From: a virus | Length of the DNA: 64,000 bases | IMG/VR virus record: IMGVR_UViG_3300008116_000027 | Coordinates: 12,886 to 76,885 of that record | Reading direction: 5' to 3' (one strand) | Shown: positions 1-64,000 of the stretch, one piece after another | Layout: the number at the start of each line of letters is the position of its first letter | Position numbering within the stretch: the stretch's first letter is position 1 | Made by a program: the position numbers and the translations under genes | The notes under the pieces: model-generated | The model's database searches: none | Seen by the model: only the letters and a program-made list of their open reading frames with translations | Told to the model about the DNA's origin: nothing

Positions 1-353
1 CTGGAACATCTATGCCAATCCATGTAGATGCTAGCGGAAGAGCTGGTGCTACAGATGACGACAAAATATCTATGGATCTGGCTGCTTTGATTTACTTAAA
101 CGACGACTATACGGGCGGGGAATTAAATTTTGTAGATTTAGGCATAAAACTTAAACCATCTGCTGGAAGCATTGTAATTTTTGACGGCATAAAGCATCAG
201 CATGAATCTACCCTAATTACATCTGGTAACAAGATATACATTCCATTTTATATGCACACAAAATACGGTTTAATTTCCTGTTTTAGAGAACCTGTCGAAG
301 CAGGCGGCAATCAGACTTTTATTTCCAACCAAATACCCAGGTTGACAGAATAA
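1..353 (+). CDS. 2OG-Fe(II) oxygenase, prolyl-4-hydroxylase-like (5' truncated by window edge)
   Basis: HxD (IHVD), YLNDDYTGGEL, distal His (QHES); frame is open upstream of ATG12 to the window edge. Confidence 0.85.
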   Translation, partial: GTSMPIHVDASGRAGATDDDKISMDLAALIYLNDDYTGGELNFVDLGIKLKPSAGSIVIFDGIKHQHESTLITSGNKIYIPFYMHTKYGLISCFREPVEAGGNQTFISNQIPRLTE

Positions 354-371
354 TTTTTCAAATGCTACAAT
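342..371 (+). promoter_or_regulatory. sigma70/sigmaA-type promoter
   Basis: TTGACA 342-347, 18-nt spacer, extended -10 TGcTACAAT ending at 371. Confidence 0.65.
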
Positions 372-377
372 CTTAGC

Positions 378-575
378 CTTGGACAGTTTTCGGAGATAAT
401 ATCAAGGGGTTAAACTCCAAGTGCGACAATGACGGAAATGTTATTAGTCTGGCTTATGCATCCAGTATAGGTTCAACCGATGAATTGCAGGCTTACAACC
501 TTAAAAGACAATTTCGGGGTCCTTTTCTTAAAAAAGGGGTGTAGGGGTTGTATGCTTTCAAATCTGGAAATACTC
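378..575 (+). ncRNA. candidate structured non-coding RNA or long leader
   Basis: Follows the promoter; no long ORF; GC-richer than flanks; 491-500 GCTTACAACC pairs with 546-555 GGTTGTATGC and encloses a CCTTTT/AAAAGG hairpin. Confidence 0.3.
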
Positions 576-614
576 CTAAAAAATAAATAAGGATATAAAT
601 AATATATTAAATAT

Positions 615-773
615 ATGAATGATAAAAAAAGCGGGAAGTTTAGAATTTGGGATTACGATCTCAGACCAATACCAGTAGATCATCAGACTGATTGGGAATA
701 CATCAATAGATGTCATAAAGTCCATACATACGTAGTTGGTCCTACTCCTCCAGCAATATGGTGGTCTATATAA
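615..773 (+). CDS. small hypothetical protein (52 aa)
   Basis: Manual translation MNDKKSGKFRIWDYDLRPIPVDHQTDWEYINRCHKVHTYVVGPTPPAIWWSI; below the ORF-track cutoff. Confidence 0.5.
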   Translation: MNDKKSGKFRIWDYDLRPIPVDHQTDWEYINRCHKVHTYVVGPTPPAIWWSI

Positions 774-789
774 TTCATATATATTCTAG

Positions 790-818
790 TTGACTAAGAT
801 ATATATCAGATATATAAT
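790..818 (+). promoter_or_regulatory. sigma70-type promoter for a leaderless mRNA
   Basis: TTGACT 790-795, 17 nt, TATAAT 813-818, ATG 6 nt downstream. Confidence 0.7.
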
Positions 819-824
819 AGCTAT

Positions 825-908
825 ATGAACTCTATTTATCAGAAATTAATAGCAAGTGCTTTAATTATTATGATGGCATATATAGCTCTTGCCTTCATTG
901 TAGGTTAA
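825..908 (+). CDS. 27-aa single-transmembrane peptide
   Basis: MNSIYQKLIASALIIMMAYIALAFIVG; starts at the expected TSS of a near-consensus promoter. Confidence 0.55.
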   Translation: MNSIYQKLIASALIIMMAYIALAFIVG

Positions 909-1046
909 ATTTAAAATAGCCTTTAAAAGCCTTCTAAGGCCTATATCCCGATTTTCTGGGCATATGGCTAGGGGTAAGTATGGGTTCTCTACTTTCGACG
1001 CACTGAAATTTTTACAATTGCACTTATTGAGAGGATTTAGTACCCT

Positions 1047-1562
1047 GTGAATATGGAAGATCAATACATGACTAAGATCATGCAGGGCCCGTTTTTATGG
1101 GAGTATTTAAATGAGACTCCATATACTATTAGACATACAATGGCTGAATATTTTTTAGCTAATGAACCACTTGTGGTAGATGTTGGCACTTATAAAATCC
1201 CGTTAAAGGTAAATGGAGAATTAATATCTATAGATCCACTTAATACCTTCCCAGGCGGATACAATAAAGATGTTAAGATATTTTTAGAAGAAGTCAATCC
1301 AATAAATTTTTCATTATCATGCCTAGGTCTGGCAATACAAGGGCCTAAAGAGCAATGGGATGCTTTTTTAGAGTTATTTAAGAGATCTAAAATGGCTGTT
1401 ATTGAATATTCTAGGGATGCCCACAATCATTCTGATTTTGATAGGATAGAAGAGTTGTGTAATATTAAACAGGTTTATTTTAAAGCTTATATGGACATGC
1501 CAGATGTAGAAGTTAAAGGCATTAGGCCATACCCTAAAAGAAAGTTTCTAGTTTTTAAATAG
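1047..1562 (+). CDS. hypothetical protein, possible SAM-methyltransferase-like fold
   Basis: 171-aa ORF with VVDVGT resembling motif I, then ISIDP; likely start ATG1053 (TTGCAC-17-TACCCT upstream). Confidence 0.55.
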   Translation: MNMEDQYMTKIMQGPFLWEYLNETPYTIRHTMAEYFLANEPLVVDVGTYKIPLKVNGELISIDPLNTFPGGYNKDVKIFLEEVNPINFSLSCLGLAIQGPKEQWDAFLELFKRSKMAVIEYSRDAHNHSDFDRIEELCNIKQVYFKAYMDMPDVEVKGIRPYPKRKFLVFK

Positions 1563-1697
1563 TTTCCAGAATAGTAGTTTTTGAAAAAACTTTTTTATTG
1601 AATTCTGCATCCTTAATTCAGGACTTTCGTTTTTATAATGCTCTGATTGAAAATATGGGCTAAACATCTGATCGCTAAAATATCTTCTTGGAGTCAT
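1548..1697 (-). CDS. small hypothetical protein (49 aa), leaderless
   Basis: Manual translation MTPRRYFSDQMFSPYFQSEHYKNESPELRMQNSIKKFFQKLLFWKLFKN; TATAAT lies 6 nt upstream of the ATG. Confidence 0.5.
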   Translation of the reverse strand: MTPRRYFSDQMFSPYFQSEHYKNESPELRMQNSIKKFFQKLLFWKLFKN

Positions 1698-1729
1698 ACT
1701 CTAATTATACTATAGATGTAATTATACCT

Positions 1730-2554
1730 CTATTTAATTTCATTTACAGGTTCGTTTATGCTGTACTCAGAATTTTCATTTTCAATACGACGCAAAGCAT
1801 ACATATTTTCTTTATTTGTCCAAATGTCTTTTTCTTTTTCCGTATTTCTTTCCCTAAATCTACCTAAACTTAAATGCTCTTTACAAGAAGGCACAGTCCT
1901 AAATTCTGCTAGATTTATATCTCTAGACTCTCCTTCTTCTAATTTTGAATAAGGAGGGCCAACAATTATCCACCTTGAAGCCTGTAATTTACAAAAATAA
2001 CATTCTATATTACCCAATTCATTTAGAGTTGTAGACCAAGATCCATCTTTTTCATTCTTAATTAATGGTTCATTTATAAAGTAAGATGATTTAGATCTAT
2101 CTGATTTACTTAAATGATGCACTGGGACACTTTCATGTATTAATGAATAGGTGTAATCAAATACCCCAGGCCCATCAAAAGGTATAGCTGGAGACGTAAG
2201 ATGATCTATTAGCAATTCCACATCATCAAGAGATTCATTTAAAAATAAATCAAACCTTACTTCAGCAGGATAAACAGTATCTGTTATTTTCATTACTAAA
2301 TAACCATTGCTCATATATTGAGTAGCAATCAAACCTTCATTGCCAGGTTGTTCTATATTTACAATATAAGGCTTTCCAATTTGGCTTCCTAAATAGTTTT
2401 TATGATAAACCTCATGACCATAATCGCATAAATGTTCTTTTGAATATGTAAATAAACCAGAAAGCATATTACTTAGCCATTCTAAATCTTTAATTGGATT
2501 TATAGTATATCCACGCAAAGTAAATTTACTATAATATTTTAATTTTTTATTCAT
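1730..2554 (-). CDS. hypothetical protein with degenerate AdoMet-decarboxylase-like N-terminus and C-terminal CxxC...CxxH
   Basis: PGNEGL..YPAEVRFDLF resembles phage SpeD but lacks the E-S/T-S-H self-cleavage site; CYFC and CKEH in the C-terminal part. Confidence 0.5.
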   Translation of the reverse strand: MNKKLKYYSKFTLRGYTINPIKDLEWLSNMLSGLFTYSKEHLCDYGHEVYHKNYLGSQIGKPYIVNIEQPGNEGLIATQYMSNGYLVMKITDTVYPAEVRFDLFLNESLDDVELLIDHLTSPAIPFDGPGVFDYTYSLIHESVPVHHLSKSDRSKSSYFINEPLIKNEKDGSWSTTLNELGNIECYFCKLQASRWIIVGPPYSKLEEGESRDINLAEFRTVPSCKEHLSLGRFRERNTEKEKDIWTNKENMYALRRIENENSEYSINEPVNEIK

Positions 2555-2569
2555 ACATCCATTCTATCA

Positions 2570-2647
2570 GAAAACCCAATCAGAGGCGGATCCGATTGGG
2601 TTTCAGGCATCTTATGACGCACTGTAGAGAGCTAGGCTCGACCTACA
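2570..2647 (-). ncRNA. candidate ~78-nt small RNA with three hairpins
   Basis: Own promoter (2653-2681); stems TGTAG/CTACA, GCGTC-ATAA-GATGC and AAACCCAATC/GATTGGGTTT followed by a short U-run; no ORF. Confidence 0.5.
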
Positions 2648-2652
2648 AAATA

Positions 2653-2681
2653 ATTGTATAATTATTATTTTATAAAGTCAA
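2653..2681 (-). promoter_or_regulatory. sigma70-type promoter
   Basis: TTGACT (2681-2676), 17 nt, TACAAT (2658-2653) on the minus strand. Confidence 0.65.
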
Positions 2682-2690
2682 CAAAAGAAA

Positions 2691-3500
2691 TTAAATTCCT
2701 TCTTTAGATCTTCTTTCATCCATTATTCTTACTTTTTCCTGGATAACATCAGCAAATTTTGGATTTACTTTTAATGGACCAGCCCACTCATTTAATTGTT
2801 GTTCAGTTGGATTTTTATACTGTCCTATTTGCTCATACCATTCTGGAGTTTTATAATTATAAAAAGTTCCAGGGTTATCTTCTGAATTTAATGCAAAATT
2901 AGAAAATACAAACCTAGTACCAGAAGTTGTTACTTTGGTTCCATGGTCATAAGGTTTACAAGCACCATGCAAAACAACGTCACCAGCCTCTGGCTGAATA
3001 ACAAGGCAGGGCTCTTCTAATCTTTCTTTACTAATATCTGTGCCTACTTTAATTGTTCCATCTGGATTAATATTTGGATAGTATAATTCACCACCAGTAA
3101 ATTCTCCAAAATACGCAGTCATTCCGTATTGTAAAGAGCAACATGCAGACCAAGTGTCTATTTCAAAAATTTCGTCTTCTCTACCCATTCCAGGACTATC
3201 GGCATGCACAAACATACCTTCATCGTGAGGTTCTGCAATCATTAAGCTTCTCATAGGGTGTATAACAATCTCTGGGTGTATTAATTCAGACATAAATTTC
3301 CAAACAAGAAAAGTGCTTGGCATAGGAGGACAAACTTTATCTTCATACCAGTTATTTGAACTCCATATATTTTCAGGCATAGTTCTTTGAAAATTTTCTA
3401 AATCTTTGTTAACTTCATTCATAATTTCTTGTGGAATTATGTTTTTGTAAATAAATATTCTATCTGATAGCTTAGTACATTTTGGATTGTCGTAAAACAT
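2691..3500 (-). CDS. 2OG-Fe(II) oxygenase (paralog of 3518-4312)
   Basis: FVHADS, GGELYYP, GDVVLHG, YDHG, GTRF motifs. Confidence 0.85.
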   Translation of the reverse strand: MFYDNPKCTKLSDRIFIYKNIIPQEIMNEVNKDLENFQRTMPENIWSSNNWYEDKVCPPMPSTFLVWKFMSELIHPEIVIHPMRSLMIAEPHDEGMFVHADSPGMGREDEIFEIDTWSACCSLQYGMTAYFGEFTGGELYYPNINPDGTIKVGTDISKERLEEPCLVIQPEAGDVVLHGACKPYDHGTKVTTSGTRFVFSNFALNSEDNPGTFYNYKTPEWYEQIGQYKNPTEQQLNEWAGPLKVNPKFADVIQEKVRIMDERRSKEGI

Positions 3501-3517
3501 ATTATTTATTTTCTCCT

Positions 3518-4312
3518 TTATACATTATTTTTTGTTTTTTCTTCAATGATTTCTCTAAATTGTTCATTAACTATTAAAGGAGAGTTCCACTCATTTAATT
3601 GTTTATCTGTGGGATCTTCATATTTACCTATTTGATCTTGCCACTCAGGGGTTTTGTAATTATAAAATGTACCAGGATTATCTTGAGCCATTAAAGCAAA
3701 ACAAGAAAAGGCAAACCTAATTCCATATTCTGTTTCTCTAGTTCCATGATCATATGGAGAGCATGCCCCATGTAAAACTATATCTCCTGGCTCAGGTTGA
3801 ACTTCAAAACATGGCTCTTCTAATATTTGTTTAGTGACTTCCCAATGAGGTCCATTATTTTTTATACTACCATCTGGATTTAAATTGGGATAATATAATT
3901 TACCGCCTGTAAAATTTCCAAAATATGAAATCATCCCATATTCTAATTCACAACAAGTTGTCCATTGATCAATTTCGCTTAACATATGGCAATTGCCTTT
4001 TCCAGGGCTATCTGAATGCACAAACATTCCTTCATCGCCTGGTACAGATACCATAAAACTTCTTACTGGATGTATTACAACTTCTGGATAAATGAGTTCT
4101 GACATAAATTTCCATAATGGAAAACTATTTTTATAAGGAGGAGTCATCTTATCCTTATACCATTCTCTTACACTCCAGTCGTTTTTTTCAACGCCTCTTT
4201 CATAAGTGGAAAGGTCTATGTTAACTAAATCCATTATTTCTTTTGGAATAATATTTTTATAGATATAGATTCTATCTGCTAATTTTGTGCATCTAGGGTC
4301 ATCATAAAACAT
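3518..4312 (-). CDS. 2OG-Fe(II) oxygenase (paralog of 2691-3500)
   Basis: FVHSDS, GGKLYYP, YDHG, GIRF; similar end to end to its neighbour. Confidence 0.85.
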   Translation of the reverse strand: MFYDDPRCTKLADRIYIYKNIIPKEIMDLVNIDLSTYERGVEKNDWSVREWYKDKMTPPYKNSFPLWKFMSELIYPEVVIHPVRSFMVSVPGDEGMFVHSDSPGKGNCHMLSEIDQWTTCCELEYGMISYFGNFTGGKLYYPNLNPDGSIKNNGPHWEVTKQILEEPCFEVQPEPGDIVLHGACSPYDHGTRETEYGIRFAFSCFALMAQDNPGTFYNYKTPEWQDQIGKYEDPTDKQLNEWNSPLIVNEQFREIIEEKTKNNV

Positions 4313-4366
4313 AGGGGCATTTCCTTTTTTTAGACATAATATAAATATATTATATCACTCAATGCC

Positions 4367-4555
4367 TTATGAATTGATAATTGATTTCTCTATTAATCTG
4401 TCATAAGTGTTGTTACATATTAACTCAAAAGACCTAAGTCCTTGTTCAATATACTGATCTGACTCTTCATCCGAAATCCCAGCACTAGAATAAATGCCTT
4501 TCATATCTGCAATAAATCCATCAAGCATCATTTGTACAATTTCTTCTTTATTCAT
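4367..4555 (-). CDS. hypothetical protein
   Basis: 62-aa ORF overlapping the upstream gene in an operon. Confidence 0.65.
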   Translation of the reverse strand: MNKEEIVQMMLDGFIADMKGIYSSAGISDEESDQYIEQGLRSFELICNNTYDRLIEKSIINS

Positions 4556-4769
4556 TTTGAGACCCTTCTTCTGTTGTAAATGCAGGGGCTGGTCCTAATA
4601 AGAATCCTTTTTCATGGTATTCTATTAGCTTAGCCACCTCGTCCCCATCATCTTTTGATGAGTATTTTGCTAACAAAGTTAAAACATCGTAAATTCTGTG
4701 AAGCATTATATAATTTACCATAGGCAAATTGTCTTCAAGGCTTTTAGCCTCATTTTTATTTTCAGACAT
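4548..4769 (-). CDS. hypothetical protein
   Basis: 73-aa ORF with coupled overlaps on both sides. Confidence 0.7.
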   Translation of the reverse strand: MSENKNEAKSLEDNLPMVNYIMLHRIYDVLTLLAKYSSKDDGDEVAKLIEYHEKGFLLGPAPAFTTEEGSQNE

Positions 4770-4974
4770 TCTTGTTTACTCTTTCCTTTATATCATTATA
4801 CAATTTTTCTCCAATAAATTTTTTATAAGAGCAAGATAAACAATATAAATAAATATTGTCTTCTAAATCTAGGTTAGATTGAAGAAGGCCTTGGTCCATT
4901 GGGCATTCAAGCCTAGGCACAAGACCCTCTTCTGATAAAGCTATATATTGAGATACATATTGTATCTGTCGCAA
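4762..4974 (-). CDS. small zinc-ribbon-like protein
   Basis: CPMD...CLSC; TTG start preceded by AAGGAG. Confidence 0.65.
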   Translation of the reverse strand: MRQIQYVSQYIALSEEGLVPRLECPMDQGLLQSNLDLEDNIYLYCLSCSYKKFIGEKLYNDIKERVNKNV

Positions 4975-4983
4975 AATTGCTCC

Positions 4984-5550
4984 TTAAGCTTTAGGGAATT
5001 GATTAATCAACTCCTTGGCCTTTCCTATTGAGTTAGGCCATGATGACCAATCTTTACCGCCCTTAGTCATATAGTACGTTATCTCTGCGTTTGTTACTGG
5101 ATCAAATAATTCCTTATTTGACACTAAATTGAATTTTTCTAATCTGTCTACACCAAGTTCCCCTAGCATATTAATTTGAAAAATCCCGTAAGATTTATCA
5201 CCAGTTGATTTGTTGTCGTTTAAAGCAAGCGGTCTCCCGTTAGACTCTACCCTAGCAACAGCCCAAGCTGTTTTTAAAGCAATTCCTTCAAATCCTACAG
5301 CCCATAATAAATCTTTTAAATCTTCAGCTGCAAGCATTTCAGAATGCTTATAAGTTTCATTACTGAACTTATTTATTATTTCTCTTTTTAGTTGTTTTTC
5401 GGTTTTTTGTACCTTTTCAGGCGCAGTTGTTAAAGCTTGACTCATTGTAGGTCCAGGCTGGACTGTAAACAAAAATAATGTTATCATTATAATAACAGTC
5501 CAATTATGAACTACATCGCTCAAACTTTGTTTGATTCTCTCCATTGGCAT
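4984..5550 (-). CDS. lysozyme-like/lytic transglycosylase with N-terminal signal or anchor helix (candidate endolysin)
   Basis: Catalytic ES (ARVESNG), SYGIFQIN, FDPVTNA, DWSSW; hydrophobic N-terminal segment; GGAGG RBS. Confidence 0.8.
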   Translation of the reverse strand: MPMERIKQSLSDVVHNWTVIIMITLFLFTVQPGPTMSQALTTAPEKVQKTEKQLKREIINKFSNETYKHSEMLAAEDLKDLLWAVGFEGIALKTAWAVARVESNGRPLALNDNKSTGDKSYGIFQINMLGELGVDRLEKFNLVSNKELFDPVTNAEITYYMTKGGKDWSSWPNSIGKAKELINQFPKA

Positions 5551-5628
5551 TCCTCCTTTAGAGATAACGAACTATAATAGTAGCATTGATTAGTTGAGCG
5601 TGTCAACCCAGTTGACCAGAAAGAGTTT

Positions 5629-6618
5629 ATGAATATTTCATTTTCTACGCCTATAGTTAATTTAAGAACTAATAATGGATATGGATATGCAAGTAAAAAT
5701 ATAGTAAAATCTTTAAATAAACTAGGACACTTCACACCATTTCAAGATCCAAAATCAAAATTACAATTAAATTTTTCACAACCATCACATTTTAAATTAC
5801 ATAAAAATCAACATCAAATTAGTTATACTCCGTGGGAGTCCACAATAATCCCAGAAGAGTGGAAATATTACATGAATGCATGTGATGAAATATGGGTAAC
5901 TTCAGATTGGTGTGCAAATGTATTTGAAGATAATGGATTTAAAGTTTCTAATGTTTATCCACACGGTATTGACCCTATGTGGATCCCAAACAGAAGGCAA
6001 GATGACGGAGTAATTAAATTTTTACACATAGGGGAGCCAGCACCAAGAAAAGCTGGACAAATGGTATTAGATGCATTTGGACATTTATTCGGAAATAAAG
6101 ACGGATTCTCATTAACAATTAAAGCAGATCAAATAAATACCACCAGAGTATATAATAACTATTTAGATAAAAATATTTTAGGAACACCAGATAAATATTA
6201 TAATAACGTATATGTAATTATAGATGTCTTAAATGATGAGGAATTAGTAGAATTATACCAGTCTCATGATGTCTTAGTTTATCCAAGTTATGGTGAAGGA
6301 TTTGGCTTTATTCCATTACAAGCATTAGCAACTGGCATGCCAACAATATGTACAACAGGATGGGCACATTACGAAAATTATCTTGGTCCACTAAAATTAA
6401 AATCAGAATTAATAGATTCACCTTGGCCATTTCCACATCAAGGAAAAGTTTTTGAACCAAACTATCAACATTTACTTGAACTTATGAGAGATGTTTCAAT
6501 AAACTTTAATGCATATTCTGGATATTATTTTGCTCAGTCAACTAAAATACATAAAGATTATAATTGGGATCAGTTGACCAAGAATGCATTTAAAGATATT
6601 TTAAAAAAAATTTATTAA
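5629..6618 (+). CDS. GT-B glycosyltransferase (GT4-like)
   Basis: RKAG and PSYGEGFGFIPLQALATGMPTI signature; N-terminal GYG. Confidence 0.9.
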   Translation: MNISFSTPIVNLRTNNGYGYASKNIVKSLNKLGHFTPFQDPKSKLQLNFSQPSHFKLHKNQHQISYTPWESTIIPEEWKYYMNACDEIWVTSDWCANVFEDNGFKVSNVYPHGIDPMWIPNRRQDDGVIKFLHIGEPAPRKAGQMVLDAFGHLFGNKDGFSLTIKADQINTTRVYNNYLDKNILGTPDKYYNNVYVIIDVLNDEELVELYQSHDVLVYPSYGEGFGFIPLQALATGMPTICTTGWAHYENYLGPLKLKSELIDSPWPFPHQGKVFEPNYQHLLELMRDVSINFNAYSGYYFAQSTKIHKDYNWDQLTKNAFKDILKKIY

Positions 6619-6705
6619 AGTCTTCCCCTTGTGAATAACATTTGATACACTTATATCTCATCTAAATTTTAAAAACTGCACAGGCGGAGAAAAGGTCGTA
6701 TATAA

Positions 6706-8640
6706 ATGCCATTTACAATTGAAAACCCATATGAAAACTTTATTGCATTATCTAGATATGCAAGATGGATGCCAGAAGAAAATCGTCGTGAAACATGGAG
6801 CGAAACCGTAGATCGTTATTTTGTTTTTATGTTAGATCATTTGTTTAGAGAGTATTCGTACGAGCCATCATCAAAGTTAATCCAGGAATTAAAAGAAGCA
6901 GTTCTTAAAAGAAATGTTATGCCTTCAATGAGAGCAGTAATGACTTCAGGTCCAGCTTTAGAAAGAGATCATGTTGCTGGATACAATTGTTCATTTGTTC
7001 CAGTAGATTCTCCTCGTTCATTTGATGAAACAATGTATATTCTTATGTGCGGTACAGGAGTAGGATTTTCTGTTGAATATAAGTACATTAATAAATTACC
7101 AGCAGTTCCAGAATCATTAGAAAAATCTACAACCGTAATTACAGTAGAAGATTCTAAACAAGGATGGGCAAAAGCATATCGTGAACTTCTTGCAATGCTT
7201 TGGGCAGGACAAATTCCAGCAATTGATGTAACTAAATTGCGTCCAGCAGGAGCACGTCTTAAAACTATGGGCGGAAGATCTTCTGGCCCACAACCATTAG
7301 TTAATCTTTTTGATTTTACAATTAAAATATTTAAAAATGCAGTTGGAAGAAATTTAAAACCAATTGAATGTCATGACTTAATGTGTAAAATTGGTGAAGT
7401 AGTAGTTGTTGGTGGAGTTCGTAGATCCGCAATGATTTCTCTTTCTAATATTAATGACATTGAGATGGCGTCAGCAAAATCTGGCAACTGGTGGGAAACA
7501 AATCCACAACGTGCACTATCAAATAATTCTGTTGCATATTCTCGTAAACCAGAAATGGAACAGTTCATAGCAGAATGGAAAAATTTATATGATTCAAAAT
7601 CAGGAGAGCGTGGAATATACAATGTTGCAGCAGCACAGGCGCAAGCAGCTAAATATGGACGCAGGGATCCTGAAATACACTATGGAACAAACCCTTGCTC
7701 TGAAATTATTTTGCGTCCTTATCAGTTTTGTAACCTTTCAGAAGTCGTATTACGTGAAAAAGATACAATTGAGGATGTTGAAAATAAAGTACGACTTGCT
7801 ACAATTCTTGGTACCTGGCAATCAACCTTAACAGACTTTAAATATCTTAGAAAAATTTGGAAAGATAACACAGAAGAAGAAAGACTACTAGGGGTTTCTT
7901 TAACTGGACAGTTTGGGCATAAATTCTTTTCTGGAAAAGAAGATATTAATAAATTAGAAAAAACTCTGGTATCGCTTCGAGAGTCAGCCAGAAAAATAAA
8001 TTCTGAAGAAGCCAAAAAAATTGGTATACAGGAATCAGCAGCAATTACTTGTGTTAAACCATCTGGCACCGTATCTCAATTAGTAGGAGTGTCTTCAGGA
8101 ATGCATCCTTGGCATTCCAAGTATTATATTCGCACAGTTCGTGGATCAAAGGGAGACCCAATTTCTGTATTTTTAAAAGAAGTAGGAATTCCAGTAGAAG
8201 ATGATGTGATGAAGCCAAATGAAACTTATGTATTTTCATTTCCAATCAAAGCACCAGAAGAAGCAATTGTTAGAAGCGACCTTACAGCAATTGATCATTT
8301 AAATACTTGGTTGGTTTATCAGCGTGCATGGTGTGAACACAAGCCATCTATTACTGTTTCTGTAAAAGAAGATGAATGGATGGAAGTTGGATCATGGGTT
8401 TATAAAAACTTTGATGAAGTATCTGGAATCTCATTCCTACCCCACTCAGATCATTCATACAAACAAGCACCATATCAAGAAGTTACTAAAGAAGAGTACG
8501 AAGAGCTTTTGTCTAAAATGCCAAAAGAAATTAGATGGCAAGATCTTTCATTTTATGAAACAGAAGATGGAACTTCTACAAATGCTACGCTTGCATGTAC
8601 TTCAGACGGTAACTGTGAACTTGTAGATATTTCTGCATAG
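6706..8640 (+). CDS. nrdJ: class II (adenosylcobalamin-dependent) ribonucleotide reductase
   Basis: YNCSF, GGVRRSA, TNPCSEI, QFCNLSE, CVKPSGT and C-terminal C-x4-C pair; no beta-subunit gene next to it. Confidence 0.92.
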   Translation: MPFTIENPYENFIALSRYARWMPEENRRETWSETVDRYFVFMLDHLFREYSYEPSSKLIQELKEAVLKRNVMPSMRAVMTSGPALERDHVAGYNCSFVPVDSPRSFDETMYILMCGTGVGFSVEYKYINKLPAVPESLEKSTTVITVEDSKQGWAKAYRELLAMLWAGQIPAIDVTKLRPAGARLKTMGGRSSGPQPLVNLFDFTIKIFKNAVGRNLKPIECHDLMCKIGEVVVVGGVRRSAMISLSNINDIEMASAKSGNWWETNPQRALSNNSVAYSRKPEMEQFIAEWKNLYDSKSGERGIYNVAAAQAQAAKYGRRDPEIHYGTNPCSEIILRPYQFCNLSEVVLREKDTIEDVENKVRLATILGTWQSTLTDFKYLRKIWKDNTEEERLLGVSLTGQFGHKFFSGKEDINKLEKTLVSLRESARKINSEEAKKIGIQESAAITCVKPSGTVSQLVGVSSGMHPWHSKYYIRTVRGSKGDPISVFLKEVGIPVEDDVMKPNETYVFSFPIKAPEEAIVRSDLTAIDHLNTWLVYQRAWCEHKPSITVSVKEDEWMEVGSWVYKNFDEVSGISFLPHSDHSYKQAPYQEVTKEEYEELLSKMPKEIRWQDLSFYETEDGTSTNATLACTSDGNCELVDISA

Positions 8641-8709
8641 TGGTATTATATTAGTATTGGGTAACCCCCAAAATTCCTGGGCACACGGCTCAGAAATAGG
8701 AGGATCTTA

Positions 8710-8937
8710 ATGAAAAAAGATCTAAATAACGATGGAGTAATAACAATGACAGAACAAATCCTAGCGGCTCTTGGAACATATGCTCGTGCATTTCTTTCAG
8801 CAGCAATCGCTTTGTATATGACTGGCAATACAAATCCAAAGGACCTTTTGATGGGTGGAGTTGCAGCAGTAGCCCCAGTAATTTTAAAGGCTCTTTCACC
8901 AAGCAATCAAGAGTTTGGTTTCAAGTCAGCTAAGTAA
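8710..8937 (+). CDS. putative holin (two hydrophobic segments)
   Basis: 75 aa, two hydrophobic stretches, charged C-terminus, AGGAGG RBS. Confidence 0.6.
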   Translation: MKKDLNNDGVITMTEQILAALGTYARAFLSAAIALYMTGNTNPKDLLMGGVAAVAPVILKALSPSNQEFGFKSAK

Positions 8938-8956
8938 TTTAGTAAACTGTATTAAG

Positions 8957-8990
8957 AAAGCTCCTATGCTAAAATGAGCATAGGAGTTTT
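8957..8990 (+). terminator. intrinsic terminator with an embedded extended -10 element
   Basis: Perfect 10-bp stem CTCCTATGCT/AGCATAGGAG followed by TTTT; TGCTAAAAT spans stem and loop. Confidence 0.6.
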
Positions 8991-9012
8991 CCTATTTTAG
9001 GAGATTTTGAAA

Positions 9013-9363
9013 ATGGCAGTACAAAAGAATTTTGAAGTAGATCAAAATGCTACTTTTACCTTTGAGGTTCAATACACCTTAGAGGACGAAGTCACACCAA
9101 TAAGTTTAGTAAATGCAACTGCAAAAATGCAAGTACGTGATACTAAAGGTGGATCTAAATTAGCATTTACACTAACATCACCGTCTGGTGGTATAACAAT
9201 TAATGGCGCAACTGGAACATTAACCATTAAAATGACACCTACTCAGACAAATAAACTCTTTTATCCAAAATCTTCTTATGACATTATGGTTGTCGATTCT
9301 AACGGGAATAAAATAAAACTCCTTGAAGGGTTTTTAACTCTCAGCAGATCGGTAACTATATAA
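9013..9363 (+). CDS. virion structural protein (beta-sandwich, BppU/LtfC-like)
   Basis: DQNATF, AKMQVR, YDIMV, KLLEG pattern seen in phage fibre-attachment proteins; AGGAGA RBS. Confidence 0.6.
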   Translation: MAVQKNFEVDQNATFTFEVQYTLEDEVTPISLVNATAKMQVRDTKGGSKLAFTLTSPSGGITINGATGTLTIKMTPTQTNKLFYPKSSYDIMVVDSNGNKIKLLEGFLTLSRSVTI

Positions 9364-9815
9364 TGTCAGAAAAAGTAATAGTAACAGAAGTAAAAAATAA
9401 AGTAATTATTAAATCCCCTGGGCCACAAGGACCAGCTGGAAGAACAATATTAAATGGCACTGGTGCTCCCGCAAATAACTTAGGAGTTACTGGTGATTTT
9501 TATTATAATACAACTACTACAGATTTTTATGGTCCAAAATTAACAGACTTGTCATGGTCTGGATCATCAGTTATTAAATTTGTACAAGAAGGATCTGATT
9601 ATTCATATTCTACTTCTTGGGAACTTGCTCAAGTAACTGGACCAGTTTCTGGAATATATTCTGTAACTATTAACCATAACCTAGACTTTTTCCCAAATGC
9701 AACAATAAAAGATAGCTCTGGAGAAACAGTAGAAACTGGATTAGAATACATTAATACAAATACAATAAAACTGACAATGGCTCAACCATTTTCAGGGACA
9801 GCATACCTGTCATAA
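9363..9815 (+). CDS. virion fibre-associated protein
   Basis: GPQGPAG, G.GAP...G..GDFY, C-terminal INHNL...FSGTAYLS. Confidence 0.65.
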   Translation: MSEKVIVTEVKNKVIIKSPGPQGPAGRTILNGTGAPANNLGVTGDFYYNTTTTDFYGPKLTDLSWSGSSVIKFVQEGSDYSYSTSWELAQVTGPVSGIYSVTINHNLDFFPNATIKDSSGETVETGLEYINTNTIKLTMAQPFSGTAYLS

Positions 9816-9827
9816 AGGAGAAATAAA

Positions 9828-10760
9828 ATGGCAAGAAAATTTTTAGTTAGTTTAGATCTTAACAAAAATGAGTTACTAAACGCTAGATTACAAAATCTGT
9901 CTTCCGACCCATCTTCACCAGTGGCAGGTCAGATTTACTTTAATACACAAGACAATGTAACAAAATTTTATGATGGCAATCAATGGATTTCAGGGGGGTC
10001 TACTAAATTTGGCCTAGAGGCAAATAGACCAAGTCCTTCTAAATCAGGAACCTTATATGCCGCAACAGACACAAGTACATTATTTTTGGATAATGGAACA
10101 TCTTGGATTCAAATATCTGTAAATCCTGAAGATTTAGCAGATGCTCTTCAAGAAGCAAAAGATTACACAGATACTCGTGAAATTGCAATTACATCTGCTT
10201 ACGAAGCATATGCAGATCAAGCAGAGGTAGATGCAAAAGCTTACACAGATGCTCGTGAAACTGCAATAACAACAGCCTATGAATCTTACACAACAACAGC
10301 AATTGGTAATTTAATTGATGGTGCACCAGGCTTATTAGATACATTAAATGAAATTGCAGCGGCAATTAACGATGACGCTAATTATTTCACAACTATTGCA
10401 AATTCACTTGCAACAAAACAAGATAACTTAACAGCCGCAAACGGTATTGATATTGATAGCTCTCAAAATATTTCTGTAAAGCTAGGAACTGGTTTATCTT
10501 TTGATGGCTCTGGAAATATCGTTCCTTCAAGCGGATATGGAGTAAGAAAATATTCAGAAGATATTGGAGACGGCACAGCAGTTTCTTTTGTAATTCCACA
10601 CGGCTTTAGTACAAAAGACGTAACAGTTCAAGTATATGAAAAAGCTTCACCTTTTTCAAAAGTTGAAACAGATGTAGAGCACACCGATGTAAACACCACT
10701 ACAATTAAATTTGCATTAGCTCCAAGTCTAAATGAGTACAGAGTTGTAGTAATAGGATAA
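9828..10760 (+). CDS. fibre protein
   Basis: Helical AKxYTD repeats and [19 protein letters not shown] fibre motif. Confidence 0.7.
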
Positions 10761-10764
10761 AAAC

Positions 10765-11121
10765 GTGAAGTTAAGGTCTTTACTTAATTTAGCAACACTA
10801 GCCTCCGACCCAGCAGGGTCGGTAGGCGATGTGTTTTTTAATACAACAGAAAAAGCCTTAAAAATTCATAACGGAACAACATGGATTATTCTTTCACAGA
10901 ACACAGACCCAGCACCATTCTATATGCACACACATACATTTGATGGTGACATACATACAATTGATATTGAAAATCCAATAACATTTAAAGATATAAATAC
11001 TGTAGCAAGTGTCTCAGAAAATATTCCTAAGATAGTAGGGTTTGACGGAGGGTCACCATCAAACAATGTTACAGATCCTAATTTCTTAGAGTTATCATTA
11101 CTAGATGGCGGCAATATTTAA
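10765..11121 (+). CDS. virion structural protein
   Basis: DP..G.VFFNT...LKI.NG..W motif shared with 9828-10760; GTG start. Confidence 0.6.
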   Translation: MKLRSLLNLATLASDPAGSVGDVFFNTTEKALKIHNGTTWIILSQNTDPAPFYMHTHTFDGDIHTIDIENPITFKDINTVASVSENIPKIVGFDGGSPSNNVTDPNFLELSLLDGGNI

Positions 11122-11183
11122 TTTTTAGGCAATTATAAATATTATAATGTATAATATAACTAAGTCATAATTTAGAGGTAAAA

Positions 11184-11741
11184 ATGGCAACAAACTTTCC
11201 AAGCTCTTTAGATACATTAACGAATCCAAACTCAACAGATGCGTTATCAAATCCGTCACACTCTCAGCAGCACACCAATCTTAATGACGCTGTCGAAGCA
11301 ATTCAGACAAAAATTGGTGTAAATGGATCTAATGACTCAACTTCAATTCAGTATAAAATATCAGAAATAGAAACAACCTTATCAGATATTGAAAATTCAA
11401 CTGGGGCAACAGAGACTCTTTTAGGACTAGAGGGAAACAATGACCTTACAATATCAGGTATTGAAAACAAAACTACTATAGACTCATTTAATAAAAATCT
11501 GTATAGAACATTAGAATACACTGTTCAATTATCTAGAGGATCAGAGTATCACAGTTCTAATATTTTAATTTTAAATGATGGCACTAATGTAAACATTGCA
11601 GAATCAAACATTATTTCAAACACAAATAATGTTCTGGCTAATCTTACTTTTGAAGAAAATTCGGGTATAATTAGTTTATGCGTTACTCCAACGAGTACAG
11701 CAGTTACTGCTAGATATTACAGAACAGCACTTAAAGTATAA
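11184..11741 (+). CDS. virion structural protein
   Basis: TNFPSSLD...HTNLNDAVEAIQTKIG N-terminus; C-terminal domain similar to that of 11765-13186. Confidence 0.6.
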   Translation: MATNFPSSLDTLTNPNSTDALSNPSHSQQHTNLNDAVEAIQTKIGVNGSNDSTSIQYKISEIETTLSDIENSTGATETLLGLEGNNDLTISGIENKTTIDSFNKNLYRTLEYTVQLSRGSEYHSSNILILNDGTNVNIAESNIISNTNNVLANLTFEENSGIISLCVTPTSTAVTARYYRTALKV

Positions 11742-11764
11742 AAAAAGCAGTAAAAGGGGAATAA

Positions 11765-13186
11765 ATGGCAACAGTAAATAAGAACTTTAGAATCAAACAT
11801 GGTCTGGTGGTTGAGGGATCAACCGCTACCGTAAATGGCCAAAATGTATTAACCGAAACAGGTGGAGATGCCTATATTCTCAACCTCGTTGGCGGGGCAA
11901 CACTTGTAAAATCTGTATCCTCTGACTTTGCAGTAGACGGAGCAGGAAATCTTACAATCAACGGATCTTCAGATCTTGCAAGAACTGGAGATATTACCAC
12001 AGCAGTTAATGCACTAGACACTGATGATATTGAAGAAGGTGCAAGTAATCTTTATCATACCGCACAACGTGCAAAAGATGCAGCAGCAGAACTTTTAACA
12101 AATGCATCAACAACAAATATTACAATTACAGGAACAGGTGCTGGATTAACAATTACTGCCGAAAACGGCGTAGCTGATTCAGACACTGATGATCTTACTG
12201 AAGGCACAACAAATCTATACTTCACCAATCAACGTGCATTAGATGCAACAGCATCAGCATACGATATATCAGGTTCTGCTTCAGCAGCACAAACTGCAGC
12301 AGAAAATTATGCAGACAGTTTAGCAGGAAACTATGATCCAGCAGGCGCTGCTTTAACAGCAGAAACTAATGCTAATATATATACAGATAGTGAAATCAAT
12401 GGCTTAGTTACAGATGACATTGAAGAGGGTGTAAGTAATCTTTACTTTACAAATACTCGTGCTCGTGGAGCAATTTCTGCAGGAACTGGAATCAGTTACG
12501 ATAGCGGAACTGGTGTAGTATCTGTAGACAATACAATTGCAACAGAGTCTTACGTCAATACAGCAATTAGTAACCTTGTTGACGGAGCTCCTGATCTTTT
12601 AAATACTCTTAATGAAATTGCAGCAGCAATCAATGATGACGCAAACTACTTTACAACAATTGCTAATCAGATTGCAGGAAAGCAAGATACATTAACAGCA
12701 TCTACAGGAATTACAATTGATGGTTCAAATAACATTTCGGTAACAGCCAATACATATGATGCATATGGAGCAGCTTCAGCGGCCCAAACAGCAGCAGAGG
12801 CTACAGCTCAGGCAGCACTGGATGATGTTCTTGATGCCACAACACCATTCTCAGACATCAATATAAATGATTTTGCAAAGCAGGTAGCTGCTAGATCTAC
12901 ATCACTTGGTTCAGTTGTAGTAACTGCTTATCAGTTCAATAAATCAACATTTAAATCAGGTAAGTTCTTGGTTAAGATTGACAACGGAACACATAATGAA
13001 ATCTCAGAAATTCTAGTAACACTAGATTCATCTGACAACGTAGCAATTACAGAATATGCAATCGTCGGAACAAATGGTTCAAGAGGAACAATTACAGCAG
13101 ATGTAGATGGAACTCATTGCCGAATCAGAGTAAATCCAGTAAATGATTCAACTATTACTGTAGCTGGTACAATCTTTAACGCATAA
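11765..13186 (+). CDS. fibre protein
   Basis: Three TDD(I/L)xEGxxNLY(H/F)T repeats; [19 protein letters not shown] motif. Confidence 0.7.
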   Translation: MATVNKNFRIKHGLVVEGSTATVNGQNVLTETGGDAYILNLVGGATLVKSVSSDFAVDGAGNLTINGSSDLARTGDITTAVNALDTDDIEEGASNLYHTAQRAKDAAAELLTNASTTNITITGTGAGLTITAENGVADSDTDDLTEGTTNLYFTNQRALDATASAYDISGSASAAQTAAENYADSLAGNYDPAGAALTAETNANIYTDSEINGLVTDDIEEGVSNLYFTNTRARGAISAGTGISYDSGTGVVSVDNTIATESYVNTAISNLVDGAPDLLNTLNEIAAAINDDANYFTTIANQIAGKQDTLTASTGITIDGSNNISVTANTYDAYGAASAAQTAAEATAQAALDDVLDATTPFSDININDFAKQVAARSTSLGSVVVTAYQFNKSTFKSGKFLVKIDNGTHNEISEILVTLDSSDNVAITEYAIVGTNGSRGTITADVDGTHCRIRVNPVNDSTITVAGTIFNA

Positions 13187-13252
13187 TTAAATAAAAGGCT
13201 AGGGGAGAGCCTTAATCTCCCCACAAAAAACAATTAGGGGATAGTGAACTTA

Positions 13253-13600
13253 ATGGCAACAACAGATAAAAACTTTAAAGTTAAAAATGGACTCAATGTC
13301 GCAGGAAACGCTACATTTGATTCTAGCGTTATATTGGGATCAACCCCCCTAAGATTTGATACGGCAACAAATAAACTACAGATCCAATTAAATGGAACAT
13401 GGAAGCCTATTGCATTTACCGAAGACCTGGAAAGCCAAATTGGCTTTACAGATATCGGACTAGCAATAGATTACAATGGTCTTCCAATATACACAGTTCA
13501 GGCAAATGGAGTAAGCACCACAGCAACTAAGTTCGCTGACGGTGGAACCCCAGAAACCTCAACATATGGTATGACATTTGATTCTGGGGCTTTAGTTTAA
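13253..13600 (+). CDS. virion structural protein
   Basis: N-terminus MATTDKNFKVKNGL matches MATVNKNFRIKHGL of the preceding gene, which supports this start. Confidence 0.6.
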   Translation: MATTDKNFKVKNGLNVAGNATFDSSVILGSTPLRFDTATNKLQIQLNGTWKPIAFTEDLESQIGFTDIGLAIDYNGLPIYTVQANGVSTTATKFADGGTPETSTYGMTFDSGALV

Positions 13601-13640
13601 ATAAAATAATGCTATACTTAGCAAATAAGGGGAAATAAAT

Positions 13641-16115
13641 ATGTCAACAGTAAGAATTCAAGTAAGACGAGGTACTGCATCAGAATGGACCTCAGTAAAT
13701 CCTACACTAGCTGCAGGAGAACTAGGTGTTGAAACAGACACTAGAAAAATTAAAATTGGAACTGGAAGCACTGCTTGGACTAGCCTTTCTTACATAGCAG
13801 CAGACTCACCAGCAATTACAGAAATTGCACAAGACGCAATTGATCAAGCTCTTTCTATGGGCTCAGGTCTTACAAAGTCTTATAACGATAACACAAATAC
13901 AATTTCCCTTGGCATCGACGACTCAATTGTCGCACTTAAATCTTATGTTGACAGCCAGGTAGGTGGGTTACAAAATACAGTAACTTCAGACTATGTATTA
14001 TTAGCAGATGTTGGAAATGCAGGTGGACCTGCAAAATTAGATGCTGACGGAAACTTGCTTGTTCCAAAATCAAGCATTATTATAGAAGGATCATCAGCAG
14101 ATGCTCATGAAACCACACTAACAGTATCAAATCCAACATCAGATAGAACAATCACACTTCCAGACTCATCTGGTACAGTAGCACTAACATCAGACCTTGC
14201 ACCATATGCAACAACACAAGCATTAAATTCCGTAGTATCTTCATTGAATATTCATCAAGCAGTAAATGTTGCAACAACAGAACCGTTAGTAGCAACTTAT
14301 GCTGCTGGTTCCGCTGATAACGGCAATGGAACTGGAATTGGTGCAACATTAACAATGAACTCAAATGGCACTCTAACAATAGATGGCTTACAAGCAGAAA
14401 ATGGATTTAGAATATTAGTAAAAGATCAAGCAAACTTAGTTCATAATGGTATTTATGAAGTAACAATTGCAGGATCAGCTGGAGCACCAGCCGTTTTAAC
14501 TAGATCTGCAGACTACAATAACTCAGATGTAAACACACCTCTTGATGTTGCTAAAGGCGATGTCGTTTTTGTAACAGATGGAACAGAAAATGGATATAAA
14601 CAATTTTCTCAAATATACGCAGGAACTAACGCAGACGGCTCAGTAAAAATTGGATCTGAAAATATTGACTTTACTCAAATTTCAGGAGCAGCAACAATTA
14701 TAGCTGGAAATGGTATAACTAAATCAGGAAACACAATTAGTGTTGATGCTCAAGAATTTTTAGCAACATCTACCGCATCAAGTACATATTTAACTCAAGC
14801 AGATGCAGCAAATGACTATTTGTCACAAACAGATGCTGGGGCTACTTATTTAACTCAAGCAGATGCAGCTTTAACATATTTAAATCAAACAGACGCAAGT
14901 ACGACATACCTGTCACAAGCAGATGCAGGTACAACATACTTGTCTCAAGCAGATGCTGCAACAGATTATTTTGCTGTTACAACAGATCAAATTGAAAATG
15001 CCAATATTAAAATTGGCGCAGGAATTGCAGCAGATAAAATATCAGGAAACGCTGTAACACAAGCAGATACAGGAACTGTAACCAATACAATGCTTGCAGG
15101 ATCCATTGATAATAACAAATTATCAAACTCTACAATTTCAGGCATATCGCTTGGATCTAATTTAGAAACATTAACAATTGGAACTGGTTTAAGTGGTACA
15201 TCTTACAACGGTGGATCAGCAGTAACAATTGCAATTGATTCAACAGTTGCTACAGAGTCTTACGCAGACACCGCAGCATCAAATGCTCAAGGAGCAGCAG
15301 AAGATTACGCTGACGGACTTGCAGCAAATTACGAAGTTGCAGGAGCTGTTTCAACACACTCATCTGATACAACAAACGTACACGGAATTACAGATACAGC
15401 CCAAATTGCTCTTCTAGATGCTGCTACACAGCAATTTACAGGAGACATGGGAATTACTGGAGACTTAATTGTTGACGGTGACGTAACTGTTAATGGCGGA
15501 AGCTTTACAGCAAGCGCTACATCTATAACAATTGAAGATAATCTAGTTCAGCTTGCTCATCAAAACGCAGCAAATACCGTAGACTTAGGTCTTGTTGTAG
15601 CGTACAATGACGGCGCAGCAAAACACTCTGGTATAGTAAGAGATGTTTCTGCTAATAAATGGAAACTATTTAAAGGCGTAACAACAGAGCCTGCTACAAC
15701 AGTAGACTTTACAGAAGGATCACTTGATGACCTTGAGTTAAATGAAATTAAAACAGCTGGAGTAGTATTCTCAGACGGCACACAGACCAAAGAGGGTGTT
15801 CCTTCAAGAACTCCAATTATTTCAAAGACTGCAGACTATACATTGTCTGCGCTAACCGAGAGAGATTCATTAATTGAAGTTGACTCTTCTTCAGCAGTAA
15901 CAATTACAATTCCAACCAACTCAGCAGTTGCTTATCCAATTGGAACAACTCTAGATATTCTTGGAGTTAACACAGGACTAATCACAATCGCAGGAGATAC
16001 TGGTGTAACAGTAAATGCTACCCCAGGATTAAAGTTACGTACACAATGGTCATCCGCAACATTACTCAAGAGAGCAGAAAATTCTTGGGTAGTTTACGGC
16101 GACTTGAAATCATAA
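13641..16115 (+). CDS. long fibre protein with Mtd-N-like N-terminal domain
   Basis: RIQVRRGTASEWTSVNPTLAAGELGVETDT; 10-aa repeats; C-terminal domain shared with 24099-25202. Confidence 0.8.
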   Translation: MSTVRIQVRRGTASEWTSVNPTLAAGELGVETDTRKIKIGTGSTAWTSLSYIAADSPAITEIAQDAIDQALSMGSGLTKSYNDNTNTISLGIDDSIVALKSYVDSQVGGLQNTVTSDYVLLADVGNAGGPAKLDADGNLLVPKSSIIIEGSSADAHETTLTVSNPTSDRTITLPDSSGTVALTSDLAPYATTQALNSVVSSLNIHQAVNVATTEPLVATYAAGSADNGNGTGIGATLTMNSNGTLTIDGLQAENGFRILVKDQANLVHNGIYEVTIAGSAGAPAVLTRSADYNNSDVNTPLDVAKGDVVFVTDGTENGYKQFSQIYAGTNADGSVKIGSENIDFTQISGAATIIAGNGITKSGNTISVDAQEFLATSTASSTYLTQADAANDYLSQTDAGATYLTQADAALTYLNQTDASTTYLSQADAGTTYLSQADAATDYFAVTTDQIENANIKIGAGIAADKISGNAVTQADTGTVTNTMLAGSIDNNKLSNSTISGISLGSNLETLTIGTGLSGTSYNGGSAVTIAIDSTVATESYADTAASNAQGAAEDYADGLAANYEVAGAVSTHSSDTTNVHGITDTAQIALLDAATQQFTGDMGITGDLIVDGDVTVNGGSFTASATSITIEDNLVQLAHQNAANTVDLGLVVAYNDGAAKHSGIVRDVSANKWKLFKGVTTEPATTVDFTEGSLDDLELNEIKTAGVVFSDGTQTKEGVPSRTPIISKTADYTLSALTERDSLIEVDSSSAVTITIPTNSAVAYPIGTTLDILGVNTGLITIAGDTGVTVNATPGLKLRTQWSSATLLKRAENSWVVYGDLKS
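14787..14966 (+). repeat. six 30-nt coding repeats, YL(T/S/N)Q(A/T)DAxx(T/D)
   Basis: Visible in both translation and DNA. Confidence 0.85.
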
Positions 16116-16127
16116 GGAGAATTATAA

Positions 16128-17465
16128 ATGAGTAAGAGATCTGGTAGAAAATCCCAAGCAGCAAATGACTTTTTAGAGCCAAAACCTGTAGAAAATTTAG
16201 TAGCTACAGATGTAGGAACTTCTAGAGCATACAATGACGGAGCAGTAAATCTATCATGGGAGTTACCTGCAGGATCACCTCCAGCAACCTCTTACTCAAT
16301 TACAACAACCCCAGCATCAACAACACAAACTACATCTAATACCTCTTTTACATTTACTGGGCTATCATCAGATACAGCCTATACATTTTCAATAACTGGA
16401 AGCAATGCTGCAGGAACTTCTGCTGCTACAACTTCTAGTTCTGTAACAGCAACTACGGTTCCTCAATCTCCACAATCAGTTTCAGCAGCTTCTCCAAACG
16501 CAAACGAAGATGTTGTTTCATGGTCAGCAGGTGCTTCTGGTGGTAAAACAATTACTAGTTATACCGTAATATCTTCAGATGGACCATCATACACAAATTC
16601 AACTTCACCAAAAACTATTTCAGAAACAGCTGGAACTTCACAATCTTATACAGTTTATGCAATTAACGATAATGGAACATCAGTAGGAGCAACTACTGGT
16701 TCTGTTACTACAACAGCACCGTTCTTCCCACCGTTCTTCCCATATTTCCCACCGTTCTTCCCATATTTCCCACCGTTCTTCCCATTCTTCCCGTTCTTCC
16801 CACCATATTTCCCACCATTCTTCCCATTCTTCCCGTTCTTCCCACCATATTTCCCACCGTTCTTCCCATATTTCCCACCGTTCTTCCCATTCTTCCCGTT
16901 CTTCCCACCGTTCTTCCCACCGTTCTTTCCACCAAGATTCGGTCCATATTTCCCAGCGTGTGTTGACGGAGATACTTTAATCTTAACTAGCGAAGGTCCA
17001 AAACCTGCTAGAGAGATAAAAGTAGGAGATAAACTACTAACAGTTGATGCTTTAGGGTTAGCCGATCAACCTAACAAAACACCTCTTGAAATTAATGTTC
17101 AAGATTTGATGATAAGTAACATGGTACACACAGAAGTTACAAATGTTATAGTCTCAGACAAACAGGACAGAGTTTACTTCAATGGAAACAAAGAAGTTCA
17201 GTTTACAGAAACTCATCCAATATTCGTAAAACGAAATAACGAATATCGTGTAGTCGAAGCAGGACTAGTACAACAAGGAGATGTTTTAATAAATATCTCA
17301 GTAGATAACTTATCTGAAACTTTAGATATGACCAAGGTAATATCAGAAGTTGAAGTGTCTAAGGTAGATAAAATAACTTTAGATTTAGCAAAAGATGTGT
17401 ACACATTTAGCTGCGATCCACATAATTGGTACTTCGCAGGAGATATATTAACACACAATAAGTAA
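16128..17465 (+). CDS. FN3 x2 / Pro-Phe-Tyr repeat / C-terminal Hint-domain protein
   Basis: FN3 motifs (NLSW, TGLSSDTAYTFSI; VSW...YTVYAIN); ~79-aa P/F/Y tract; Hint domain starts at Cys (nt 16959), has TETH block B and ends THNK-stop. Confidence 0.85.
   Translation: MSKRSGRKSQAANDFLEPKPVENLVATDVGTSRAYNDGAVNLSWELPAGSPPATSYSITTTPASTTQTTSNTSFTFTGLSSDTAYTFSITGSNAAGTSAATTSSSVTATTVPQSPQSVSAASPNANEDVVSWSAGASGGKTITSYTVISSDGPSYTNSTSPKTISETAGTSQSYTVYAINDNGTSVGATTGSVTTTAPFFPPFFPYFPPFFPYFPPFFPFFPFFPPYFPPFFPFFPFFPPYFPPFFPYFPPFFPFFPFFPPFFPPFFPPRFGPYFPACVDGDTLILTSEGPKPAREIKVGDKLLTVDALGLADQPNKTPLEINVQDLMISNMVHTEVTNVIVSDKQDRVYFNGNKEVQFTETHPIFVKRNNEYRVVEAGLVQQGDVLINISVDNLSETLDMTKVISEVEVSKVDKITLDLAKDVYTFSCDPHNWYFAGDILTHNK
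16719..16955 (+). repeat. low-complexity coding repeat of PPFF/PFF/PYF units
   Basis: Imperfect tandem 9-12-nt units such as ccaccgttcttc and ccatatttc. Confidence 0.9.
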
Positions 17466-17478
17466 AATAATAATCACC

Positions 17479-17502
17479 TAAAGCCCCCAAACGGGGGCTT
17501 TA
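17479..17502 (+). terminator. intrinsic terminator-like hairpin
   Basis: TAAAGCCCCC-AAAC-GGGGGCTTTA. Confidence 0.7.
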
Positions 17503-17508
17503 GTATTC

Positions 17509-17537
17509 TTGACAGTTAATTATATATTATATATAAT
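17509..17537 (+). promoter_or_regulatory. consensus sigma70 promoter of the oxygenase cluster
   Basis: TTGACA 17509-17514, 17 nt, TATAAT 17532-17537. Confidence 0.8.
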
Positions 17538-17561
17538 GTATACATAGTAGAAAGATAAAAT

Positions 17562-18281
17562 ATGCAAGATATTTATGATATAAACGATAATCCATGGTTT
17601 ACAAAAGATAGATCAGAATCAACTTCTTTTAGGGTAAATAGATCTTTTGGTAATATTAAAGTTTTAAATCCAGGTATTGGATTAAATATTTATGAATCAG
17701 CTATTCCAAGCAGTGTTTGCGAAACATCAATTAAAACATTAGAAGATAAGCTAACAAATGGCAACATGTATAAATGGTCAGAAGCACAAGTTACGACCTC
17801 AGACAAACCAGTAAAATCTGCAAGAGATTGCGTAGATTTTAAATTTAAACCAGAAAATCTTGGAAAAAGAAATGAAAATAATGCAGAACTTCTAGATATG
17901 CATGAATCCATTTATAATGTATTAAAAAAATGCGTAGATGATTATTGTCAATATTGGGGAATTAATGTTGTATATTATGAAGCTTTTAATTTTGTGAAAT
18001 ACACCAGCCCAGGACAACATTTTAGAGTTCATGCTGATCATGGTCCACACTATAATTGTACAGTTTCAGCTGTAATATATTTAAATGATGATTACGAGGG
18101 CGGGGAGATAGCATTTCCAAGATTAGATAAATTAGTATATAAACCAAAACGTGGTGACGTAGTAATTTTTCCATCAAACTATATATACGAACATTCTTCA
18201 GAACCAATGATTTCTGGAGATAAATACTCTGTTGTAATTATGATGGATATTAACCTATTAGGACATAAGGAGAACAATTAA
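17562..18281 (+). CDS. 2OG-Fe(II) oxygenase, prolyl-4-hydroxylase-like
   Basis: VHAD, YLNDDYEGGE, FPSNYIYEH, GDKYS. Confidence 0.9.
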   Translation: MQDIYDINDNPWFTKDRSESTSFRVNRSFGNIKVLNPGIGLNIYESAIPSSVCETSIKTLEDKLTNGNMYKWSEAQVTTSDKPVKSARDCVDFKFKPENLGKRNENNAELLDMHESIYNVLKKCVDDYCQYWGINVVYYEAFNFVKYTSPGQHFRVHADHGPHYNCTVSAVIYLNDDYEGGEIAFPRLDKLVYKPKRGDVVIFPSNYIYEHSSEPMISGDKYSVVIMMDINLLGHKENN

Positions 18282-18937
18282 TGAATAAACAAACTTGGTC
18301 AAGCGCAGAAGACTTAGGATCAGGAATTTGGGTATATAGAGATGTTTTAACAAAAGATTTAGATATTATTAATAGGCTAGAAACAAATTTAGATGGAAGC
18401 ACTCCAGGTTGGACTTGGCAGCCAGCTTATGTTGGATATCAAGAAAGAATGCCAGAATATAGAGACTGCGTAGACTTTAAATTTAAAAAATCAGATATAG
18501 CAAATGATAAGTCTCCTATATCATTAAAAATGCAAGAATTGTGGCAAGACTGCTATGATAGGCAAGCACCAGCAGTAGAAGATTATTGTCAAAAACATAA
18601 TATACATAAACTTCAATATTGGGAAGCTTTTAATTTTATTAAATATGTTCCTGGACATCACTTCATGGAGCACCATGATCATGGATTTTCATATAATTGC
18701 ACTGTATCTTTAGTTGGCTATATTAACGATGATTACGAGGGCGGAGAATTATATTTCAGATTACAAAATTTAAATATTAAACCAAAAGCTGGAGATTTAT
18801 ATATTTTCCCTTCAACATATATGTATCCTCATCAAGCAAAAGTAGTTAAGTCTGGAACAAAATATTCATTAGTTACAATGTTAGATTATAGCGCAAAATT
18901 TCATACTCCAGCAATGTACGAAGATACTGGTAATTAG
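18281..18937 (+). CDS. 2OG-Fe(II) oxygenase, prolyl-4-hydroxylase-like
   Basis: EHHD, YINDDYEGGE, FPSTYMYPH, GTKYS. Confidence 0.9.
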   Translation: MNKQTWSSAEDLGSGIWVYRDVLTKDLDIINRLETNLDGSTPGWTWQPAYVGYQERMPEYRDCVDFKFKKSDIANDKSPISLKMQELWQDCYDRQAPAVEDYCQKHNIHKLQYWEAFNFIKYVPGHHFMEHHDHGFSYNCTVSLVGYINDDYEGGELYFRLQNLNIKPKAGDLYIFPSTYMYPHQAKVVKSGTKYSLVTMLDYSAKFHTPAMYEDTGN

Positions 18938-19656
18938 TGTCTATATTAAAGGCATATAAAAGACATCCAAATTCTTTTATAATTGAACCTATTTCAGTAA
19001 AAAGACAATGGATGGACGAAACTCCAGACGGTCATGCGTATAGGTGTTTTCCAGTAACAATGGCAAATACAATAGGTTGGACATTATCGTGTCCAGTGGA
19101 CGTATCATTTATATGGGATGGGCAAATAGACACAACGCCAGATAGAGTTAAAATTTTATCTGGTCAAGAATATTGTTACACTGGAAGAGGCCAAGGTTCA
19201 GTAAGTTTTAATACAGGTCTTATTCTAAAATCAGAAAAACATATAAGTGTATTAAGTATTACTCCACAAAATTATTTTTATGAAGATTTTGAAGTAATGT
19301 CATCATTAATAAGTACATCTTTTTTTAATGTTGATTTTCCATTAGCAATTAAAGTTAAAATTCCAAATAAAGAAATTATTATAAAAGCTGGCACTCCCAT
19401 TGCTACAATTATTCCGATTTCTCTTACATCATTAAAAGATGAATCTATAGAAATAGAAAATTTTATAAAGCCAGAAGATTATGATGCTAAATTAAAAAGT
19501 TATGGAGATGCTGCTCAAGTAATAAATCAATCTGGACAGTGGACAGATTGGTATAGAGATGCTATTGATGAAACTGGCACATCTATTGGAGAGCATGAAA
19601 CTAAAGCTTTAAAATTAAAAGTAATAGATAATACAACAAAGGAAAATAACAATTAA
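18937..19656 (+). CDS. conserved hypothetical protein (DUF6065-like)
   Basis: RQWMD...AYRCFPVTMANTIGW and GTPIATIIP motifs. Confidence 0.65.
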   Translation: MSILKAYKRHPNSFIIEPISVKRQWMDETPDGHAYRCFPVTMANTIGWTLSCPVDVSFIWDGQIDTTPDRVKILSGQEYCYTGRGQGSVSFNTGLILKSEKHISVLSITPQNYFYEDFEVMSSLISTSFFNVDFPLAIKVKIPNKEIIIKAGTPIATIIPISLTSLKDESIEIENFIKPEDYDAKLKSYGDAAQVINQSGQWTDWYRDAIDETGTSIGEHETKALKLKVIDNTTKENNN

Positions 19657-20377
19657 TATAATTAAATTTGTATCAAATAGGCCTTGGTTAAATAAAGAAA
19701 GTATTTCTAAGCCAACAGCAGCCATAAAAGAAATACCAGAATGGTTTAGAAAGGCAGATAGATTTGCAGTTAATCCAATTACTAAAGATTATTGGAAAGG
19801 GCCAGACGGAGGCAAAGTTCCTACATGGAAGGCTTGCCCAGCTATATTTGATATATTAGGCACTGGCTATGTTCTTAAAACACCATGCGACATTAAATTT
19901 TATTTAAAAAATAATAAAATGTCTGTTGAAATAAAAGAAGATAGGTATAAAGATTTTTGTTCTCAAAGAGACCCTATGCCACAATTTGTTCATCCAAAAG
20001 GTTACCATAAAGAACATTTTGCATGGTACCCAGACTGGGCAATTGAGTTGCCAGAAGGATACAGTGCTTTATACACAACCCCATTTAATAGGTTTGATTT
20101 ACCATTTTTAATGACTACTGGAATTGTAGATAATGATAAAATTAATTTACCAGGAACAATGCCATTTTTTATAATTAGAGGATTTGAAGGAGTGCTACCA
20201 GCAGGAACTCCATATGCTCAAATAATTCCATTTAAAAGAGAAGATTGGTCATCAGAAATATTTATAGAAAATCCAAATAATTTATACAAAAAGAATCAAA
20301 AAAATAGTGATAAATATAGAGTAAAAGATGGTGGAGTCTATAAAAATGAAGTTTGGTCTAAAAGAACATATGAATAG
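19652..20377 (+). CDS. conserved hypothetical protein related to the preceding gene; probable non-canonical ATT start
   Basis: Frame is open 89 codons upstream of ATG19919 and encodes IPEWFRK...TWKACP...GYVLKTPCD; C-terminal GTPYAQIIPFKREDW. Confidence 0.7.
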   Translation: MNIIKFVSNRPWLNKESISKPTAAIKEIPEWFRKADRFAVNPITKDYWKGPDGGKVPTWKACPAIFDILGTGYVLKTPCDIKFYLKNNKMSVEIKEDRYKDFCSQRDPMPQFVHPKGYHKEHFAWYPDWAIELPEGYSALYTTPFNRFDLPFLMTTGIVDNDKINLPGTMPFFIIRGFEGVLPAGTPYAQIIPFKREDWSSEIFIENPNNLYKKNQKNSDKYRVKDGGVYKNEVWSKRTYE

Positions 20378-20394
20378 AATGATATAATAAATAT

Positions 20395-21066
20395 ATGGAC
20401 AATAATTTAGCAAATGGTGCAGCAAATTGGGATAACCGTGTTTCAATAACACCACCTGGATTTTTTGGCAACAGTCCAGAGCATATTCAGGCAAGAGAAA
20501 ATTTTATGACTGAAGAAGAGAGATTATTCTTATTAGAATCAGCTAAATCAATTAATGAGTGGGATAGAACCGAAACTCATTATAATGATGACGGAATTGT
20601 AATTTATGACTCTTCTTATTGGGATAACCGTGTTGCATCAAGACCAATTCTTGATAAAATAAATCCAGAGATATCTGTTGTAATTGAAAAACTTGTTGAA
20701 AGATTAAAAGTTGAAGTTGATAATCATTTTAATGTTGATGCTAAACCTACAAGTCCAGCAATTGTTAGATGGATGAAAGGATATAGACAAGAGCCACATG
20801 CAGACAAACAGTTGCAAAATGGAGAGCCAAATGATTTTCCTTGGTATGATCTTGCTGGATTATTTTATTTAAATGATGACTACGAAGGCGGAGAACTTTA
20901 TTTTATGCATCATGATGTACAATTTAAACCAAAACCTGGAGCAGCATATTTCTTCCCAGGAGATGTAGGATACAGTCACGGAGTAAAAGAAATAACAAAT
21001 GGAATTAGATATGTTATTCCATTTTTTTGGACAATTTTAAAACATACTGGTGATAAGCAGCCATGA
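20395..21066 (+). CDS. 2OG-Fe(II) oxygenase, prolyl-4-hydroxylase-like
   Basis: PHAD, YLNDDYEGGE, YSHGV, GIRY. Confidence 0.9.
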   Translation: MDNNLANGAANWDNRVSITPPGFFGNSPEHIQARENFMTEEERLFLLESAKSINEWDRTETHYNDDGIVIYDSSYWDNRVASRPILDKINPEISVVIEKLVERLKVEVDNHFNVDAKPTSPAIVRWMKGYRQEPHADKQLQNGEPNDFPWYDLAGLFYLNDDYEGGELYFMHHDVQFKPKPGAAYFFPGDVGYSHGVKEITNGIRYVIPFFWTILKHTGDKQP

Positions 21067-21857
21067 CAGTAGATTACACAGAAATATATCCTAAAATATA
21101 TGTATACCACAATTCAATAAAAGATCCTAATTTTTTTTTAAAGCAGTCTTTAAATCAATATAAAATTGGTTGGAAGGATTGGTCATTTTTTGGAAGATAT
21201 ATAGGAATTGGCGGGAAAACAGCTAAATATAAAAAATTTCCAACCTGGGAAGAATTTAAAGAGTCTATAGATTTACAAGAAAATCAACAACTAAGTTTAG
21301 AGTATATTGATAAGTTTTATCACAACACTAAACATTATATAGATAATAATTTAATTACTTTAAACGAATGGGCATACGAGTCTTCCTCTTTATGTGAATA
21401 TGATATAGCAAAAGGACATGACGGAGAATTCTCTATGGCCTATCACTCAGACTTTATTGTGCCAGAAAAAAATTGGCCAGGATTAAAATTTGAAATATCA
21501 GTAACAACTTATCTTAATGATGATTACGATGACGGTGAGTTGTGTTTTGCTATAGATAACGATTTATTTTCTTATAAACCTAAAGCTGGAGATATGATTA
21601 TTTTTCCATCAAGACCACCATATTTTCATGGAGTAAGAAAACATAAAAATAAAAATAGATATATGATTAGAGGATTTTGGCTATCTTCTTACGAAGGAAG
21701 TCTTGAATGGCATGAGGGATTGCTTAAATACGGTAAAGAAGAGTGGGAAAAAATGCAAAGAATCGAACTAGAAAAATATACCATAGAAAATATACCTTCT
21801 CCATCAGAATACGCATCTTCTTATTCTAGAGATAATGAAAGATTAAATATAAAATGA
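21063..21857 (+). CDS. 2OG-Fe(II) oxygenase
   Basis: YHSD, YLNDDYDDGE, YFHGV, NRY. Confidence 0.88.
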   Translation: MTVDYTEIYPKIYVYHNSIKDPNFFLKQSLNQYKIGWKDWSFFGRYIGIGGKTAKYKKFPTWEEFKESIDLQENQQLSLEYIDKFYHNTKHYIDNNLITLNEWAYESSSLCEYDIAKGHDGEFSMAYHSDFIVPEKNWPGLKFEISVTTYLNDDYDDGELCFAIDNDLFSYKPKAGDMIIFPSRPPYFHGVRKHKNKNRYMIRGFWLSSYEGSLEWHEGLLKYGKEEWEKMQRIELEKYTIENIPSPSEYASSYSRDNERLNIK

Positions 21858-22663
21858 AAAATTTAGAATTTATAACAATATATCCTGGAGTAAACGTATA
21901 CAGAAATGTTTTTCAGGATGTAAATGATTTTTTAGAAAAAGCAAAAAAATGTGAAAAATGGGAGCAATGGTATACATTTGGATCAATGCTTGCTCTTCAA
22001 GAAATGCCAATTAAATTTGATTCATTTCCAAATAAAGATGAGTATATGACATCAAGAAAATGGGACGACGGTACAGAAAATTCAAAAATAAGAGGACAGC
22101 TAGCAGAAGAAGTAGCAGAAATATTTTATGATGTAACAAGTCATTATATAAAAATGCATCCAGAGCATTCATTACAAAATTGGATAAAAAACCCCGCTTC
22201 TGTTAATAGATACAATGATGGATCAAGTATATCTGATAACTATTCAATGAACTACCATACAGACTATAATCAAGAAATTGAAGATTCAAGTGGTATTAAA
22301 TTTGGAATTACTACAACATTTTATTTAAATGATGACTATAAAGATGGAGAAATTTGTTTTAAAATTAATGATCATTTTATTTCTCATAAACCACAAAAGG
22401 GAGACGTAATAGTATTTCCATCTAAGCCACCATACTATCATGCAGTTAGAAAATCTAGTGGAACAGATAGATATATGATTAGATCATTTTGGCAATTTGA
22501 GTATGAAGGATCAAAAGAATGGCTAGAAAATCAAGAAAAATACGGCAAAGATGTTTGGGCGTCTATGGAAGAAAAAAGAATTAGCAAAGAAAGATTTATG
22601 TATCAAATTGAAGGAGAGTCTATGCATAAATTTTTTGGAAAAGATAATGGAATTAAACTATGA
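21854..22663 (+). CDS. 2OG-Fe(II) oxygenase
   Basis: YHTD, YLNDDYKDGE, YYHAV, DRY; paralog of the preceding gene. Confidence 0.88.
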   Translation: MKNLEFITIYPGVNVYRNVFQDVNDFLEKAKKCEKWEQWYTFGSMLALQEMPIKFDSFPNKDEYMTSRKWDDGTENSKIRGQLAEEVAEIFYDVTSHYIKMHPEHSLQNWIKNPASVNRYNDGSSISDNYSMNYHTDYNQEIEDSSGIKFGITTTFYLNDDYKDGEICFKINDHFISHKPQKGDVIVFPSKPPYYHAVRKSSGTDRYMIRSFWQFEYEGSKEWLENQEKYGKDVWASMEEKRISKERFMYQIEGESMHKFFGKDNGIKL

Positions 22664-23502
22664 GACAATGTACTTGTGGAAGATCTAATGCGTATCCATA
22701 TTGTGATGGAACTCATAAAAAGAAAAAGGAGCCAATAATGAAAGACGGCATGATAGATGTTTTAGATAAAAGTAAATTTATTGTTTTGCAAGACGAAGAA
22801 GTTCCAGAAAATAAAGCTGGTGTACTTGGAGTCTATACCAATAAAATTGTAGAAATACCCAACTTTATTGACCCAGCAATAGTTCCCAAGATGATTCATT
22901 TTTTTGAAAATTGTAATGTTGAGTGGGGAGATATTGCGTTTTACGGATCTTCTGGAAAAGGTATTTTAACTGACTCTGAAACAATGAAAAAATTTGGATT
23001 GCCAGATGAATTTTTTGATAAGTTAAAAAATAAATATCAGGAAACAGTAGAACTGGTATTCGGCAGAGAAGTTAGAGCAAATACTTCTCATGCACAAAAA
23101 TGGGATGTTGGAGGATTTGCAAGCCCGCATTCAGATAATTCAGATAATGAAGGAAAACCTAATGCTTTTGAAATAAATAAGTATGTTGGAATTTTATACT
23201 TAAACGATGACTATGAGGGTGGGGAATTATATTTTTGCGATAAAGATAATGAGATGAATCCATATCTATCATTTAAACCAAATGTATATTCTTATTATGT
23301 ATTTCCTGGAGGGTATGAAAATATTCACGGAGTATCAGAAATTACTAAAGGAACAAGATACACTATGGTATCATTTTGGGATTTTGCAGATTTAGTATAT
23401 GACGATGCTACTTTAGAAAAATGGAAAGAAGAAGAAAAGCAAGTTAGAATTGAACAGGCTGCACAAAAAGAAGAATGGCTAAAAGGAAATAAATATGCCT
23501 AA
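22660..23502 (+). CDS. CDGSH [2Fe-2S] motif fused to a 2OG-Fe(II) oxygenase
   Basis: N-terminal CTCGRSNAYPYCDGTH; PHSD, YLNDDYEGGE, IHGV, GTRY. Confidence 0.85.
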   Translation: MRQCTCGRSNAYPYCDGTHKKKKEPIMKDGMIDVLDKSKFIVLQDEEVPENKAGVLGVYTNKIVEIPNFIDPAIVPKMIHFFENCNVEWGDIAFYGSSGKGILTDSETMKKFGLPDEFFDKLKNKYQETVELVFGREVRANTSHAQKWDVGGFASPHSDNSDNEGKPNAFEINKYVGILYLNDDYEGGELYFCDKDNEMNPYLSFKPNVYSYYVFPGGYENIHGVSEITKGTRYTMVSFWDFADLVYDDATLEKWKEEEKQVRIEQAAQKEEWLKGNKYA

Positions 23503-24091
23503 TGTTCAAAGATTTGAAAAAATATCATATTATAAAAACGTTATAGACGATCCTAAATCACTAATCAATTTAATAGAGGAGTCAGATAAAAATTTAACGT
23601 CAGATACTAGTATCCCAAGTTGGCAAGAATGGAATGCTAGCGGAGATAGTCCTTATCAATTTGGTTATCAAAAAAGATTTAACAATAATGTTGAAGCTGA
23701 TACTTCTCTAGAAATTAAAAAAATAAATATGACATTAAAAAATGCTATTGTAGATGCATCTAATGATTATTCAAAAGAATATGGTATAAATATAGGAACA
23801 TTAATGCCTTTATCTATAAGTAAGTATTCCACTGGAAAATCTATGGGCCCTCATGTAGACGATTATAATAATGGAGATGACCCAAACATATCAGTAGTTT
23901 TATATTTAAATGATAATTATGACGGTGGTGAGATTAATTTCCCAAATCAAAACATAACAATAAAACCAGAAGCAGGAAGCATTGTGATATTCCCATCTGT
24001 AGAGCCATATTACCACGAATCCCTACCAGTTATTTCTGGTATTAAATATATGTCTCCTGGATTTTGGCGTAAAGTAGACAAGGTGGTATAA
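23495..24091 (+). CDS. 2OG-Fe(II) oxygenase, prolyl-4-hydroxylase-like
   Basis: PHVD, YLNDNYDGGE, YYHES, GIKY. Confidence 0.9.
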   Translation: MPNVQRFEKISYYKNVIDDPKSLINLIEESDKNLTSDTSIPSWQEWNASGDSPYQFGYQKRFNNNVEADTSLEIKKINMTLKNAIVDASNDYSKEYGINIGTLMPLSISKYSTGKSMGPHVDDYNNGDDPNISVVLYLNDNYDGGEINFPNQNITIKPEAGSIVIFPSVEPYYHESLPVISGIKYMSPGFWRKVDKVV

Positions 24092-24098
24092 TTTAAAA

Positions 24099-25202
24099 AT
24101 GGCCACTATTCCAAATGATAAAAACTGGAGATTCCCAGACTACACAGATTCACCAGATATACCAAGAGATATTTCTTATTTAGCTGCAGATATTTCAGAG
24201 TATATAGATTCTCACCCAGGTCCACAAGGTGAGCAGGGGGATACTGGACCAGCAGGACCAGCAAACGTTTTATCAGTCGGAACAGTAACAACTGGACCAG
24301 CAGAGTCTTCAGCCTCAGTTACAATTACTGGTACATCACCAGAGCAAACAATCAATTTTACAATTCCTCGTGGCGATACTGGAGCAACTGGTGCAACTGG
24401 CGCACAAGGTATTCAGGGAATACAGGGCATACAAGGAGAACAAGGAATTCAAGGTATACAAGGAGAAAAGGGCGACAAGGGCGATACTGGTGCAACTGGC
24501 GCAACAGGACCTCAAGGTATACAAGGCGAAAAAGGTGATGATGGTGACCAGGGCATACAAGGAGAACAAGGAACTGGCGTTAATATATTAGGTTCTTATG
24601 CTAATCTTACAGCACTACAGACAGCACATCCAACTGGAAGCTCTGGAGATGCATATTTAATAGATAATGATTTATATGTTTGGTCTCAATCAACATCTTC
24701 ATGGATAAACGTTGGAACAATAAGAGGCCCACAAGGTATTCAAGGAGAGCATGGCATACAGGGTCCAAAAGGCGATAAGGGAGATACTGGCGATACTGGA
24801 GCAACTGGTGCACAAGGACCGCAAGGCCCACAAGGCGAACCAGGATTAACAGGAGCAGACGGAGCAGACGGAGCAGACGGAGCAGACGGTCAAGACCTTA
24901 CATCAGTATTTACAATATCACAAAAATCTACATCTTACACATTAGTGGCATCAGATCTTGGAAAATTAATAGAAATGTCAAATGGCGGAGATCTAATTAT
25001 ACCAACAGATTCAGAAATATTTGATATCGGATCTACTATAGATATAATTCAAACTGGATCATCGCAAGTAACAATAGGCGGAGATACTGGTGTAACAGTA
25101 AACTCAACCCCAGGATTAAAATTAAGAGCACAGTGGTCATCTGCAACATTAATTAAAAGAGGAAATAATCTTTGGGTTGCTGTAGGCGATTTGAGCGTCT
25201 AA
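24099..25202 (+). CDS. collagen-like fibre protein
   Basis: Three Gly-X-Y tracts; C-terminal domain ending LRAQWSSATLIKRGNNLWVAVGDL is shared with 13641-16115. Confidence 0.85.
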   Translation: MATIPNDKNWRFPDYTDSPDIPRDISYLAADISEYIDSHPGPQGEQGDTGPAGPANVLSVGTVTTGPAESSASVTITGTSPEQTINFTIPRGDTGATGATGAQGIQGIQGIQGEQGIQGIQGEKGDKGDTGATGATGPQGIQGEKGDDGDQGIQGEQGTGVNILGSYANLTALQTAHPTGSSGDAYLIDNDLYVWSQSTSSWINVGTIRGPQGIQGEHGIQGPKGDKGDTGDTGATGAQGPQGPQGEPGLTGADGADGADGADGQDLTSVFTISQKSTSYTLVASDLGKLIEMSNGGDLIIPTDSEIFDIGSTIDIIQTGSSQVTIGGDTGVTVNSTPGLKLRAQWSSATLIKRGNNLWVAVGDLSV

Positions 25203-25203
25203 A

Positions 25204-26118
25204 ATGCCAAAAAGAAATCGTGGTAGATCTGGTACAAGAAAAACAAATGTTCCAAATTATTTAGGACAAACTTCTACCGACACGCAAACATCTTTAACAA
25301 ATCTTGGATTTGTTTATATATATAATACAACCGATACTACAACAGAGTCTGATAATTTAAAAATATATTCACAAAGTATTTCTTCTGGTCAATTATATAC
25401 TTTGGGATCACAAGTTTCAGTTGAATATTATGTGTATGTTGCGCCGTTCTTCCCACCGTTCTTTCCATTTTTCCCACCCTATTTCCCACCGTTCTTTCCA
25501 TTTTTCCCACCCTATTTCCCACCGTTCTTTCCATTTTTCCCACCCTATTTCCCACCGTTCTTTCCATTTTTCCCACCAAGATTTGCCCCAGTGGGTCCTT
25601 ATTTCCCAGCATGCCTAGATGAAAACACTTTAGTGTTAACTAACGAAGGAATGAAGCCAGCTAAAGATATTAAGGTCGGGGATACATTATTAACAGTTGA
25701 TGCATTAGGATTGTCTAATCAACCAAATGCAACCCCACTTGAAATTAATGTTAAAAATCTTAATATAACAAACTTAAGATCTACACAGGTTACAAATGTA
25801 ATTGTTTCTGATAAAACAGATAGAGTCTATTTTAATGAAAATACAGAAATTCAATTTACTGAAACTCACCCAATATTCGTAAAACGAAATAATGAATATC
25901 GTGTAGTAGAAGCGGGATCAGTTCAAGAGGGAGATATCATTATAATTATAAATATAAGTCTCTTAAAAGAACAAATAAATATATCAGAAGTAATAACTGA
26001 AACTGTAATAAATAAAGTTGAAAAGAAAACTTTAGATGTTGCAAAAAATGTATATACGTTTAGCTGTGATCCATATAATTGGTATTTTGCTGGAAATATA
26101 TTAACTCACAATAAGTAG
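25204..26118 (+). CDS. PASTA / Pro-Phe-Tyr repeat / C-terminal Hint-domain protein
   Basis: VPNYLG...L..LGF...IYSQS..SG PASTA-like pattern; repeat tract; Hint domain from Cys (nt 25612) with TETH, ending THNK-stop. Confidence 0.85.
   Translation: MPKRNRGRSGTRKTNVPNYLGQTSTDTQTSLTNLGFVYIYNTTDTTTESDNLKIYSQSISSGQLYTLGSQVSVEYYVYVAPFFPPFFPFFPPYFPPFFPFFPPYFPPFFPFFPPYFPPFFPFFPPRFAPVGPYFPACLDENTLVLTNEGMKPAKDIKVGDTLLTVDALGLSNQPNATPLEINVKNLNITNLRSTQVTNVIVSDKTDRVYFNENTEIQFTETHPIFVKRNNEYRVVEAGSVQEGDIIIIINISLLKEQINISEVITETVINKVEKKTLDVAKNVYTFSCDPYNWYFAGNILTHNK
25453..25584 (+). repeat. 33-nt tandem repeat (PPFFPFFPPYF) x3 plus one variant copy
   Basis: ccaccgttctttccatttttcccaccctatttc occurs three times; the fourth copy ends PPRF. 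Confidence 0.9.
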
Positions 26119-26136
26119 ATTGGAGGTTGTCAATAA

Positions 26137-27987
26137 ATGTCATATAAACTTAAAATATTAAAAGACCATCCTATTGGATTTTGGCAACTTGATGATGTGG
26201 CTACAAATCCTACTTTTGACTTTACTGATATTTTAGAAAAATATGATACCTATCAAGATTTATTAGATGCATATGAAGACTATGCAAATATAAACTATTT
26301 TGCAGAAGATAGTTCTGGATGCTCTAATACTGGACTGTATGTCGGAACTTTTGATACTAATAAAAAATATTTTCCTTTATCTCCAGGAGGAAGATATTCT
26401 ATAGATATAACATCATCTAAAAGTATAGATTTCCCAATAATTAATAGTTACTATAAAAATAATGCACCTGGCGGTTTTGCTACAAGAGATTATGGAGATA
26501 ATGATTTTACACTAGAATGCTGGATCTACCCAGAAATAACCACTAATTCTTTAACAACAATATTTGCCGATAGTAGTAAAAATGTTGGCATATTTTACCA
26601 AAATGGAAATATCATTTTTAAATTAGATCAAGAACTTTTAGAATATACATTACCAATTATAAATAAATCAATGCATATAGTTGCAGTATATTTAGTAACA
26701 GAAGCTCATTTATATATAGATGGCAAACTATCCATTAGTAAAACAATATCTTCTAATCCATTTACCAATACTGAAATTTTATTAACCTCTGGGCCCACAT
26801 CAAATTTAAACGATAAATTTTTAATAGACGATATAGCAGTATATAGATATGGTCTATCTAATATAAAAATATTAGATCATTATTATAATGATAGCTATAC
26901 AAATCCATCTCAAATAATACAAGTAGACAATGGAGAAATTTTTGAATTTTACGATACAGATATAAGTAAAGTTTTTTCTTATTCATATCCTTTAAATAGG
27001 CCCTGGCAAGAAGTCGTGACAGAAGATTTATATTATGACCAAACAAATCAATATATACAAATTAAAAAAAGTGGCGTACAAGAGTCTAAGTCTATTGTAA
27101 TAGAAGATACAATATACTTACCAGCAGCAACTTCTATAAATTCTTCAAAAATAGATTGGTTTGGAGATAATGGAATTACTGTTGAAACTAGTATTAATGG
27201 AGAAGATTATGAATTGTGTATCAACGGACAGTCTATACCACAATACACCTCATTAAATTTTAACAATAGTAGAGTTTTAAATATAAAAATAACAATAGGC
27301 TCAACGGACATTTCTAAATATTTACCAAAATTATATAATTTAAATATTAGTTTTTATAATAATCAAATTATGTATTCAAAAAATGGAACAAGCTATTTGT
27401 CAAAAATTGAAAATAAAGACTATTATTTAGGAGAAAATAAATACCCAATTTTATCTAGGGATCCAAGAAATGGAATATTGTGTCCAAGTAACTCTGGATT
27501 TAATATTAATTTATTTCAATTAAAACAATCAATAGAATTTTTTTATACACCATATAGTTTAAATAAAGGTCTACTAATTAGCTCAATTATAGATGAAGAC
27601 GGGGCAGCCAGCGAATATTCATGGAATACAGATGGATCAATTAATCAAACTAACATAGAGTCTATTTATGTCAATGGTATAGATGTTTCTCTAGAAGATG
27701 ACATATCTAATATATTTACATTAAACGATATACATCACGTTGTGATTAATTTTACAGACCCTATATATGGGCTAGCAACAATCAACTACAAGTCATCTGG
27801 TTCAACAAAAGCCCTATATCAATATATGTCATTTTACCAGAATTCATTAAGTTATAATACTATAATTAATCATTATCGTTTATATACCTCTAGAGACCTA
27901 TATCAAACAAGTTATTCTTCCATGTTTATGTCAGAAAACTCAGTTAATCTATATAATAATGACTGGATTGTGGTACAAAACTCATAA
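26137..27987 (+). CDS. virion protein with concanavalin A/LamG-like domain
   Basis: DHPIGFWQLD, FTLECWI, HIVAVY, LYIDG, IDDIAVY..L. Confidence 0.7.
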   Translation: MSYKLKILKDHPIGFWQLDDVATNPTFDFTDILEKYDTYQDLLDAYEDYANINYFAEDSSGCSNTGLYVGTFDTNKKYFPLSPGGRYSIDITSSKSIDFPIINSYYKNNAPGGFATRDYGDNDFTLECWIYPEITTNSLTTIFADSSKNVGIFYQNGNIIFKLDQELLEYTLPIINKSMHIVAVYLVTEAHLYIDGKLSISKTISSNPFTNTEILLTSGPTSNLNDKFLIDDIAVYRYGLSNIKILDHYYNDSYTNPSQIIQVDNGEIFEFYDTDISKVFSYSYPLNRPWQEVVTEDLYYDQTNQYIQIKKSGVQESKSIVIEDTIYLPAATSINSSKIDWFGDNGITVETSINGEDYELCINGQSIPQYTSLNFNNSRVLNIKITIGSTDISKYLPKLYNLNISFYNNQIMYSKNGTSYLSKIENKDYYLGENKYPILSRDPRNGILCPSNSGFNINLFQLKQSIEFFYTPYSLNKGLLISSIIDEDGAASEYSWNTDGSINQTNIESIYVNGIDVSLEDDISNIFTLNDIHHVVINFTDPIYGLATINYKSSGSTKALYQYMSFYQNSLSYNTIINHYRLYTSRDLYQTSYSSMFMSENSVNLYNNDWIVVQNS

Positions 27988-28050
27988 TTATGTCAACTGT
28001 CTTGACAATATATGGACTTTAACCGTAAGTAATGGTAGAATTGAGACCTA

Positions 28051-28386
28051 ATGGATATTAAAAATGTTAATCAAAAAGTAATAGAGGAAACAACTCTAGG
28101 AATATATGTGTGGGAAATGCCAGACGGAAGATGGATTGGCGATGACGATGGCAATTTTCTATCAATAACATCTAAAAAAGGCAACCGCTCAAAAATGGAC
28201 ACATTAGCAAAAGCCGTAAGATCTTATGGAATTTATGAGGGACAGCCTAAATTTTTATCAGGCAGACGTAAAATTGATGATGAAGAATTTGAATATCAAA
28301 AACAAAGATTAGATTGGGGACTAACACCAGACCCACTAGATATTGGTGTATATAAAGATTCAATTAAAAATGGAGGAAGACCATAA
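28051..28386 (+). CDS. hypothetical protein
   Basis: 111-aa ORF coupled to the portal gene. Confidence 0.7.
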   Translation: MDIKNVNQKVIEETTLGIYVWEMPDGRWIGDDDGNFLSITSKKGNRSKMDTLAKAVRSYGIYEGQPKFLSGRRKIDDEEFEYQKQRLDWGLTPDPLDIGVYKDSIKNGGRP

Positions 28387-29972
28387 TGGAGTTCATTAAC
28401 GACGACACAGATCCTACACAAAATATAGATATATCAAACTCTGCCGACTGGATGAGATTTAACAGCAAAGAAGTTGTAGTAGACAATGATCCATTTAGTA
28501 TTGGAGAAGCAGAGTTAAAAAAAGTTAATGGTCTTGGAACAAGTTTTCGTAGAAAGATGTCTAGAGAATTTTCTAAAAGATTTATCGGTCAAGATGGAAC
28601 TGGAACACAGCAGAATTTATTGCAGCAGGCAGTTACGGGATATGCAATGTTCGATCTCGTTCAACCAGTATACAACCTAGAATATCTATCAAAGATTTAT
28701 GAAATATCTCCTTATAATTACGCAGCAATTAATGCAAAAGTTGCAAATATTGTAGGGCTTGGGTATACGTTCGTAGAAACAAAAAAAGCAAATGATGCAC
28801 TAGACAATATTTCAGATGAAAAACAATTAGATAGGGCACGTAGAAAATTAAATAAGCTTCGTCAAGATTTAGATTATTGGCTAGAAGAAACAAACGAAGA
28901 AGAAACATTTACAGAAACATTAATTAAAGCCTATACAGATTTAGAAGCTACTGGTAATGGCTTTATTGAAATTGGTAGAACCACTGCTGGCAATATAGGA
29001 TACATAGGACATATCCCAGCAAAGACTATGCGTGTTCGTCGTTTGCGTGATGGATTTATTCAATTGCTATATGGTAAGGCTGTATATTTTAGAAACTTTG
29101 GAGATCAAGAAACCCCTAATCCAATAGCGGATGGAACAGATAGACCAAATGAAATTATTCATTTAAAGAAATATACTCCAATGAATAATTACTACGGGCT
29201 ACCAGATATAGTTGCAGCACAAACATCAATGGCTGGAAATGAATTTGCTGGTAAATATAATTTAGACTATTTTGAAAATAAAGCAGTTCCACGATATGTT
29301 ATTACTGTAAAGGGAGCAAAGCTTTCCCCAGAATCCGAAAGAAAATTATTAGAATTTTTCCAGGTAGGATTAAAAGGTAAAAATCATAGATCGTTATATG
29401 TACCGCTTCCACCAGACAGCCCAGACTCAAAGGTTGAATTTAAAATGGAGCCTATTGAGGCAAGCTCTCAAGAGTCTTCATTTAATGTTTACCGAAAGGC
29501 AAATAGAGACGAAATATTATTAGCTCACAGAGTTCCTATTAATAAAATAGGAGTTCCAGAAGGAATTAGTCTAGCATCTGCAAGAGACGCAGATAAAATG
29601 TTCAAAGAGCAGGTATGTCGTCCAGCACAGGATATTTTAGAGAAGAAATTAAATAGAATTATTTCTGAAAAAACAGATGCCTTAATTCTTAAATTTAATG
29701 AATTAACCCTAACTGACGAAGATACTCAATCTAAAATTGATGAACGTTATTTAAGAATGCAGGTAATTACTCCAAATGAAGTTAGAATTAGAAAGGGTAT
29801 GGTGCCTAGGGATGGCGGAGATAATGTTGTTGATTTAAAAGCTCAAGGGGCAGCCGAACAAACCGCTCAAGCAATGAATTCTAGAAATAGGACTCAGGAG
29901 AGATCTGCAAATTCACCAGATATTTCTGGGGAGGCCAGAAATCCAAAAGGTGAGGGTCGAACCACTGCTTAA
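28386..29972 (+). CDS. portal protein
   Basis: TGNGFIE, NEIIHLK, YYGLPD, YFENKAVP, ITPNEVR. Confidence 0.9.
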   Translation: MEFINDDTDPTQNIDISNSADWMRFNSKEVVVDNDPFSIGEAELKKVNGLGTSFRRKMSREFSKRFIGQDGTGTQQNLLQQAVTGYAMFDLVQPVYNLEYLSKIYEISPYNYAAINAKVANIVGLGYTFVETKKANDALDNISDEKQLDRARRKLNKLRQDLDYWLEETNEEETFTETLIKAYTDLEATGNGFIEIGRTTAGNIGYIGHIPAKTMRVRRLRDGFIQLLYGKAVYFRNFGDQETPNPIADGTDRPNEIIHLKKYTPMNNYYGLPDIVAAQTSMAGNEFAGKYNLDYFENKAVPRYVITVKGAKLSPESERKLLEFFQVGLKGKNHRSLYVPLPPDSPDSKVEFKMEPIEASSQESSFNVYRKANRDEILLAHRVPINKIGVPEGISLASARDADKMFKEQVCRPAQDILEKKLNRIISEKTDALILKFNELTLTDEDTQSKIDERYLRMQVITPNEVRIRKGMVPRDGGDNVVDLKAQGAAEQTAQAMNSRNRTQERSANSPDISGEARNPKGEGRTTA

Positions 29973-30027
29973 TTATTAGGCAACTAGTTATTTGCCTTTT
30001 TATATATACAAAGATAAAATTAAGCAT

Positions 30028-31335
30028 ATGAATATTGAAAAATCTTATTGGTCCAGCAATGGCGATGATATCAGTTTATCTATTCCTTTCACAAAAGTCA
30101 ATCGTGAAAAGAGAACTGTCTCTGGTTTTGCGACACTAGACAACATTGATCAAACAGGAGATGTTGTAACTGCAGAGGCCAGCTTAAAAGCTTTTGAAAA
30201 CTTTAGAGGAAATATCCGTGAGATGCACGGATCAAATGCAGTCGGTAAAATGGTTTCATTTAAACCAGAAACTTACTATGACCCAAAGTCAGGTGAATTT
30301 TTTAACGGAGTATATGTAGACGCATATATCTCAAAGGGCGCACAAGACACCTGGGAAAAAGTTTTAGACGGAACACTACAAGGATTTTCAATTGGCGGAA
30401 AAATTGTGGATTCAGAGAATGAAGTAAATAAGTCTACAGGAAATCCAGTAAGATTTATTAAAGAGTATTCATTGATTGAGCTATCAGTAGTAGACTCACC
30501 AGCAAATGAATTATGTAATATTTTATCTATTCAAAAAATGAATGGACAATTAATTTTTAAAGGAATAGCAGCAGATACTGTTACGGAAAATATTTTTTAT
30601 TGTGAAGATAGCGATTCCGTATTCATGTCAACAGACGCAACTTATACCTCACCAGTAACTGGTAAATTAGCAAGTTTAATTGGTTGGGTAGAAAGTAACG
30701 ATGTTAATAAAGCAAAAGAAATAGAAAAGATTCTTGCTTCATTCAAGAAGTCAAGATTAACGTTGCCTGAAACACAAATAGCAAAACAGGCAAACGCAGA
30801 AGGAGGTAATGAAGTGTCAGAAAACACAGAAACAGTAGCAGTAGAAGAAACTGCTCCAGTAGAAGTTTCAAGCGCTGCAGAGGCAGTAATTGAAAAAGCT
30901 GTTACAGAAGATGTAGTAGCCGAAGATACTTCTGCCGAAACCGTTGAAAAAGCAGCAGACGTCTCAGAAGTCGTCGTTGATGAACCTGATTTTGCAAAAA
31001 TGTTAGGTGACCTAAAAGGCTTTTTCTCAGAAACTCTAAGCAAAGCTTCAGAAGCAAATGCAGCACAAGTTACAACTATTAAAGAAACAGTTGAATCTTT
31101 TAGCAAGAGCGTAGAAACTAGAATTTCAGAGTTGGCAGAACAACACTCAGAACTCAGCAAAACTGTTGAGAACATCAAGAACACGATTGATGGTGTAGAA
31201 AAGCGTGTCGATGCAGTAGAATCAGAGACTGCAATTAAGAAGTCCTCAGACCTTGGCGGGTCTAGGGAAGTAAAAATCCAAAAATCAAAATGGAACGGTT
31301 CTTTCCTCGGTTCCGTAAACGAACTATTTAAATAA
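30028..31335 (+). CDS. prohead maturation protease (HK97-type) fused to a scaffold-like acidic/coiled-coil region
   Basis: REMH, GFSIGG, ELSVVDSPAN; C-terminal coiled coil; start set at ATG30028 after TTGCCT-17-TAAAAT. Confidence 0.85.
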   Translation: MNIEKSYWSSNGDDISLSIPFTKVNREKRTVSGFATLDNIDQTGDVVTAEASLKAFENFRGNIREMHGSNAVGKMVSFKPETYYDPKSGEFFNGVYVDAYISKGAQDTWEKVLDGTLQGFSIGGKIVDSENEVNKSTGNPVRFIKEYSLIELSVVDSPANELCNILSIQKMNGQLIFKGIAADTVTENIFYCEDSDSVFMSTDATYTSPVTGKLASLIGWVESNDVNKAKEIEKILASFKKSRLTLPETQIAKQANAEGGNEVSENTETVAVEETAPVEVSSAAEAVIEKAVTEDVVAEDTSAETVEKAADVSEVVVDEPDFAKMLGDLKGFFSETLSKASEANAAQVTTIKETVESFSKSVETRISELAEQHSELSKTVENIKNTIDGVEKRVDAVESETAIKKSSDLGGSREVKIQKSKWNGSFLGSVNELFK

Positions 31336-31355
31336 AGGGTAGGTGAAATAAATAA

Positions 31356-32408
31356 ATGAGCAATGAATTATTAGAAAAAGCAGTAGCTGCCGATACGACA
31401 GTAACTGGTACATTTGCTTCAGCAACTGGAGGAGAAGGAATCCACACAGGGTCAGAAAATGGCAACGGTGGTCTTCTTAATCCAGAACAGTCAGCTCGAT
31501 TCCTAGACTATATGTTCGACGCAACCGTAATTGGTAAAGTCGCACGTACCGTCAGAATGAAGTCTGATACAACTGAAATTGATCGCATGGGCGTAGGCGA
31601 AAAGCTTATGAAACTTGCGACAGAAGGAGATAACACAAACAGCGACAACGCTGCAGTGACATTCTCAAAGATTTCTTTGACAACAAAGAAGTTACGTCTA
31701 GATTGGGAACTTTCAACTGAGTCTCTAGAAGACAATATTGAGGGTGCAGATCTAGAAGATCACATTGCACGTCTAATGGCAACACAAGCTGGTAACGACA
31801 TTGAAGATTTGGTTCTTAACGGAAACACATCTCTATCATCTGATCAGCTTTACAAGGCATTTGACGGAGCAGTTAAGCTTTCAAAGACAAACGGTCACGT
31901 AGTTGACGCAGGTGGAGATACAATCTCCCGTGCAGTATTTAATGATGCGCTTAAGGCTCTTCCACGTAAATACAAGCAACGCCGTACAGACCTACGTTTC
32001 TTGTCAGGTTCAAACTTGATTCAAGATTACTTATATGCAACTTCACAAAATATCCAAAACGTTAACCCACAAGATATTGCTTCTGGCATTATTCGTGGTG
32101 AGGTAGCACCTGTATCTGGCCCAGCTGGATATGTAGCTCCATACGCATTTGGTATTCCAATCGTTGAAGTTCCATTACTAAATGAGACACAAACTGGCTC
32201 ATACTCAGGAGCAACAGGATCACACGGTGACGTCCACTTGACATTCCCAAATAACGTAGTTATTGGTATCAAGCGTGATGTAACTGTATACCGATTCTTC
32301 TGGCCAAAGAAGGACTCAATCGAGTACACAATGTATACTCGTGTTGGCGTTCAAATTGAGCAAGCAGATGCTTGGGTAGTAGTAAAGAACGTAAAGGTTG
32401 CTTCTTAA
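31356..32408 (+). CDS. major capsid protein (HK97 fold)
   Basis: GGLLNPEQ, ESLEDNIEG, position after the protease, strong codon bias, downstream terminator. Confidence 0.9.
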   Translation: MSNELLEKAVAADTTVTGTFASATGGEGIHTGSENGNGGLLNPEQSARFLDYMFDATVIGKVARTVRMKSDTTEIDRMGVGEKLMKLATEGDNTNSDNAAVTFSKISLTTKKLRLDWELSTESLEDNIEGADLEDHIARLMATQAGNDIEDLVLNGNTSLSSDQLYKAFDGAVKLSKTNGHVVDAGGDTISRAVFNDALKALPRKYKQRRTDLRFLSGSNLIQDYLYATSQNIQNVNPQDIASGIIRGEVAPVSGPAGYVAPYAFGIPIVEVPLLNETQTGSYSGATGSHGDVHLTFPNNVVIGIKRDVTVYRFFWPKKDSIEYTMYTRVGVQIEQADAWVVVKNVKVAS

Positions 32409-32426
32409 TTAAGAATTAACCATATT

Positions 32427-32457
32427 GAAGGCCCCCAATTAATTTTGGGGGCTTTTC
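32427..32457 (+). terminator. intrinsic terminator after the capsid gene
   Basis: GCCCCCAA/TTGGGGGC stem followed by TTTT. Confidence 0.8.
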
Positions 32458-32506
32458 ATTTAAATTTAGTAATGATATAATTAAAGAACTAGACTAAGGA
32501 GAATAT

Positions 32507-32902
32507 ATGTCATTTGAGACATTAAAACTATCTGAAATTAAAAAAGTAGCCGAAGACTTTGGCGTAGATATAGAAGCACTAAAAAGCAAGAACGATATTA
32601 TTGCAGCATTAGCTGAAGAAGGCGTAACCTGGTCAATATATCAAAAGACAATTAAAGATATAGCAGATGCCACAGAAGAGATTGAGGTTTTACCAAGGTT
32701 TGATGCTAAAAAGAATCAAGACAAAGATTCAGTTTTAGTTAGAATGGAAAGAGCAAATCATAGATATGATACTATGGGATTTACATTTACAAGTACACAC
32801 CCATTTGTAGCAATGTCTGAGGAACAAGCTCAAGAAATTTTTGATAGGGAGGAAGGTTTTAGATTAGCCACACCAAAGGAAGTTCAAGACTTCTATAACT
32901 AA
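32507..32902 (+). CDS. hypothetical head-associated protein with N-terminal HEH/Rho-N-like motif
   Basis: LKLSEIKKVAEDFGV...KNDIIAAL; AAGGAG RBS. Confidence 0.6.
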   Translation: MSFETLKLSEIKKVAEDFGVDIEALKSKNDIIAALAEEGVTWSIYQKTIKDIADATEEIEVLPRFDAKKNQDKDSVLVRMERANHRYDTMGFTFTSTHPFVAMSEEQAQEIFDREEGFRLATPKEVQDFYN

Positions 32903-32916
32903 TCTAAGCCTATAAT

Positions 32917-33900
32917 ATGGCTGAAGTATATGTAGATAGCAATTCAATAACATCAACTAAAATTATTTATGGGGGAGAAATTGTAGATGCTGATGGTGCT
33001 GTAATGGTAACTGTATTTGATATTACAGAAGACCCTGCCGTAACTCCTGCAGTTGATCCTGGCACCTCAGTATACACAACTCAAGCAACAAAAACGGAAA
33101 CTGACATTGGGTCATATAAAATTAATATACCGTATTCTTTAGCAAACAGAAGTAAAAATTTTAAAATAAGATGGAATTATTCTATCAATGGACAGGCGCA
33201 CCAACACTACACTACATTAGATGTAGTAAAGCCATATTGTAATTTAGCAGAAGCAATTGATGATTTAGGTTTAGGAACAGACCCATCTGATCCAAATTAC
33301 AAGTCATACCATGAGTTAGTAATGGCTGAAAAATATGCAAGAAAAATAATTGATGAATTTACTGGACAAAAATTTGCAACATACGACGACGTACACATAG
33401 TGTATGGATCAGGATCAGACATTCTTCCTTTACCATATAAATTAAATACATTGCATGAACTATATCAAAATGATGTGCTAATTGTAGATACAATAAATGA
33501 AATTAATAATTGGAATTTTACAACAAGAATTTCAGAAACTGGATTTGGATTAAGAGTCGATAGACAAAGTACTCTAGACAACACAGTTTATTCAGCTAAT
33601 GGAATGGTGCCTCCATCTATTAATGATTCTTATAATGGAGCTTTTATTAAAGACTATACATATCGTGTACAAGGAAGGTTTGGTTGGGACGTGGTACCAG
33701 ATCAAGTTGAACAGGCCTGTATACAATTAATGGGACAATATTTTGCTAAAGATAGATTGTGGACAGATAGATACTTGAAGAGCGTTTCAACATTTGATTG
33801 GGACTTTGAGTACGCAGACGCAGCATTTACTGGTACTGGTTCTTCATATGTAGACAAATTACTTTCCCCATATGTTTTAACAAATATGGTGATTATTTAA
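32917..33900 (+). CDS. head-tail adaptor-like protein
   Basis: ARKIIDEFTG, GWDVVPDQVEQAC, LLSPY; gene position. Confidence 0.7.
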   Translation: MAEVYVDSNSITSTKIIYGGEIVDADGAVMVTVFDITEDPAVTPAVDPGTSVYTTQATKTETDIGSYKINIPYSLANRSKNFKIRWNYSINGQAHQHYTTLDVVKPYCNLAEAIDDLGLGTDPSDPNYKSYHELVMAEKYARKIIDEFTGQKFATYDDVHIVYGSGSDILPLPYKLNTLHELYQNDVLIVDTINEINNWNFTTRISETGFGLRVDRQSTLDNTVYSANGMVPPSINDSYNGAFIKDYTYRVQGRFGWDVVPDQVEQACIQLMGQYFAKDRLWTDRYLKSVSTFDWDFEYADAAFTGTGSSYVDKLLSPYVLTNMVII

Positions 33901-34328
33901 TGTTTGATATCATGGAAGCAGTGCTATCCATGAAAATGGATATATATAAACAGTTTGATATACAAAATCCAGACACTGGCGCTATAGTAAAAGAATGGAA
34001 CTACTATAAAACATTGAACTGTCATGCAAAAGGAGTAATAACAAACTCTGCAACAACAAGATCTGGTGACAAGCAAATACTTGGAAACAAATATACTAAT
34101 GAACAGGTTATCCAAGTTCGTACTTCAGATAGACTTACGGCTAGAGAAAAAATTACTAATATTAGAGATAGCAATGAAAAAACAATTTGGACAGAATTAA
34201 ATTATCCATCTGACACCCCAACCGTTTTTGAAGTCATTGGAACAACTCCAATAACAGATCCATTTGGACAAGTTTTAGCATATAATTCAACACTAAAAAG
34301 ATCGGAGAATCAGCAAATTGGAATCTAA
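33900..34328 (+). CDS. head closure/stopper-like protein
   Basis: Size and position between adaptor and tail genes. Confidence 0.55.
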   Translation: MFDIMEAVLSMKMDIYKQFDIQNPDTGAIVKEWNYYKTLNCHAKGVITNSATTRSGDKQILGNKYTNEQVIQVRTSDRLTAREKITNIRDSNEKTIWTELNYPSDTPTVFEVIGTTPITDPFGQVLAYNSTLKRSENQQIGI

Positions 34329-35106
34329 CGTAATGCTTCTACAAGCTGCCTCTGGTCTTGAAAGACTAATGTATAATAAAAATCCCAAAGGTGCTATTAA
34401 TGATAGCAACGTGGCCCAAATATCAGCAGCCCTATATTATCAGGCCAATGTAATATCCAAATTAAGCAATAGCAAAAAGTTTAAAAATTCTTTTAAGAAA
34501 ATAATATTTACTCAGATAGAAAAAGATTTTGGTAATTATATAGATGCTCAAGCAAGGTCAAAGCCTAAATCATTTCACCATGTATATGAATGGAAAAAGT
34601 CTGGAAATAAGAATGCTAGATTATTTAAATTAACATCTATGGATTCTGAGGGAATATCATTTAAAATTGATTTTGAATTTATATTATCTAAATCATTAGT
34701 TCCATCATCAAATAGTAAGCGTAGGCATACATTTGCAATGAAAGCTTCTGTGATGGAGGCAGGAATGCCCCTTAAAATTGCTCCACGCCATTCTGAGAGG
34801 CTAGTATTTGAAGTTGATGGTAATACAGTGTTTATGCCCAAAGGGGCCGCAGTGACCGTTAAAAGGCCAGGAGGAACTAGTGTCAAAAATCAATTTACAT
34901 TACAATATTCAAGATTCTTTAGTGGAGAATTAATAAATAACTCTATTAAAAAATCTGGGTTCAAAGAATTATTTAATTCAGAGTCATTAAAGGCTCTAAG
35001 AATCCCAGCTTCAATTAGAACAATTAAATATTCATTCTCTCCAAATTTAATTAGATCAATGGCGGATGCAGCATCAGAAAAAGCATTTGGAGGGTACATG
35101 TTATGA
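34318..35106 (+). CDS. putative neck/tail completion protein
   Basis: Basic 262-aa ORF in the head-tail block, LHHVYEW-like motif; TTG start. Confidence 0.5.
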   Translation: MESNVMLLQAASGLERLMYNKNPKGAINDSNVAQISAALYYQANVISKLSNSKKFKNSFKKIIFTQIEKDFGNYIDAQARSKPKSFHHVYEWKKSGNKNARLFKLTSMDSEGISFKIDFEFILSKSLVPSSNSKRRHTFAMKASVMEAGMPLKIAPRHSERLVFEVDGNTVFMPKGAAVTVKRPGGTSVKNQFTLQYSRFFSGELINNSIKKSGFKELFNSESLKALRIPASIRTIKYSFSPNLIRSMADAASEKAFGGYML

Positions 35107-35615
35107 CAGCTGATTTTAAATTAGATGCTATGCTAGAAATTAGAAAGTTCCTCTGGTCAGAATTAGTAGAAGCAGGCATATTCGACTCAGATGAGTATTA
35201 TAGCGATAATATAGGAAAATCCGTAGTCCCTATAATCCCAGTTCAGCAGGCCCCAGAAATGAACCAATTCTTAAGTGGAAAAAAGCATATAATTTATGAC
35301 AAGATAGGTCTTTCATATGAGGACAATTGGTTGATATGCTGTGAGCAAGTTCTTTTTACTGTATATTCCATAGATGTATCAGAGATCAATGAAATAAGAA
35401 ATTTTATGACTGATCTATTTAGGAGAATGGACGACTCTGCAAAAGATATCAATAGATTTCAAAAATTAAATAATAAGTTTAAATTCCATAGTATTTTTAT
35501 AGCCGACATATCTCCCACAGAGCCCTCTGAAGAACTACAGGGCTTTCTTTCAACAGACATTATTCTAGAGGTCAAATATTCAAGAATAACAGACTCAGTA
35601 GGCCGATTCCTCTAA
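35103..35615 (+). CDS. putative tail terminator protein
   Basis: Acidic 170-aa ORF immediately before the major tail gene. Confidence 0.55.
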   Translation: MTADFKLDAMLEIRKFLWSELVEAGIFDSDEYYSDNIGKSVVPIIPVQQAPEMNQFLSGKKHIIYDKIGLSYEDNWLICCEQVLFTVYSIDVSEINEIRNFMTDLFRRMDDSAKDINRFQKLNNKFKFHSIFIADISPTEPSEELQGFLSTDIILEVKYSRITDSVGRFL

Positions 35616-35729
35616 ATTGCTTTAGGCTTTGATATGCCGTATCATAGGACATGAGGAAAGAAGCCTAGCCAGCTTTGGTTTTTAAAATATATATATATAT
35701 AGTTTAAAACACAGGAGGTAACAAATACT

Positions 35730-36440
35730 ATGGCACAATCCGTAGGTAATGCTAAAAATATTCTTGTTGGTGCGTCACCGCTGTTTTTATCAACAGTAGA
35801 CGTAAACGACTCAGATTATATCGCTAACGCAGAAGCAGGAGTAGCAATTGCATCAGGTTCAGGCAATGTAGCAATTCCAGCTTTCGCAACAGGTGTATCA
35901 TACACAACTTCACTAAATGCAGTAAATCAGGAAGAAGGTAAGTTTGGATATCGTAACGTTGGTTTTACTAACAACGGTCTTCAAATCACTTACAATCCAA
36001 CATACGATTCAGTAACTGTTGACCAATTGCTAGATACAGCTAAGCTGTTCAAATCTGCAATGGAGGTTATGATTGCAACAGAAATGTCAGAAGGTACTCT
36101 AGAAAATATCGTAGCAGTATTCGGACAATCAGCATCATCACTATCAGACAATGGTTTGACTGGACAGTCAAACAAGAAAGAGTTAGGTCTAGAAGCAGGT
36201 GCACTTGGTGCAGCTCCAACAGAGCGTCAGCTAATTGCAGTAGGACAAGCTCCAACTGCTAGTGCAACAGCAACAGAGCGTGTATATTATGCACGTCGAG
36301 TATTGTCTGTACAACAGTCACAATTCTCACTTGCTCGTACAACTCCAACCACGTTCCCAGTAACATTCCGTCTTCTACCAGATGCTAACTACTCTGGCTC
36401 AGAATACGGCAAGATTATTGACCGTGTATTGACAGCATAA
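35730..36440 (+). CDS. major tail (tube) protein
   Basis: NILVGA, VGFTNNG, VTVDQ, FPVTFRLLPD; AGGAGG RBS; downstream terminator. Confidence 0.85.
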   Translation: MAQSVGNAKNILVGASPLFLSTVDVNDSDYIANAEAGVAIASGSGNVAIPAFATGVSYTTSLNAVNQEEGKFGYRNVGFTNNGLQITYNPTYDSVTVDQLLDTAKLFKSAMEVMIATEMSEGTLENIVAVFGQSASSLSDNGLTGQSNKKELGLEAGALGAAPTERQLIAVGQAPTASATATERVYYARRVLSVQQSQFSLARTTPTTFPVTFRLLPDANYSGSEYGKIIDRVLTA

Positions 36441-36460
36441 ATTTAATTAATTTAAATTAT

Positions 36461-36490
36461 AGAAGCCCCCATTAATTTGGGGGTCTTTCT
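36461..36490 (+). terminator. intrinsic terminator
   Basis: GCCCCCA/TGGGGGT stem followed by CTTTCT. Confidence 0.7.
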
Positions 36491-36547
36491 ATTTGTGGTG
36501 ATAATACCATTATGTTATAATAATTAAGACAATCCTAGGAGGATAAA

Positions 36548-36886
36548 TTGGCTACAACAGTATACGACGTAGAAGAAATTGAACTTCAAAATGGCTCAAA
36601 GGTTAAGCTAAAACCATTGACTATCAAAGCCTTAAGAAAGTTCATGACAGAAATCAAAAAGACAGAAAATTCTTCTGGCGAAGATGAAACTCTTACAATT
36701 CTAATTACAGCATGTGGAATTGCAATTGAGTCTCAGGTGCCAGAATTAGTAGCAGATAAAGATAAATTAGAAGAGGCATTAGATATGCCAACCATTAATC
36801 GCATTCTAGAAGTATGTGGTGGAATAAAACTTGACGACCCAAACCTTCTAGCGGCAGCGGTTCTGGCTGGGCAGAACTCGATTTAG
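36548..36886 (+). CDS. tail assembly chaperone (gpG-like)
   Basis: Lies between the major tail and tape measure genes; TTG start with AGGAGG. Confidence 0.8.
   Translation: MATTVYDVEEIELQNGSKVKLKPLTIKALRKFMTEIKKTENSSGEDETLTILITACGIAIESQVPELVADKDKLEEALDMPTINRILEVCGGIKLDDPNLLAAAVLAGQNSI
36838..36844 (+). other. -1 programmed frameshift slippery heptamer C CCA AAC
   Basis: X XXY YYZ in the gpG reading frame; the -1 frame is open from 36835 to 37206. Confidence 0.8.
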
Positions 36887-37206
36887 CCGCTTTGTTAGGA
36901 GAAGTTTTTCTTTTAGGTAATTGGAAAAATTACGAAGAACTAGAAGAAAGCCTCTCAATGCCAGAACTGATACAAACATTTAAGTCAATGCAAAAAACTG
37001 AAGATGAAAAAAGAAAATTCCTAGCATCACTTCAGGGAGTAAACTTAAATAGCGAAGAAGAAAAAGAAGGTCCTACCTTTGATGATATTCGAAGAAAGGC
37101 ACTTGGAGTAAATGCAAAAGGTGACGATGTATTATCACTACAAGGCAGTTTTGCTTCAGAAGCTGGATTCGGAATAGGAGCAGGTTTAGGATACTCTAAG
37201 GAGTAA
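36844..37206 (+). CDS. tail assembly chaperone, gpT-like -1 frame extension
   Basis: -1 frame reads PSSGSGSGWAELDLAALLGEVFLLG...; no RBS before TTG36892. Confidence 0.75.
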   Translation, partial: PSSGSGSGWAELDLAALLGEVFLLGNWKNYEELEESLSMPELIQTFKSMQKTEDEKRKFLASLQGVNLNSEEEKEGPTFDDIRRKALGVNAKGDDVLSLQGSFASEAGFGIGAGLGYSKE

Positions 37207-37217
37207 AATTATAGTAA

Positions 37218-40200
37218 ATGGCTGAAGAACAGATAGTCACCCGAATAGTCGCTACGTCCGACTTTTCAAACCTTATTGCAGATCTCGGTAAGGTTTCTTC
37301 AGCCTTAACTACTTTACAATCAAAGCTAAACGCAACAAACAAAAATTTATCATCACAAGTTGCTGTGATGAATCGTTCTTTTGCCGAAACACTTAGAAGC
37401 ACTGGTCAATTTTCTAGCCACTTTGTAAACCTACAATCAGATGTAGAAAAATTTGGAACTCAATTAGATAAAGGCCAAATTAAATTAAAACAATTTTTTC
37501 AAGTATATCAAAGTCATTTAAAGACTAATGGCGGATTAATTAGACAACTTGCAACTCAACAAGTTCAATTACAAAATGCAATATTACAACCTCTTGGCAA
37601 AAACGCAGAAGGTTTGATGCAGTACAATGTGCATATACCAGCTGGCCTAGATAGGGTAAAAAGCAGAACAGCTTTAGCAAGACAAGAATTGCAGATTATG
37701 AATCGTGTAATTCAAGAAGGTGCAAACTCATTAATTAATTGGGGTAAAAATACACAGTGGGCTGGACGTCAATTAACAGTAGGATTAACTGTACCGCTTG
37801 CAGCATTTGGAGCAGCATCTGCAAAAGCATTTAGAGAAGCAGATCAAGAATTAACACGTTTAACTAAGGTTTACGGAGGACTTGCTGCAACCTCTGCTTC
37901 TGATTTAGGAAAGATAAGAAAACAAGTTACCGACACAGCATCAGAACTTTCAAAATCTTATGGCGCATCATTTAAAGAAACAATTGCTTTAGGTGCAGAT
38001 ATTGCTGCCACTGGCAAACAGGGTAATGAGTTATTAGGGTCCATTAAAGAAACAACCCGATTAGCAGTTCTCGGAGAAGTTGATAGACAAGATGCAATGA
38101 AAGCAACATTAGCAATTCAATCTGCATTTAAACAAAATACAGACGAGTTAGCAGAATCAATTAACTTTTTAAACGCAGTTGAAAACCAGACATCAACAAC
38201 GCTTAACGATCTTGTAGAAGCAATTCCAAAAGCTGGTCCAATTATTAAAGGTCTTGGAGGAAGCGTAGAAGATTTAGCCCTTTATCTCACTGCAATGAGA
38301 GAAGGTGGAATTAATGCATCAGAAGGAGCTAACGCATTAAAGTCAGGACTTGCATCTTTAATTAATCCAACAAAGGTTGCAAAAGAAATGTTTGCGGGAT
38401 TTGGAATATCCTTAACAGATATTGTACAAAAAAATGCTGGCAATACAACTGAAACTTTACTAGCACTGCAAGCAGCATTAGACTCTTTAAACCCATTACA
38501 AAAACAACAAGCATTAGAACAGTTATTTGGTAAATTCCAATTTGCTCGTATGAATGCTTTATTTGAAAACCTTGGAAAACAAGGAAGCCAGACTTTGCAG
38601 GTAATGGATTTAATGAAAGCAAGCTCAGAAGACCTAGCAAATATTGCAGGTCGAGAGTTAAGTATGGTAACAGAGTCTGCTTCTGGTAAATATCGTAGAG
38701 CTTTAGAAGGATTAAAAGCCGATCTTGCAGAAGTAGGAGAACAATTCTTAACAATCAATACTCATTTAATTAATATTGTTAGTGGAATATTAAAATTTAT
38801 TGATAAACTTCCTGGACCAATTAAAACAATCTTAGCATTTTTTGGAGGACTAACAGCAGTTGCAGGACCATTAATTATGTTAACTGGTGTTCTTGCAAAC
38901 TTCTTTGGATATGTAATTAAAGGAGCTTCACATTTTAGATCTATGTTTAAAGGTGGAGAAGGATGGAGATTATTAACTCCAGAAATTCTTGCAGCCAATA
39001 AAGCTGGATCTTTAGTAGAACAAACATTTTATAGCGATGCAAAAGCGGCAGAAATATTAAAAACAGCAGTAGATAGATTATCCGCCTCTTATCAAAAACT
39101 AGCAGCAGATGCAAATAGTGCAAGAATTGTAACAAACCCTGGAGTTTCTACAGTAGGTGGAACACAGATAATTGCTGCAGGTGGACCAAGAATTGTTGAT
39201 CCAAAACATCCCTTAGTTGGAGATATGGGAACAAGAGCTGGGGCACATCATAATCCAAGATCTCTAATGTCTATTAATCAAAGAAATGCTACAACTATAC
39301 ATGGAATTACTCCACAAGCTATTCCAGTAAACGGAGGCATTGGTGCAGTTCCTCAAATATTTATGAATAAGGATCTTCCAAGAATTGAAGGCCTAACAAC
39401 ATCTAGGGGAATTTCAACTGGAATAGTTGCTGGCGAAGCGGCAAAATGGCATGCCCTTATGGGAACACTTTCTATGTTATCAAAGAGAGAAGTTGCAGAT
39501 CTACAAAAAGAAATTGCCAGAACAGGAACTTTTAGTACAGAAATAAGTGCTACATTTTCACAATTATTGCCTCACATGACTAAGATAACATCTAATGCTG
39601 CGGCACAATCTGCAAAAATTGTTGCAGAACTTCAAGCAAATAAAATAACTTTAGATGCTGCAAGAGCTAAAATTATTGCTTTAAATACACAAATAGAAAC
39701 AATGATGGTTCAAACTACACAACAGGTAGCAGCATCCCTTAGCAGAAATGCCGCTGTTACACAAGTTCCTTTGCTTAATCAACCAATAGTAAATGCTAAA
39801 GGTAAAGCAAACATTAGAGAAATATTTAGACCCGAAAGACCAGTTGCAAAGATAATTGATAAAATTGCAAGAGGTTTGGGAGTAAGAACTTCTGGAGCTG
39901 GATATTCTATAGAAACAACAAAACCAAAGAATTTTGCTACTGGAGGAAGAGTATTTGATGGACCTAGGTCAGACACAACAGATACACAGTTTGAATACTT
40001 ACCAGAAGGATCTTTTGTATTAAATAGAAAAGCTTCTGATAATTTATTAGGATTTAATAAAGGCGGAATGGTACCAGCAATGGTTACCCCTGGAGAAATT
40101 TTAATTGAAAATCCTACATCAGACGAATTGGATATGCTTGAAGCATATAATAATCAATTTGCCGCTGGCGGAAAAGTTGTTAAATCACAAAATAATTATG

Positions 40201-43200
40201 GAATACCTACAACAAGCTTACTTAAACTATTAAGTGCAAATCAAATGAAAAAATTAGTTCCTGGATTTTCTGGATCTCAAAGATATTATCAAGCTAAAGG
40301 AACTGCTGGAGTTTTTATTGGAGACATATCAGATCCAAAAATACTTAAAAAATATTCACATCTTGTAAATAAAAATGGAGTCATAAGTAGAACAACTATT
40401 AATAGCTTAGGAACAAATTATAAGATTCCAGGAGATTTATTTAAAGCTGCAATTAAAGCAAGGCCAAAGGGAGTTAATCTAGGATCTGCAGATAACTTTT
40501 TAGATACACTTGCAAAAAATGGAATAGTAGATCCAAAACAAGCTAAAAATATTAGAGATGCAATAGAAGCAAAATATTTTGATTATTTAAGTAAAAATAA
40601 AGTATGGGATACAAATAACGAATATTGGAAAGTTGTAAATTCAATACTTTCTAAAGAATTAGTTGGTAACTCAAATGCAAAGAATTTATGGAAACAATAC
40701 TCAAGTACAGTTGCAGTGCACACAGGATCAAATACAGCAAAACGTGGAAAATCTGGAGCGTCTACTAGCCCTCAAACAATAAAAATTAGAGATAAAGATG
40801 GTAAAGTAATAAATTTTGGAACCCTAGAGGGAGATTTAAAACAAGGTTATTTATTTGCACATACTAAAACGCCAGACCCATTAAGAAAAATGGCATTACA
40901 AAAACTTAACATGGGCGGAGTAGTAGGAGGAAGAGTAAGACGTGGAAAAAATAATTATGGAATTCCAGGATTAAATACTTCTGGATTAAATCAACCACCA
41001 TTGATTCAACAAATGGGACTTCAGTCTCCAACACAAATGCAACCAGACGAGCAAATGCCAAAACAAAGAGGAATGCTAACTGGAAATTTAATTGGCATGG
41101 CTGGCTCTATGGGAGGATATTCTTTAGGAAGTAAATTTGGTGGACAACTTGGGGGTTTTGCTGGCATGATGCTCGTGCCAGCCCTTTTAGATAAAGTTAT
41201 ATCTAAAATGGGAGTTTTAGGAAAAACATCTACTGGAACAGCTAGTATTGCTGGAAGACTTGGCCCTATTTTGGCAAATCCATACGTAGCATTTGGAGCA
41301 GCAATTGTTGGCGCAACTGCAGTATTGCTTAAGCTAAATGCTAAAATAGAAGAAACAAGAAGAATTAATAGACTTGCATTTTCTGGCGGAGTAAAACCTA
41401 TTAAAGATTTTGATTCAGAATTGAAACAAGTTAAAGAAAATATTGAAAATACAAGGGCTGCATCAGAATTATTGCATGCTCAAATGAATTCTGCTGGAAT
41501 ATCTGGACTAACTATAACTATAAAAGAATTTGCAGATTTAAGAGAAAAAATTAAATCAACTCACCCAGAATTAATAAAGTTATTTAATCAAACTCCAAAT
41601 GATAAGTTGAGTAAAGTTGCAGAAGGATTAAAATCACAATTTGTGGCAGCAGGAGATTCTGCCGCACAAGCAAATACAAAAATAGCAGCTTTAATGGCTG
41701 AAACAGGAAAGACTGGATTTATACAATCTGTTTTAGGATCTGAAGGAGTTAAAGGAATAGTAGACGCAAAAACTGCAATATCTTCTATGTTAAAAGCCCT
41801 AGAAGGATTTATGACTAGCAAAGATAAAGCAGCTGGAATTCTTCAAGTATTTAGTTCAATGTCAGACTATATAGCAAAATCAAATGATAAGGGCGCAGCA
41901 TTAAAAGAACAGTTTGATCTTATTGCTAAATCTGGTCAGGCAAATGTTCAAATAACTCAAGATCAAATAGTAGAATTATCAAAAACTGATCCTATACTAG
42001 CTGGAATATTAGATAGAACAGATACGGTTGGAAAGGCTTTAGCAAAATGGAGATTAGCTGTAGCTGGAGTAAATAAAGAATTAGACGGATCAGAAGCACA
42101 GTTAATGCAATATGCAATAGCGGCAGAAGGAATTGACTCATATTATAAGAAATTGTTAGACGTATCTAGCAAAGAAGCTCAAAGCAATAAAATGACTGGT
42201 CAATGGGCAAAAGATATTGATGCATTTGAAAAGAAACAGGTTACTGCAAGTAAAACTGCTATCCAAAATCTTGAAAAACAAATTGATTTAAAAAATAAAC
42301 AAATAGATCAAATTAAAAAAGAAGCTGATGCAAGAAAGAAAGCACTAAGAGATCAACAACAAATTGAAGATGTAAGATTACAGATACAGCAAGAACAATT
42401 AAGTTATCAAATGGCTTTGGCTGCTGGAGACATGTCATCTGCAGCACAAGCGCAAATTAATATTCAAAGACTTGTTGGCCAACAACAATTAAAAACCGCA
42501 GAGGATGCAATAGATTCAGCAGCACAAGCAAAAATAGATGCTCTTCAGGCACAAATAGACGTTCTTAATAAAAAATCAACTGCTGTAAGTAATGCTGCCA
42601 GCACAGCTAAGCCAGCACAGTCCCCATCAAGACCAACATATGAAGCAATTCAATCAGTATATAAACAATATTCTTTGGGCAATATAGATGAAGCAACCGC
42701 CGCAAGTCAACTTAATGATTTAGTTAGAAAATTAGAACAAACAGAAGGCGGAGACAAATATATTAAAGATCTTGGACTTTCAAAATCAGCAAGCAATTTT
42801 GTAAGAGAAGATAGGGAAACAAGAAAAGTTAATCTTGATTTAACATCTGGAGTTGGACTAGAGTTAAAGAATGCTTTAAATAAAGGTACAGACACTCTTG
42901 TTAAAGCAGCAATTGATAAATCTAATACTTACTTACAAGAAATTAGAAATAAGTTAGTTAATGATACAGACCCCGCTCCAGTTTCAACAGGAGGAGGAGC
43001 AGGATCAAGAAGCGGAAGACCAGGACCAGCAGATAATACTCCTAATTCTGGCTGGGGAGGGTATGCTGATGCTGTTAACAAAAAGCCAGGAAGACTTTAT
43101 ACTCCACCTGGTGCATCTAGATATATTATGGATCCTGCAGGAAATGCAGTATACGAAGATTTAAGTCCAAAAGAATTTAAAGAAATTGCAAAACAATATG

Positions 43201-43601
43201 GCACAAAACTTGCAATGGGTGGCTTTATTAAAAAATATGCTCAAGCAGGTGTGGTGGTAGGACCAGGAACTGGAACTTCCGATTCAATTCCAGCAATGCT
43301 TTCAAACGGTGAATATGTAATAAGAGCAGCTTCCGTACAAGCAGTCGGAACATCTTTCTTAGACGGAATTAATAAAATGTCAGCAGGCGGAATTGCAACA
43401 AAATATAGTATTCCTAAAATGAGTATGGGCGGACGAGTAAATATGTCTAACGCTGGACATGCTTCTACATCAAATGCTTTGTATAATATAAATGTTACAC
43501 TTAATGGAACAGAATTAACAGCAGACGATGTTGCAAGAACTATAGAGGAAAGAATGAGAAGAATGCAGTCAAAAGAGGGGTTAAATAGAGTATACTCATG
43601 A
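37218..43601 (+). CDS. tail tape measure protein
   Basis: 2127 aa, Ala/Leu-rich helical core (GLTVPLAAFG, GANALKSGL), C-terminal GPGTGTSDSIPAMLSNGEYV. Confidence 0.92.
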   Translation: MAEEQIVTRIVATSDFSNLIADLGKVSSALTTLQSKLNATNKNLSSQVAVMNRSFAETLRSTGQFSSHFVNLQSDVEKFGTQLDKGQIKLKQFFQVYQSHLKTNGGLIRQLATQQVQLQNAILQPLGKNAEGLMQYNVHIPAGLDRVKSRTALARQELQIMNRVIQEGANSLINWGKNTQWAGRQLTVGLTVPLAAFGAASAKAFREADQELTRLTKVYGGLAATSASDLGKIRKQVTDTASELSKSYGASFKETIALGADIAATGKQGNELLGSIKETTRLAVLGEVDRQDAMKATLAIQSAFKQNTDELAESINFLNAVENQTSTTLNDLVEAIPKAGPIIKGLGGSVEDLALYLTAMREGGINASEGANALKSGLASLINPTKVAKEMFAGFGISLTDIVQKNAGNTTETLLALQAALDSLNPLQKQQALEQLFGKFQFARMNALFENLGKQGSQTLQVMDLMKASSEDLANIAGRELSMVTESASGKYRRALEGLKADLAEVGEQFLTINTHLINIVSGILKFIDKLPGPIKTILAFFGGLTAVAGPLIMLTGVLANFFGYVIKGASHFRSMFKGGEGWRLLTPEILAANKAGSLVEQTFYSDAKAAEILKTAVDRLSASYQKLAADANSARIVTNPGVSTVGGTQIIAAGGPRIVDPKHPLVGDMGTRAGAHHNPRSLMSINQRNATTIHGITPQAIPVNGGIGAVPQIFMNKDLPRIEGLTTSRGISTGIVAGEAAKWHALMGTLSMLSKREVADLQKEIARTGTFSTEISATFSQLLPHMTKITSNAAAQSAKIVAELQANKITLDAARAKIIALNTQIETMMVQTTQQVAASLSRNAAVTQVPLLNQPIVNAKGKANIREIFRPERPVAKIIDKIARGLGVRTSGAGYSIETTKPKNFATGGRVFDGPRSDTTDTQFEYLPEGSFVLNRKASDNLLGFNKGGMVPAMVTPGEILIENPTSDELDMLEAYNNQFAAGGKVVKSQNNYGIPTTSLLKLLSANQMKKLVPGFSGSQRYYQAKGTAGVFIGDISDPKILKKYSHLVNKNGVISRTTINSLGTNYKIPGDLFKAAIKARPKGVNLGSADNFLDTLAKNGIVDPKQAKNIRDAIEAKYFDYLSKNKVWDTNNEYWKVVNSILSKELVGNSNAKNLWKQYSSTVAVHTGSNTAKRGKSGASTSPQTIKIRDKDGKVINFGTLEGDLKQGYLFAHTKTPDPLRKMALQKLNMGGVVGGRVRRGKNNYGIPGLNTSGLNQPPLIQQMGLQSPTQMQPDEQMPKQRGMLTGNLIGMAGSMGGYSLGSKFGGQLGGFAGMMLVPALLDKVISKMGVLGKTSTGTASIAGRLGPILANPYVAFGAAIVGATAVLLKLNAKIEETRRINRLAFSGGVKPIKDFDSELKQVKENIENTRAASELLHAQMNSAGISGLTITIKEFADLREKIKSTHPELIKLFNQTPNDKLSKVAEGLKSQFVAAGDSAAQANTKIAALMAETGKTGFIQSVLGSEGVKGIVDAKTAISSMLKALEGFMTSKDKAAGILQVFSSMSDYIAKSNDKGAALKEQFDLIAKSGQANVQITQDQIVELSKTDPILAGILDRTDTVGKALAKWRLAVAGVNKELDGSEAQLMQYAIAAEGIDSYYKKLLDVSSKEAQSNKMTGQWAKDIDAFEKKQVTASKTAIQNLEKQIDLKNKQIDQIKKEADARKKALRDQQQIEDVRLQIQQEQLSYQMALAAGDMSSAAQAQINIQRLVGQQQLKTAEDAIDSAAQAKIDALQAQIDVLNKKSTAVSNAASTAKPAQSPSRPTYEAIQSVYKQYSLGNIDEATAASQLNDLVRKLEQTEGGDKYIKDLGLSKSASNFVREDRETRKVNLDLTSGVGLELKNALNKGTDTLVKAAIDKSNTYLQEIRNKLVNDTDPAPVSTGGGAGSRSGRPGPADNTPNSGWGGYADAVNKKPGRLYTPPGASRYIMDPAGNAVYEDLSPKEFKEIAKQYGTKLAMGGFIKKYAQAGVVVGPGTGTSDSIPAMLSNGEYVIRAASVQAVGTSFLDGINKMSAGGIATKYSIPKMSMGGRVNMSNAGHASTSNALYNINVTLNGTELTADDVARTIEERMRRMQSKEGLNRVYS

Positions 43602-44071
43602 GTACAGTATCAATGCCAAGAGGATCTATATTACAAATAAGAGCATATGACTTATCCCTTAATGGTGGAAATGGCACATTTAAATATAATAAAGTTACAG
43701 AACATAACAGATCTGCATTTGATATTAGCAATGAAAGAATTGAAAAAAGCACTAGAATGTCTAACGGATCATTAAGAAAATATTTTATTGCAGATAAAAA
43801 AACATTTTCTTTATCTTGGGACATGCTTCCCTCATATAGAACATTAACTGTAGATGGAGCATGGGGAGCAGAAGACTTAAGATCATTTTATAATAGTGCA
43901 GAAGGACAATCTTCTTTTAATATAAGAGTTAATTTAGCAAAAAATGGTTCAAGTCAAGAATCTTCTGGATATGAAGAGTATACGGTTGTCTTTGGAGATT
44001 GCAATTTCTCTGTATTAAAAAGAGGACTTCAGCCATTTTGGAGTGTATCGTTAACCCTGGTAGAGGTATAA
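43598..44071 (+). CDS. distal tail (Dit-like) protein
   Basis: Directly after the tape measure gene; RMSNGSLR, FSLSWDMLP, WSVSLTLVEV. Confidence 0.65.
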   Translation: MSTVSMPRGSILQIRAYDLSLNGGNGTFKYNKVTEHNRSAFDISNERIEKSTRMSNGSLRKYFIADKKTFSLSWDMLPSYRTLTVDGAWGAEDLRSFYNSAEGQSSFNIRVNLAKNGSSQESSGYEEYTVVFGDCNFSVLKRGLQPFWSVSLTLVEV

Positions 44072-46114
44072 ATGATATCAGCACCTGCAAATTTAAAAAC
44101 TTTATTATATAACAATACAAATATTAAAATTAACTCTGGTTGTTATATTGAGTACAACATGAACACAATGCTAGACGGAGTATCGGCATCTACTAATATA
44201 ACGGATACATCGTATACATCACAAATTGTAGATATAATTGGGCAGCCAACTTGGCCAAATGGCAGACCAAATCCATATAAAAAACTATTTCCAGTAGATT
44301 CAATTATTAAGCCATTTAGACCATTAGCCTCTGGAATTAAATATTTTATTTTAGAAAAACCAGTTGCAAATGGTGGACCAACCGAAACACAAAAAAATAC
44401 TTTTTCTAACTATAGATCAGTTTTATATCCAGAGACACAACCAAGAATATATTATCCAGGGGCAAACACATATTATAAATACTGGGTAACACCTAAAGAC
44501 ACTGGAGTAAATATTACTGTTAACTATTTAACAAATTTAACTCAATATGCATTAACTAATAAAATAGTTTTAAAATTTGAAAGCACACACAGTCTTCCAG
44601 GAACCTATACAGTTAAAATTACAAAATCAAATAATACAGAAGAAACTATTGCAAATGCCTTAGCAACACCATTAAGTGGACTTATTGAATTATATTACAA
44701 TGGAACATCATGGTCTACGTCAGCACCCTCAGAACCACAATCATTTTCAGATCCAATATCAATTAAATCAATAACGGTTACTACTCCAAGTGCTGGTACA
44801 AATAGAATAATTGGTGTAACTGAAATTTCTGCAAGATGGATAAAAGATATTTCCTCAGACGTAGTTTCATTTGATATAAGTAAAGAATCGTCATCTAGCT
44901 CAGAAGAGTTGTTGCCAATAGGTAAAATAACAGCAAATAGTATTAATTTAAATTTAGTTAAATATAACCAAAGCACACTTCAATATGTTTCATACAATAG
45001 AAATATTGCTTTAAACTCTTCATTAACCTATATGACAAAAAATGCAAAAGTAATTCCATTTTTTAAAATATATCATCAGGATGGTTTAATATCAGAAGGA
45101 TCAAGTAAATATGATAAAGTTAATCAGGGATATTTTTATATAAATGAATGGAACATTTCTAGTTACGGAGAAGTATCACTCAGCGCCCTCGATTCAGCAA
45201 AATATTTAATGGAAGTGGTGTGCCCAGATATACTATGTGAAGCATATCCAGTAACTGCAATTATTAGAAGATTGCTAGATTCAGTAGGATACACTAATTA
45301 TAAATTTAATTTATCATCTAACTCGGATTCTTCTGTTCCATTAATTAATTATTTTTGGACAGATGGTTCTAAAACTGTTTGGGAATACCTACAAGAATTA
45401 TGTAGAGATATTCAAATGAATGCAATTATTGATGAAAATGATATACTTCAATTTTATAGTAGAAATTATATGTATTCACGAACAACAAAAGATTGGAACT
45501 TTTATCAAGAAGTAGAGGGAAGCGCTTTACCAAATATTATTGAATTTTCTAAAAAAGAAATGCCGTCTGCCAATCAAGTAAAAGTAAGGTGGAGTACACC
45601 AACAACCAGCGAATACCTACAGTCCTCAGATCCATTGTGGCAGTCTTCTCAATCATTTATAGTGGCTGGCGGACTTACAGAATCATTAGGAGTTTCTGGA
45701 AATAATAATATTGCAATTGATTTATCTGGACCTAGTGTATATAACAAATTAATATCTGGATTTAATTTTGAAGGGTATTTTTTGGTGGATTCAGAAATTA
45801 TTGAATACGATGCAATGGGGTATCAATACATACCAGCAGAAACAACAAACAATACTGTTACAGATGCAATTAACGGAACTGTTTTGAATAATGGTACTAA
45901 TCCAATAAATATATGGATAGAGTCTTCTGCAGATTTGAGCAAATATACTGCCTTGTCTAAACCGCCAACTGGTACAACTCTTCAAATAAATATAAAGCCA
46001 AATGGTAGATACAGAATTAAAACAAGAGGTGCTTTAGGAACTACCGCTGCTGCTCATAATTATAGCGGTGCACCGTCCTCACAGTATGCTTGGACGGGAG
46101 TTTTAATAGGATGA
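44072..46114 (+). CDS. minor tail/baseplate hub protein
   Basis: KTVWEYLQELC...IDENDILQF hub-like motif; gene position. Confidence 0.65.
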   Translation: MISAPANLKTLLYNNTNIKINSGCYIEYNMNTMLDGVSASTNITDTSYTSQIVDIIGQPTWPNGRPNPYKKLFPVDSIIKPFRPLASGIKYFILEKPVANGGPTETQKNTFSNYRSVLYPETQPRIYYPGANTYYKYWVTPKDTGVNITVNYLTNLTQYALTNKIVLKFESTHSLPGTYTVKITKSNNTEETIANALATPLSGLIELYYNGTSWSTSAPSEPQSFSDPISIKSITVTTPSAGTNRIIGVTEISARWIKDISSDVVSFDISKESSSSSEELLPIGKITANSINLNLVKYNQSTLQYVSYNRNIALNSSLTYMTKNAKVIPFFKIYHQDGLISEGSSKYDKVNQGYFYINEWNISSYGEVSLSALDSAKYLMEVVCPDILCEAYPVTAIIRRLLDSVGYTNYKFNLSSNSDSSVPLINYFWTDGSKTVWEYLQELCRDIQMNAIIDENDILQFYSRNYMYSRTTKDWNFYQEVEGSALPNIIEFSKKEMPSANQVKVRWSTPTTSEYLQSSDPLWQSSQSFIVAGGLTESLGVSGNNNIAIDLSGPSVYNKLISGFNFEGYFLVDSEIIEYDAMGYQYIPAETTNNTVTDAINGTVLNNGTNPINIWIESSADLSKYTALSKPPTGTTLQINIKPNGRYRIKTRGALGTTAAAHNYSGAPSSQYAWTGVLIG

Positions 46115-47787
46115 GTACATTTACAATCATTAAAGATTTAGTTGTAAATCCTAGTGAAAATGGAGCAATAATAGTTGTAGACACATATGATGGATATGAT
46201 GCTCCTACTAATTATAATGTTGTAATAAATGAAATATTAGATAGCGGGCAAGTTATCATTCAAGATTTTAATGTTAGTCCAAATCCACCAACACTAACTA
46301 CATCAATTACAGTAAGTGGTTTAAAAAGTGGAACTTCGTATGAGGCTGTTGTAATACCAACTTTAAATGGAGTATTTGCCCCAATGAGACCTCGTTGGAC
46401 AAAAAAGTTTAGCACTATATCTAGTTATGGTGGGCAAACAGTTTCTTCAACAAGACAAGATTTTAAAGTTAGTAAATCATATCTGCAGTTAGCAGTAACT
46501 GCTGCACAATATAAGAATAAACAGTCTGCAGTTTTTTATAGAAATTTTGATTCTATAACAATACCAACTACTAAAACTGTATCGCAAACAAATGGAAATT
46601 CATATAACACTGGATACTTTTCTTTTGGAACAAGTTTAATAATGAAAGATACTTTAGAAAATACATTGCATGCTGGCGGTATAGGATTCTTTTTAAATGA
46701 GACAGGAACAAGTGGGTACTATATTGTAATGGAATCAACTGCCTCAGCATCAGCAATATTAGATAAAAAATCAGTAAGAATTGAAAAATGGGTAGGCAGC
46801 AATAAGATACCACTTAAAGAAGTTGGAACAAGAACTGAGTCTAATATAGAAGGAATATTTGGAGGAAGAACATACAATATTGATGTTAAGGTTAAAATAG
46901 ATAATCAAACAGTTATTATTAATGCCTTTATAAATGGTTACGGAATAACAGCAGTAGATACTACTTATAAAATTAATAATAAAGTTCAAATTAAATCAAC
47001 AATTTTGCCTCCCACCAAAAAAATAGGTTTAGCGTGTACTAGAGGAGAAGTAGCTTTTGATTATGGATATGGATATTCAATAACAGAAAATCAATACAAC
47101 GACAGACTTTCAGAGTTAAATATGTATCAAGGTCAATTTAATAATGATTTAATAAATGCATCATATGGAGATTTAATCTATATGGCAAATTATCAAGCAG
47201 ATGAAATATCTATGAATAATAAAAAAGAAATAGCAATAGATGAATTTGGAACAGTAGTAAGAGAAATTATTAAAAAAGATGTAACGTTTAATAAAAGGCC
47301 AGCATACCCAGTAATGTGGAGCACTGGTATAAATCCTTTTGCAAAAATACTTGGGGAAAAAATTTCTAATTTTGGATCACAAGTTTTTGTCATGAATAAT
47401 ACATCTCAAACAATTCCATTATCAAATGGAGCAGAAGCATCATTTTTATTATTAGGAAATAGCTTAGGAAATTCAGGAGACCTAGAGTATTCTACTGATG
47501 AATTAAATGACTACGTAAATAAAGAGCCAGCAATATTTATTTCTAGTTGGCTACAGAATGAGTCGGATGTCAAATCTCTTGCTACTTGGATTAAATCTAA
47601 TATAGTAAATAAAGGTAAAATTGTAAATATGACAATTTTTGGAAATCCTCTTATTTCTGTAGGAGATATTATTTCAATAAAGCATACATATCAAGGTCTT
47701 GCAGGGACAGAAAACTTTATTGTAACTGAAGTAAAACAATCATTTTCTGAAGGATTGGAGACATCAATTACCTGTAGAACTTTATAG
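46111..47787 (+). CDS. minor tail protein
   Basis: ATGA overlap with the previous gene; FN3-like N-terminus; C-terminal GNPLISVGDII. Confidence 0.65.
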   Translation: MSTFTIIKDLVVNPSENGAIIVVDTYDGYDAPTNYNVVINEILDSGQVIIQDFNVSPNPPTLTTSITVSGLKSGTSYEAVVIPTLNGVFAPMRPRWTKKFSTISSYGGQTVSSTRQDFKVSKSYLQLAVTAAQYKNKQSAVFYRNFDSITIPTTKTVSQTNGNSYNTGYFSFGTSLIMKDTLENTLHAGGIGFFLNETGTSGYYIVMESTASASAILDKKSVRIEKWVGSNKIPLKEVGTRTESNIEGIFGGRTYNIDVKVKIDNQTVIINAFINGYGITAVDTTYKINNKVQIKSTILPPTKKIGLACTRGEVAFDYGYGYSITENQYNDRLSELNMYQGQFNNDLINASYGDLIYMANYQADEISMNNKKEIAIDEFGTVVREIIKKDVTFNKRPAYPVMWSTGINPFAKILGEKISNFGSQVFVMNNTSQTIPLSNGAEASFLLLGNSLGNSGDLEYSTDELNDYVNKEPAIFISSWLQNESDVKSLATWIKSNIVNKGKIVNMTIFGNPLISVGDIISIKHTYQGLAGTENFIVTEVKQSFSEGLETSITCRTL

Positions 47788-47812
47788 TTTTAAAATGGTA
47801 TAATAAAAATAT

Positions 47813-48613
47813 ATGAATAATCCAAATAAAAGATTAAGTTTAAGCGACCTTAATAGAGGACAAGTTTTTGTTTTAACTGAGGGAAGTCCAGAAACCATAG
47901 TTTCTTTCCCAGGAACATATTTAATATTAAAAGGTGGCTCAATAGATTATTCTAAATATTTATCTGCCAGTCTATATTCGGCGGGATCTGGTAGCGGATT
48001 ATATGTAAATGAAGATGGGGAAGTTAATACTAATCTGCCAAGTCTAGAAGATCTATTAGATATTCCAGAGTTATCGGATATAGAAAGTATAACTTATGAG
48101 CCATACTATGACATTGCAACAAAGGTACAAAAAGTAAGGGCTATATTAAAAATTAGAAATTCAAGTCAAAATAAAATTAATGTAGACGGAGTAGACGCTA
48201 GAATATTTAATCCCACCACAATTGTTCAGGTTGCAAGCAAAACATCTACATCCGTACAATTTATTACTCCAACTCCTGGAGTTCCTGCTGTTTATTTTAA
48301 GAGAGACAGCACAGAAATTTTTTGGGGATGGAATAACGTTTCTGGACTTGGGTCATATTCAAGTGTAAGATATGATTGGATAATAAGCTCATCAAGTTCG
48401 TCTACCGCCACGGCATTAAACAGCGGGTCAGAAGTTTATTCCACATCTGCTTCAAATGGTATTGGTAGTAGCGGAGTAATGAAAACTTATAGAGTAAGTT
48501 CAAGGGATGGAGATACAGCAGCAACATCTTCATTTAGATGGCTTAGAGTAAAAACTGTAGTAACAGGAACAAATGGAATAGAGTATTCATCTTCATACTC
48601 TACACCAATTTAG
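47813..48613 (+). CDS. minor tail protein
   Basis: Ser/Thr-rich beta protein in the tail-tip block. Confidence 0.55.
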   Translation: MNNPNKRLSLSDLNRGQVFVLTEGSPETIVSFPGTYLILKGGSIDYSKYLSASLYSAGSGSGLYVNEDGEVNTNLPSLEDLLDIPELSDIESITYEPYYDIATKVQKVRAILKIRNSSQNKINVDGVDARIFNPTTIVQVASKTSTSVQFITPTPGVPAVYFKRDSTEIFWGWNNVSGLGSYSSVRYDWIISSSSSSTATALNSGSEVYSTSASNGIGSSGVMKTYRVSSRDGDTAATSSFRWLRVKTVVTGTNGIEYSSSYSTPI

Positions 48614-48620
48614 GAGAAAA

Positions 48621-49748
48621 ATGATTAAAGGAACATATATATATTATCAAGACGGAAAAGAAATTGCCCGTTCTTCAAATGTTATTACAAAATTTGGAAA
48701 AAGATTTTTAACAAATACAATAGCTGGAAACGTATCTAATTTAAAAAAAGACATAGCAATAGGAATAGACTACACTACTGCCGCAGAAAATGACACAAGA
48801 TTAGGTTTTGAGTTTTATAGAGTACCAGTATTTTTTGGATCATCTGACATACAGACAGTTGACGGTACATCAACATATTCTGCAATTTTTAAAACATCAA
48901 TACCGCAAGATGTAGAGGGACATATTAATGAGATAGGACTCTACCCATCGGACAGAACTTCAATTAATAATTATGATAGTAAATTTTTAACAGATTTTTC
49001 TAGCTACTTAGACTGGACAGATGAAGATTTATTTAAAGCAGACTATTCTACTAACAATCCAAGAATTGGTAACAATTTAGTAGTAATGCAGTCAGACGGG
49101 CCAGATGCTAATGAATATTTTTATAACATTACACCAATTGATTTATCTGGATACAGCGTAAACGACACTTTAAGATTAGCATATAATAAATTAGATCAAG
49201 AACTGGAATCTATTAAAATTAAATTGTATAGCTCAGATACTCAATATTTTGAATATGAAATAATGCCATCTCAAGAGTTAGGACATGCAATTACAAATGA
49301 TATATTAATGTCATTAGTATATGCTGGAACAAGTGCTGTTTCCCCAGACAAAAAATTAATTAATAAAATTGGAATAACAATTACACCATCTGGAAGCAAT
49401 ACTACATATGTTGGCTTTGATGGATTAAGAATTAATGATGAAGATACATTTGATCCATTTTTTGGATTAATCAGTAGATCTGTTGTAAACAATACAACAT
49501 CAATATCTGGAACATCGGGACAAAATACAATAACAGTTGGATCAATAAATAATCTGTTTGTAGGTCAACCAGTTGTTGGAACTGGAATAGCGTCTGGTTC
49601 TCTAATAACTGATATTTCAAATAATACAGTAACACTTTCAAAAAATAATACTGGAACAGTATCTGGTGCTGGATCTTTTTATGGCATTAAAAAAATTGCT
49701 GGTAGGTCTTTGGATATAGAATATAAATTAGACCTAGACTGGAACTAA
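48621..49748 (+). CDS. tail/baseplate protein
   Basis: NVITKFGK, L.FEFYRVP, INEIGLY motifs. Confidence 0.6.
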   Translation: MIKGTYIYYQDGKEIARSSNVITKFGKRFLTNTIAGNVSNLKKDIAIGIDYTTAAENDTRLGFEFYRVPVFFGSSDIQTVDGTSTYSAIFKTSIPQDVEGHINEIGLYPSDRTSINNYDSKFLTDFSSYLDWTDEDLFKADYSTNNPRIGNNLVVMQSDGPDANEYFYNITPIDLSGYSVNDTLRLAYNKLDQELESIKIKLYSSDTQYFEYEIMPSQELGHAITNDILMSLVYAGTSAVSPDKKLINKIGITITPSGSNTTYVGFDGLRINDEDTFDPFFGLISRSVVNNTTSISGTSGQNTITVGSINNLFVGQPVVGTGIASGSLITDISNNTVTLSKNNTGTVSGAGSFYGIKKIAGRSLDIEYKLDLDWN

Positions 49749-49749
49749 A

Positions 49750-51645
49750 ATGTCAGCATATCAAGATCTGCTAAAAGACACATCGGTTGCTGTTGAAGAC
49801 GGCAACTATTTTATAGTAACAGTCGCAGATCTAAATTTAAATACAACATATCCAATTCAATTTAGATGGAAATATAAAGATGGCACATATGGGCTATGGG
49901 GTGCTACTAAAATAATAACAACAACTGGAGAAATTGTGCCAGGCAGACCAAATCTTGGAGTTTCTGATGTTGTTGGAGATAAAGGGTTTATTAAAGTTAC
50001 TTGGAATGGAAATGATAGTTCTGGGAAACCAATAACAAACATAGATAGAGTTGATATATATATAGATGGTTCTCCATTTAATGGATTAAAACCAGCTGGT
50101 AGCTTTAAAACTTCAGGAACACAAACAATTGCCGCACCAGCAGGACAATACATAGTTGCCTTGTATGCAGTAACTAATTATGGAAGTACGTCTCCTGTAA
50201 GCACTTCAAGAACAGTAACTGTGGCTGATGCTGGACAGACAATAATTAGTCCAGAAAACCCAGATGTTCCAACATTAACTGCAGGGCTAGCATCAATTAT
50301 TGTTTCTTGGAATGGTAAAAAATTAGTCGATGGCGTTGCCAGCAATTTTTCTGAAGGGGCTTTTGCAAGCGCTAAGGTTTATGTAGGAACCTCGGCTGAG
50401 TTTGTTACAAGTGATAATAATTGGGTTCATTCATTAAACTTTGCAAACGGAACTAATCAAGTATCAATTGGAGTTGGAACTGTAATTGATAAATCGCTTG
50501 GGACAAAATTAGAATATGGTGTGCCATATTACGTTAAGATTAAAACTGTAAATGCTGCAGTACCACCAGTTGAAACATCAACAGCAGTTTCTTCTAGCCC
50601 AACAAATATTACAGTTGATAAGGTAGCAGCAAGCGAAATTAAAACAGGATTCCTTTCAGCAGATGCACAAATACTTGCTGGAATTAGTGGCGGAGCAAGA
50701 GTAGAATTATCAGGATCTACAACACCATTTGTAATATATGGAACTGGCGGACAAGAGTTATTAAAATTTATTTCAAGCCCAACCCCAAGCTTAACAGTTA
50801 ATGGAGGAGGAATATTTACTGGAGATCTTTCAGCAGGATCAGGGACTTCAATATTTAAATCAGATTCAAGCGGAATATATTTAGGAAATGAAACATTTGG
50901 ATTAGCCCCATTTAGTGTATCTAGAAACGGTACATTGAAAGCACAATCTGGAACAATTGGTGGATGGCAAATATCAGGAAGCTATTTACAGAATACTACT
51001 GGCACATTTCAGATAAATAGTAATGACTCCGCTATGTATTTAGGAAGTCCAGATTCAAGTCATATAAGATTTACTCCTTCTCAAATTGCACACTATAACG
51101 GATCGGGATCTCCTAGTGGTAAATTTACTTTAACAACATCTAATGGGGCTTTAACCCTATCAGGAGATATTGTTGGATCTAGTATATTCGGATCTACGGT
51201 AACATCTTCATCTTCTGCCAGCGGAAGAAGAACAGTGTTAGATTCTTCAACAAATGCTATTTCTTTTTATGACTCTGACTCACAAGCAATAGCACATATA
51301 TCACCACTAGACTCACACAACGGGCTTCTTATTTCAACTGGAGGGGCACCGTCATCCACATTTATCAATGGATCTTCTCCAAAAATTGGACTTTGGAAAT
51401 ATGGCACAGGTGGATACCTTAACATTCAATTAAGTGATCAATTTGATGGTCTTACTATAAGTGGAAGTGACGGTTACACAGAATTAACTACAGGTAAAAC
51501 CAATGTTGCGGACAGTGTAATAAATGCACAATCGCTAAGACCAATTGCAGCTATATCAAATTCAGTTTTTGGAGGAGCATCAACAATTAATCAATCCTGG
51601 CCTGCTAATCAAGAAGGCCTTATCATGTTAGTATACAATCCATAA
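49750..51645 (+). CDS. tail fibre/tip protein with FN3-like domains
   Basis: VTWNG/VSWNG domains; APFSVSRNG...SGTIGGW. Confidence 0.65.
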   Translation: MSAYQDLLKDTSVAVEDGNYFIVTVADLNLNTTYPIQFRWKYKDGTYGLWGATKIITTTGEIVPGRPNLGVSDVVGDKGFIKVTWNGNDSSGKPITNIDRVDIYIDGSPFNGLKPAGSFKTSGTQTIAAPAGQYIVALYAVTNYGSTSPVSTSRTVTVADAGQTIISPENPDVPTLTAGLASIIVSWNGKKLVDGVASNFSEGAFASAKVYVGTSAEFVTSDNNWVHSLNFANGTNQVSIGVGTVIDKSLGTKLEYGVPYYVKIKTVNAAVPPVETSTAVSSSPTNITVDKVAASEIKTGFLSADAQILAGISGGARVELSGSTTPFVIYGTGGQELLKFISSPTPSLTVNGGGIFTGDLSAGSGTSIFKSDSSGIYLGNETFGLAPFSVSRNGTLKAQSGTIGGWQISGSYLQNTTGTFQINSNDSAMYLGSPDSSHIRFTPSQIAHYNGSGSPSGKFTLTTSNGALTLSGDIVGSSIFGSTVTSSSSASGRRTVLDSSTNAISFYDSDSQAIAHISPLDSHNGLLISTGGAPSSTFINGSSPKIGLWKYGTGGYLNIQLSDQFDGLTISGSDGYTELTTGKTNVADSVINAQSLRPIAAISNSVFGGASTINQSWPANQEGLIMLVYNP

Positions 51646-53900
51646 TGCCTCAATTTATTAATAAGGGTGGTTCATGGAAAACAATAATTGATGGATATAT
51701 CAATTTAAATGGTTCATGGAAAAAAATTATAAATGGATTTATAAATGTATCTGGATCATGGAAATCATTTTGGTCAGCTGGGCTAGTTCCAGTAATTTCT
51801 GAACAGGTTGAAATTATCAAAACAACTAATGCAAATGGCACTATAAGATTAACTGGTAGAAACTATAATTGGACAAATTTTAATAGTGGAATTTATTTAT
51901 TTCAAAAATATAATTTAGATTTTACAACATGGGTTGTTCCTGAAATGGATTCAGGTAACATTACAAATCCATCTGTTGGATCAGTAAATACTAAAACGTA
52001 CGACGTACCTCAGTCTAATATGTACCCAAATAAACAAAATCAATTTAGATTTTCAGTTACAGCAACATCATCAAACAATAATTCAACAACCTCAGATTCT
52101 GACCCAATAACATTTGAAATGCCAAGAGATATTACTAACTTAACATATAGTCAAAGTGAGTATAATGCAGTCACGGATAACTATTCAATAAGTTTTACAT
52201 GGACCCCATCACAACATTCTGGATCTCAAGTAATACAATATAAACAATCCTCAAGTAGTACATGGCTAGACTGGGTAACAGTAGATGGTTCAACTGGATC
52301 TGGAGGAGTTGGAGCATTAAATGAAGGAACACAATATGATTTTAGAATACTTCCGTGGACAGGAACATCTGCAAATGGATATTATGGTAACTTTTCAAAT
52401 CAAATAAGTGGAACTACATTAACTTCTAATAAACCAGGAAAACCAATTAACTTATCTGTAAGTAATATTACAACAAATAGTTTAACATTTAGTTGGCAGG
52501 CTAACCCAATTGGCGGGGTACCAACAGGATACATTTGGGCAATTACTACAAGCAACGCTCCTCCAGATGGAGGCAATTACCCTTCAGGAGGATACAGTTC
52601 AACTAGCACAGAAGTTACTGGATTACTTCAAAATACACTTTATTATTTATGGGTTGGTGCTGATAACTATTTTGGATTTTCTGGTTTTGAATCCACAACT
52701 GCACAAACTCTAACGGCAACAATAACACCAGGAACTCCACAAAATTTAAGTCATACAAAAGACTATTCAAATCAAAGAATAAGTACTAGCCTTGAAGCAA
52801 TTTCCACAAGTTATAAAATACAAAGATGGACTTGGGGCGCAGATGCTAATTATTATCTAACCTGGTCGGCTGCATCAGATGCTTCATTTTATGAAATATC
52901 ATATAATACTACAGACTCAAACACAGGAATTGCTTCTTACACATCAAATACTACAAGCCTAACAGACACTAACGGTCTTTTAACTAACAACCCTATAACA
53001 CGTTATTATTGGGTTAGAGCGGTATCTTCGGACGGCACAAGAGGATCCTGGAGCTCTAGTACTGGAAGCACAGCAGTATTAACTAATTCAACAAATGCAA
53101 CAATTAGATTGTATCGGTGTGATGGAAGCGCATTTAGCTCCAATACAGTTCCGTTACTTGATCAGGGTTATGAATGGACTGGAGTAAATACTTCATTTAC
53201 TCATTATGCTTATATATCTGCAACGGTAGGCGGAGTAGCAGTTAACTTTAGCTCTACAATCTGTGTACCAGAAGGAGGTACAGTTACTCCAGCCGTTACC
53301 CCAGCGGTTACCCCAGCGGTCACTCCAGCGGTATCACCAGTTTCACCTCCTACAATTACGTCACTAACTGCATCAGCACCTACGACATCATCTACACAAT
53401 TAGTAACAGTATCAGTAAGTTGGTCTTCTACAAGTCAAGCGTCATATTTCTTAAATGTATTGCAACCATTTGTTGCTAATTATTTAGACTATGGAACTAC
53501 TGAAACTAGTTCTTCTGTATCTGATTCGGGATCATCGTTTCAGGTTTATTCGGGAGCTGAAGTTTCTATTTCATTAACAGTATATAATGGAGCAAATCAA
53601 ACAGGAGGTTCTGCTTCAAGTTCAATATCATATACACCACCAATTTCTGCATCAGTCACTCCAGCAGTTACTCCAGCCGTTACTCCAGCCGTTACTCCAG
53701 CCGTTACTCCAGCGGTTACTCCAGCCGTTACTCCAGCCGTTACTCCATCGGTATGTATAGAATATAGATATACATGTAAGAGTTACGATGTAACAAACCC
53801 TGCAAGTAATAATTATTATACATGTTTTTCACCAGGAGCATGTGATGCGTATAATAACTCAGACGGATCCAGGGCAATATGTTGTGCTCAATATTCATGA
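51645..53900 (+). CDS. FN3-repeat virion protein with VTPA repeats and a Cys-rich C-terminus
   Basis: Three short G.WK repeats at the N-terminus; FN3 motifs; two VTPA tracts; six Cys in the last ~50 aa. Confidence 0.75.
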   Translation: MPQFINKGGSWKTIIDGYINLNGSWKKIINGFINVSGSWKSFWSAGLVPVISEQVEIIKTTNANGTIRLTGRNYNWTNFNSGIYLFQKYNLDFTTWVVPEMDSGNITNPSVGSVNTKTYDVPQSNMYPNKQNQFRFSVTATSSNNNSTTSDSDPITFEMPRDITNLTYSQSEYNAVTDNYSISFTWTPSQHSGSQVIQYKQSSSSTWLDWVTVDGSTGSGGVGALNEGTQYDFRILPWTGTSANGYYGNFSNQISGTTLTSNKPGKPINLSVSNITTNSLTFSWQANPIGGVPTGYIWAITTSNAPPDGGNYPSGGYSSTSTEVTGLLQNTLYYLWVGADNYFGFSGFESTTAQTLTATITPGTPQNLSHTKDYSNQRISTSLEAISTSYKIQRWTWGADANYYLTWSAASDASFYEISYNTTDSNTGIASYTSNTTSLTDTNGLLTNNPITRYYWVRAVSSDGTRGSWSSSTGSTAVLTNSTNATIRLYRCDGSAFSSNTVPLLDQGYEWTGVNTSFTHYAYISATVGGVAVNFSSTICVPEGGTVTPAVTPAVTPAVTPAVSPVSPPTITSLTASAPTTSSTQLVTVSVSWSSTSQASYFLNVLQPFVANYLDYGTTETSSSVSDSGSSFQVYSGAEVSISLTVYNGANQTGGSASSSISYTPPISASVTPAVTPAVTPAVTPAVTPAVTPAVTPAVTPSVCIEYRYTCKSYDVTNPASNNYYTCFSPGACDAYNNSDGSRAICCAQYS
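53283..53330 (+). repeat. (VTPA)4 coding repeat
   Basis: 12-nt units gtNacYccagcS. Confidence 0.85.
53655..53750 (+). repeat. (VTPA)7-VTPS coding repeat
   Basis: 12-nt units, mostly gttactccagcc. Confidence 0.9.
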
Positions 53901-53946
53901 TAAATATACTATTTACAAAATTTATTAGAAAAGGTATAATTTATAT

Positions 53947-54330
53947 ATGATTAATTTACAACAAGAAGACTGGTTTATTCCAGGAGTAAAACAAGTTAAA
54001 ATAGAACTAGGTGAATTGGCAAAACAAATTGCTATAATCCTTGATGGAGAAATAGCTTTTTTTATCGGGGTAAAAGAAGAAATTGCAGAAAAAATTATTA
54101 ATGGAACAGGTTTTTCTGAGTGTGGTATGATAAATGGCTTATTTTGTTTATCATTTACATATAACGGAACAGCAGATCAAATTTTGTGTAATGAAATGAC
54201 TCAGGCAGCTTTTTTGTCTAACCCTCAATTTATATATGTTGACAAAGCAGTCCAAAGACATGCCGAGTTGGCAGAGGCTGGCTGGCTGTACGTAGATGGG
54301 CAGTTCATAATTCCAGGAGAATATGAATGA
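53947..54330 (+). CDS. hypothetical protein
   Basis: AAFLSNP and GWLYVDGQF motifs; leaderless after TTTACA-17-TATAAT. Confidence 0.7.
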   Translation: MINLQQEDWFIPGVKQVKIELGELAKQIAIILDGEIAFFIGVKEEIAEKIINGTGFSECGMINGLFCLSFTYNGTADQILCNEMTQAAFLSNPQFIYVDKAVQRHAELAEAGWLYVDGQFIIPGEYE

Positions 54331-54560
54331 CAGAAAAAAGTAAATGGCAACAATATAAAGAAAAAAATGGCACAACTCCATTAGACCTTTTAAATCCACA
54401 CGTTAAAATTGCCACAGACGATATTAAAAATAATAGAATGCAAATATGTTACTCATGCCCAGAATTAATAAAATTAACAACACAATGCAAACAATGTGGA
54501 TGCCTTATGAAATTAAAAACTAAACTAGAAGAATCAAAATGCCCAATAGGTAAATGGTAA
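54327..54560 (+). CDS. small Cys-rich metal-binding protein
   Basis: CYSCPE...CKQCGC.M..KTKL...CPIGKW. Confidence 0.75.
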   Translation: MTEKSKWQQYKEKNGTTPLDLLNPHVKIATDDIKNNRMQICYSCPELIKLTTQCKQCGCLMKLKTKLEESKCPIGKW

Positions 54561-55165
54561 TGTTTGAAAAAGAAGAAATTGCTCCTGGTATTGTAATATA
54601 TAGAAACATAAAAAACTCATATTTAAATTTTATAGAAGATATAGAAGAGTCTTTATCGTTAAATGAAACAGGATTAAATTGGATTGAGCCACATATTTTA
54701 AAAGATGGAAAAGATGTTATAGATTATAGCGTAAGGAATTTACATGTATTTCATTGTTCTTACCCAAAATTAAAAAAGATAGAGCCAGAAAATGTTAAAG
54801 AAATATTTGATTATAATTTAGGAAAAAAACTTTATGAATTTATGCACCCAGTTGAAGAAGACTATAAATCAATGTACGGAGTTAAAACAAAAACACATGA
54901 CTCTTATCAATTATTAAAATATGGAGAAGGACATTTTTTTTCAAATCATTTAGATGATGATTTAACATATCCAAGAACAATTTCAACCGCATGGTATATA
55001 AACGATAACTATAAAGGAGGAGAAATCAATTTCCCAAGATTTAATTTATCTTATAAGCCAGAAAAAAATTCTATGTTGATATTTCCATCAACTTATGTAT
55101 ACAATCATTCAGTAAATAAAGTATATAACGGCACAAGGTATGCCGTAGTTAGCTGGCTTGATTAA
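54554..55165 (+). CDS. 2OG-Fe(II) oxygenase, prolyl-4-hydroxylase-like
   Basis: NHLD, YINDNYKGGE, FPSTYVYNH, GTRY. Confidence 0.9.
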   Translation: MVMFEKEEIAPGIVIYRNIKNSYLNFIEDIEESLSLNETGLNWIEPHILKDGKDVIDYSVRNLHVFHCSYPKLKKIEPENVKEIFDYNLGKKLYEFMHPVEEDYKSMYGVKTKTHDSYQLLKYGEGHFFSNHLDDDLTYPRTISTAWYINDNYKGGEINFPRFNLSYKPEKNSMLIFPSTYVYNHSVNKVYNGTRYAVVSWLD

Positions 55166-55683
55166 TGGACTGGATAAAAAATCTTATTGAGTTAAAAGAA
55201 AATAATAAAATTGGCTTTATAGAATCTAAAATTGATTTTAAAGAATCATGGGAAGATTTTTTAAATTATCGCAAAGAGGCAAATTATGGAAGACCTACTA
55301 GATGGGAAAATAATAATTTGTCAATAGCTTTTGAAACTACAGGGTCTCCTTTAATGAAAAAATTTGACGGATTTAATATTTTAAGAAATGGTCTTTATAA
55401 AATATGGGGGGACCTTGTTTGGGACGAACCAGCAGTTATTATGTCAGATACACTTGGACCCACCAGCGGATTAAAAGAGCATCAAGACTCTTGTCAACAA
55501 ATACATTTAAATTGTTTAGGATCTGCAGAATGGAAAATTAAAAAGGGAGACGGGTCTTTAATTAAAAAGATATTAAATTCAGGAGACATGGTTTACTTGC
55601 CAACAGGAACTCCGCATGAAGTAACAACAGTTTCTGCTCCAAGGGTAGGAATTGCGTATTCTATTAGAAATAAATATGTTTAA
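55165..55683 (+). CDS. JmjC/cupin-type oxygenase
   Basis: EHQD...GSAEW...GDMVYLPTGTPHEV. Confidence 0.75.
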   Translation: MDWIKNLIELKENNKIGFIESKIDFKESWEDFLNYRKEANYGRPTRWENNNLSIAFETTGSPLMKKFDGFNILRNGLYKIWGDLVWDEPAVIMSDTLGPTSGLKEHQDSCQQIHLNCLGSAEWKIKKGDGSLIKKILNSGDMVYLPTGTPHEVTTVSAPRVGIAYSIRNKYV

Positions 55684-55736
55684 ATTAGGCTGGTTAAAAA
55701 AGTCTAATTATGTTATAATAATAAAGGAGGTAAAAA

Positions 55737-55949
55737 ATGCAACTTACTAAAGAAGAAAAAATAGCTATTATTGGACAGCATATTAAAAATTTAGAAAATA
55801 GCAAATACAATATTGAATTATCTATTGTTGAAGAAAGCTCTATTACAAGTCCTAACTTAGCAGCTCTATCTAATTTAAACGATGAGATAGAGAAAATTGT
55901 TACAAAAATTTCAGCTTTAAATTCAGAAAAAACAAAACTAGAAGCATAG
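55737..55949 (+). CDS. small coiled-coil protein
   Basis: AGGAGG RBS; heptad pattern. Confidence 0.7.
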   Translation: MQLTKEEKIAIIGQHIKNLENSKYNIELSIVEESSITSPNLAALSNLNDEIEKIVTKISALNSEKTKLEA

Positions 55950-55955
55950 GTTAAA

Positions 55956-56129
55956 ATGGAAAAAGCAGAATTAATTATCACGGCTCTACAGCAACGAATG
56001 GGTGAACTGGTATCAAATTATGAAACTCAAATTGCAATATTACGTGCAGAGATTACACAGCTTATGGAAAAGGAAAATGCTAAAGCTAAAGAAGAATACT
56101 CAGAGCATCTTAATAACCTCTCCGACTGA
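55956..56129 (+). CDS. small coiled-coil protein (57 aa)
   Basis: Manual translation MEKAELIITALQQRMGELVSNYETQIAILRAEITQLMEKENAKAKEEYSEHLNNLSD. Confidence 0.65.
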   Translation: MEKAELIITALQQRMGELVSNYETQIAILRAEITQLMEKENAKAKEEYSEHLNNLSD

Positions 56130-56475
56130 TTTTCCTTCAGGCATTGCTGTTAAAACAGACAAGGGCACCTACTGGATTAAAGATGGGAAAAGGTATAAAT
56201 TGATATCTAAGAGAGCAGAAGAGTCTTGGTCTTTTACTACAGTAAATGCTACAGAATCAGCATTATCTTTGATTAAGCAGTCTGGCAAATTAGGATTTAG
56301 AGATGGCGCTTTGATCAAGAACATTGCAGATGGTAAAATGTATTTAATATCGCAAAATAAAAAGCGTCATATTGTGGACCCAGATTCATTCTCTAAATAT
56401 GGACTTAATAGGTCTAAGGTAGTAGAGGTCAGTGAGTCAGAGATAAATTCACATGAATTAGGAGAAAATTTATAA
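56077..56475 (+). CDS. hypothetical protein with two internal repeats
   Basis: YWIKDGKRYKLIS and YLISQNKKRHIVD repeats; ATG56077 follows AAGGA. Confidence 0.6.
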   Translation: MLKLKKNTQSILITSPTDFPSGIAVKTDKGTYWIKDGKRYKLISKRAEESWSFTTVNATESALSLIKQSGKLGFRDGALIKNIADGKMYLISQNKKRHIVDPDSFSKYGLNRSKVVEVSESEINSHELGENL

Positions 56476-56903
56476 TGGCAGCAAATTGGAAAGTTGTAAC
56501 ATTTAATGAGGGTGCCCCATTTGACCCTAATGATTTAAATCAATTACAGTCAAATTTAACAGACGTTTTTACAAAATCTACAAGTTTATTAAATGCTACA
56601 AAAGATGCTAGCGGTCAAAATAGAGTAGCAGTTTCTGATCAAGGATCAGAATCAGTAACATTAAAAGGAACAACTCCCGTATCCGTAGCAGTAACATTTA
56701 CACCATCTTTTATTGCTGGATCAGAAACTGGATTTGTTGCCTCTATGGGACAAGCGTTAACTGCATCAACAGGTGTTGTTTCAGTCGCTACAGTACTAAA
56801 TGCAGATAAAACAGGTGGAACAATATATGCCGTAAGCAATAACTCCAAAGCTACAATGTTAGTAAATATTAATTGGATGGCCACACAACTTAAAAATATT
56901 TAA
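56475..56903 (+). CDS. hypothetical, possibly virion protein
   Basis: DLNQLQSN N-terminus; beta-rich C-terminus ending INWMA. Confidence 0.6.
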   Translation: MAANWKVVTFNEGAPFDPNDLNQLQSNLTDVFTKSTSLLNATKDASGQNRVAVSDQGSESVTLKGTTPVSVAVTFTPSFIAGSETGFVASMGQALTASTGVVSVATVLNADKTGGTIYAVSNNSKATMLVNINWMATQLKNI

Positions 56904-56906
56904 TGC

Positions 56907-56973
56907 TTGACAGATCAAAAGAATATGTTAAAATATAGCATGTTCTATAAAGTCACGAAACCGTGACTTTTTT
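56907..56973 (+). promoter_or_regulatory. promoter, 8-codon leaderless uORF and overlapping terminator hairpin
   Basis: TTGACA 56907, TGtTAAAAT ending 56934, ATG56940-TGA56966 (MFYKVTKP), stem AAAGTCACG/CGTGACTTT followed by TTT. Confidence 0.6.
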
Positions 56974-56989
56974 AATTTAAGGATATTAG

Positions 56990-57805
56990 ATGTCTAATGA
57001 TTTAAAGTGGATGCTGTCTTCAGATCAACAATTTCCATATCAAGATAATAAAGCAATTGAGCTTTGGTTTAAGGTAATGAAATGGTTTAAGCCAGATGTC
57101 GTAGACTATCTTGGAGATACAGATGATCAGGCATGCTACAGTAAATATACAGATGGCAAGCCAACAGAGTTTATTAAAGCATATAAAGATGATAACGTAA
57201 CAAATGATTTAGAGTTAATGCTTAAAGACATGAAATTAGAGGCAAGTGGTGCTCGTGAATTTTATGCTAGAACAAGAAAGATGCTCCCAGACGCACAATT
57301 ATTTTCTGCATTAGGAAATCATGATATTAGAATTTTTGATTATTTAGATAAAAAAATCCCAGAGTATGCAAAGCATGTAACACCAGAAGCCTTGTGGAGT
57401 TTAGATTCTTTAGGGTATGACTATATTTATTATAATGAATTGCCTAAGCGTAGATTTGGAGATATCCACGTACACCACGGCATGTCAGTTTCAGCCACTG
57501 GTGCAATTAGAAAAGATATGGAAGACCTTCAGATCTCATTAATTCGTGGACACTCACATAGAATTGCTTCACATATGGTAACATATGAATTAAGAAACAA
57601 GGGTAAAGGTGAAACAATTAGAGGCTATGAAATTGGACACATGTGTGACGAAAAGGGTCCAGGTATGAAGTATACTCAACACCATGATTGGCAAAAAGGA
57701 TTTGCTGTTGCTCATATTGAGAATGGAAAATACCCTCACGTTAATATGATACATATATCACCAGACTACACATGCGTTGTTGATGGAAAGCTGTTTACTT
57801 TATAA
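56990..57805 (+). CDS. calcineurin-like metallophosphoesterase
   Basis: SDQQ, GDTDD, GNHD, HHG, GHSH motifs. Confidence 0.85.
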   Translation: MSNDLKWMLSSDQQFPYQDNKAIELWFKVMKWFKPDVVDYLGDTDDQACYSKYTDGKPTEFIKAYKDDNVTNDLELMLKDMKLEASGAREFYARTRKMLPDAQLFSALGNHDIRIFDYLDKKIPEYAKHVTPEALWSLDSLGYDYIYYNELPKRRFGDIHVHHGMSVSATGAIRKDMEDLQISLIRGHSHRIASHMVTYELRNKGKGETIRGYEIGHMCDEKGPGMKYTQHHDWQKGFAVAHIENGKYPHVNMIHISPDYTCVVDGKLFTL

Positions 57806-57990
57806 TGTGGTGCGGTAAATGTTCTGGAAGAGTATTCGTAGATAGAGTTTTTTCTCAAAAACTTCATGTAGAACTATTTTGTATTCTATGCGGAAAACGA
57901 TGGATGATTAATAAAGAAACGAATAGATTTGGAAAATGGTTAGAAAAAAAGGATCGAGAGTACGCAAAAAATTTCTCTATTTCTTCTTAA
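57805..57990 (+). CDS. small zinc-finger protein
   Basis: CGKC...CILCG. Confidence 0.7.
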   Translation: MWCGKCSGRVFVDRVFSQKLHVELFCILCGKRWMINKETNRFGKWLEKKDREYAKNFSISS

Positions 57991-58415
57991 ATAATAAATT
58001 ACATAAAGTAATTAGATTATCTAGAGCTAAAGATGAAGTTGTTGCATGGTGCTACCCAGACAAAAAAAGAGTTATGTACTCGTATTCAGATGCAGAAAAG
58101 AATATGGAGACTGCTTATACAATTAAGCAAACAGGACAAATACTTGGTAGACATAAAGTTACAATTGAAGAATATATACTTCAAGGTAAAATTTCTATAC
58201 CACAAAAGGTTTATCCTATAAGTAATCCAGAAAGCTCATGGTATAAATTTATGCTTAGTGAATCTGATATATTTAAATTACATGAATATATACTAGAGGC
58301 TGGGTACACAAAGGATTTACCTTCAAAAGCAGAATTACGGGCACTTCTCAAAAACAACATTATATTGTATACTAAGACCGATTCTGGATTTGTACCAGTA
58401 TGGAAGGCGGAGTAG
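57936..58415 (+). CDS. HTH DNA-binding protein (MerR/excisionase-like)
   Basis: YTIKQTGQILGRHKVTIEEYILQGKI. Confidence 0.65.
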   Translation: MVRKKGSRVRKKFLYFFLNNKLHKVIRLSRAKDEVVAWCYPDKKRVMYSYSDAEKNMETAYTIKQTGQILGRHKVTIEEYILQGKISIPQKVYPISNPESSWYKFMLSESDIFKLHEYILEAGYTKDLPSKAELRALLKNNIILYTKTDSGFVPVWKAE

Positions 58416-58525
58416 TGTCTAGCAGATTTGTTGTATGTGATATTTGCAACAAAGAGATAGAATTGCGCTGGGCTATTTTTGGAAGCGATACTTTAAGTAG
58501 GCATAGAAAGGCGGAGCACAAGTGA
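58415..58525 (+). CDS. 36-aa C2H2 zinc-finger microprotein
   Basis: GTG start overlaps the upstream stop; MSSRFVVCDICNKEIELRWAIFGSDTLSRHRKAEHK; stop overlaps the next start. Confidence 0.6.
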   Translation: MSSRFVVCDICNKEIELRWAIFGSDTLSRHRKAEHK

Positions 58526-58725
58526 CAACAGTTGTTAAAATCGACTTATCATTTACTAGAAATCTTGGTAATTTTGAAAGTATTAAAATTGGAGTTGGGG
58601 TAGAAGACTCTGTCAGAGATGGAGAAACTGTTAATGATGCTACAGAAAGAGTATATAAATTTGTTGAAGATAAGCTAATAGAAAAAACTCAAGAAGTCGA
58701 GAAAGAGTTAAAGAGTGGCAAATAG
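58522..58725 (+). CDS. hypothetical protein
   Basis: TRNLGNFESIKI motif; coupled overlaps. Confidence 0.7.
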   Translation: MTTVVKIDLSFTRNLGNFESIKIGVGVEDSVRDGETVNDATERVYKFVEDKLIEKTQEVEKELKSGK

Positions 58726-59035
58726 TAAAGAGCCCTATATTCTATTAAGCATATATCAAAATATGTATCAGAATAAATATGGCAAAATGCCATCTCTAAA
58801 TAAATATAGAGAAAAATGGGCCATGCAAGATGTTATTGATAGCATAGGATATAGTCGTGCAAAAGAATTAATAGAGTACTATTTTACTACAGGTAAAAAT
58901 GGCCACCCATTACAATTTTTCTTTTTTAACTTTGATAAAATTGATATAATGGAAAAAGAAATTAAGAAGGATAAAACAAATCGTCGCATTCTTCAAGAAG
59001 CAACCAAAAAATTAGTAGAAGGCGAAAATGAGTGA
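58715..59035 (+). CDS. hypothetical protein upstream of the helicase
   Basis: 106-aa ORF with coupled overlaps. Confidence 0.7.
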   Translation: MANSKEPYILLSIYQNMYQNKYGKMPSLNKYREKWAMQDVIDSIGYSRAKELIEYYFTTGKNGHPLQFFFFNFDKIDIMEKEIKKDKTNRRILQEATKKLVEGENE

Positions 59036-60270
59036 ATACTGAATCAACACTAATATCAGCAGTATGTAAAAACAAAGACATCAGCACATTACTTGCAGAT
59101 AACGTAGATGACCTGTTTACATCTCATCGAGATATCTGGGAAGGTTTAAAGTTATATTATTATAAGTTTAAAGCAGTACCTGAAGTTGGTGTGTTGCAAG
59201 AAAAATTTAAAGACTTTGAACCAGACACTAATGTAAAAGCAGAAACTGGATATTATTTAGATAAATTAAAAAATGAATATTTATCTTCTAGACTAAAAGG
59301 TATTATTCTTCAAAGCGGATCAGCACTAAAAGAAGATGCAGCATCTAGAGTTTTAGCCGATATGCAAAGCAAGCTTGCTAGTTTATCTAGATTTACAAAT
59401 AACGTAAGAGACTTAGATGTAACAGACTTAGATGCAGCAGAAAGACATTTTATGTCTGTTAAAGATAGATCATTAGCAATGGGTGGAAGTCCAGGAATTA
59501 AAACAGGATTTCAAGCAATTGATACAGCATACCCAACTGGAATGGCCCCAGGGCATTTAATTGTTGCAATTGGTTGGCCAGGTAAAGGTAAAACATGGTT
59601 TACTTCATACCTTGCATGTAAAGCTTGGGAGCAAGGATTTAAACCAATGATTATATCTCTAGAAATGTCTCCTGAAAATATGCGTGATCGTATTTATACA
59701 ATGCTTGGATCAGGTTTGTTTAAGGCTAGCGATTTATCAAAAGGTGATATTAATATAGATGATTTTAAATCATGGGGTCAAAAAAAGTTTGAGGGTAAAA
59801 ATAGTTTTGTTCTGGTATCAAATGAAGGAGCAGGGGACGTTACTCCAGCAACCATTCAAGGAAAGATTGATCAGCATAAACCAGACTTAGTTATTTTAGA
59901 TTATCATCAATTGTTTAATGATAATAAAAGAAGTAATTCTGAAGTAGAAAGAAATAGAAACGTATCTCGTGAATTTAAATTGTTAGCTGTAACTAATAAT
60001 ATTCCAGTTATTGATATCACCGCAGCAACTGCAGATGACATTTCTGATCAAGATAATCCCCCAATGATGTCACAGGTTGCTTGGTCTAAGGCAATTGAAT
60101 ATGATGCTGATATGGCTATGGCTATTCATAGATATCCAGGAACTAATTTAATTGAAGTGGTTTCAAGAAAGAATCGTCATGGACATGAATTTGATTTCCA
60201 TTTAGATTGGGATATCAATAGAGGTATTATTAAAGAACTATATGATTATGTACCACCACAAGCCAATTAA
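59032..60270 (+). CDS. dnaB: replicative DNA helicase, DnaB-like (SF4)
   Basis: Walker A GWPGKGKT, SLEMS, ILDYHQL, IEYDAD, KNRHG. Confidence 0.92.
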   Translation: MNTESTLISAVCKNKDISTLLADNVDDLFTSHRDIWEGLKLYYYKFKAVPEVGVLQEKFKDFEPDTNVKAETGYYLDKLKNEYLSSRLKGIILQSGSALKEDAASRVLADMQSKLASLSRFTNNVRDLDVTDLDAAERHFMSVKDRSLAMGGSPGIKTGFQAIDTAYPTGMAPGHLIVAIGWPGKGKTWFTSYLACKAWEQGFKPMIISLEMSPENMRDRIYTMLGSGLFKASDLSKGDINIDDFKSWGQKKFEGKNSFVLVSNEGAGDVTPATIQGKIDQHKPDLVILDYHQLFNDNKRSNSEVERNRNVSREFKLLAVTNNIPVIDITAATADDISDQDNPPMMSQVAWSKAIEYDADMAMAIHRYPGTNLIEVVSRKNRHGHEFDFHLDWDINRGIIKELYDYVPPQAN

Positions 60271-60541
60271 AAGATTTCAAATTGATGTACAGTTTAAGGA
60301 CGATTCAGATCTAATTAGACTTAGAAATCAATATGAAAATATGTTAACTCATCAAATGAGAGACAAAGGATATTCAAGGGTACTTGACATAGACACTGCA
60401 TTTTCAGTAGAATTTACAGGAGAAACATGGAGATTTTTAATGACTCTACATGGGATACATACAGGAAGGCGGAAAGCATGGGAATCAGAGGGAATAACAC
60501 AAGGGAAGTTAGTTCCACGCAATATGCACCAAACCATATAA
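60242..60541 (+). CDS. hypothetical protein
   Basis: 99-aa ORF between helicase and primase. Confidence 0.6.
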   Translation: MIMYHHKPIKRFQIDVQFKDDSDLIRLRNQYENMLTHQMRDKGYSRVLDIDTAFSVEFTGETWRFLMTLHGIHTGRRKAWESEGITQGKLVPRNMHQTI

Positions 60542-61473
60542 AAGCAGTAGTAAAAGAAATTGGTTTAAGGATAATTAGTGAATCAAATAATAACCTAGTT
60601 ATATATTGTCCATTCCATAATAATACACATAGCCCTAGTTTTTATATTAGCGAAGAAAATGGTGCATGGCTATGCTTTAATCCAGCCTGCGGAGAAACTG
60701 GAAACATAATTCAATTAATTAAAAAGGTTACTGGTAAAAATGACTTTGAATCTATTAGGCTAATATCATCAAAAGAATCCGAAGGTCTAGATGATTTTGA
60801 TGAAGCTTTAAATCAAATGTTTGAAGAAAAACCTGACTTTATAGAATTTGATCAAAAGAAATTAGATGACTTAACGATTGAACTTACATTAAATAAGCAA
60901 GCAAGAGACTATTTTGAATCTCGTGGAATCAATCAAGCATCAATGACCTATTTTAAATTAGGATATTCTGAAGCACAAAACATGGTAATTGTCCCAGTCC
61001 ATAGTCCAGACGGAATTCCAGTTGGTTTAGTGGGTAGATCAATTACAGAAAAGAAATTTAAAAATAGCACAAACCTTCCCAAGAATAAAACTTTGTTTAA
61101 TATACATCGTGCTAAAAAAATTGGCGATCATGTCATAATTGTAGAATCAAGTTTTGATGCAATCCGTGTGCATCAATCTGGTTTCCCAAACGTGGTCGCC
61201 ACTCTTGGCGGACATATATCCTCAGACAATATTAATTTATTAAATAGATACTTTAACAAAATTACTATTATGACGGACGCAGACGAAGCTGGAAGAGCAT
61301 TAGGTTTATCAATTTCTAATAAATTAAAAAATAAAGATATCTTGTGGGCATCTTATTCTTATGGTAAGATATATCCTCACAATGCAAAAGATTCAGGAGA
61401 CATGACCGAAGAAGAAATCCAATCTTGTATTAAGAATTCGGTTTCTGATGTAGAATACAAATCCTGGAATTAA
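60427..61473 (+). CDS. dnaG: DNA primase (CHC2 zinc finger and TOPRIM); true start may be ATG60478
   Basis: CPFH...CFNPAC, VESSFD, DADEAG. Confidence 0.88.
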   Translation: MEIFNDSTWDTYRKAESMGIRGNNTREVSSTQYAPNHIKAVVKEIGLRIISESNNNLVIYCPFHNNTHSPSFYISEENGAWLCFNPACGETGNIIQLIKKVTGKNDFESIRLISSKESEGLDDFDEALNQMFEEKPDFIEFDQKKLDDLTIELTLNKQARDYFESRGINQASMTYFKLGYSEAQNMVIVPVHSPDGIPVGLVGRSITEKKFKNSTNLPKNKTLFNIHRAKKIGDHVIIVESSFDAIRVHQSGFPNVVATLGGHISSDNINLLNRYFNKITIMTDADEAGRALGLSISNKLKNKDILWASYSYGKIYPHNAKDSGDMTEEEIQSCIKNSVSDVEYKSWN

Positions 61474-61523
61474 TGATATAATGACCATACAGATGGATAT
61501 ATACCATCACCAAAGGAGAAAAA

Positions 61524-62192
61524 ATGAGTATAGTAAAGGGTCTAAAAGACCTAAATAAAGCACTAGACAAGCCTGTATATTCAGGTGGAGAAGAAAATAA
61601 AGGTCGTTGGTTAAAGATTGAAGACGGAGAAAGCGTAAAAGTTAGATTTCTCCAAGAGTTGGATGCAGATTCTCCCAACTATAACGATAAACTTGGATGT
61701 GGATTTATTGCTTTAGAGCACACTAATCCAAAAGACTACAGACGTAAAGCCTTAGACACAATGGAAACAGAAGGTCGTGACTGGGCAAATGAACAACATC
61801 GCAAAGATCCAAAAGCTGGCTGGAAAGCTAGAACACGTATTTATATAAATGTATTAGTTGATGATGGAAAAAATGAACCATATGTTGCAATATTATCTCA
61901 AGGAACCAGTGGAAAAACAATTACTCCTACCCTTATTGAGTATGCTGGCGAAATGGGAAGCATTACAAACTTAATGTGGCGCATTAAAAGAAATGGCAGC
62001 AAAACGGATACAAGCTATACAATTATCCCATTGGCAAAAGATGAAACACCTTTTGATTTTTCAGGATTAGAGTTATTTGATCTTGAAAAAACTGCCGTAA
62101 GGCATGTTCCATATGCAGAGCAAGAAGCTTTCTATATGGGCGACAGTAACAATGAAGAGACTCACGCCTCAGCAGGCAGCGTAGAGTGGTAA
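61524..62192 (+). CDS. single-stranded DNA-binding protein (gp32-like)
   Basis: LKIEDGESVKVRFL, IKRNG..TDTSY, acidic tail ending in Trp; position in the replication block. Confidence 0.7.
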   Translation: MSIVKGLKDLNKALDKPVYSGGEENKGRWLKIEDGESVKVRFLQELDADSPNYNDKLGCGFIALEHTNPKDYRRKALDTMETEGRDWANEQHRKDPKAGWKARTRIYINVLVDDGKNEPYVAILSQGTSGKTITPTLIEYAGEMGSITNLMWRIKRNGSKTDTSYTIIPLAKDETPFDFSGLELFDLEKTAVRHVPYAEQEAFYMGDSNNEETHASAGSVEW

Positions 62193-62202
62193 TTTAATAA
62201 TC

Positions 62203-62232
62203 TGAGGGGTGGCTATTGCCATCCCTCATTTT
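62203..62232 (+). terminator. intrinsic terminator
   Basis: TGAGGGGTGGC-TATT-GCCATCCCTCA followed by a T-run. Confidence 0.75.
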
Positions 62233-62250
62233 ATTTAGTAGAATCAATAC

Positions 62251-62457
62251 ATGCAAACTTATGAGATACCAGATCCATTTATGGAATTTGTTAGAAACAG
62301 AAACCTTAAACTATCTGGAGCTATATATGATTATTTTGCCAAAGAGTGGAGTTATAAATGCAGTACTTGCCTAGAGGTATTGTATGCTCCAAGTAAAAAA
62401 ATAATAACAAAAACTAGGCTAAGTCATACACGAAATATTTGTTTAGGCGGTTATTAA
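62251..62457 (+). CDS. small zinc-binding protein
   Basis: CSTC...H...C; leaderless after TTGCCA-17-TAGAAT. Confidence 0.65.
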   Translation: MQTYEIPDPFMEFVRNRNLKLSGAIYDYFAKEWSYKCSTCLEVLYAPSKKIITKTRLSHTRNICLGGY

Positions 62458-64000
62458 TGAGTTTTACACACTTACACGTACATAGTTACTACAGCCTAAT
62501 GGATGGCCTTAACTCTCCACTAGAACTAGCACAGGCTGCAAAAGATGCTGGACAGACATCTATTGCCATAACAGATCATGGTACACTTTCATCACATAGA
62601 GAAATGCAATTGGCCTGTAAAGAAATTGGAATTAAACCAATTCTTGGAGTAGAGGCTTACATATCACCAACAGATAGATTTGATAGGTCATCAAAAACAG
62701 ATAAAAGTATTCAGGCATATAATCACATTATCTTATTGGCTAAAAATCAAAATGGATTAAGTAATATAAATAGACTTCAAGAGTTAGCTTGGAATGAAGG
62801 TTTTTATCATAAGCCTAGAATTGACAGGGAGGTTCTAAAAGAATATGCAGAAGATATTATTGTTCTTTCTGGATGCCTTAATGGGCTTATTAGTAAGTGC
62901 ATTGAAAAAGGAAACCTTGAGGAAGCGGAAATTCTACTTAAAGATTTTAAGAAAACTTTTGGCGAAGATTTTTACATTGAAGTACAATCTCATAACCCCA
63001 AAGAAATAAATAGCAATTTATTAGATCTAGCAGATAAATTAAATATAAAGCCAGTAGCAACTGGAGATGCTCATTTTGCTAAAGGAGAAGATAAAATACT
63101 AGAAGAAGCAATGCTTATTCTATCTACATCTCCTAAATCAGATAAAGAAGCAGATTTTGAAATGTCCAAGAATATGAATAATATGCTGGATAGATTTAAT
63201 TACCTGTACCCAGACAGAAGAATATCATTTCAAGACTATAATTTATTTATTCAATCAAGGTCTGAAATTGAGGCTGACTTTAATAAGGCTGGAATTACTC
63301 GTACGGATATATATGATAATACTATTGAGATATCTGAAAAAATTGGAGAATACGATTTTAACAGGGGTTTAGATCTCCTCCCAGTACCTAAGACAGATGC
63401 CGATGAAAAGTTGTCCCAAATGGCCTTTAAAGGCCTAGAAACACTACGCCTGACCTCGTCATGGCTTGGAAATGACGGATATGAACAAAGATTAATTGAA
63501 GAATTAGAAATTATTAAAGATAAAAGCTTTGCATCATATTTCCTAGTAGTAGCAGACATGATTAATTGGGCTAAAGAAAATAATATTATGGTAGGGCCAG
63601 GTCGTGGTTCTGCTGCAGGATCTTTAGTTTGTTATGCTCTTGGAATTACAGATGTAGACCCAATTGAATATGACTTGCTGTTCTTCCGATTTATTAATCC
63701 TGAGCGTAATGACTTTCCAGATATTGATACAGACTTTGAAGACCGTCGTCGTAAAGAGGTTAAAGATTATTTAAAGAAGAAGTTTAAGCATGTGGCTTCT
63801 ATTTCCACCTACACTTATTTTAAAGACAAGGGTGTGATTAGAGATGCTGCTCGTGTATTTATGGTTCCATTGTCCGATGTTAATCGTGCACTAAAACAGA
63901 TAGATACATTTGAAGACTATATGGACTCTCCTAATACAAAAGAGTTTAGATTAAAGTATCCAGAGGTAACTTGGCTAGCAGAAAAGCTAAGAGGAAAGAT
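62457..64000 (+). CDS. dnaE: DNA polymerase III alpha subunit (3' truncated by window edge)
   Basis: Absent from the ORF track because it runs off the end; manual translation gives MSFTHLHVHSYYSLMDG (PHP domain), ITDHG, GPGRGSAAGSLVCYALGIT, RNDFPDIDTDF. Confidence 0.93.
   Translation, partial: MSFTHLHVHSYYSLMDGLNSPLELAQAAKDAGQTSIAITDHGTLSSHREMQLACKEIGIKPILGVEAYISPTDRFDRSSKTDKSIQAYNHIILLAKNQNGLSNINRLQELAWNEGFYHKPRIDREVLKEYAEDIIVLSGCLNGLISKCIEKGNLEEAEILLKDFKKTFGEDFYIEVQSHNPKEINSNLLDLADKLNIKPVATGDAHFAKGEDKILEEAMLILSTSPKSDKEADFEMSKNMNNMLDRFNYLYPDRRISFQDYNLFIQSRSEIEADFNKAGITRTDIYDNTIEISEKIGEYDFNRGLDLLPVPKTDADEKLSQMAFKGLETLRLTSSWLGNDGYEQRLIEELEIIKDKSFASYFLVVADMINWAKENNIMVGPGRGSAAGSLVCYALGITDVDPIEYDLLFFRFINPERNDFPDIDTDFEDRRRKEVKDYLKKKFKHVASISTYTYFKDKGVIRDAARVFMVPLSDVNRALKQIDTFEDYMDSPNTKEFRLKYPEVTWLAEKLRGK

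Follow-up and report, generated by a model that had tools for sequence, protein, structure and literature searches.

The window analyzed here, a stretch of phage DNA of 64,000 nucleotides, encodes a tail-fiber module in which a fiber gene precedes the gene for a protein with a tract made almost exclusively of Pro, Phe, and Tyr. This gene is followed by a cassette of 2OG-Fe(II) oxygenases whose composition covaries with the proline motifs of the tract. Our preferred reading, to which we assign a probability of roughly 0.6, is that the cassette hydroxylases modify the tract and that a Hint domain then cleaves or transfers it. This module belongs to a tailed freshwater phage that is uncultured and has portal and fiber domains similar to those of actinobacterial phages. 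The constant unit, consisting of an adaptor-ended fiber, an FN3-tract protein, and an oxygenase/DUF6065 cassette in that order, recurs in over 100 distinct viral contigs from freshwater.

Organization of the fiber module and its enzyme cassette

All features of the module lie on the + strand. The module opens with a tail fiber of 824 residues (positions 13641–16115) that has an Mtd_N-type N-terminus (PF18454, E = 1.8e-15) and a C-terminal 'adaptor' domain of ~100 residues (15783–16112) matching phrog_8780, 'minor tail protein'. The fiber C-terminus is 46% identical to minor tail proteins of Gordonia phages. Directly downstream, the 445-residue anchor protein (16128–17465) consists of a basic N-terminal peptide, two FN3 domains (fn3, E = 5e-13), a tract of ~80 residues (~16722–16958), and a Hint domain (16959–17462). 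On the far side of the cassette, a collagen-like fiber (24099–25202; PF01391, E = 1e-21) contains G-X-Y runs of 23 and 19 triplets, with Pro-poor repeats, and ends in an adaptor domain of its own (phrog_8780). It is followed by a second tract protein of 304 residues (25204–26118), built from a PASTA-like head (residues 13–78, E = 1.7e-5), a 56-residue tract (25444–25611), and a second Hint domain (25612–26115). Both window fibers thus share the adaptor domain and are each followed by a partner with the layout head, Pro/Phe/Tyr tract, GPYFPA-Cys junction, and Hint. The two tracts are tandem repeats at the DNA level, the second comprising 3.9 perfect 33-nt copies, and an AF2 model of the 304-residue protein has a pLDDT of ~90 in the head and the Hint domain and under 50 in the tract.

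Partners of the tail-fiber tip whose genes immediately follow the fiber gene include the gp38 adhesin of T4/T2 and Tfa of Mu/P2. Like these and the Gordonia pairs, in which the gene downstream of the minor tail protein also starts with an Arg-rich peptide, the window pairs a fiber bearing a conserved C-terminal domain with a putative partner that has a basic N-terminus. Unlike the window protein, gp38, Tfa, and the Gordonia partners have no aromatic/proline tract, Hint domain, or neighboring hydroxylase cassette.

A terminator hairpin with an 11-bp stem (17478–17503) lies 5' of a sigma-70 promoter (TTGACA-17-TATAAT, 17509–17537) that heads the cassette and matches the consensus at 12 of 12 positions, in agreement with the dedicated promoter proposed in the first-pass annotation. 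Across the window's clade, 12 distinct intergenic sequences show the same 12/12 match and, because terminator and promoter separate anchor from cassette there, anchor and cassette expression may differ in timing; in other clades, the promoter is weaker or absent, or the gap between anchor and cassette is only ~20 nt. The cassette contains seven oxygenase genes matching PF13640 at 37–51 bits (cut-off 27): o1 (17562–18281, 50 bits), the core member o2 (18281–18937), o3 (20395–21066), the related pair o4 (21063–21857) and o5 (21854–22663), o6 (22660–23502, 37 bits), and o7 (23495–24091, 51 bits). Between o2 and o3 lie two DUF6065 genes, dA (type A, 18937–19656; PF19541, E = 2e-30, 106 bits against a cut-off of 26.6) and dB (type B, 19652–20377; phrog_7084, E = 5.6e-21). 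All the elements first listed, from the two tract-Hint genes and the oxygenases to the DUF6065 pair, promoter, and collagen-like fiber, are therefore present. Further oxygenase genes occur at 54554–55165 and upstream of the window, so the cluster is not the only pool of copies.

An alignment of eight window paralogs reveals an HxD motif, a distal His, and K/R-Y ~10 residues further on in every sequence, which agrees with the PF13640 matches and upholds the initial description of seven P4H-like enzymes, o1, o2, o3, and o7 among them, with HxD...H and a 2OG-binding K/R. Neither the iron triad nor the basic 2OG residue varies within the ortholog sets of o1 and o2. In the PDB, profiles of these two sets retrieved protein hydroxylases and nothing else (P4H, P3H1, LH3, PBCV-1 P4H, and PiuC), with B. 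anthracis P4H at E = 7e-6 for o1 and 3e-7 for o2; the solved relatives of o2 include the PBCV-1 structure 5c5t. Neither Pfam nor these profile searches returned an AlkB or TET/JBP match. Family membership supports P4H-like protein hydroxylases, as the first-pass annotation held, with peptidyl-proline activity predicted. The 26-residue N-terminal extension of o6 is CDGSH-like, scoring 29.0 bits against a zf-CDGSH cut-off of 29.5, and occurs in only 5 of 65 orthologs. The oxygenases belong to phrog_61, a large generic phage 2OG-Fe(II) oxygenase family whose cultured members come from cyanomyoviruses and one Methylophilales phage, in other gene contexts.

Enzyme content and tract motifs across viral contigs

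Forward synteny was analyzed for 86 unique FN3-tract genes, each followed by 8 kb or more of sequence. The 70 anchors of the Pro-rich class (tract with at least 28% Pro and at least 28% aromatic residues) have 2–9 oxygenases (median 6) and 1–3 DUF6065 genes directly downstream, with an upstream side essentially free of both, whereas the 14 low-Pro 'FG' tracts are accompanied by 0–2 oxygenases (median 1). Reverse synteny started from DUF6065-B loci, for which at least 588 IMG/VR stretches matched and the best 80 were kept. Among these 80, 51 loci have enough flanking sequence, and a P/F-tract gene ends within 1.5 kb upstream in 43 of them and lies 2–4 kb upstream in six more. Repeat genes and oxygenase clusters hence co-occur across genomes in both directions, as expected from the original proposal. 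In 99 of 101 cases, the gene immediately preceding the anchor terminates in an adaptor domain, which is present regardless of enzyme content; a collagen-like gene lies within 10 kb in only 18 of the 70 cassette loci. In one locus (L047), the only oxygenase has a GT25-family glycosyltransferase nearby.

Orthologs, defined as reciprocal best matches in 69 Pro-rich loci, were found for o2 in all 69, for dA in 67, dB and o3 in 65 each, o6 in 63, and o7 in 59, with o4 in only 23 and o5 in only 30. A full correspondence was found for o1: among the unique anchors, tracts with one or more aromatic-Pro-aromatic motifs are always accompanied by this gene, and tracts lacking the motif never are (112 of 112). 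On the tree, each of these traits requires 9 changes, and the independent pairs on well-supported branches, which are few, are concordant in direction in 5 of 5 cases (p = 0.06). Tract and o1 lie within 200 nt of each other in 27 of 47 loci, an adjacency that could overstate the match through physical linkage and block recombination; in 10 of the 47, o1 is 1–5.6 kb away from the tract and the motif link still holds.

Other members of the cassette track Pro-Pro units. o3 occurs in 65 of 65 loci with at least five Pro-Pro pairs and is missing from 17 of the 21 others, and dA is present in 65 of 65 loci with PP-rich tracts versus 3 of 21 without. Cross-controls gave no link between PP and o1, nor between FPF and o3 or o6. 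Exceptions to the PP rule are L210, which has six PP yet lacks o3 and dA, and L131 and L145, which lack o6 and o7. L210 also forms a near-isogenic minimal pair with L184, the sole differences being the tract units and a clean o1 indel: both have 231-residue anchors, nearly identical outside the tract, in which the unit has changed in situ, (PYF)4 in L184 versus (PPYF)3 in L210, and L210 cleanly lacks o1, the place of the missing gene being flanked by two copies of a ~25-nt intergenic motif. Two-way synteny, the relation of enzyme number to tract type, and the 112/112 correspondence lend comparative support to the earlier suggestion that the tract is the enzyme substrate. Proline is scarce in or absent from the tracts of distant family members (NFYNYYNYSNF is one example), so hydroxyproline cannot be a universal feature of the wider family.

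The Hint domain and the DUF6065 proteins

Both Hint copies span 168 residues, start at a Cys1 immediately after GPYFPA (Cys278 in the anchor and Cys137 in the second protein), and end in (T)HNK-stop. Cys1 does not vary among 13 close relatives, and across 33 diverse ones its conservation is 90% or higher; block B (TxxH) is an invariant TETH in the close family, with Gln replacing His in many distant relatives. The Pfam Intein_splicing and Hint models score the window domain at 27–31 bits, below the cut-off of 35.8. Foldseek with the Hint model (residues 137–304) returned BIL 2lwy as the top match (E = 1e-8, TM 0.79), ahead of 6y75 (BUBL BIL2), mini-inteins, and Hedgehog 1at0, and the modeled fold is nearest to bacterial intein-like (BIL) domains. 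An intein was considered and rejected, as the +1 residue after HN is Lys followed by a stop, with no C-extein. The +1 position in Hint relatives is K, L, F, G, Y, or R, and never C, S, or T. Without a splicing nucleophile at +1, the Hint domain cannot splice, and its C-terminal position leaves only cleavage or transfer of the upstream part. BIL domains, Tetrahymena BUBL BIL domains, and the Hedgehog C-terminal domain share with the window Hint the fold, Cys1 and TxxH, the lack of a splicing nucleophile, and the C-terminal place in a precursor. Unlike in those proteins, the part upstream of the window Hint is the low-complexity tract of a phage fiber-associated protein, and close relatives freely lose or replace the domain.

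Specifically, 31 of the 70 Pro-rich anchors have no Hint domain and retain the cassette, and the domain was gained or lost 9–13 times with enzyme content unaffected. Many relatives have a Cys-rich knob or an acidic tail in its place, or end without any such module. Judged from gene content, Hint is an optional end module and is not integral to the system. The first-pass annotation had counted Hint among the system's components and invoked an N-terminal thioester; the chemistry is consistent with the retained Cys1, TxxH, and HN, but the integral role falls with the 31 Hint-less anchors. The bracketing of the cluster by two Hint genes is likewise confined to the window's clade (8 of 70 related loci).

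The AF2 model of dA (pLDDT 90) resembles dUTPases, with a VIA Z-score of 11.2 against ~4 or less for unrelated entries and a Foldseek E-value of 6e-5. The modeled DUF6065 fold is dUTPase-like and suggests no obvious tailoring enzyme. The pair of DUF6065 genes first described thus stands, with the second at full length, but the tailoring role is not supported. The listed 152-residue ORF was rejected as the second gene: the open frame already runs from 19640, and it shares 91% identity over 241 residues with full-length relatives, among them the 242-residue homolog of L018. No ATG, GTG, or TTG start exists for the full-length dB frame, AAGGA lies 8 nt 5' of an ATT at 19652, and dB probably starts at this ATT. 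In sequence alone, type B contains I-D-x-D and a G-T-P-x-x-Q-x-I-P-F stretch, which we take to recall dUTPase motifs 3 and 4, and type A has I-S-T-S instead. The sole cultured DUF6065 homologs belong to haloarchaeal viruses and adjoin thymidylate synthase and DNA polymerase.

Predicted modification of the tract and alternative readings

In the reading that we favor, hydroxylases of the cassette (P4H/P3H/lysyl-hydroxylase family) would modify the tract in the infected cell, most probably at its prolines. The paralogs would read different contexts, with o1 acting on a Pro between two aromatics and o3, o6, o7, and dA going with Pro-Pro units. A very hydrophobic, disordered repeat would in this way become a more polar, stiffer, or adhesive stalk in a fiber-associated appendage, and each partner protein, which combines a basic N-terminal peptide, a small binding head, a tract of 55–80 residues, and a BIL-type Hint, would be carried on the virion. 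The Hint domain would most likely catalyze an N-to-S acyl shift at the Ala-Cys junction, followed by self-cleavage or by passing of the tract C-terminus to a nucleophile. A bolder version is a 'hydroxylation code', in which each paralog would hydroxylate Pro (or a neighboring aromatic) in one tract context, assisted by the dUTPase-fold proteins in the unusual role of co-factor or holder. It would yield a mussel-glue-like or extensin-like sticky stalk at the fiber tip, which the Hint thioester would ligate covalently to a virion protein or the host envelope, as BUBL BIL domains conjugate ubiquitin-like domains. Taken jointly, the steps of this bolder version are rather doubtful.

Pro/Tyr-rich repeats are hydroxylated into stiff polyproline-II or adhesive material in plant extensins and AGPs and in mussel Mfp-1. 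These share with the window low-complexity structural repeats and several P4H-family paralogs, for which differing sequence preferences are predicted in the window, but they use the eukaryotic secretory pathway and Ser-Pro or Lys/Tyr-rich motifs, whereas the window tract is nearly pure Pro/Phe/Tyr, cytoplasmic, and fused to FN3 and sometimes to Hint. Plant hydroxyproline-rich glycoproteins and their multi-gene P4H families are also treated in bioRxiv 10.1101/2024.03.26.586753. The nearest viral parallel is PBCV-1, in which a P4H-family enzyme hydroxylates Pro in short tandem Pro-rich repeats from the same virus (Eriksson et al. 1999, cited in PMC7019647). PBCV-1 is a eukaryotic giant virus with a single enzyme that is not clustered with a substrate gene, and Hyp was not detected in its virions. 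The likeness lies in a virus-encoded P4H-family enzyme and Pro-rich repeats of the same virus; the system described here differs in having, in a bacteriophage, 3–11 paralogs directly after the repeat gene that covary with its motifs. Cyanomyovirus oxygenases also belong to phrog_61 (27–41% identity, several paralogs per genome), and the suggested roles are 2OG/nitrogen signaling and DNA repair, with no substrate gene proposed, unlike the window cassette and its candidate tract (PMC3037559).

Such roles underlie one alternative, that the oxygenases are general auxiliary genes (2OG drawdown, DNA repair, host takeover) in a plastic fiber-side region and the tract is a flexible linker. Membership of a generic family, closest cultured homologs in cyanomyoviruses, where these roles were proposed (PMC3037559), extra copies elsewhere in the genome, and a sigma-70 promoter of its own are consistent with it, but it leaves unexplained the scaling of enzyme number with tract type, the 112/112 o1/motif match, the L184/L210 pair, and the two-way synteny, and we consider it unlikely. 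Enzymes that hydroxylate other virion proteins, either Pro or Lys in the G-X-Y repeats of the collagen-like fiber or the adaptor fibers, with the tract protein merely covarying, are quite improbable. Collagen of animals and mimivirus is hydroxylated at Pro or Lys in G-X-Y, the window cassette directly precedes the collagen-like fiber, the nearest solved relatives include LH3 and P3H1, and the L047 glycosyltransferase would fit. However, collagen-like genes are near few cassettes (18/70), Pro is scarce in the collagen repeats of the window, and the adaptor fiber, being constant whatever the enzymes, cannot account for the covariation.

A base- or metabolite-modifying pathway, in which a dUTPase-fold enzyme and the oxygenases act on nucleotides, DNA, or a small molecule, would make sense of the DUF6065 fold (Z 11.2) and of the neighbors of its cultured homologs. 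We judge it very unlikely, given oxygenases that are P4H-like (PF13640) without AlkB or TET/JBP matches and a cassette placed inside a fiber module, and it offers no reason for enzymes to covary with tract motifs. The first-pass annotation had also raised RiPP-like precursors, with multiple core peptides tailored and then freed by Hint, which would suit a short repeated unit beside tailoring-type enzymes and a domain able to break a peptide bond. But Hint cuts only at its own N-terminus, so individual repeats would not be freed, and it is missing from 31 of 70 anchors. The proteins also contain folded FN3 or PASTA domains and follow a fiber gene (99/101), and Pfam and PHROG searches of the cassette returned no family of proteases, transporters, or recognition elements; this reading is extremely improbable.

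Hydroxylation of the tract by the adjoining cassette is the reading that we retain, and an enzyme set that tracks proline motifs points to an undescribed phage protein-modification system.

Architecture of the tract proteins and the oxygenase cassette

The window contains all the elements listed in the first-pass annotation, namely two tract-Hint genes, oxygenases, DUF6065 genes, and a promoter. The FN3-tract protein, hereafter the anchor (445 aa, 16128–17465), consists of an fn3 match, a ~80-residue Pro/Phe/Tyr tract, a GPYFPA|C junction, and a 168-aa C-terminal domain (Hint) that ends in THNK immediately before the stop codon. The second tract protein (304 aa, 25204–26118) has a PASTA-like head and a 56-residue tract, followed by the same junction and C-terminal domain. 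Both tracts are tandem repeats at the DNA level, the second with 3.9 perfect 33-nt copies. A strong terminator hairpin (17478–17503) lies 5' of a sigma-70 promoter (17509–17537, 12/12 match), and the cassette follows.

Seven cassette genes (o1–o7, 17562–24091) pass the PF13640 cut-off, each with HxD...H and K/R-Y. They are accompanied by two DUF6065 genes, dA (18937–19656) and dB. The dB frame is open from 19640 and 91% identical to its relatives along its full length, which rules out a truncated gene. In its start region (19640–19700), it lacks ATG, GTG, or TTG where relatives have ATG. An ATT at 19652, located 8 nt after AAGGA, is the probable non-canonical start, and it overlaps the stop codon of the gene before it. 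At the N-terminus of o6, a CDGSH-like Cys motif (22660–22740) scores 29.0 bits against a Pfam cut-off of 29.5. It is present in only 5/65 orthologs, whereas most orthologs begin at the internal Met (MKNGMID), and is thus ruled out as a general feature of o6; the motif reflects either an extension acquired locally and recently or the use of another start.

The tract genes are embedded in a tail fiber block. A ~100-aa C-terminal fiber domain, the adaptor, ends the gene directly 5' of the anchor in 99 of 101 unique anchors. In the window, it ends both the 824-aa fiber (13641–16115) and the collagen-like fiber (24099–25202), and a tract protein comes after each. The adaptor matches phrog_8780 ('minor tail protein') and is 46% identical to the C-terminal domain of Gordonia phage 'minor tail proteins'. 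As in the window, the adaptor-ending gene of Gordonia phages has a partner gene directly behind it; the product of this downstream gene starts with an Arg-rich peptide, although it has no tract, unlike the tract proteins of the window. Gene order and the Gordonia parallel thus place the tract proteins where a fiber-tip partner would sit.

The source is a 76.9-kb IMG/VR virus record with ~33% G + C. Near-identical sequence recurs across several studies (2017–2025) in metagenomes of lake water and other freshwater, with no RNA dataset among the sequencing runs listed for it, and a DNA search of the cultured-phage collection found no relative of the window. The region 3' of the tract genes and cassette encodes an HK97-type portal, a prohead protease, a major head protein, and a tape-measure-sized protein (2127 aa). 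An actinobacterial host is plausible because the portal resembles those of Streptomyces phages (56–59% identity) and the fiber C-terminal domain those of Gordonia phages. Just 5' of the fiber block are a GT4-type glycosyltransferase (5629–6618), a class II-like ribonucleotide reductase (6706–8640), and an SLT lysozyme-like gene (4984–5550, minus strand). Other oxygenase-like genes are scattered through the record: two weak minus-strand ORFs (2691–3500 and 3518–4312) that match the oxygenase HMM built here and not Pfam, an eighth PF13640 oxygenase distant from the cassette (54554–55165, 56 bits), and a ninth oxygenase upstream of the window.

Enzyme repertoire follows the tract

We collected ~250 related viral loci and searched them for cassette genes using HMMs of the window enzymes, with one iteration on the first matches. 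The forward set comprised 86 unique FN3-tract anchors with at least 8 kb downstream. Directly downstream of the 70 anchors with a Pro-rich aromatic tract (Pro ≥28%, aromatic ≥28%) lie 2–9 oxygenases (median 6) and 1–3 DUF6065 genes, with essentially none of either upstream, whereas the 14 anchors with a low-Pro FG tract have 0–2 oxygenases (median 1). On a tree of the first 200 anchor residues, tract class changes 4–7 times, and four of four independent pairs on well-supported branches associate class and enzyme number in the same direction. The reverse set was seeded by DUF6065 type B, which matched at least 588 stretches in IMG/VR, the best 80 of which were kept. Among the 51 of these best 80 with enough upstream flank, a P/F-tract gene ends within 1.5 kb 5' of the cassette in 43 and lies 2–4 kb 5' of it in six more. 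The proposed co-occurrence of repeat genes with oxygenase clusters therefore holds in both directions.

The bracketing of the cassette by two Hint genes does not generalize, as a second Hint gene occurs within 10 kb in only 8/70 Pro-rich loci. A collagen-like gene is found within this distance in only 18/70, which rules out the collagen fiber as a constant partner; neither gene is one. Two FG-type loci carry additional genes. L118 has an Asp/Asn β-hydroxylase-family gene (PF05118, 12696–13301), two DUF6065 genes, two oxygenases, and several ~200-aa genes matching no family; in L047, the two Hint genes enclose a GT25 glycosyltransferase, a methyltransferase, and a single oxygenase (3985–5957). 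These are other candidate tailoring genes.

The window enzymes retain their separate paralog identities in a set of 69 Pro-rich loci, where reciprocal-best orthologs were counted for o2 (69), dA (67), dB (65), o3 (65), o6 (63), o7 (59), o1 (47), o5 (30), and o4 (23). The presence of o1 follows a specific tract motif. In the initial set of 86 anchors, 47 contain at least three aromatic-Pro-aromatic motifs, and every one of these is accompanied by an o1 ortholog; o1 is absent in 38 of the 39 others. For 31 further anchors, drawn via DUF6065 and not via the anchor, the rule holds at one or more motifs; only L192 and L210 are without the motif, and both are without o1. Overall, o1 and the motif are concordant in 112/112 full-size unique anchors, whose tree requires nine changes for each. 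Well-supported branches yield five independent pairs, and all five agree (p = 0.0625 by sign test, the lowest value that five pairs allow). Cross-controls revealed no link between Pro-Pro count and o1, nor between the single-Pro motif and o3 or o6. Anchors with at least five Pro-Pro pairs have o3 in 65/65 cases, and o3 is missing in 17/21 without them; dA and o6 likewise track this threshold, with exceptions. Tight linkage between the tract and o1 genuinely limits the o1/motif evidence: in 27/47 loci, o1 is no more than 200 nt from the anchor, but in 10/47 it lies 1–5.6 kb away.

A near-isogenic pair illustrates the correspondence. The anchors of L184 and L210 are 231 aa each and nearly identical outside the tract, which reads PPYF(PYF)4PPSF... 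in L184 and (PPYF)4PPSF... in L210. The two share the flanking codons, and the tract units therefore changed in place. The o1 gene is directly 3' of the anchor in L184, flanked by two copies of a ~25-nt intergenic motif bearing a ribosome-binding site (RBS); in L210, o1 is absent and one copy is left. These differences indicate two separate small events, by which the motif changed in concert with the enzyme that matches it. The ~25-nt motif (TCAAATA.TAA.TAGGAGAAA; L184 4908–4935 and 5660–5690, L210 9267–9294) precedes successive cassette genes and appears to be a recombination site for the gain or loss of single genes.

The Hint domain as an end module

An AlphaFold model based on 33 sequences has pLDDT ~90 for the PASTA-like head and Hint and <50 for the tract. 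The top Foldseek matches are the bacterial intein-like domain of Clostridium thermocellum (2lwy, E = 1e-8) and Tetrahymena BUBL BIL2 (6y75), with mini-inteins and the autoprocessing domain of Hedgehog ranked next. Across 13 close relatives, there is no variation in Cys1, TETH (block B), or the terminal HN. Splicing by the window Hint is impossible on sequence grounds because HN is followed by Lys and the stop codon; the conserved chemistry is predicted to be thioester formation at the Ala|Cys junction.

With Hint as the query, a full HMMER search identified 165 cluster representatives at <50% identity, most with the plan head, low-complexity tract, Cys, and C-terminal Hint. The head is often PASTA-like or has a MSKRxGRKSQxxNDFLxP N-terminus and two FN3 domains. 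Tracts vary by lineage (PFFPPFF, SPPGFFAPPGFF, FTPFGFTPFG, FSPFGVFG, YSFVPYSF, PPPVIPP, TPTPT), and the examples include a proline-free tract (NFYNYYNYSNF). Among cultured phages, Hint matched only a 'virion structural protein' of jumbo Erwinia/Dickeya phages (28% identity) and, in Phage NCTB, a 'tail protein, contains intein domain'; for the FN3-tract part, the ESM Atlas gave generic viral FN3 clusters only. A third class of 850–960-aa proteins (N-terminus MPLNIFDGS.W) also ends in a tract and Hint; it lies ~6–8 kb 5' of the anchor in eight loci (L100, L110, L112, L114, L119, L125, L126, L165), and its tract is either APPGFF-type, as in the anchor of the same phage, or TPTPTP-type. In the close relatives L031, L037, and L038, the gene after the collagen fiber encodes 148–149 aa with a P/F tract and no Hint.

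An integral role for Hint is contradicted by 31 of the 70 Pro-rich anchors, which lack Hint and all retain the cassette. Little sequence follows the tract in these anchors: a Cys-rich knob (C.A.YCW.CPC..C.C), an acidic tail, or just a short end such as RFY or GFGY. The knob, sometimes preceded by (GV)n, ends the anchors of L065, L074, L078, L084, L085, L087, L090, and L143, and appears to be an alternative C-terminal module, possibly with a disulfide or metal knot. Hint presence changes 9–13 times on the anchor tree and is unlinked to enzyme number. By these comparisons, Hint is an intact, dispensable end module with predicted self-processing, not the center of the system.

A proposed tailoring cassette for a putatively virion-associated repeat

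Searched against the PDB as single sequences and as profiles, the oxygenases matched protein hydroxylases only, namely Bacillus anthracis P4H, P3H1, lysyl hydroxylase LH3, PBCV-1 P4H, and PiuC-type enzymes, with no AlkB-like or TET-like enzyme among the matches. Their PHROGs family is phrog_61, a generic phage 2OG-Fe(II) oxygenase, and the closest cultured homologs are in cyanomyoviruses, for whose 2OG-Fe(II) oxygenases proposed roles are indirect only (PMC3037559). The DUF6065 model (pLDDT 90) adopts a dUTPase-like fold (VIA-align Z = 11.2, compared with ~4 for unrelated matches; Foldseek E = 6e-5). Among cultured viruses, its homologs are confined to haloarchaeal tailed viruses, where they adjoin thymidylate synthase and DNA polymerase, and our literature search, of incomplete coverage, found no paper on DUF6065. 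The presence of DUF6065 in the cassette is the main loose end of the tailoring reading.

Two-way synteny, enzyme number, the o1/motif match, and the near-isogenic pair support the proposal that the cassette modifies the repeat, and from them we infer that the cassette tailors the tract. The other reading put forward initially, that the repeats are cores of a RiPP-like precursor, is unlikely. The nearest precedents are the P4H and Pro-rich repeat proteins of PBCV-1 and the hydroxyproline-rich proteins of plants with their multiple P4Hs. In the literature covered, nothing on hydroxyproline or prolyl hydroxylases in phages, or on BIL domains and tail fibers, describes a comparable bacteriophage cassette; this coverage is incomplete and therefore no proof that such cassettes are undescribed.

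If correct, this would be the first bacteriophage multi-enzyme hydroxylase cassette dedicated to tailoring a virion-associated repeat protein, and one or more branches of the very abundant, functionally unassigned phage 2OG-Fe(II) oxygenases would gain a concrete substrate open to testing. The o1/aromatic-Pro-aromatic rule would be a specific, checkable prediction, and a large family of head-tract-Hint phage surface proteins would be exposed. Lineage-dependent tract chemistry may then represent a new principle of phage adhesion or fiber assembly in lakes.

Follow-up and report, generated by a model that had tools for sequence, protein, structure and literature searches.

Phage tail-fibre-associated proteins ending in a Hint domain, a probable type A BIL-like self-removing cap

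Hint domains underlie protein splicing, the lipidation of Hedgehog proteins and a set of widely used protein-ligation tools. Their N- and C-termini meet at the active site, where an N-S acyl shift at the first residue, Cys1, produces a thioester; the His of block B is normally important for this shift, and canonical splicing requires in addition a Cys, Ser or Thr at position +1. In Hedgehog the Hint domain forms its thioester at Cys1 and departs from the N-terminal product, to which it can join a nucleophile that is not a protein. Among phage proteins, the Peptidase S74 C-terminal chaperone domains of fibres and tailspikes remove themselves after assembly. In the type A BIL domains, which have the His-Asn pair and no +1 nucleophile, cleavage predominates, and aminolysis that follows cyclisation of the Asn can also join the flanks (PMC4031507). 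Another BIL domain, BIL2, transfers its N-extein to the epsilon-amine of a Lys, so that an isopeptide bond results (PMC8616854).

The DNA analysed here (the window, 64,000 nucleotides) comes from an IMG/VR viral contig of 76.9 kb. The structural genes of this phage are of siphovirus type, among them those for a portal, a protease, a major capsid protein and a tape measure of 2127 aa. Two genes of the window, here called A and B, end in a Hint domain that follows a tract of Pro, Phe and Tyr:

16128..17465, plus strand: gene A, 445 aa (ORF list and translation)
16719..16958, plus strand: Pro/Phe/Tyr tract of gene A, 80 residues, ending GPYFPA (composition)
16959..17462, plus strand: Hint domain A, 168 aa, with Cys1 at 16959-16961, TETH at 17205-17216, His-Asn at 17454-17459 and Lys at 17460-17462
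25204..26118, plus strand: gene B, 304 aa (ORF list and translation)
25444-25611, plus strand: Pro/Phe/Tyr tract of gene B, 56 residues, ending GPYFPA (translation)
25612..26115, plus strand: Hint domain B, 168 aa, ending THNK and followed by the stop TAG at 26116-26118 (translation)

The product of gene A is composed, in this order, of a basic N-terminus, two FN3 domains (Pfam fn3, E 5e-13), the tract and the terminal Hint domain; that of gene B has a basic N-terminus, a weak PASTA-like region (E 1.7e-5; poorly modelled, with AlphaFold2 pLDDT of about 40-60), the tract and again the Hint domain at its end. Within the 80 residues of the gene A tract there are 34 P, 37 F and 6 Y, encoded by irregular tandem repeats of 21, 42 and 63 nt, and the gene B tract contains an exact 33-nt tandem repeat at 25450-25577. 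The two Hint domains are 70% identical, equal in length and alike in their motifs; in Hint A the TETH occupies Hint residues 83-86 and the stop codon TAA lies at 17463-17465. Our preferred reading, to which we assign a probability of roughly 0.6, is that this domain is a type A BIL-like autoprocessing cap ending a tail-fibre-associated protein: Cys1 would form a thioester, and the Hint domain would then leave the repeat tail.

An earlier note on this DNA had described both domains as 168 codons long with Cys1, a TETH block B and a terminal His-Asn, and the translation reproduces these positions and residues exactly. It holds for both copies, as the note had also said, that +1 is a Lys followed by a stop, with no Cys, Ser or Thr nucleophile; canonical class 1 splicing is therefore excluded for Hint A and Hint B. 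A homing endonuclease is absent, again in agreement with the note, as 168 residues leave no room for one. On the 3' side of gene A lie a strong intrinsic terminator with an 11-bp stem (17478-17503, plus strand) and, beyond it, a sigma-70-type promoter matching the consensus at 12/12 positions (17509-17537, plus strand), which starts the oxygenase operon discussed below; on the 3' side of gene B there is a GGAGG and then, at 26137, the ATG of the next gene. The terminator in the one case and the next gene's start in the other rule out a C-extein reached by read-through. To this extent the claim that there is no C-extein stands, but its wording is too strong: the single Lys could itself be transferred, given that type A BIL domains ligate their flanks without a +1 nucleophile (PMC4031507).

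The Hint fold had been proposed as something that HMM searches or structure prediction could overturn, and both profile search and an AlphaFold2 model uphold it. Single-sequence Pfam or NCBIfam matches of the Hint proteins in the window all fall below the curated thresholds: Intein_splicing (E 3e-7, 30.7 bits where 35.8 is required), Hint (13-18 bits against 29.7), intein_Nterm (19.3 against 24.5), PT-HINT (E 0.0098, 16.6 bits against 27.7) and Hint_2. These low Pfam and NCBIfam scores are offset by the family profile and the fold search. A profile built from 22 family members and run against the PDB retrieved the KlbA intein first (E 9e-10) and the Clostridium thermocellum (Cth) BIL second (E 4e-8). 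The AlphaFold2 model of gene B has a pLDDT above 90 over residues 137-304, and the top Foldseek matches are the Tetrahymena BIL2, the C. thermocellum BIL, mini-inteins and Hedgehog, with probability 1.00 and, for BIL2, an E of 5e-9. Superposition with VIA-align, extending from Cys1 through the terminal Asn, gave Z values of 16-17.7 and rmsd values of 2.0-2.3 A overall: Z 17.7 and 2.0 A over 138 residues for BIL2, and Z of about 16.7 for the Cth BIL (16.7 against Hint B, with 2.1 A and 25% identity), Hedgehog 1AT0 and the RecA mini-intein. According to these models the terminal domains are complete horseshoe-shaped all-beta Hint folds, with similarity far above chance; the Z values are tied within 1, so the fold alone cannot separate BIL, intein and Hedgehog.

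Relatives of the domain are numerous. When 1.84 billion cluster representatives were searched exhaustively with HMMER, 130 were found at E <=1e-3, and in most of these the match to the query domain stops no more than a few residues short of the C-terminus of the protein. In most of the 75 full-length representatives examined, the 60 residues before Cys1 form an aromatic/Pro repeat (PFFPPFF, GFTPFGF, FFAPPGF or poly-Pro), and the N-terminal domains of family members are variable and often FN3. Judging from these sequences, most members appear to be built alike, with a variable surface domain first, then an aromatic/proline repeat and finally a terminal Hint domain. The nearest ESM Atlas clusters and the top BFVD matches are proteins of uncultured Caudovirales without assigned function, and the names that relatives carry in the databases are either 'hypothetical protein' or evident mis-annotations. 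Protein matches among isolate phages are limited to distant jumbo-phage Hint domains; a Megablast of positions 13000-27000 against isolate phages found nothing beyond one match of 39 nt. A scan of bacterial and archaeal genome contigs with P0001 found no copy and so gave no clue to a prophage or host, and single-protein scans with P0023 and P0016 matched no viral contigs. The literature that we searched on Hint, BIL and intein-like domains in connection with phage, tail fibres or autoprocessing does not describe this family, which is large and purely viral and whose Hint domains are small and terminal.

The hexapeptide GPYFPA, which the earlier note had thought important because both paralogs share it, is indeed identical in the two window copies, but it is not a general requirement, since close relatives have GPFFPA, GPYFTR or GPYFVR and position -1 is occupied, across the family, by F, G, K, A, S, P, R or others. 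Cys1, in turn, is invariant in 61/61 diverse aligned members. Block B reads [ST]xx[HQE] family-wide, with TETH in the window and the Ser/Thr invariant; at the His position of the motif the 61 members have H (20), Q (32) or E (9), that is, Gln or Glu in about two thirds, and the chemistry may accordingly differ, or be slow, in many of them. A reader might take this replacement, together with purifying selection that acts over the whole domain and beyond its catalytic blocks, for the mark of a non-catalytic Hint domain retained as a structural or binding tip. We consider this highly improbable in view of the unbroken Cys1, the invariant Ser/Thr of block B and the strictly kept His-Asn-Lys, and of the window copies, which keep the block B His and with it the full canonical set of Cys1, TxxH and HN. 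The dN/dS values are 0.08-0.40 for Hint domains as a whole and 0.08-0.20 for Hint A against its orthologues, and all catalytic blocks are invariant across 14 close-clade copies. We also considered, and rejected, assignment to the class 3 inteins, which the Cys in block F of the phage domain (FSCDP) had suggested: the residue there is C, T, V or A family-wide, and Cys1 is invariant.

The most distinctive feature of the family is found at its very end. The Hint domain ends in His-Asn in 83/130 representatives, and all 83 have a Lys at +1 (54), +2 (26) or +3 (3); at the overall Lys frequency of 4.2% in these proteins, chance alone would put a Lys at one of these three positions in ~12%. Ser or Thr at +1 occurs in only two of the 83, both with Lys at +2. 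To judge from the aligned tails, the Lys after His-Asn is a family-wide signature, and it is new here. On a tree obtained by a quick maximum-likelihood search, changes among the forms HNK-stop, HNxK and HNK-plus-tail number at least five, and well-supported branches require no fewer than two or three of them: the position of the Lys shifts several times, and in the His-Asn tail forms the Lys is never lost. The clade to which the window belongs has HNK-stop in 36/36 copies, with stop and flanks conserved, while the codons vary synonymously (CAC/CAT, AAA/AAG, TAA/TAG); constancy despite varying codons indicates that selection acts on the protein.

These copies bear as well on whether the domains might be conventional or split inteins whose C-extein is encoded elsewhere or was lost by mis-assembly. 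The intein-like motifs are the only feature that such an origin would account for. The domain is complete, with both halves; in 36 copies the stop is conserved along with its flanks; a terminator or the start of the next gene follows directly; and among the 130 representatives a terminal domain is the rule. The probability left for this explanation is next to negligible, and we reject read-through or a split intein on the evidence of the terminator, the next gene's start and the 36 conserved HNK-stop copies.

One clade of 15 representatives (SH-aLRT 99) has lost His-Asn and ends in I/V-S/A. It keeps Cys1, which suggests that the N-terminal reaction is the function common to the whole family. 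In 14/15 of its members a Lys is found at -1 to -6 of Cys1, in the motif F-K-x-x-K directly before the Cys, compared with only 5/41 aligned His-Asn members having a Lys within six residues upstream; the contrast rests on a single clade and is counted as one event. Its members include a 401-aa protein of locus L042 that is homologous to gene A over its whole length, with FKGK directly before Cys1 and VIA as its final residues. Since the two ends of a Hint domain converge on the active site, either of them could supply a Lys next to the reactive bond.

Cleavage or ligation by way of a Cys1 thioester would fit the established chemistry of Hedgehog and of the BIL domains, and from the residues and their positions we infer the following course. 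After folding, Cys1 would attack the peptide bond before it, which is Ala277-Cys278 in gene A and Ala136-Cys137 in gene B, and the end of the Pro/Phe/Tyr tract would become a thioester; in gene A the tract would thus be the N-extein end and carry the thioester. The branched intermediate of canonical splicing could not form, as neither a Cys, Ser or Thr at +1 nor a C-extein domain is present, and the thioester would be resolved directly with departure of the ~19-kDa Hint domain. For gene A (48.6 kDa in full length) the predicted products are an N-fragment of 29.8 kDa and a Hint fragment of 18.8 kDa; for gene B (34.7 kDa) the N-fragment would be 15.8 kDa, and over both genes the Hint fragments would be 18.8-18.9 kDa. 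The mature protein left behind would consist of the basic N-terminus, the FN3 or PASTA-like domain and the Pro/Phe tail. The Lys next to His-Asn would sit at the active site, where the Hint ends meet, and this conserved residue probably participates, either as a helper in hydrolysis or as an acyl-accepting amine. Plain hydrolysis assisted by the Lys would be the simplest option for resolving the thioester. The His-Asn, though, is strictly kept in members that have it while N-terminal cleavage alone does not need it, which suggests that simple hydrolysis may not be the whole story.

The same retention of His-Asn is what isopeptide splicing would lead one to expect. Here the epsilon-amine of the terminal Lys would attack the Cys1 thioester and cyclisation of the Asn would then free the Hint domain, so that the Pro/Phe tail would carry a Lys cap in isopeptide linkage; members of the clade lacking His-Asn would instead use their upstream Lys to close a C-terminal lactam. 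The presence of Lys at +1 to +3 in all 83 His-Asn-ending members agrees with this scheme, as does its presence at -1 to -6 in 14/15 members of the other clade, and transfer of the Lys or short tail to the carboxyl end of the tail would explain the strict retention of both His-Asn and Lys better than plain hydrolysis does. There is precedent in BIL2, the best-scoring structure (tied with others), which makes isopeptide bonds to the Lys epsilon-amine (PMC8616854), and in the type A BILs, whose ligation by aminolysis involves no nucleophilic side chain (PMC4031507). We still think it unlikely, because the complementary placement of the Lys amounts to one evolutionary event in a single clade and because the Lys could equally be catalytic or charge-balancing. 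The wider proposal that the invariant Lys is an acyl acceptor by either route, making the domain a Lys-directed ligase that needs neither ATP nor a +1 side-chain nucleophile and that either caps the tail or welds it to a fibre lysine, is possible but doubtful, with a little more in its favour.

The surroundings of the two genes place the self-removing cap, as we would have it, among fibre genes and a series of oxygenases:

13641..16115, plus strand: fibre A, 824 aa, with an Mtd_N-type N-terminus, directly upstream of gene A
17562..24091, plus strand: operon with seven genes for P4H-type 2OG-Fe(II) oxygenases, a DUF6065 gene and an unknown gene of 152 aa
24099..25202, plus strand: fibre B, 367 aa, collagen-like (Pfam Collagen, E 1e-21), directly upstream of gene B

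Alignment revealed a C-terminal domain of ~95 aa common to fibre A and fibre B, for which we found no sequence relative in the PDB and no Pfam or NCBIfam match. There was likewise no S74 match in the Hint or fibre genes of the window. The operon, with Pfam matches to 2OG-FeII_Oxy_3 (E 2e-13 to 5e-9) and to DUF6065 (E 2e-30), sits between the two fibre/Hint pairs, and in 34 close-clade loci the order is fibre A, Hint gene, oxygenase operon, fibre B, Hint gene, LamG protein, portal. Much more distant loci, namely L037, whose Hint domain is only 30% identical, and L042-L046, which belong to the lineage without His-Asn, also have, in this order, a fibre, a repeat-Hint gene and 2OG-Fe(II) oxygenases, and the fibres before their Hint genes carry the same ~95-aa C-terminal domain; DUF6065 was found in L042-L046 and not detected in L037. 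The gene order fibre, repeat-Hint gene, 2OG-oxygenases therefore recurs in three divergent phage lineages. The neighbouring P4H-like oxygenases would most likely modify the Pro-rich tail and not the Hint domain. Iyer et al. (2010), who treated phage dioxygenase arrays, do not mention Hint domains, inteins or tail fibres.

This arrangement invites the thought, raised already in the earlier note, that the thioester is attacked from outside: a Lys amine or hydroxylated residue of the upstream fibre, another virion protein or an amine of the host surface would then become covalently linked to the Pro/Phe tail. Hint genes directly follow a fibre gene with the same ~95-aa C-terminal domain in three lineages, hydroxylase genes always adjoin, and a hydroxyl nucleophile is what Hedgehog uses. 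Conjugation of an N-extein to lysines of other proteins is on record for BIL2 (PMC8616854). The earlier note had also thought of a lipid or an amine as the partner, or of cyclisation of the tract, each of which would be conjecture. Adjacency, however, is to be expected of any fibre accessory protein, one Hint gene of L042 (730 aa) has no such fibre before it, and the conserved Lys can be explained without a partner, so that ligation to a partner seems to us distinctly improbable.

If the self-removing cap is no more than self-hydrolysing, it would still be a new case of a C-terminal cap that removes itself from phage fibres, analogous in role to the S74 chaperone domains and unrelated to them in fold. 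Should the Lys accept the acyl group, these would be compact, 168-residue natural isopeptide ligases or C-terminal capping modules of biotechnological interest; with the adjacent hydroxylases, a Lys acceptor would also point to an undescribed pathway for the chemical maturation of a virion appendage. For abundant uncultured phages the Hint domain appears to mark a conserved fibre-maturation module, made up of fibre, Pro/Phe-repeat protein, Hint cap and hydroxylase array, and this module would supply a concrete candidate for the substrate of the many 'orphan' 2OG oxygenases of phages.

Among the closest known systems are the type A BILs, such as that of C. thermocellum (PDB 2LWY). As far as the key residues can tell, the window domains would qualify as type A BILs, with Cys1, His-Asn, no Cys, Ser or Thr at +1 and no endonuclease. 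Type A BILs occur in variable surface or secreted proteins, a setting like the variable surface layout of the phage family. They differ in that the phage Hint domain stands at the very end of the protein, after an aromatic/Pro repeat and with a flank of a single residue, and in the family-specific signature HN-(x)0-2-Lys. The best structural match is the BUBL BIL2 of Tetrahymena thermophila (PDB 6Y75, 6TMM), at only 14% identity. Its isopeptide chemistry with Lys is what the conserved phage Lys would allow, but BIL2 lies between ubiquitin-like domains in a eukaryote, and its acceptor Lys belongs to a folded C-extein or to another protein, whereas that of the phage is a terminal residue. The Hog/Hint domain of Hedgehog (PDB 1AT0) shares the C-terminal placement, the TxxH block and a Z of 16.7; it has no terminal His-Asn and is followed by a sterol-recognition region, whereas the phage protein stops one residue after His-Asn. 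A canonical class 1 intein needs Cys, Ser or Thr at +1 and is inserted inside a conserved host protein that also has intein-free homologues, whereas the window copies and 36/36 close-clade copies have Lys-stop and most of the 130 representatives have the phage domain at their end. In the pretoxin PT-HINT proteins the Hint domain stands directly N-terminal to a toxin domain; nothing follows the phage Hint. The likeness to S74 is a functional analogy only, the fold being unrelated and a Ser-Lys dyad taking the place of the Cys thioester. Lastly, the collagen-like tail proteins of jumbo phages (Erwinia Alexandravirus gp111; Phage NCTB BN7874_136) have a near-terminal Hint domain of 26-29% identity, without a Pro/Phe tract and with tails of 7-10 residues, HN followed by TDIVAKAEKK or by AVMVAKK; the Thr at +1 in one of them would make canonical splicing of the short tail possible there.

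The two fibres encoded upstream of the Hint genes of the window are otherwise unrelated, one with an Mtd_N-type N-terminus and the other collagen-like, and they have in common a C-terminal domain of ~95 aa:

window 15820-16115: C-terminal fibre domain, first copy
window 24910-25202: C-terminal fibre domain, second copy

This domain carries the motif TPGLKLRTQWSSATL.KR..N.WV..GDL, and it found no sequence match in Pfam, NCBIfam or PDB. The same domain is present upstream of Hint genes in the related phage loci L037 and L042-L046, and it may be a docking partner of the Hint proteins. Locus L042, of a second phage lineage, encodes two orthologous repeat-Hint proteins:

L042:16038-17243: repeat-Hint protein
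L042:9001-11193: repeat-Hint protein

Their C-terminal ends read ...VIA or ...IAIA, without His-Asn, and F-K-x-x-K directly precedes Cys1, the first Hint residue; the 730-aa copy also carries three Cys-rich repeats (WxCTTSxxGxGVGNCSYT) N-terminal to its Pro/Phe tract. In the window, the tract of the downstream Hint gene (25450-25577) consists of a 33-nt unit repeated perfectly in tandem (3.9 copies at 100% match) whereas that of the upstream gene (16725-16933) is an irregular mosaic of 21-, 42- and 63-nt units, which suggests recent slippage in the former and a tract length that varies between copies.

Between the two fibre/Hint pairs lies an operon, which has a consensus promoter of its own:

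window 17562-24091: operon of seven 2OG-FeII_Oxy_3 (P4H-type) oxygenase genes, a DUF6065 gene and a 152-aa gene
window 18937-19656: DUF6065 gene, one copy
window 19919-20377: 152-aa gene

The oxygenase at 22660-23502 has an N-terminal CDGSH-type iron-sulfur motif (Pfam score slightly under threshold). Oxygenases accompany Hint genes in three lineages, in two of which DUF6065 was detected.

Among the Hint-family cluster representatives, P0032, P0035, P0037, P0046, P0066, P0069 and P0080 form a subfamily with a conserved tail of 15-20 residues past His-Asn (consensus HN-[KRHFI]-K-x-x-[FY]-[QH]-G-[PIL]-T-x-x-D). This tail is a conserved short C-extein lacking a +1 nucleophile, and the subfamily would be well suited as a test case for BIL-type (bacterial intein-like) aminolysis splicing. 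The distant relatives P0048 (1353 aa) and P0108 (784 aa) carry Hint domains in tandem arrays with very short linkers (…HNK-C/C…, …HNK-A/C…), the Lys +1 of one domain lying 1-2 residues from Cys1 of the next.

Near-terminal Hint domains also occur in collagen-like tail/virion proteins of jumbo phages:

L003:3017-4459: Erwinia phage pEa_SNUABM_1
L047:3960-5941: Phage NCTB

In Phage NCTB the following gene encodes a stand-alone Hint-like protein of 153 aa that ends in HNKVD and lacks the N-terminal Cys1. The collagen-like Hint proteins of these jumbo phages have short tails (HN/TDIVAKAEKK, HN/AVMVAKK).
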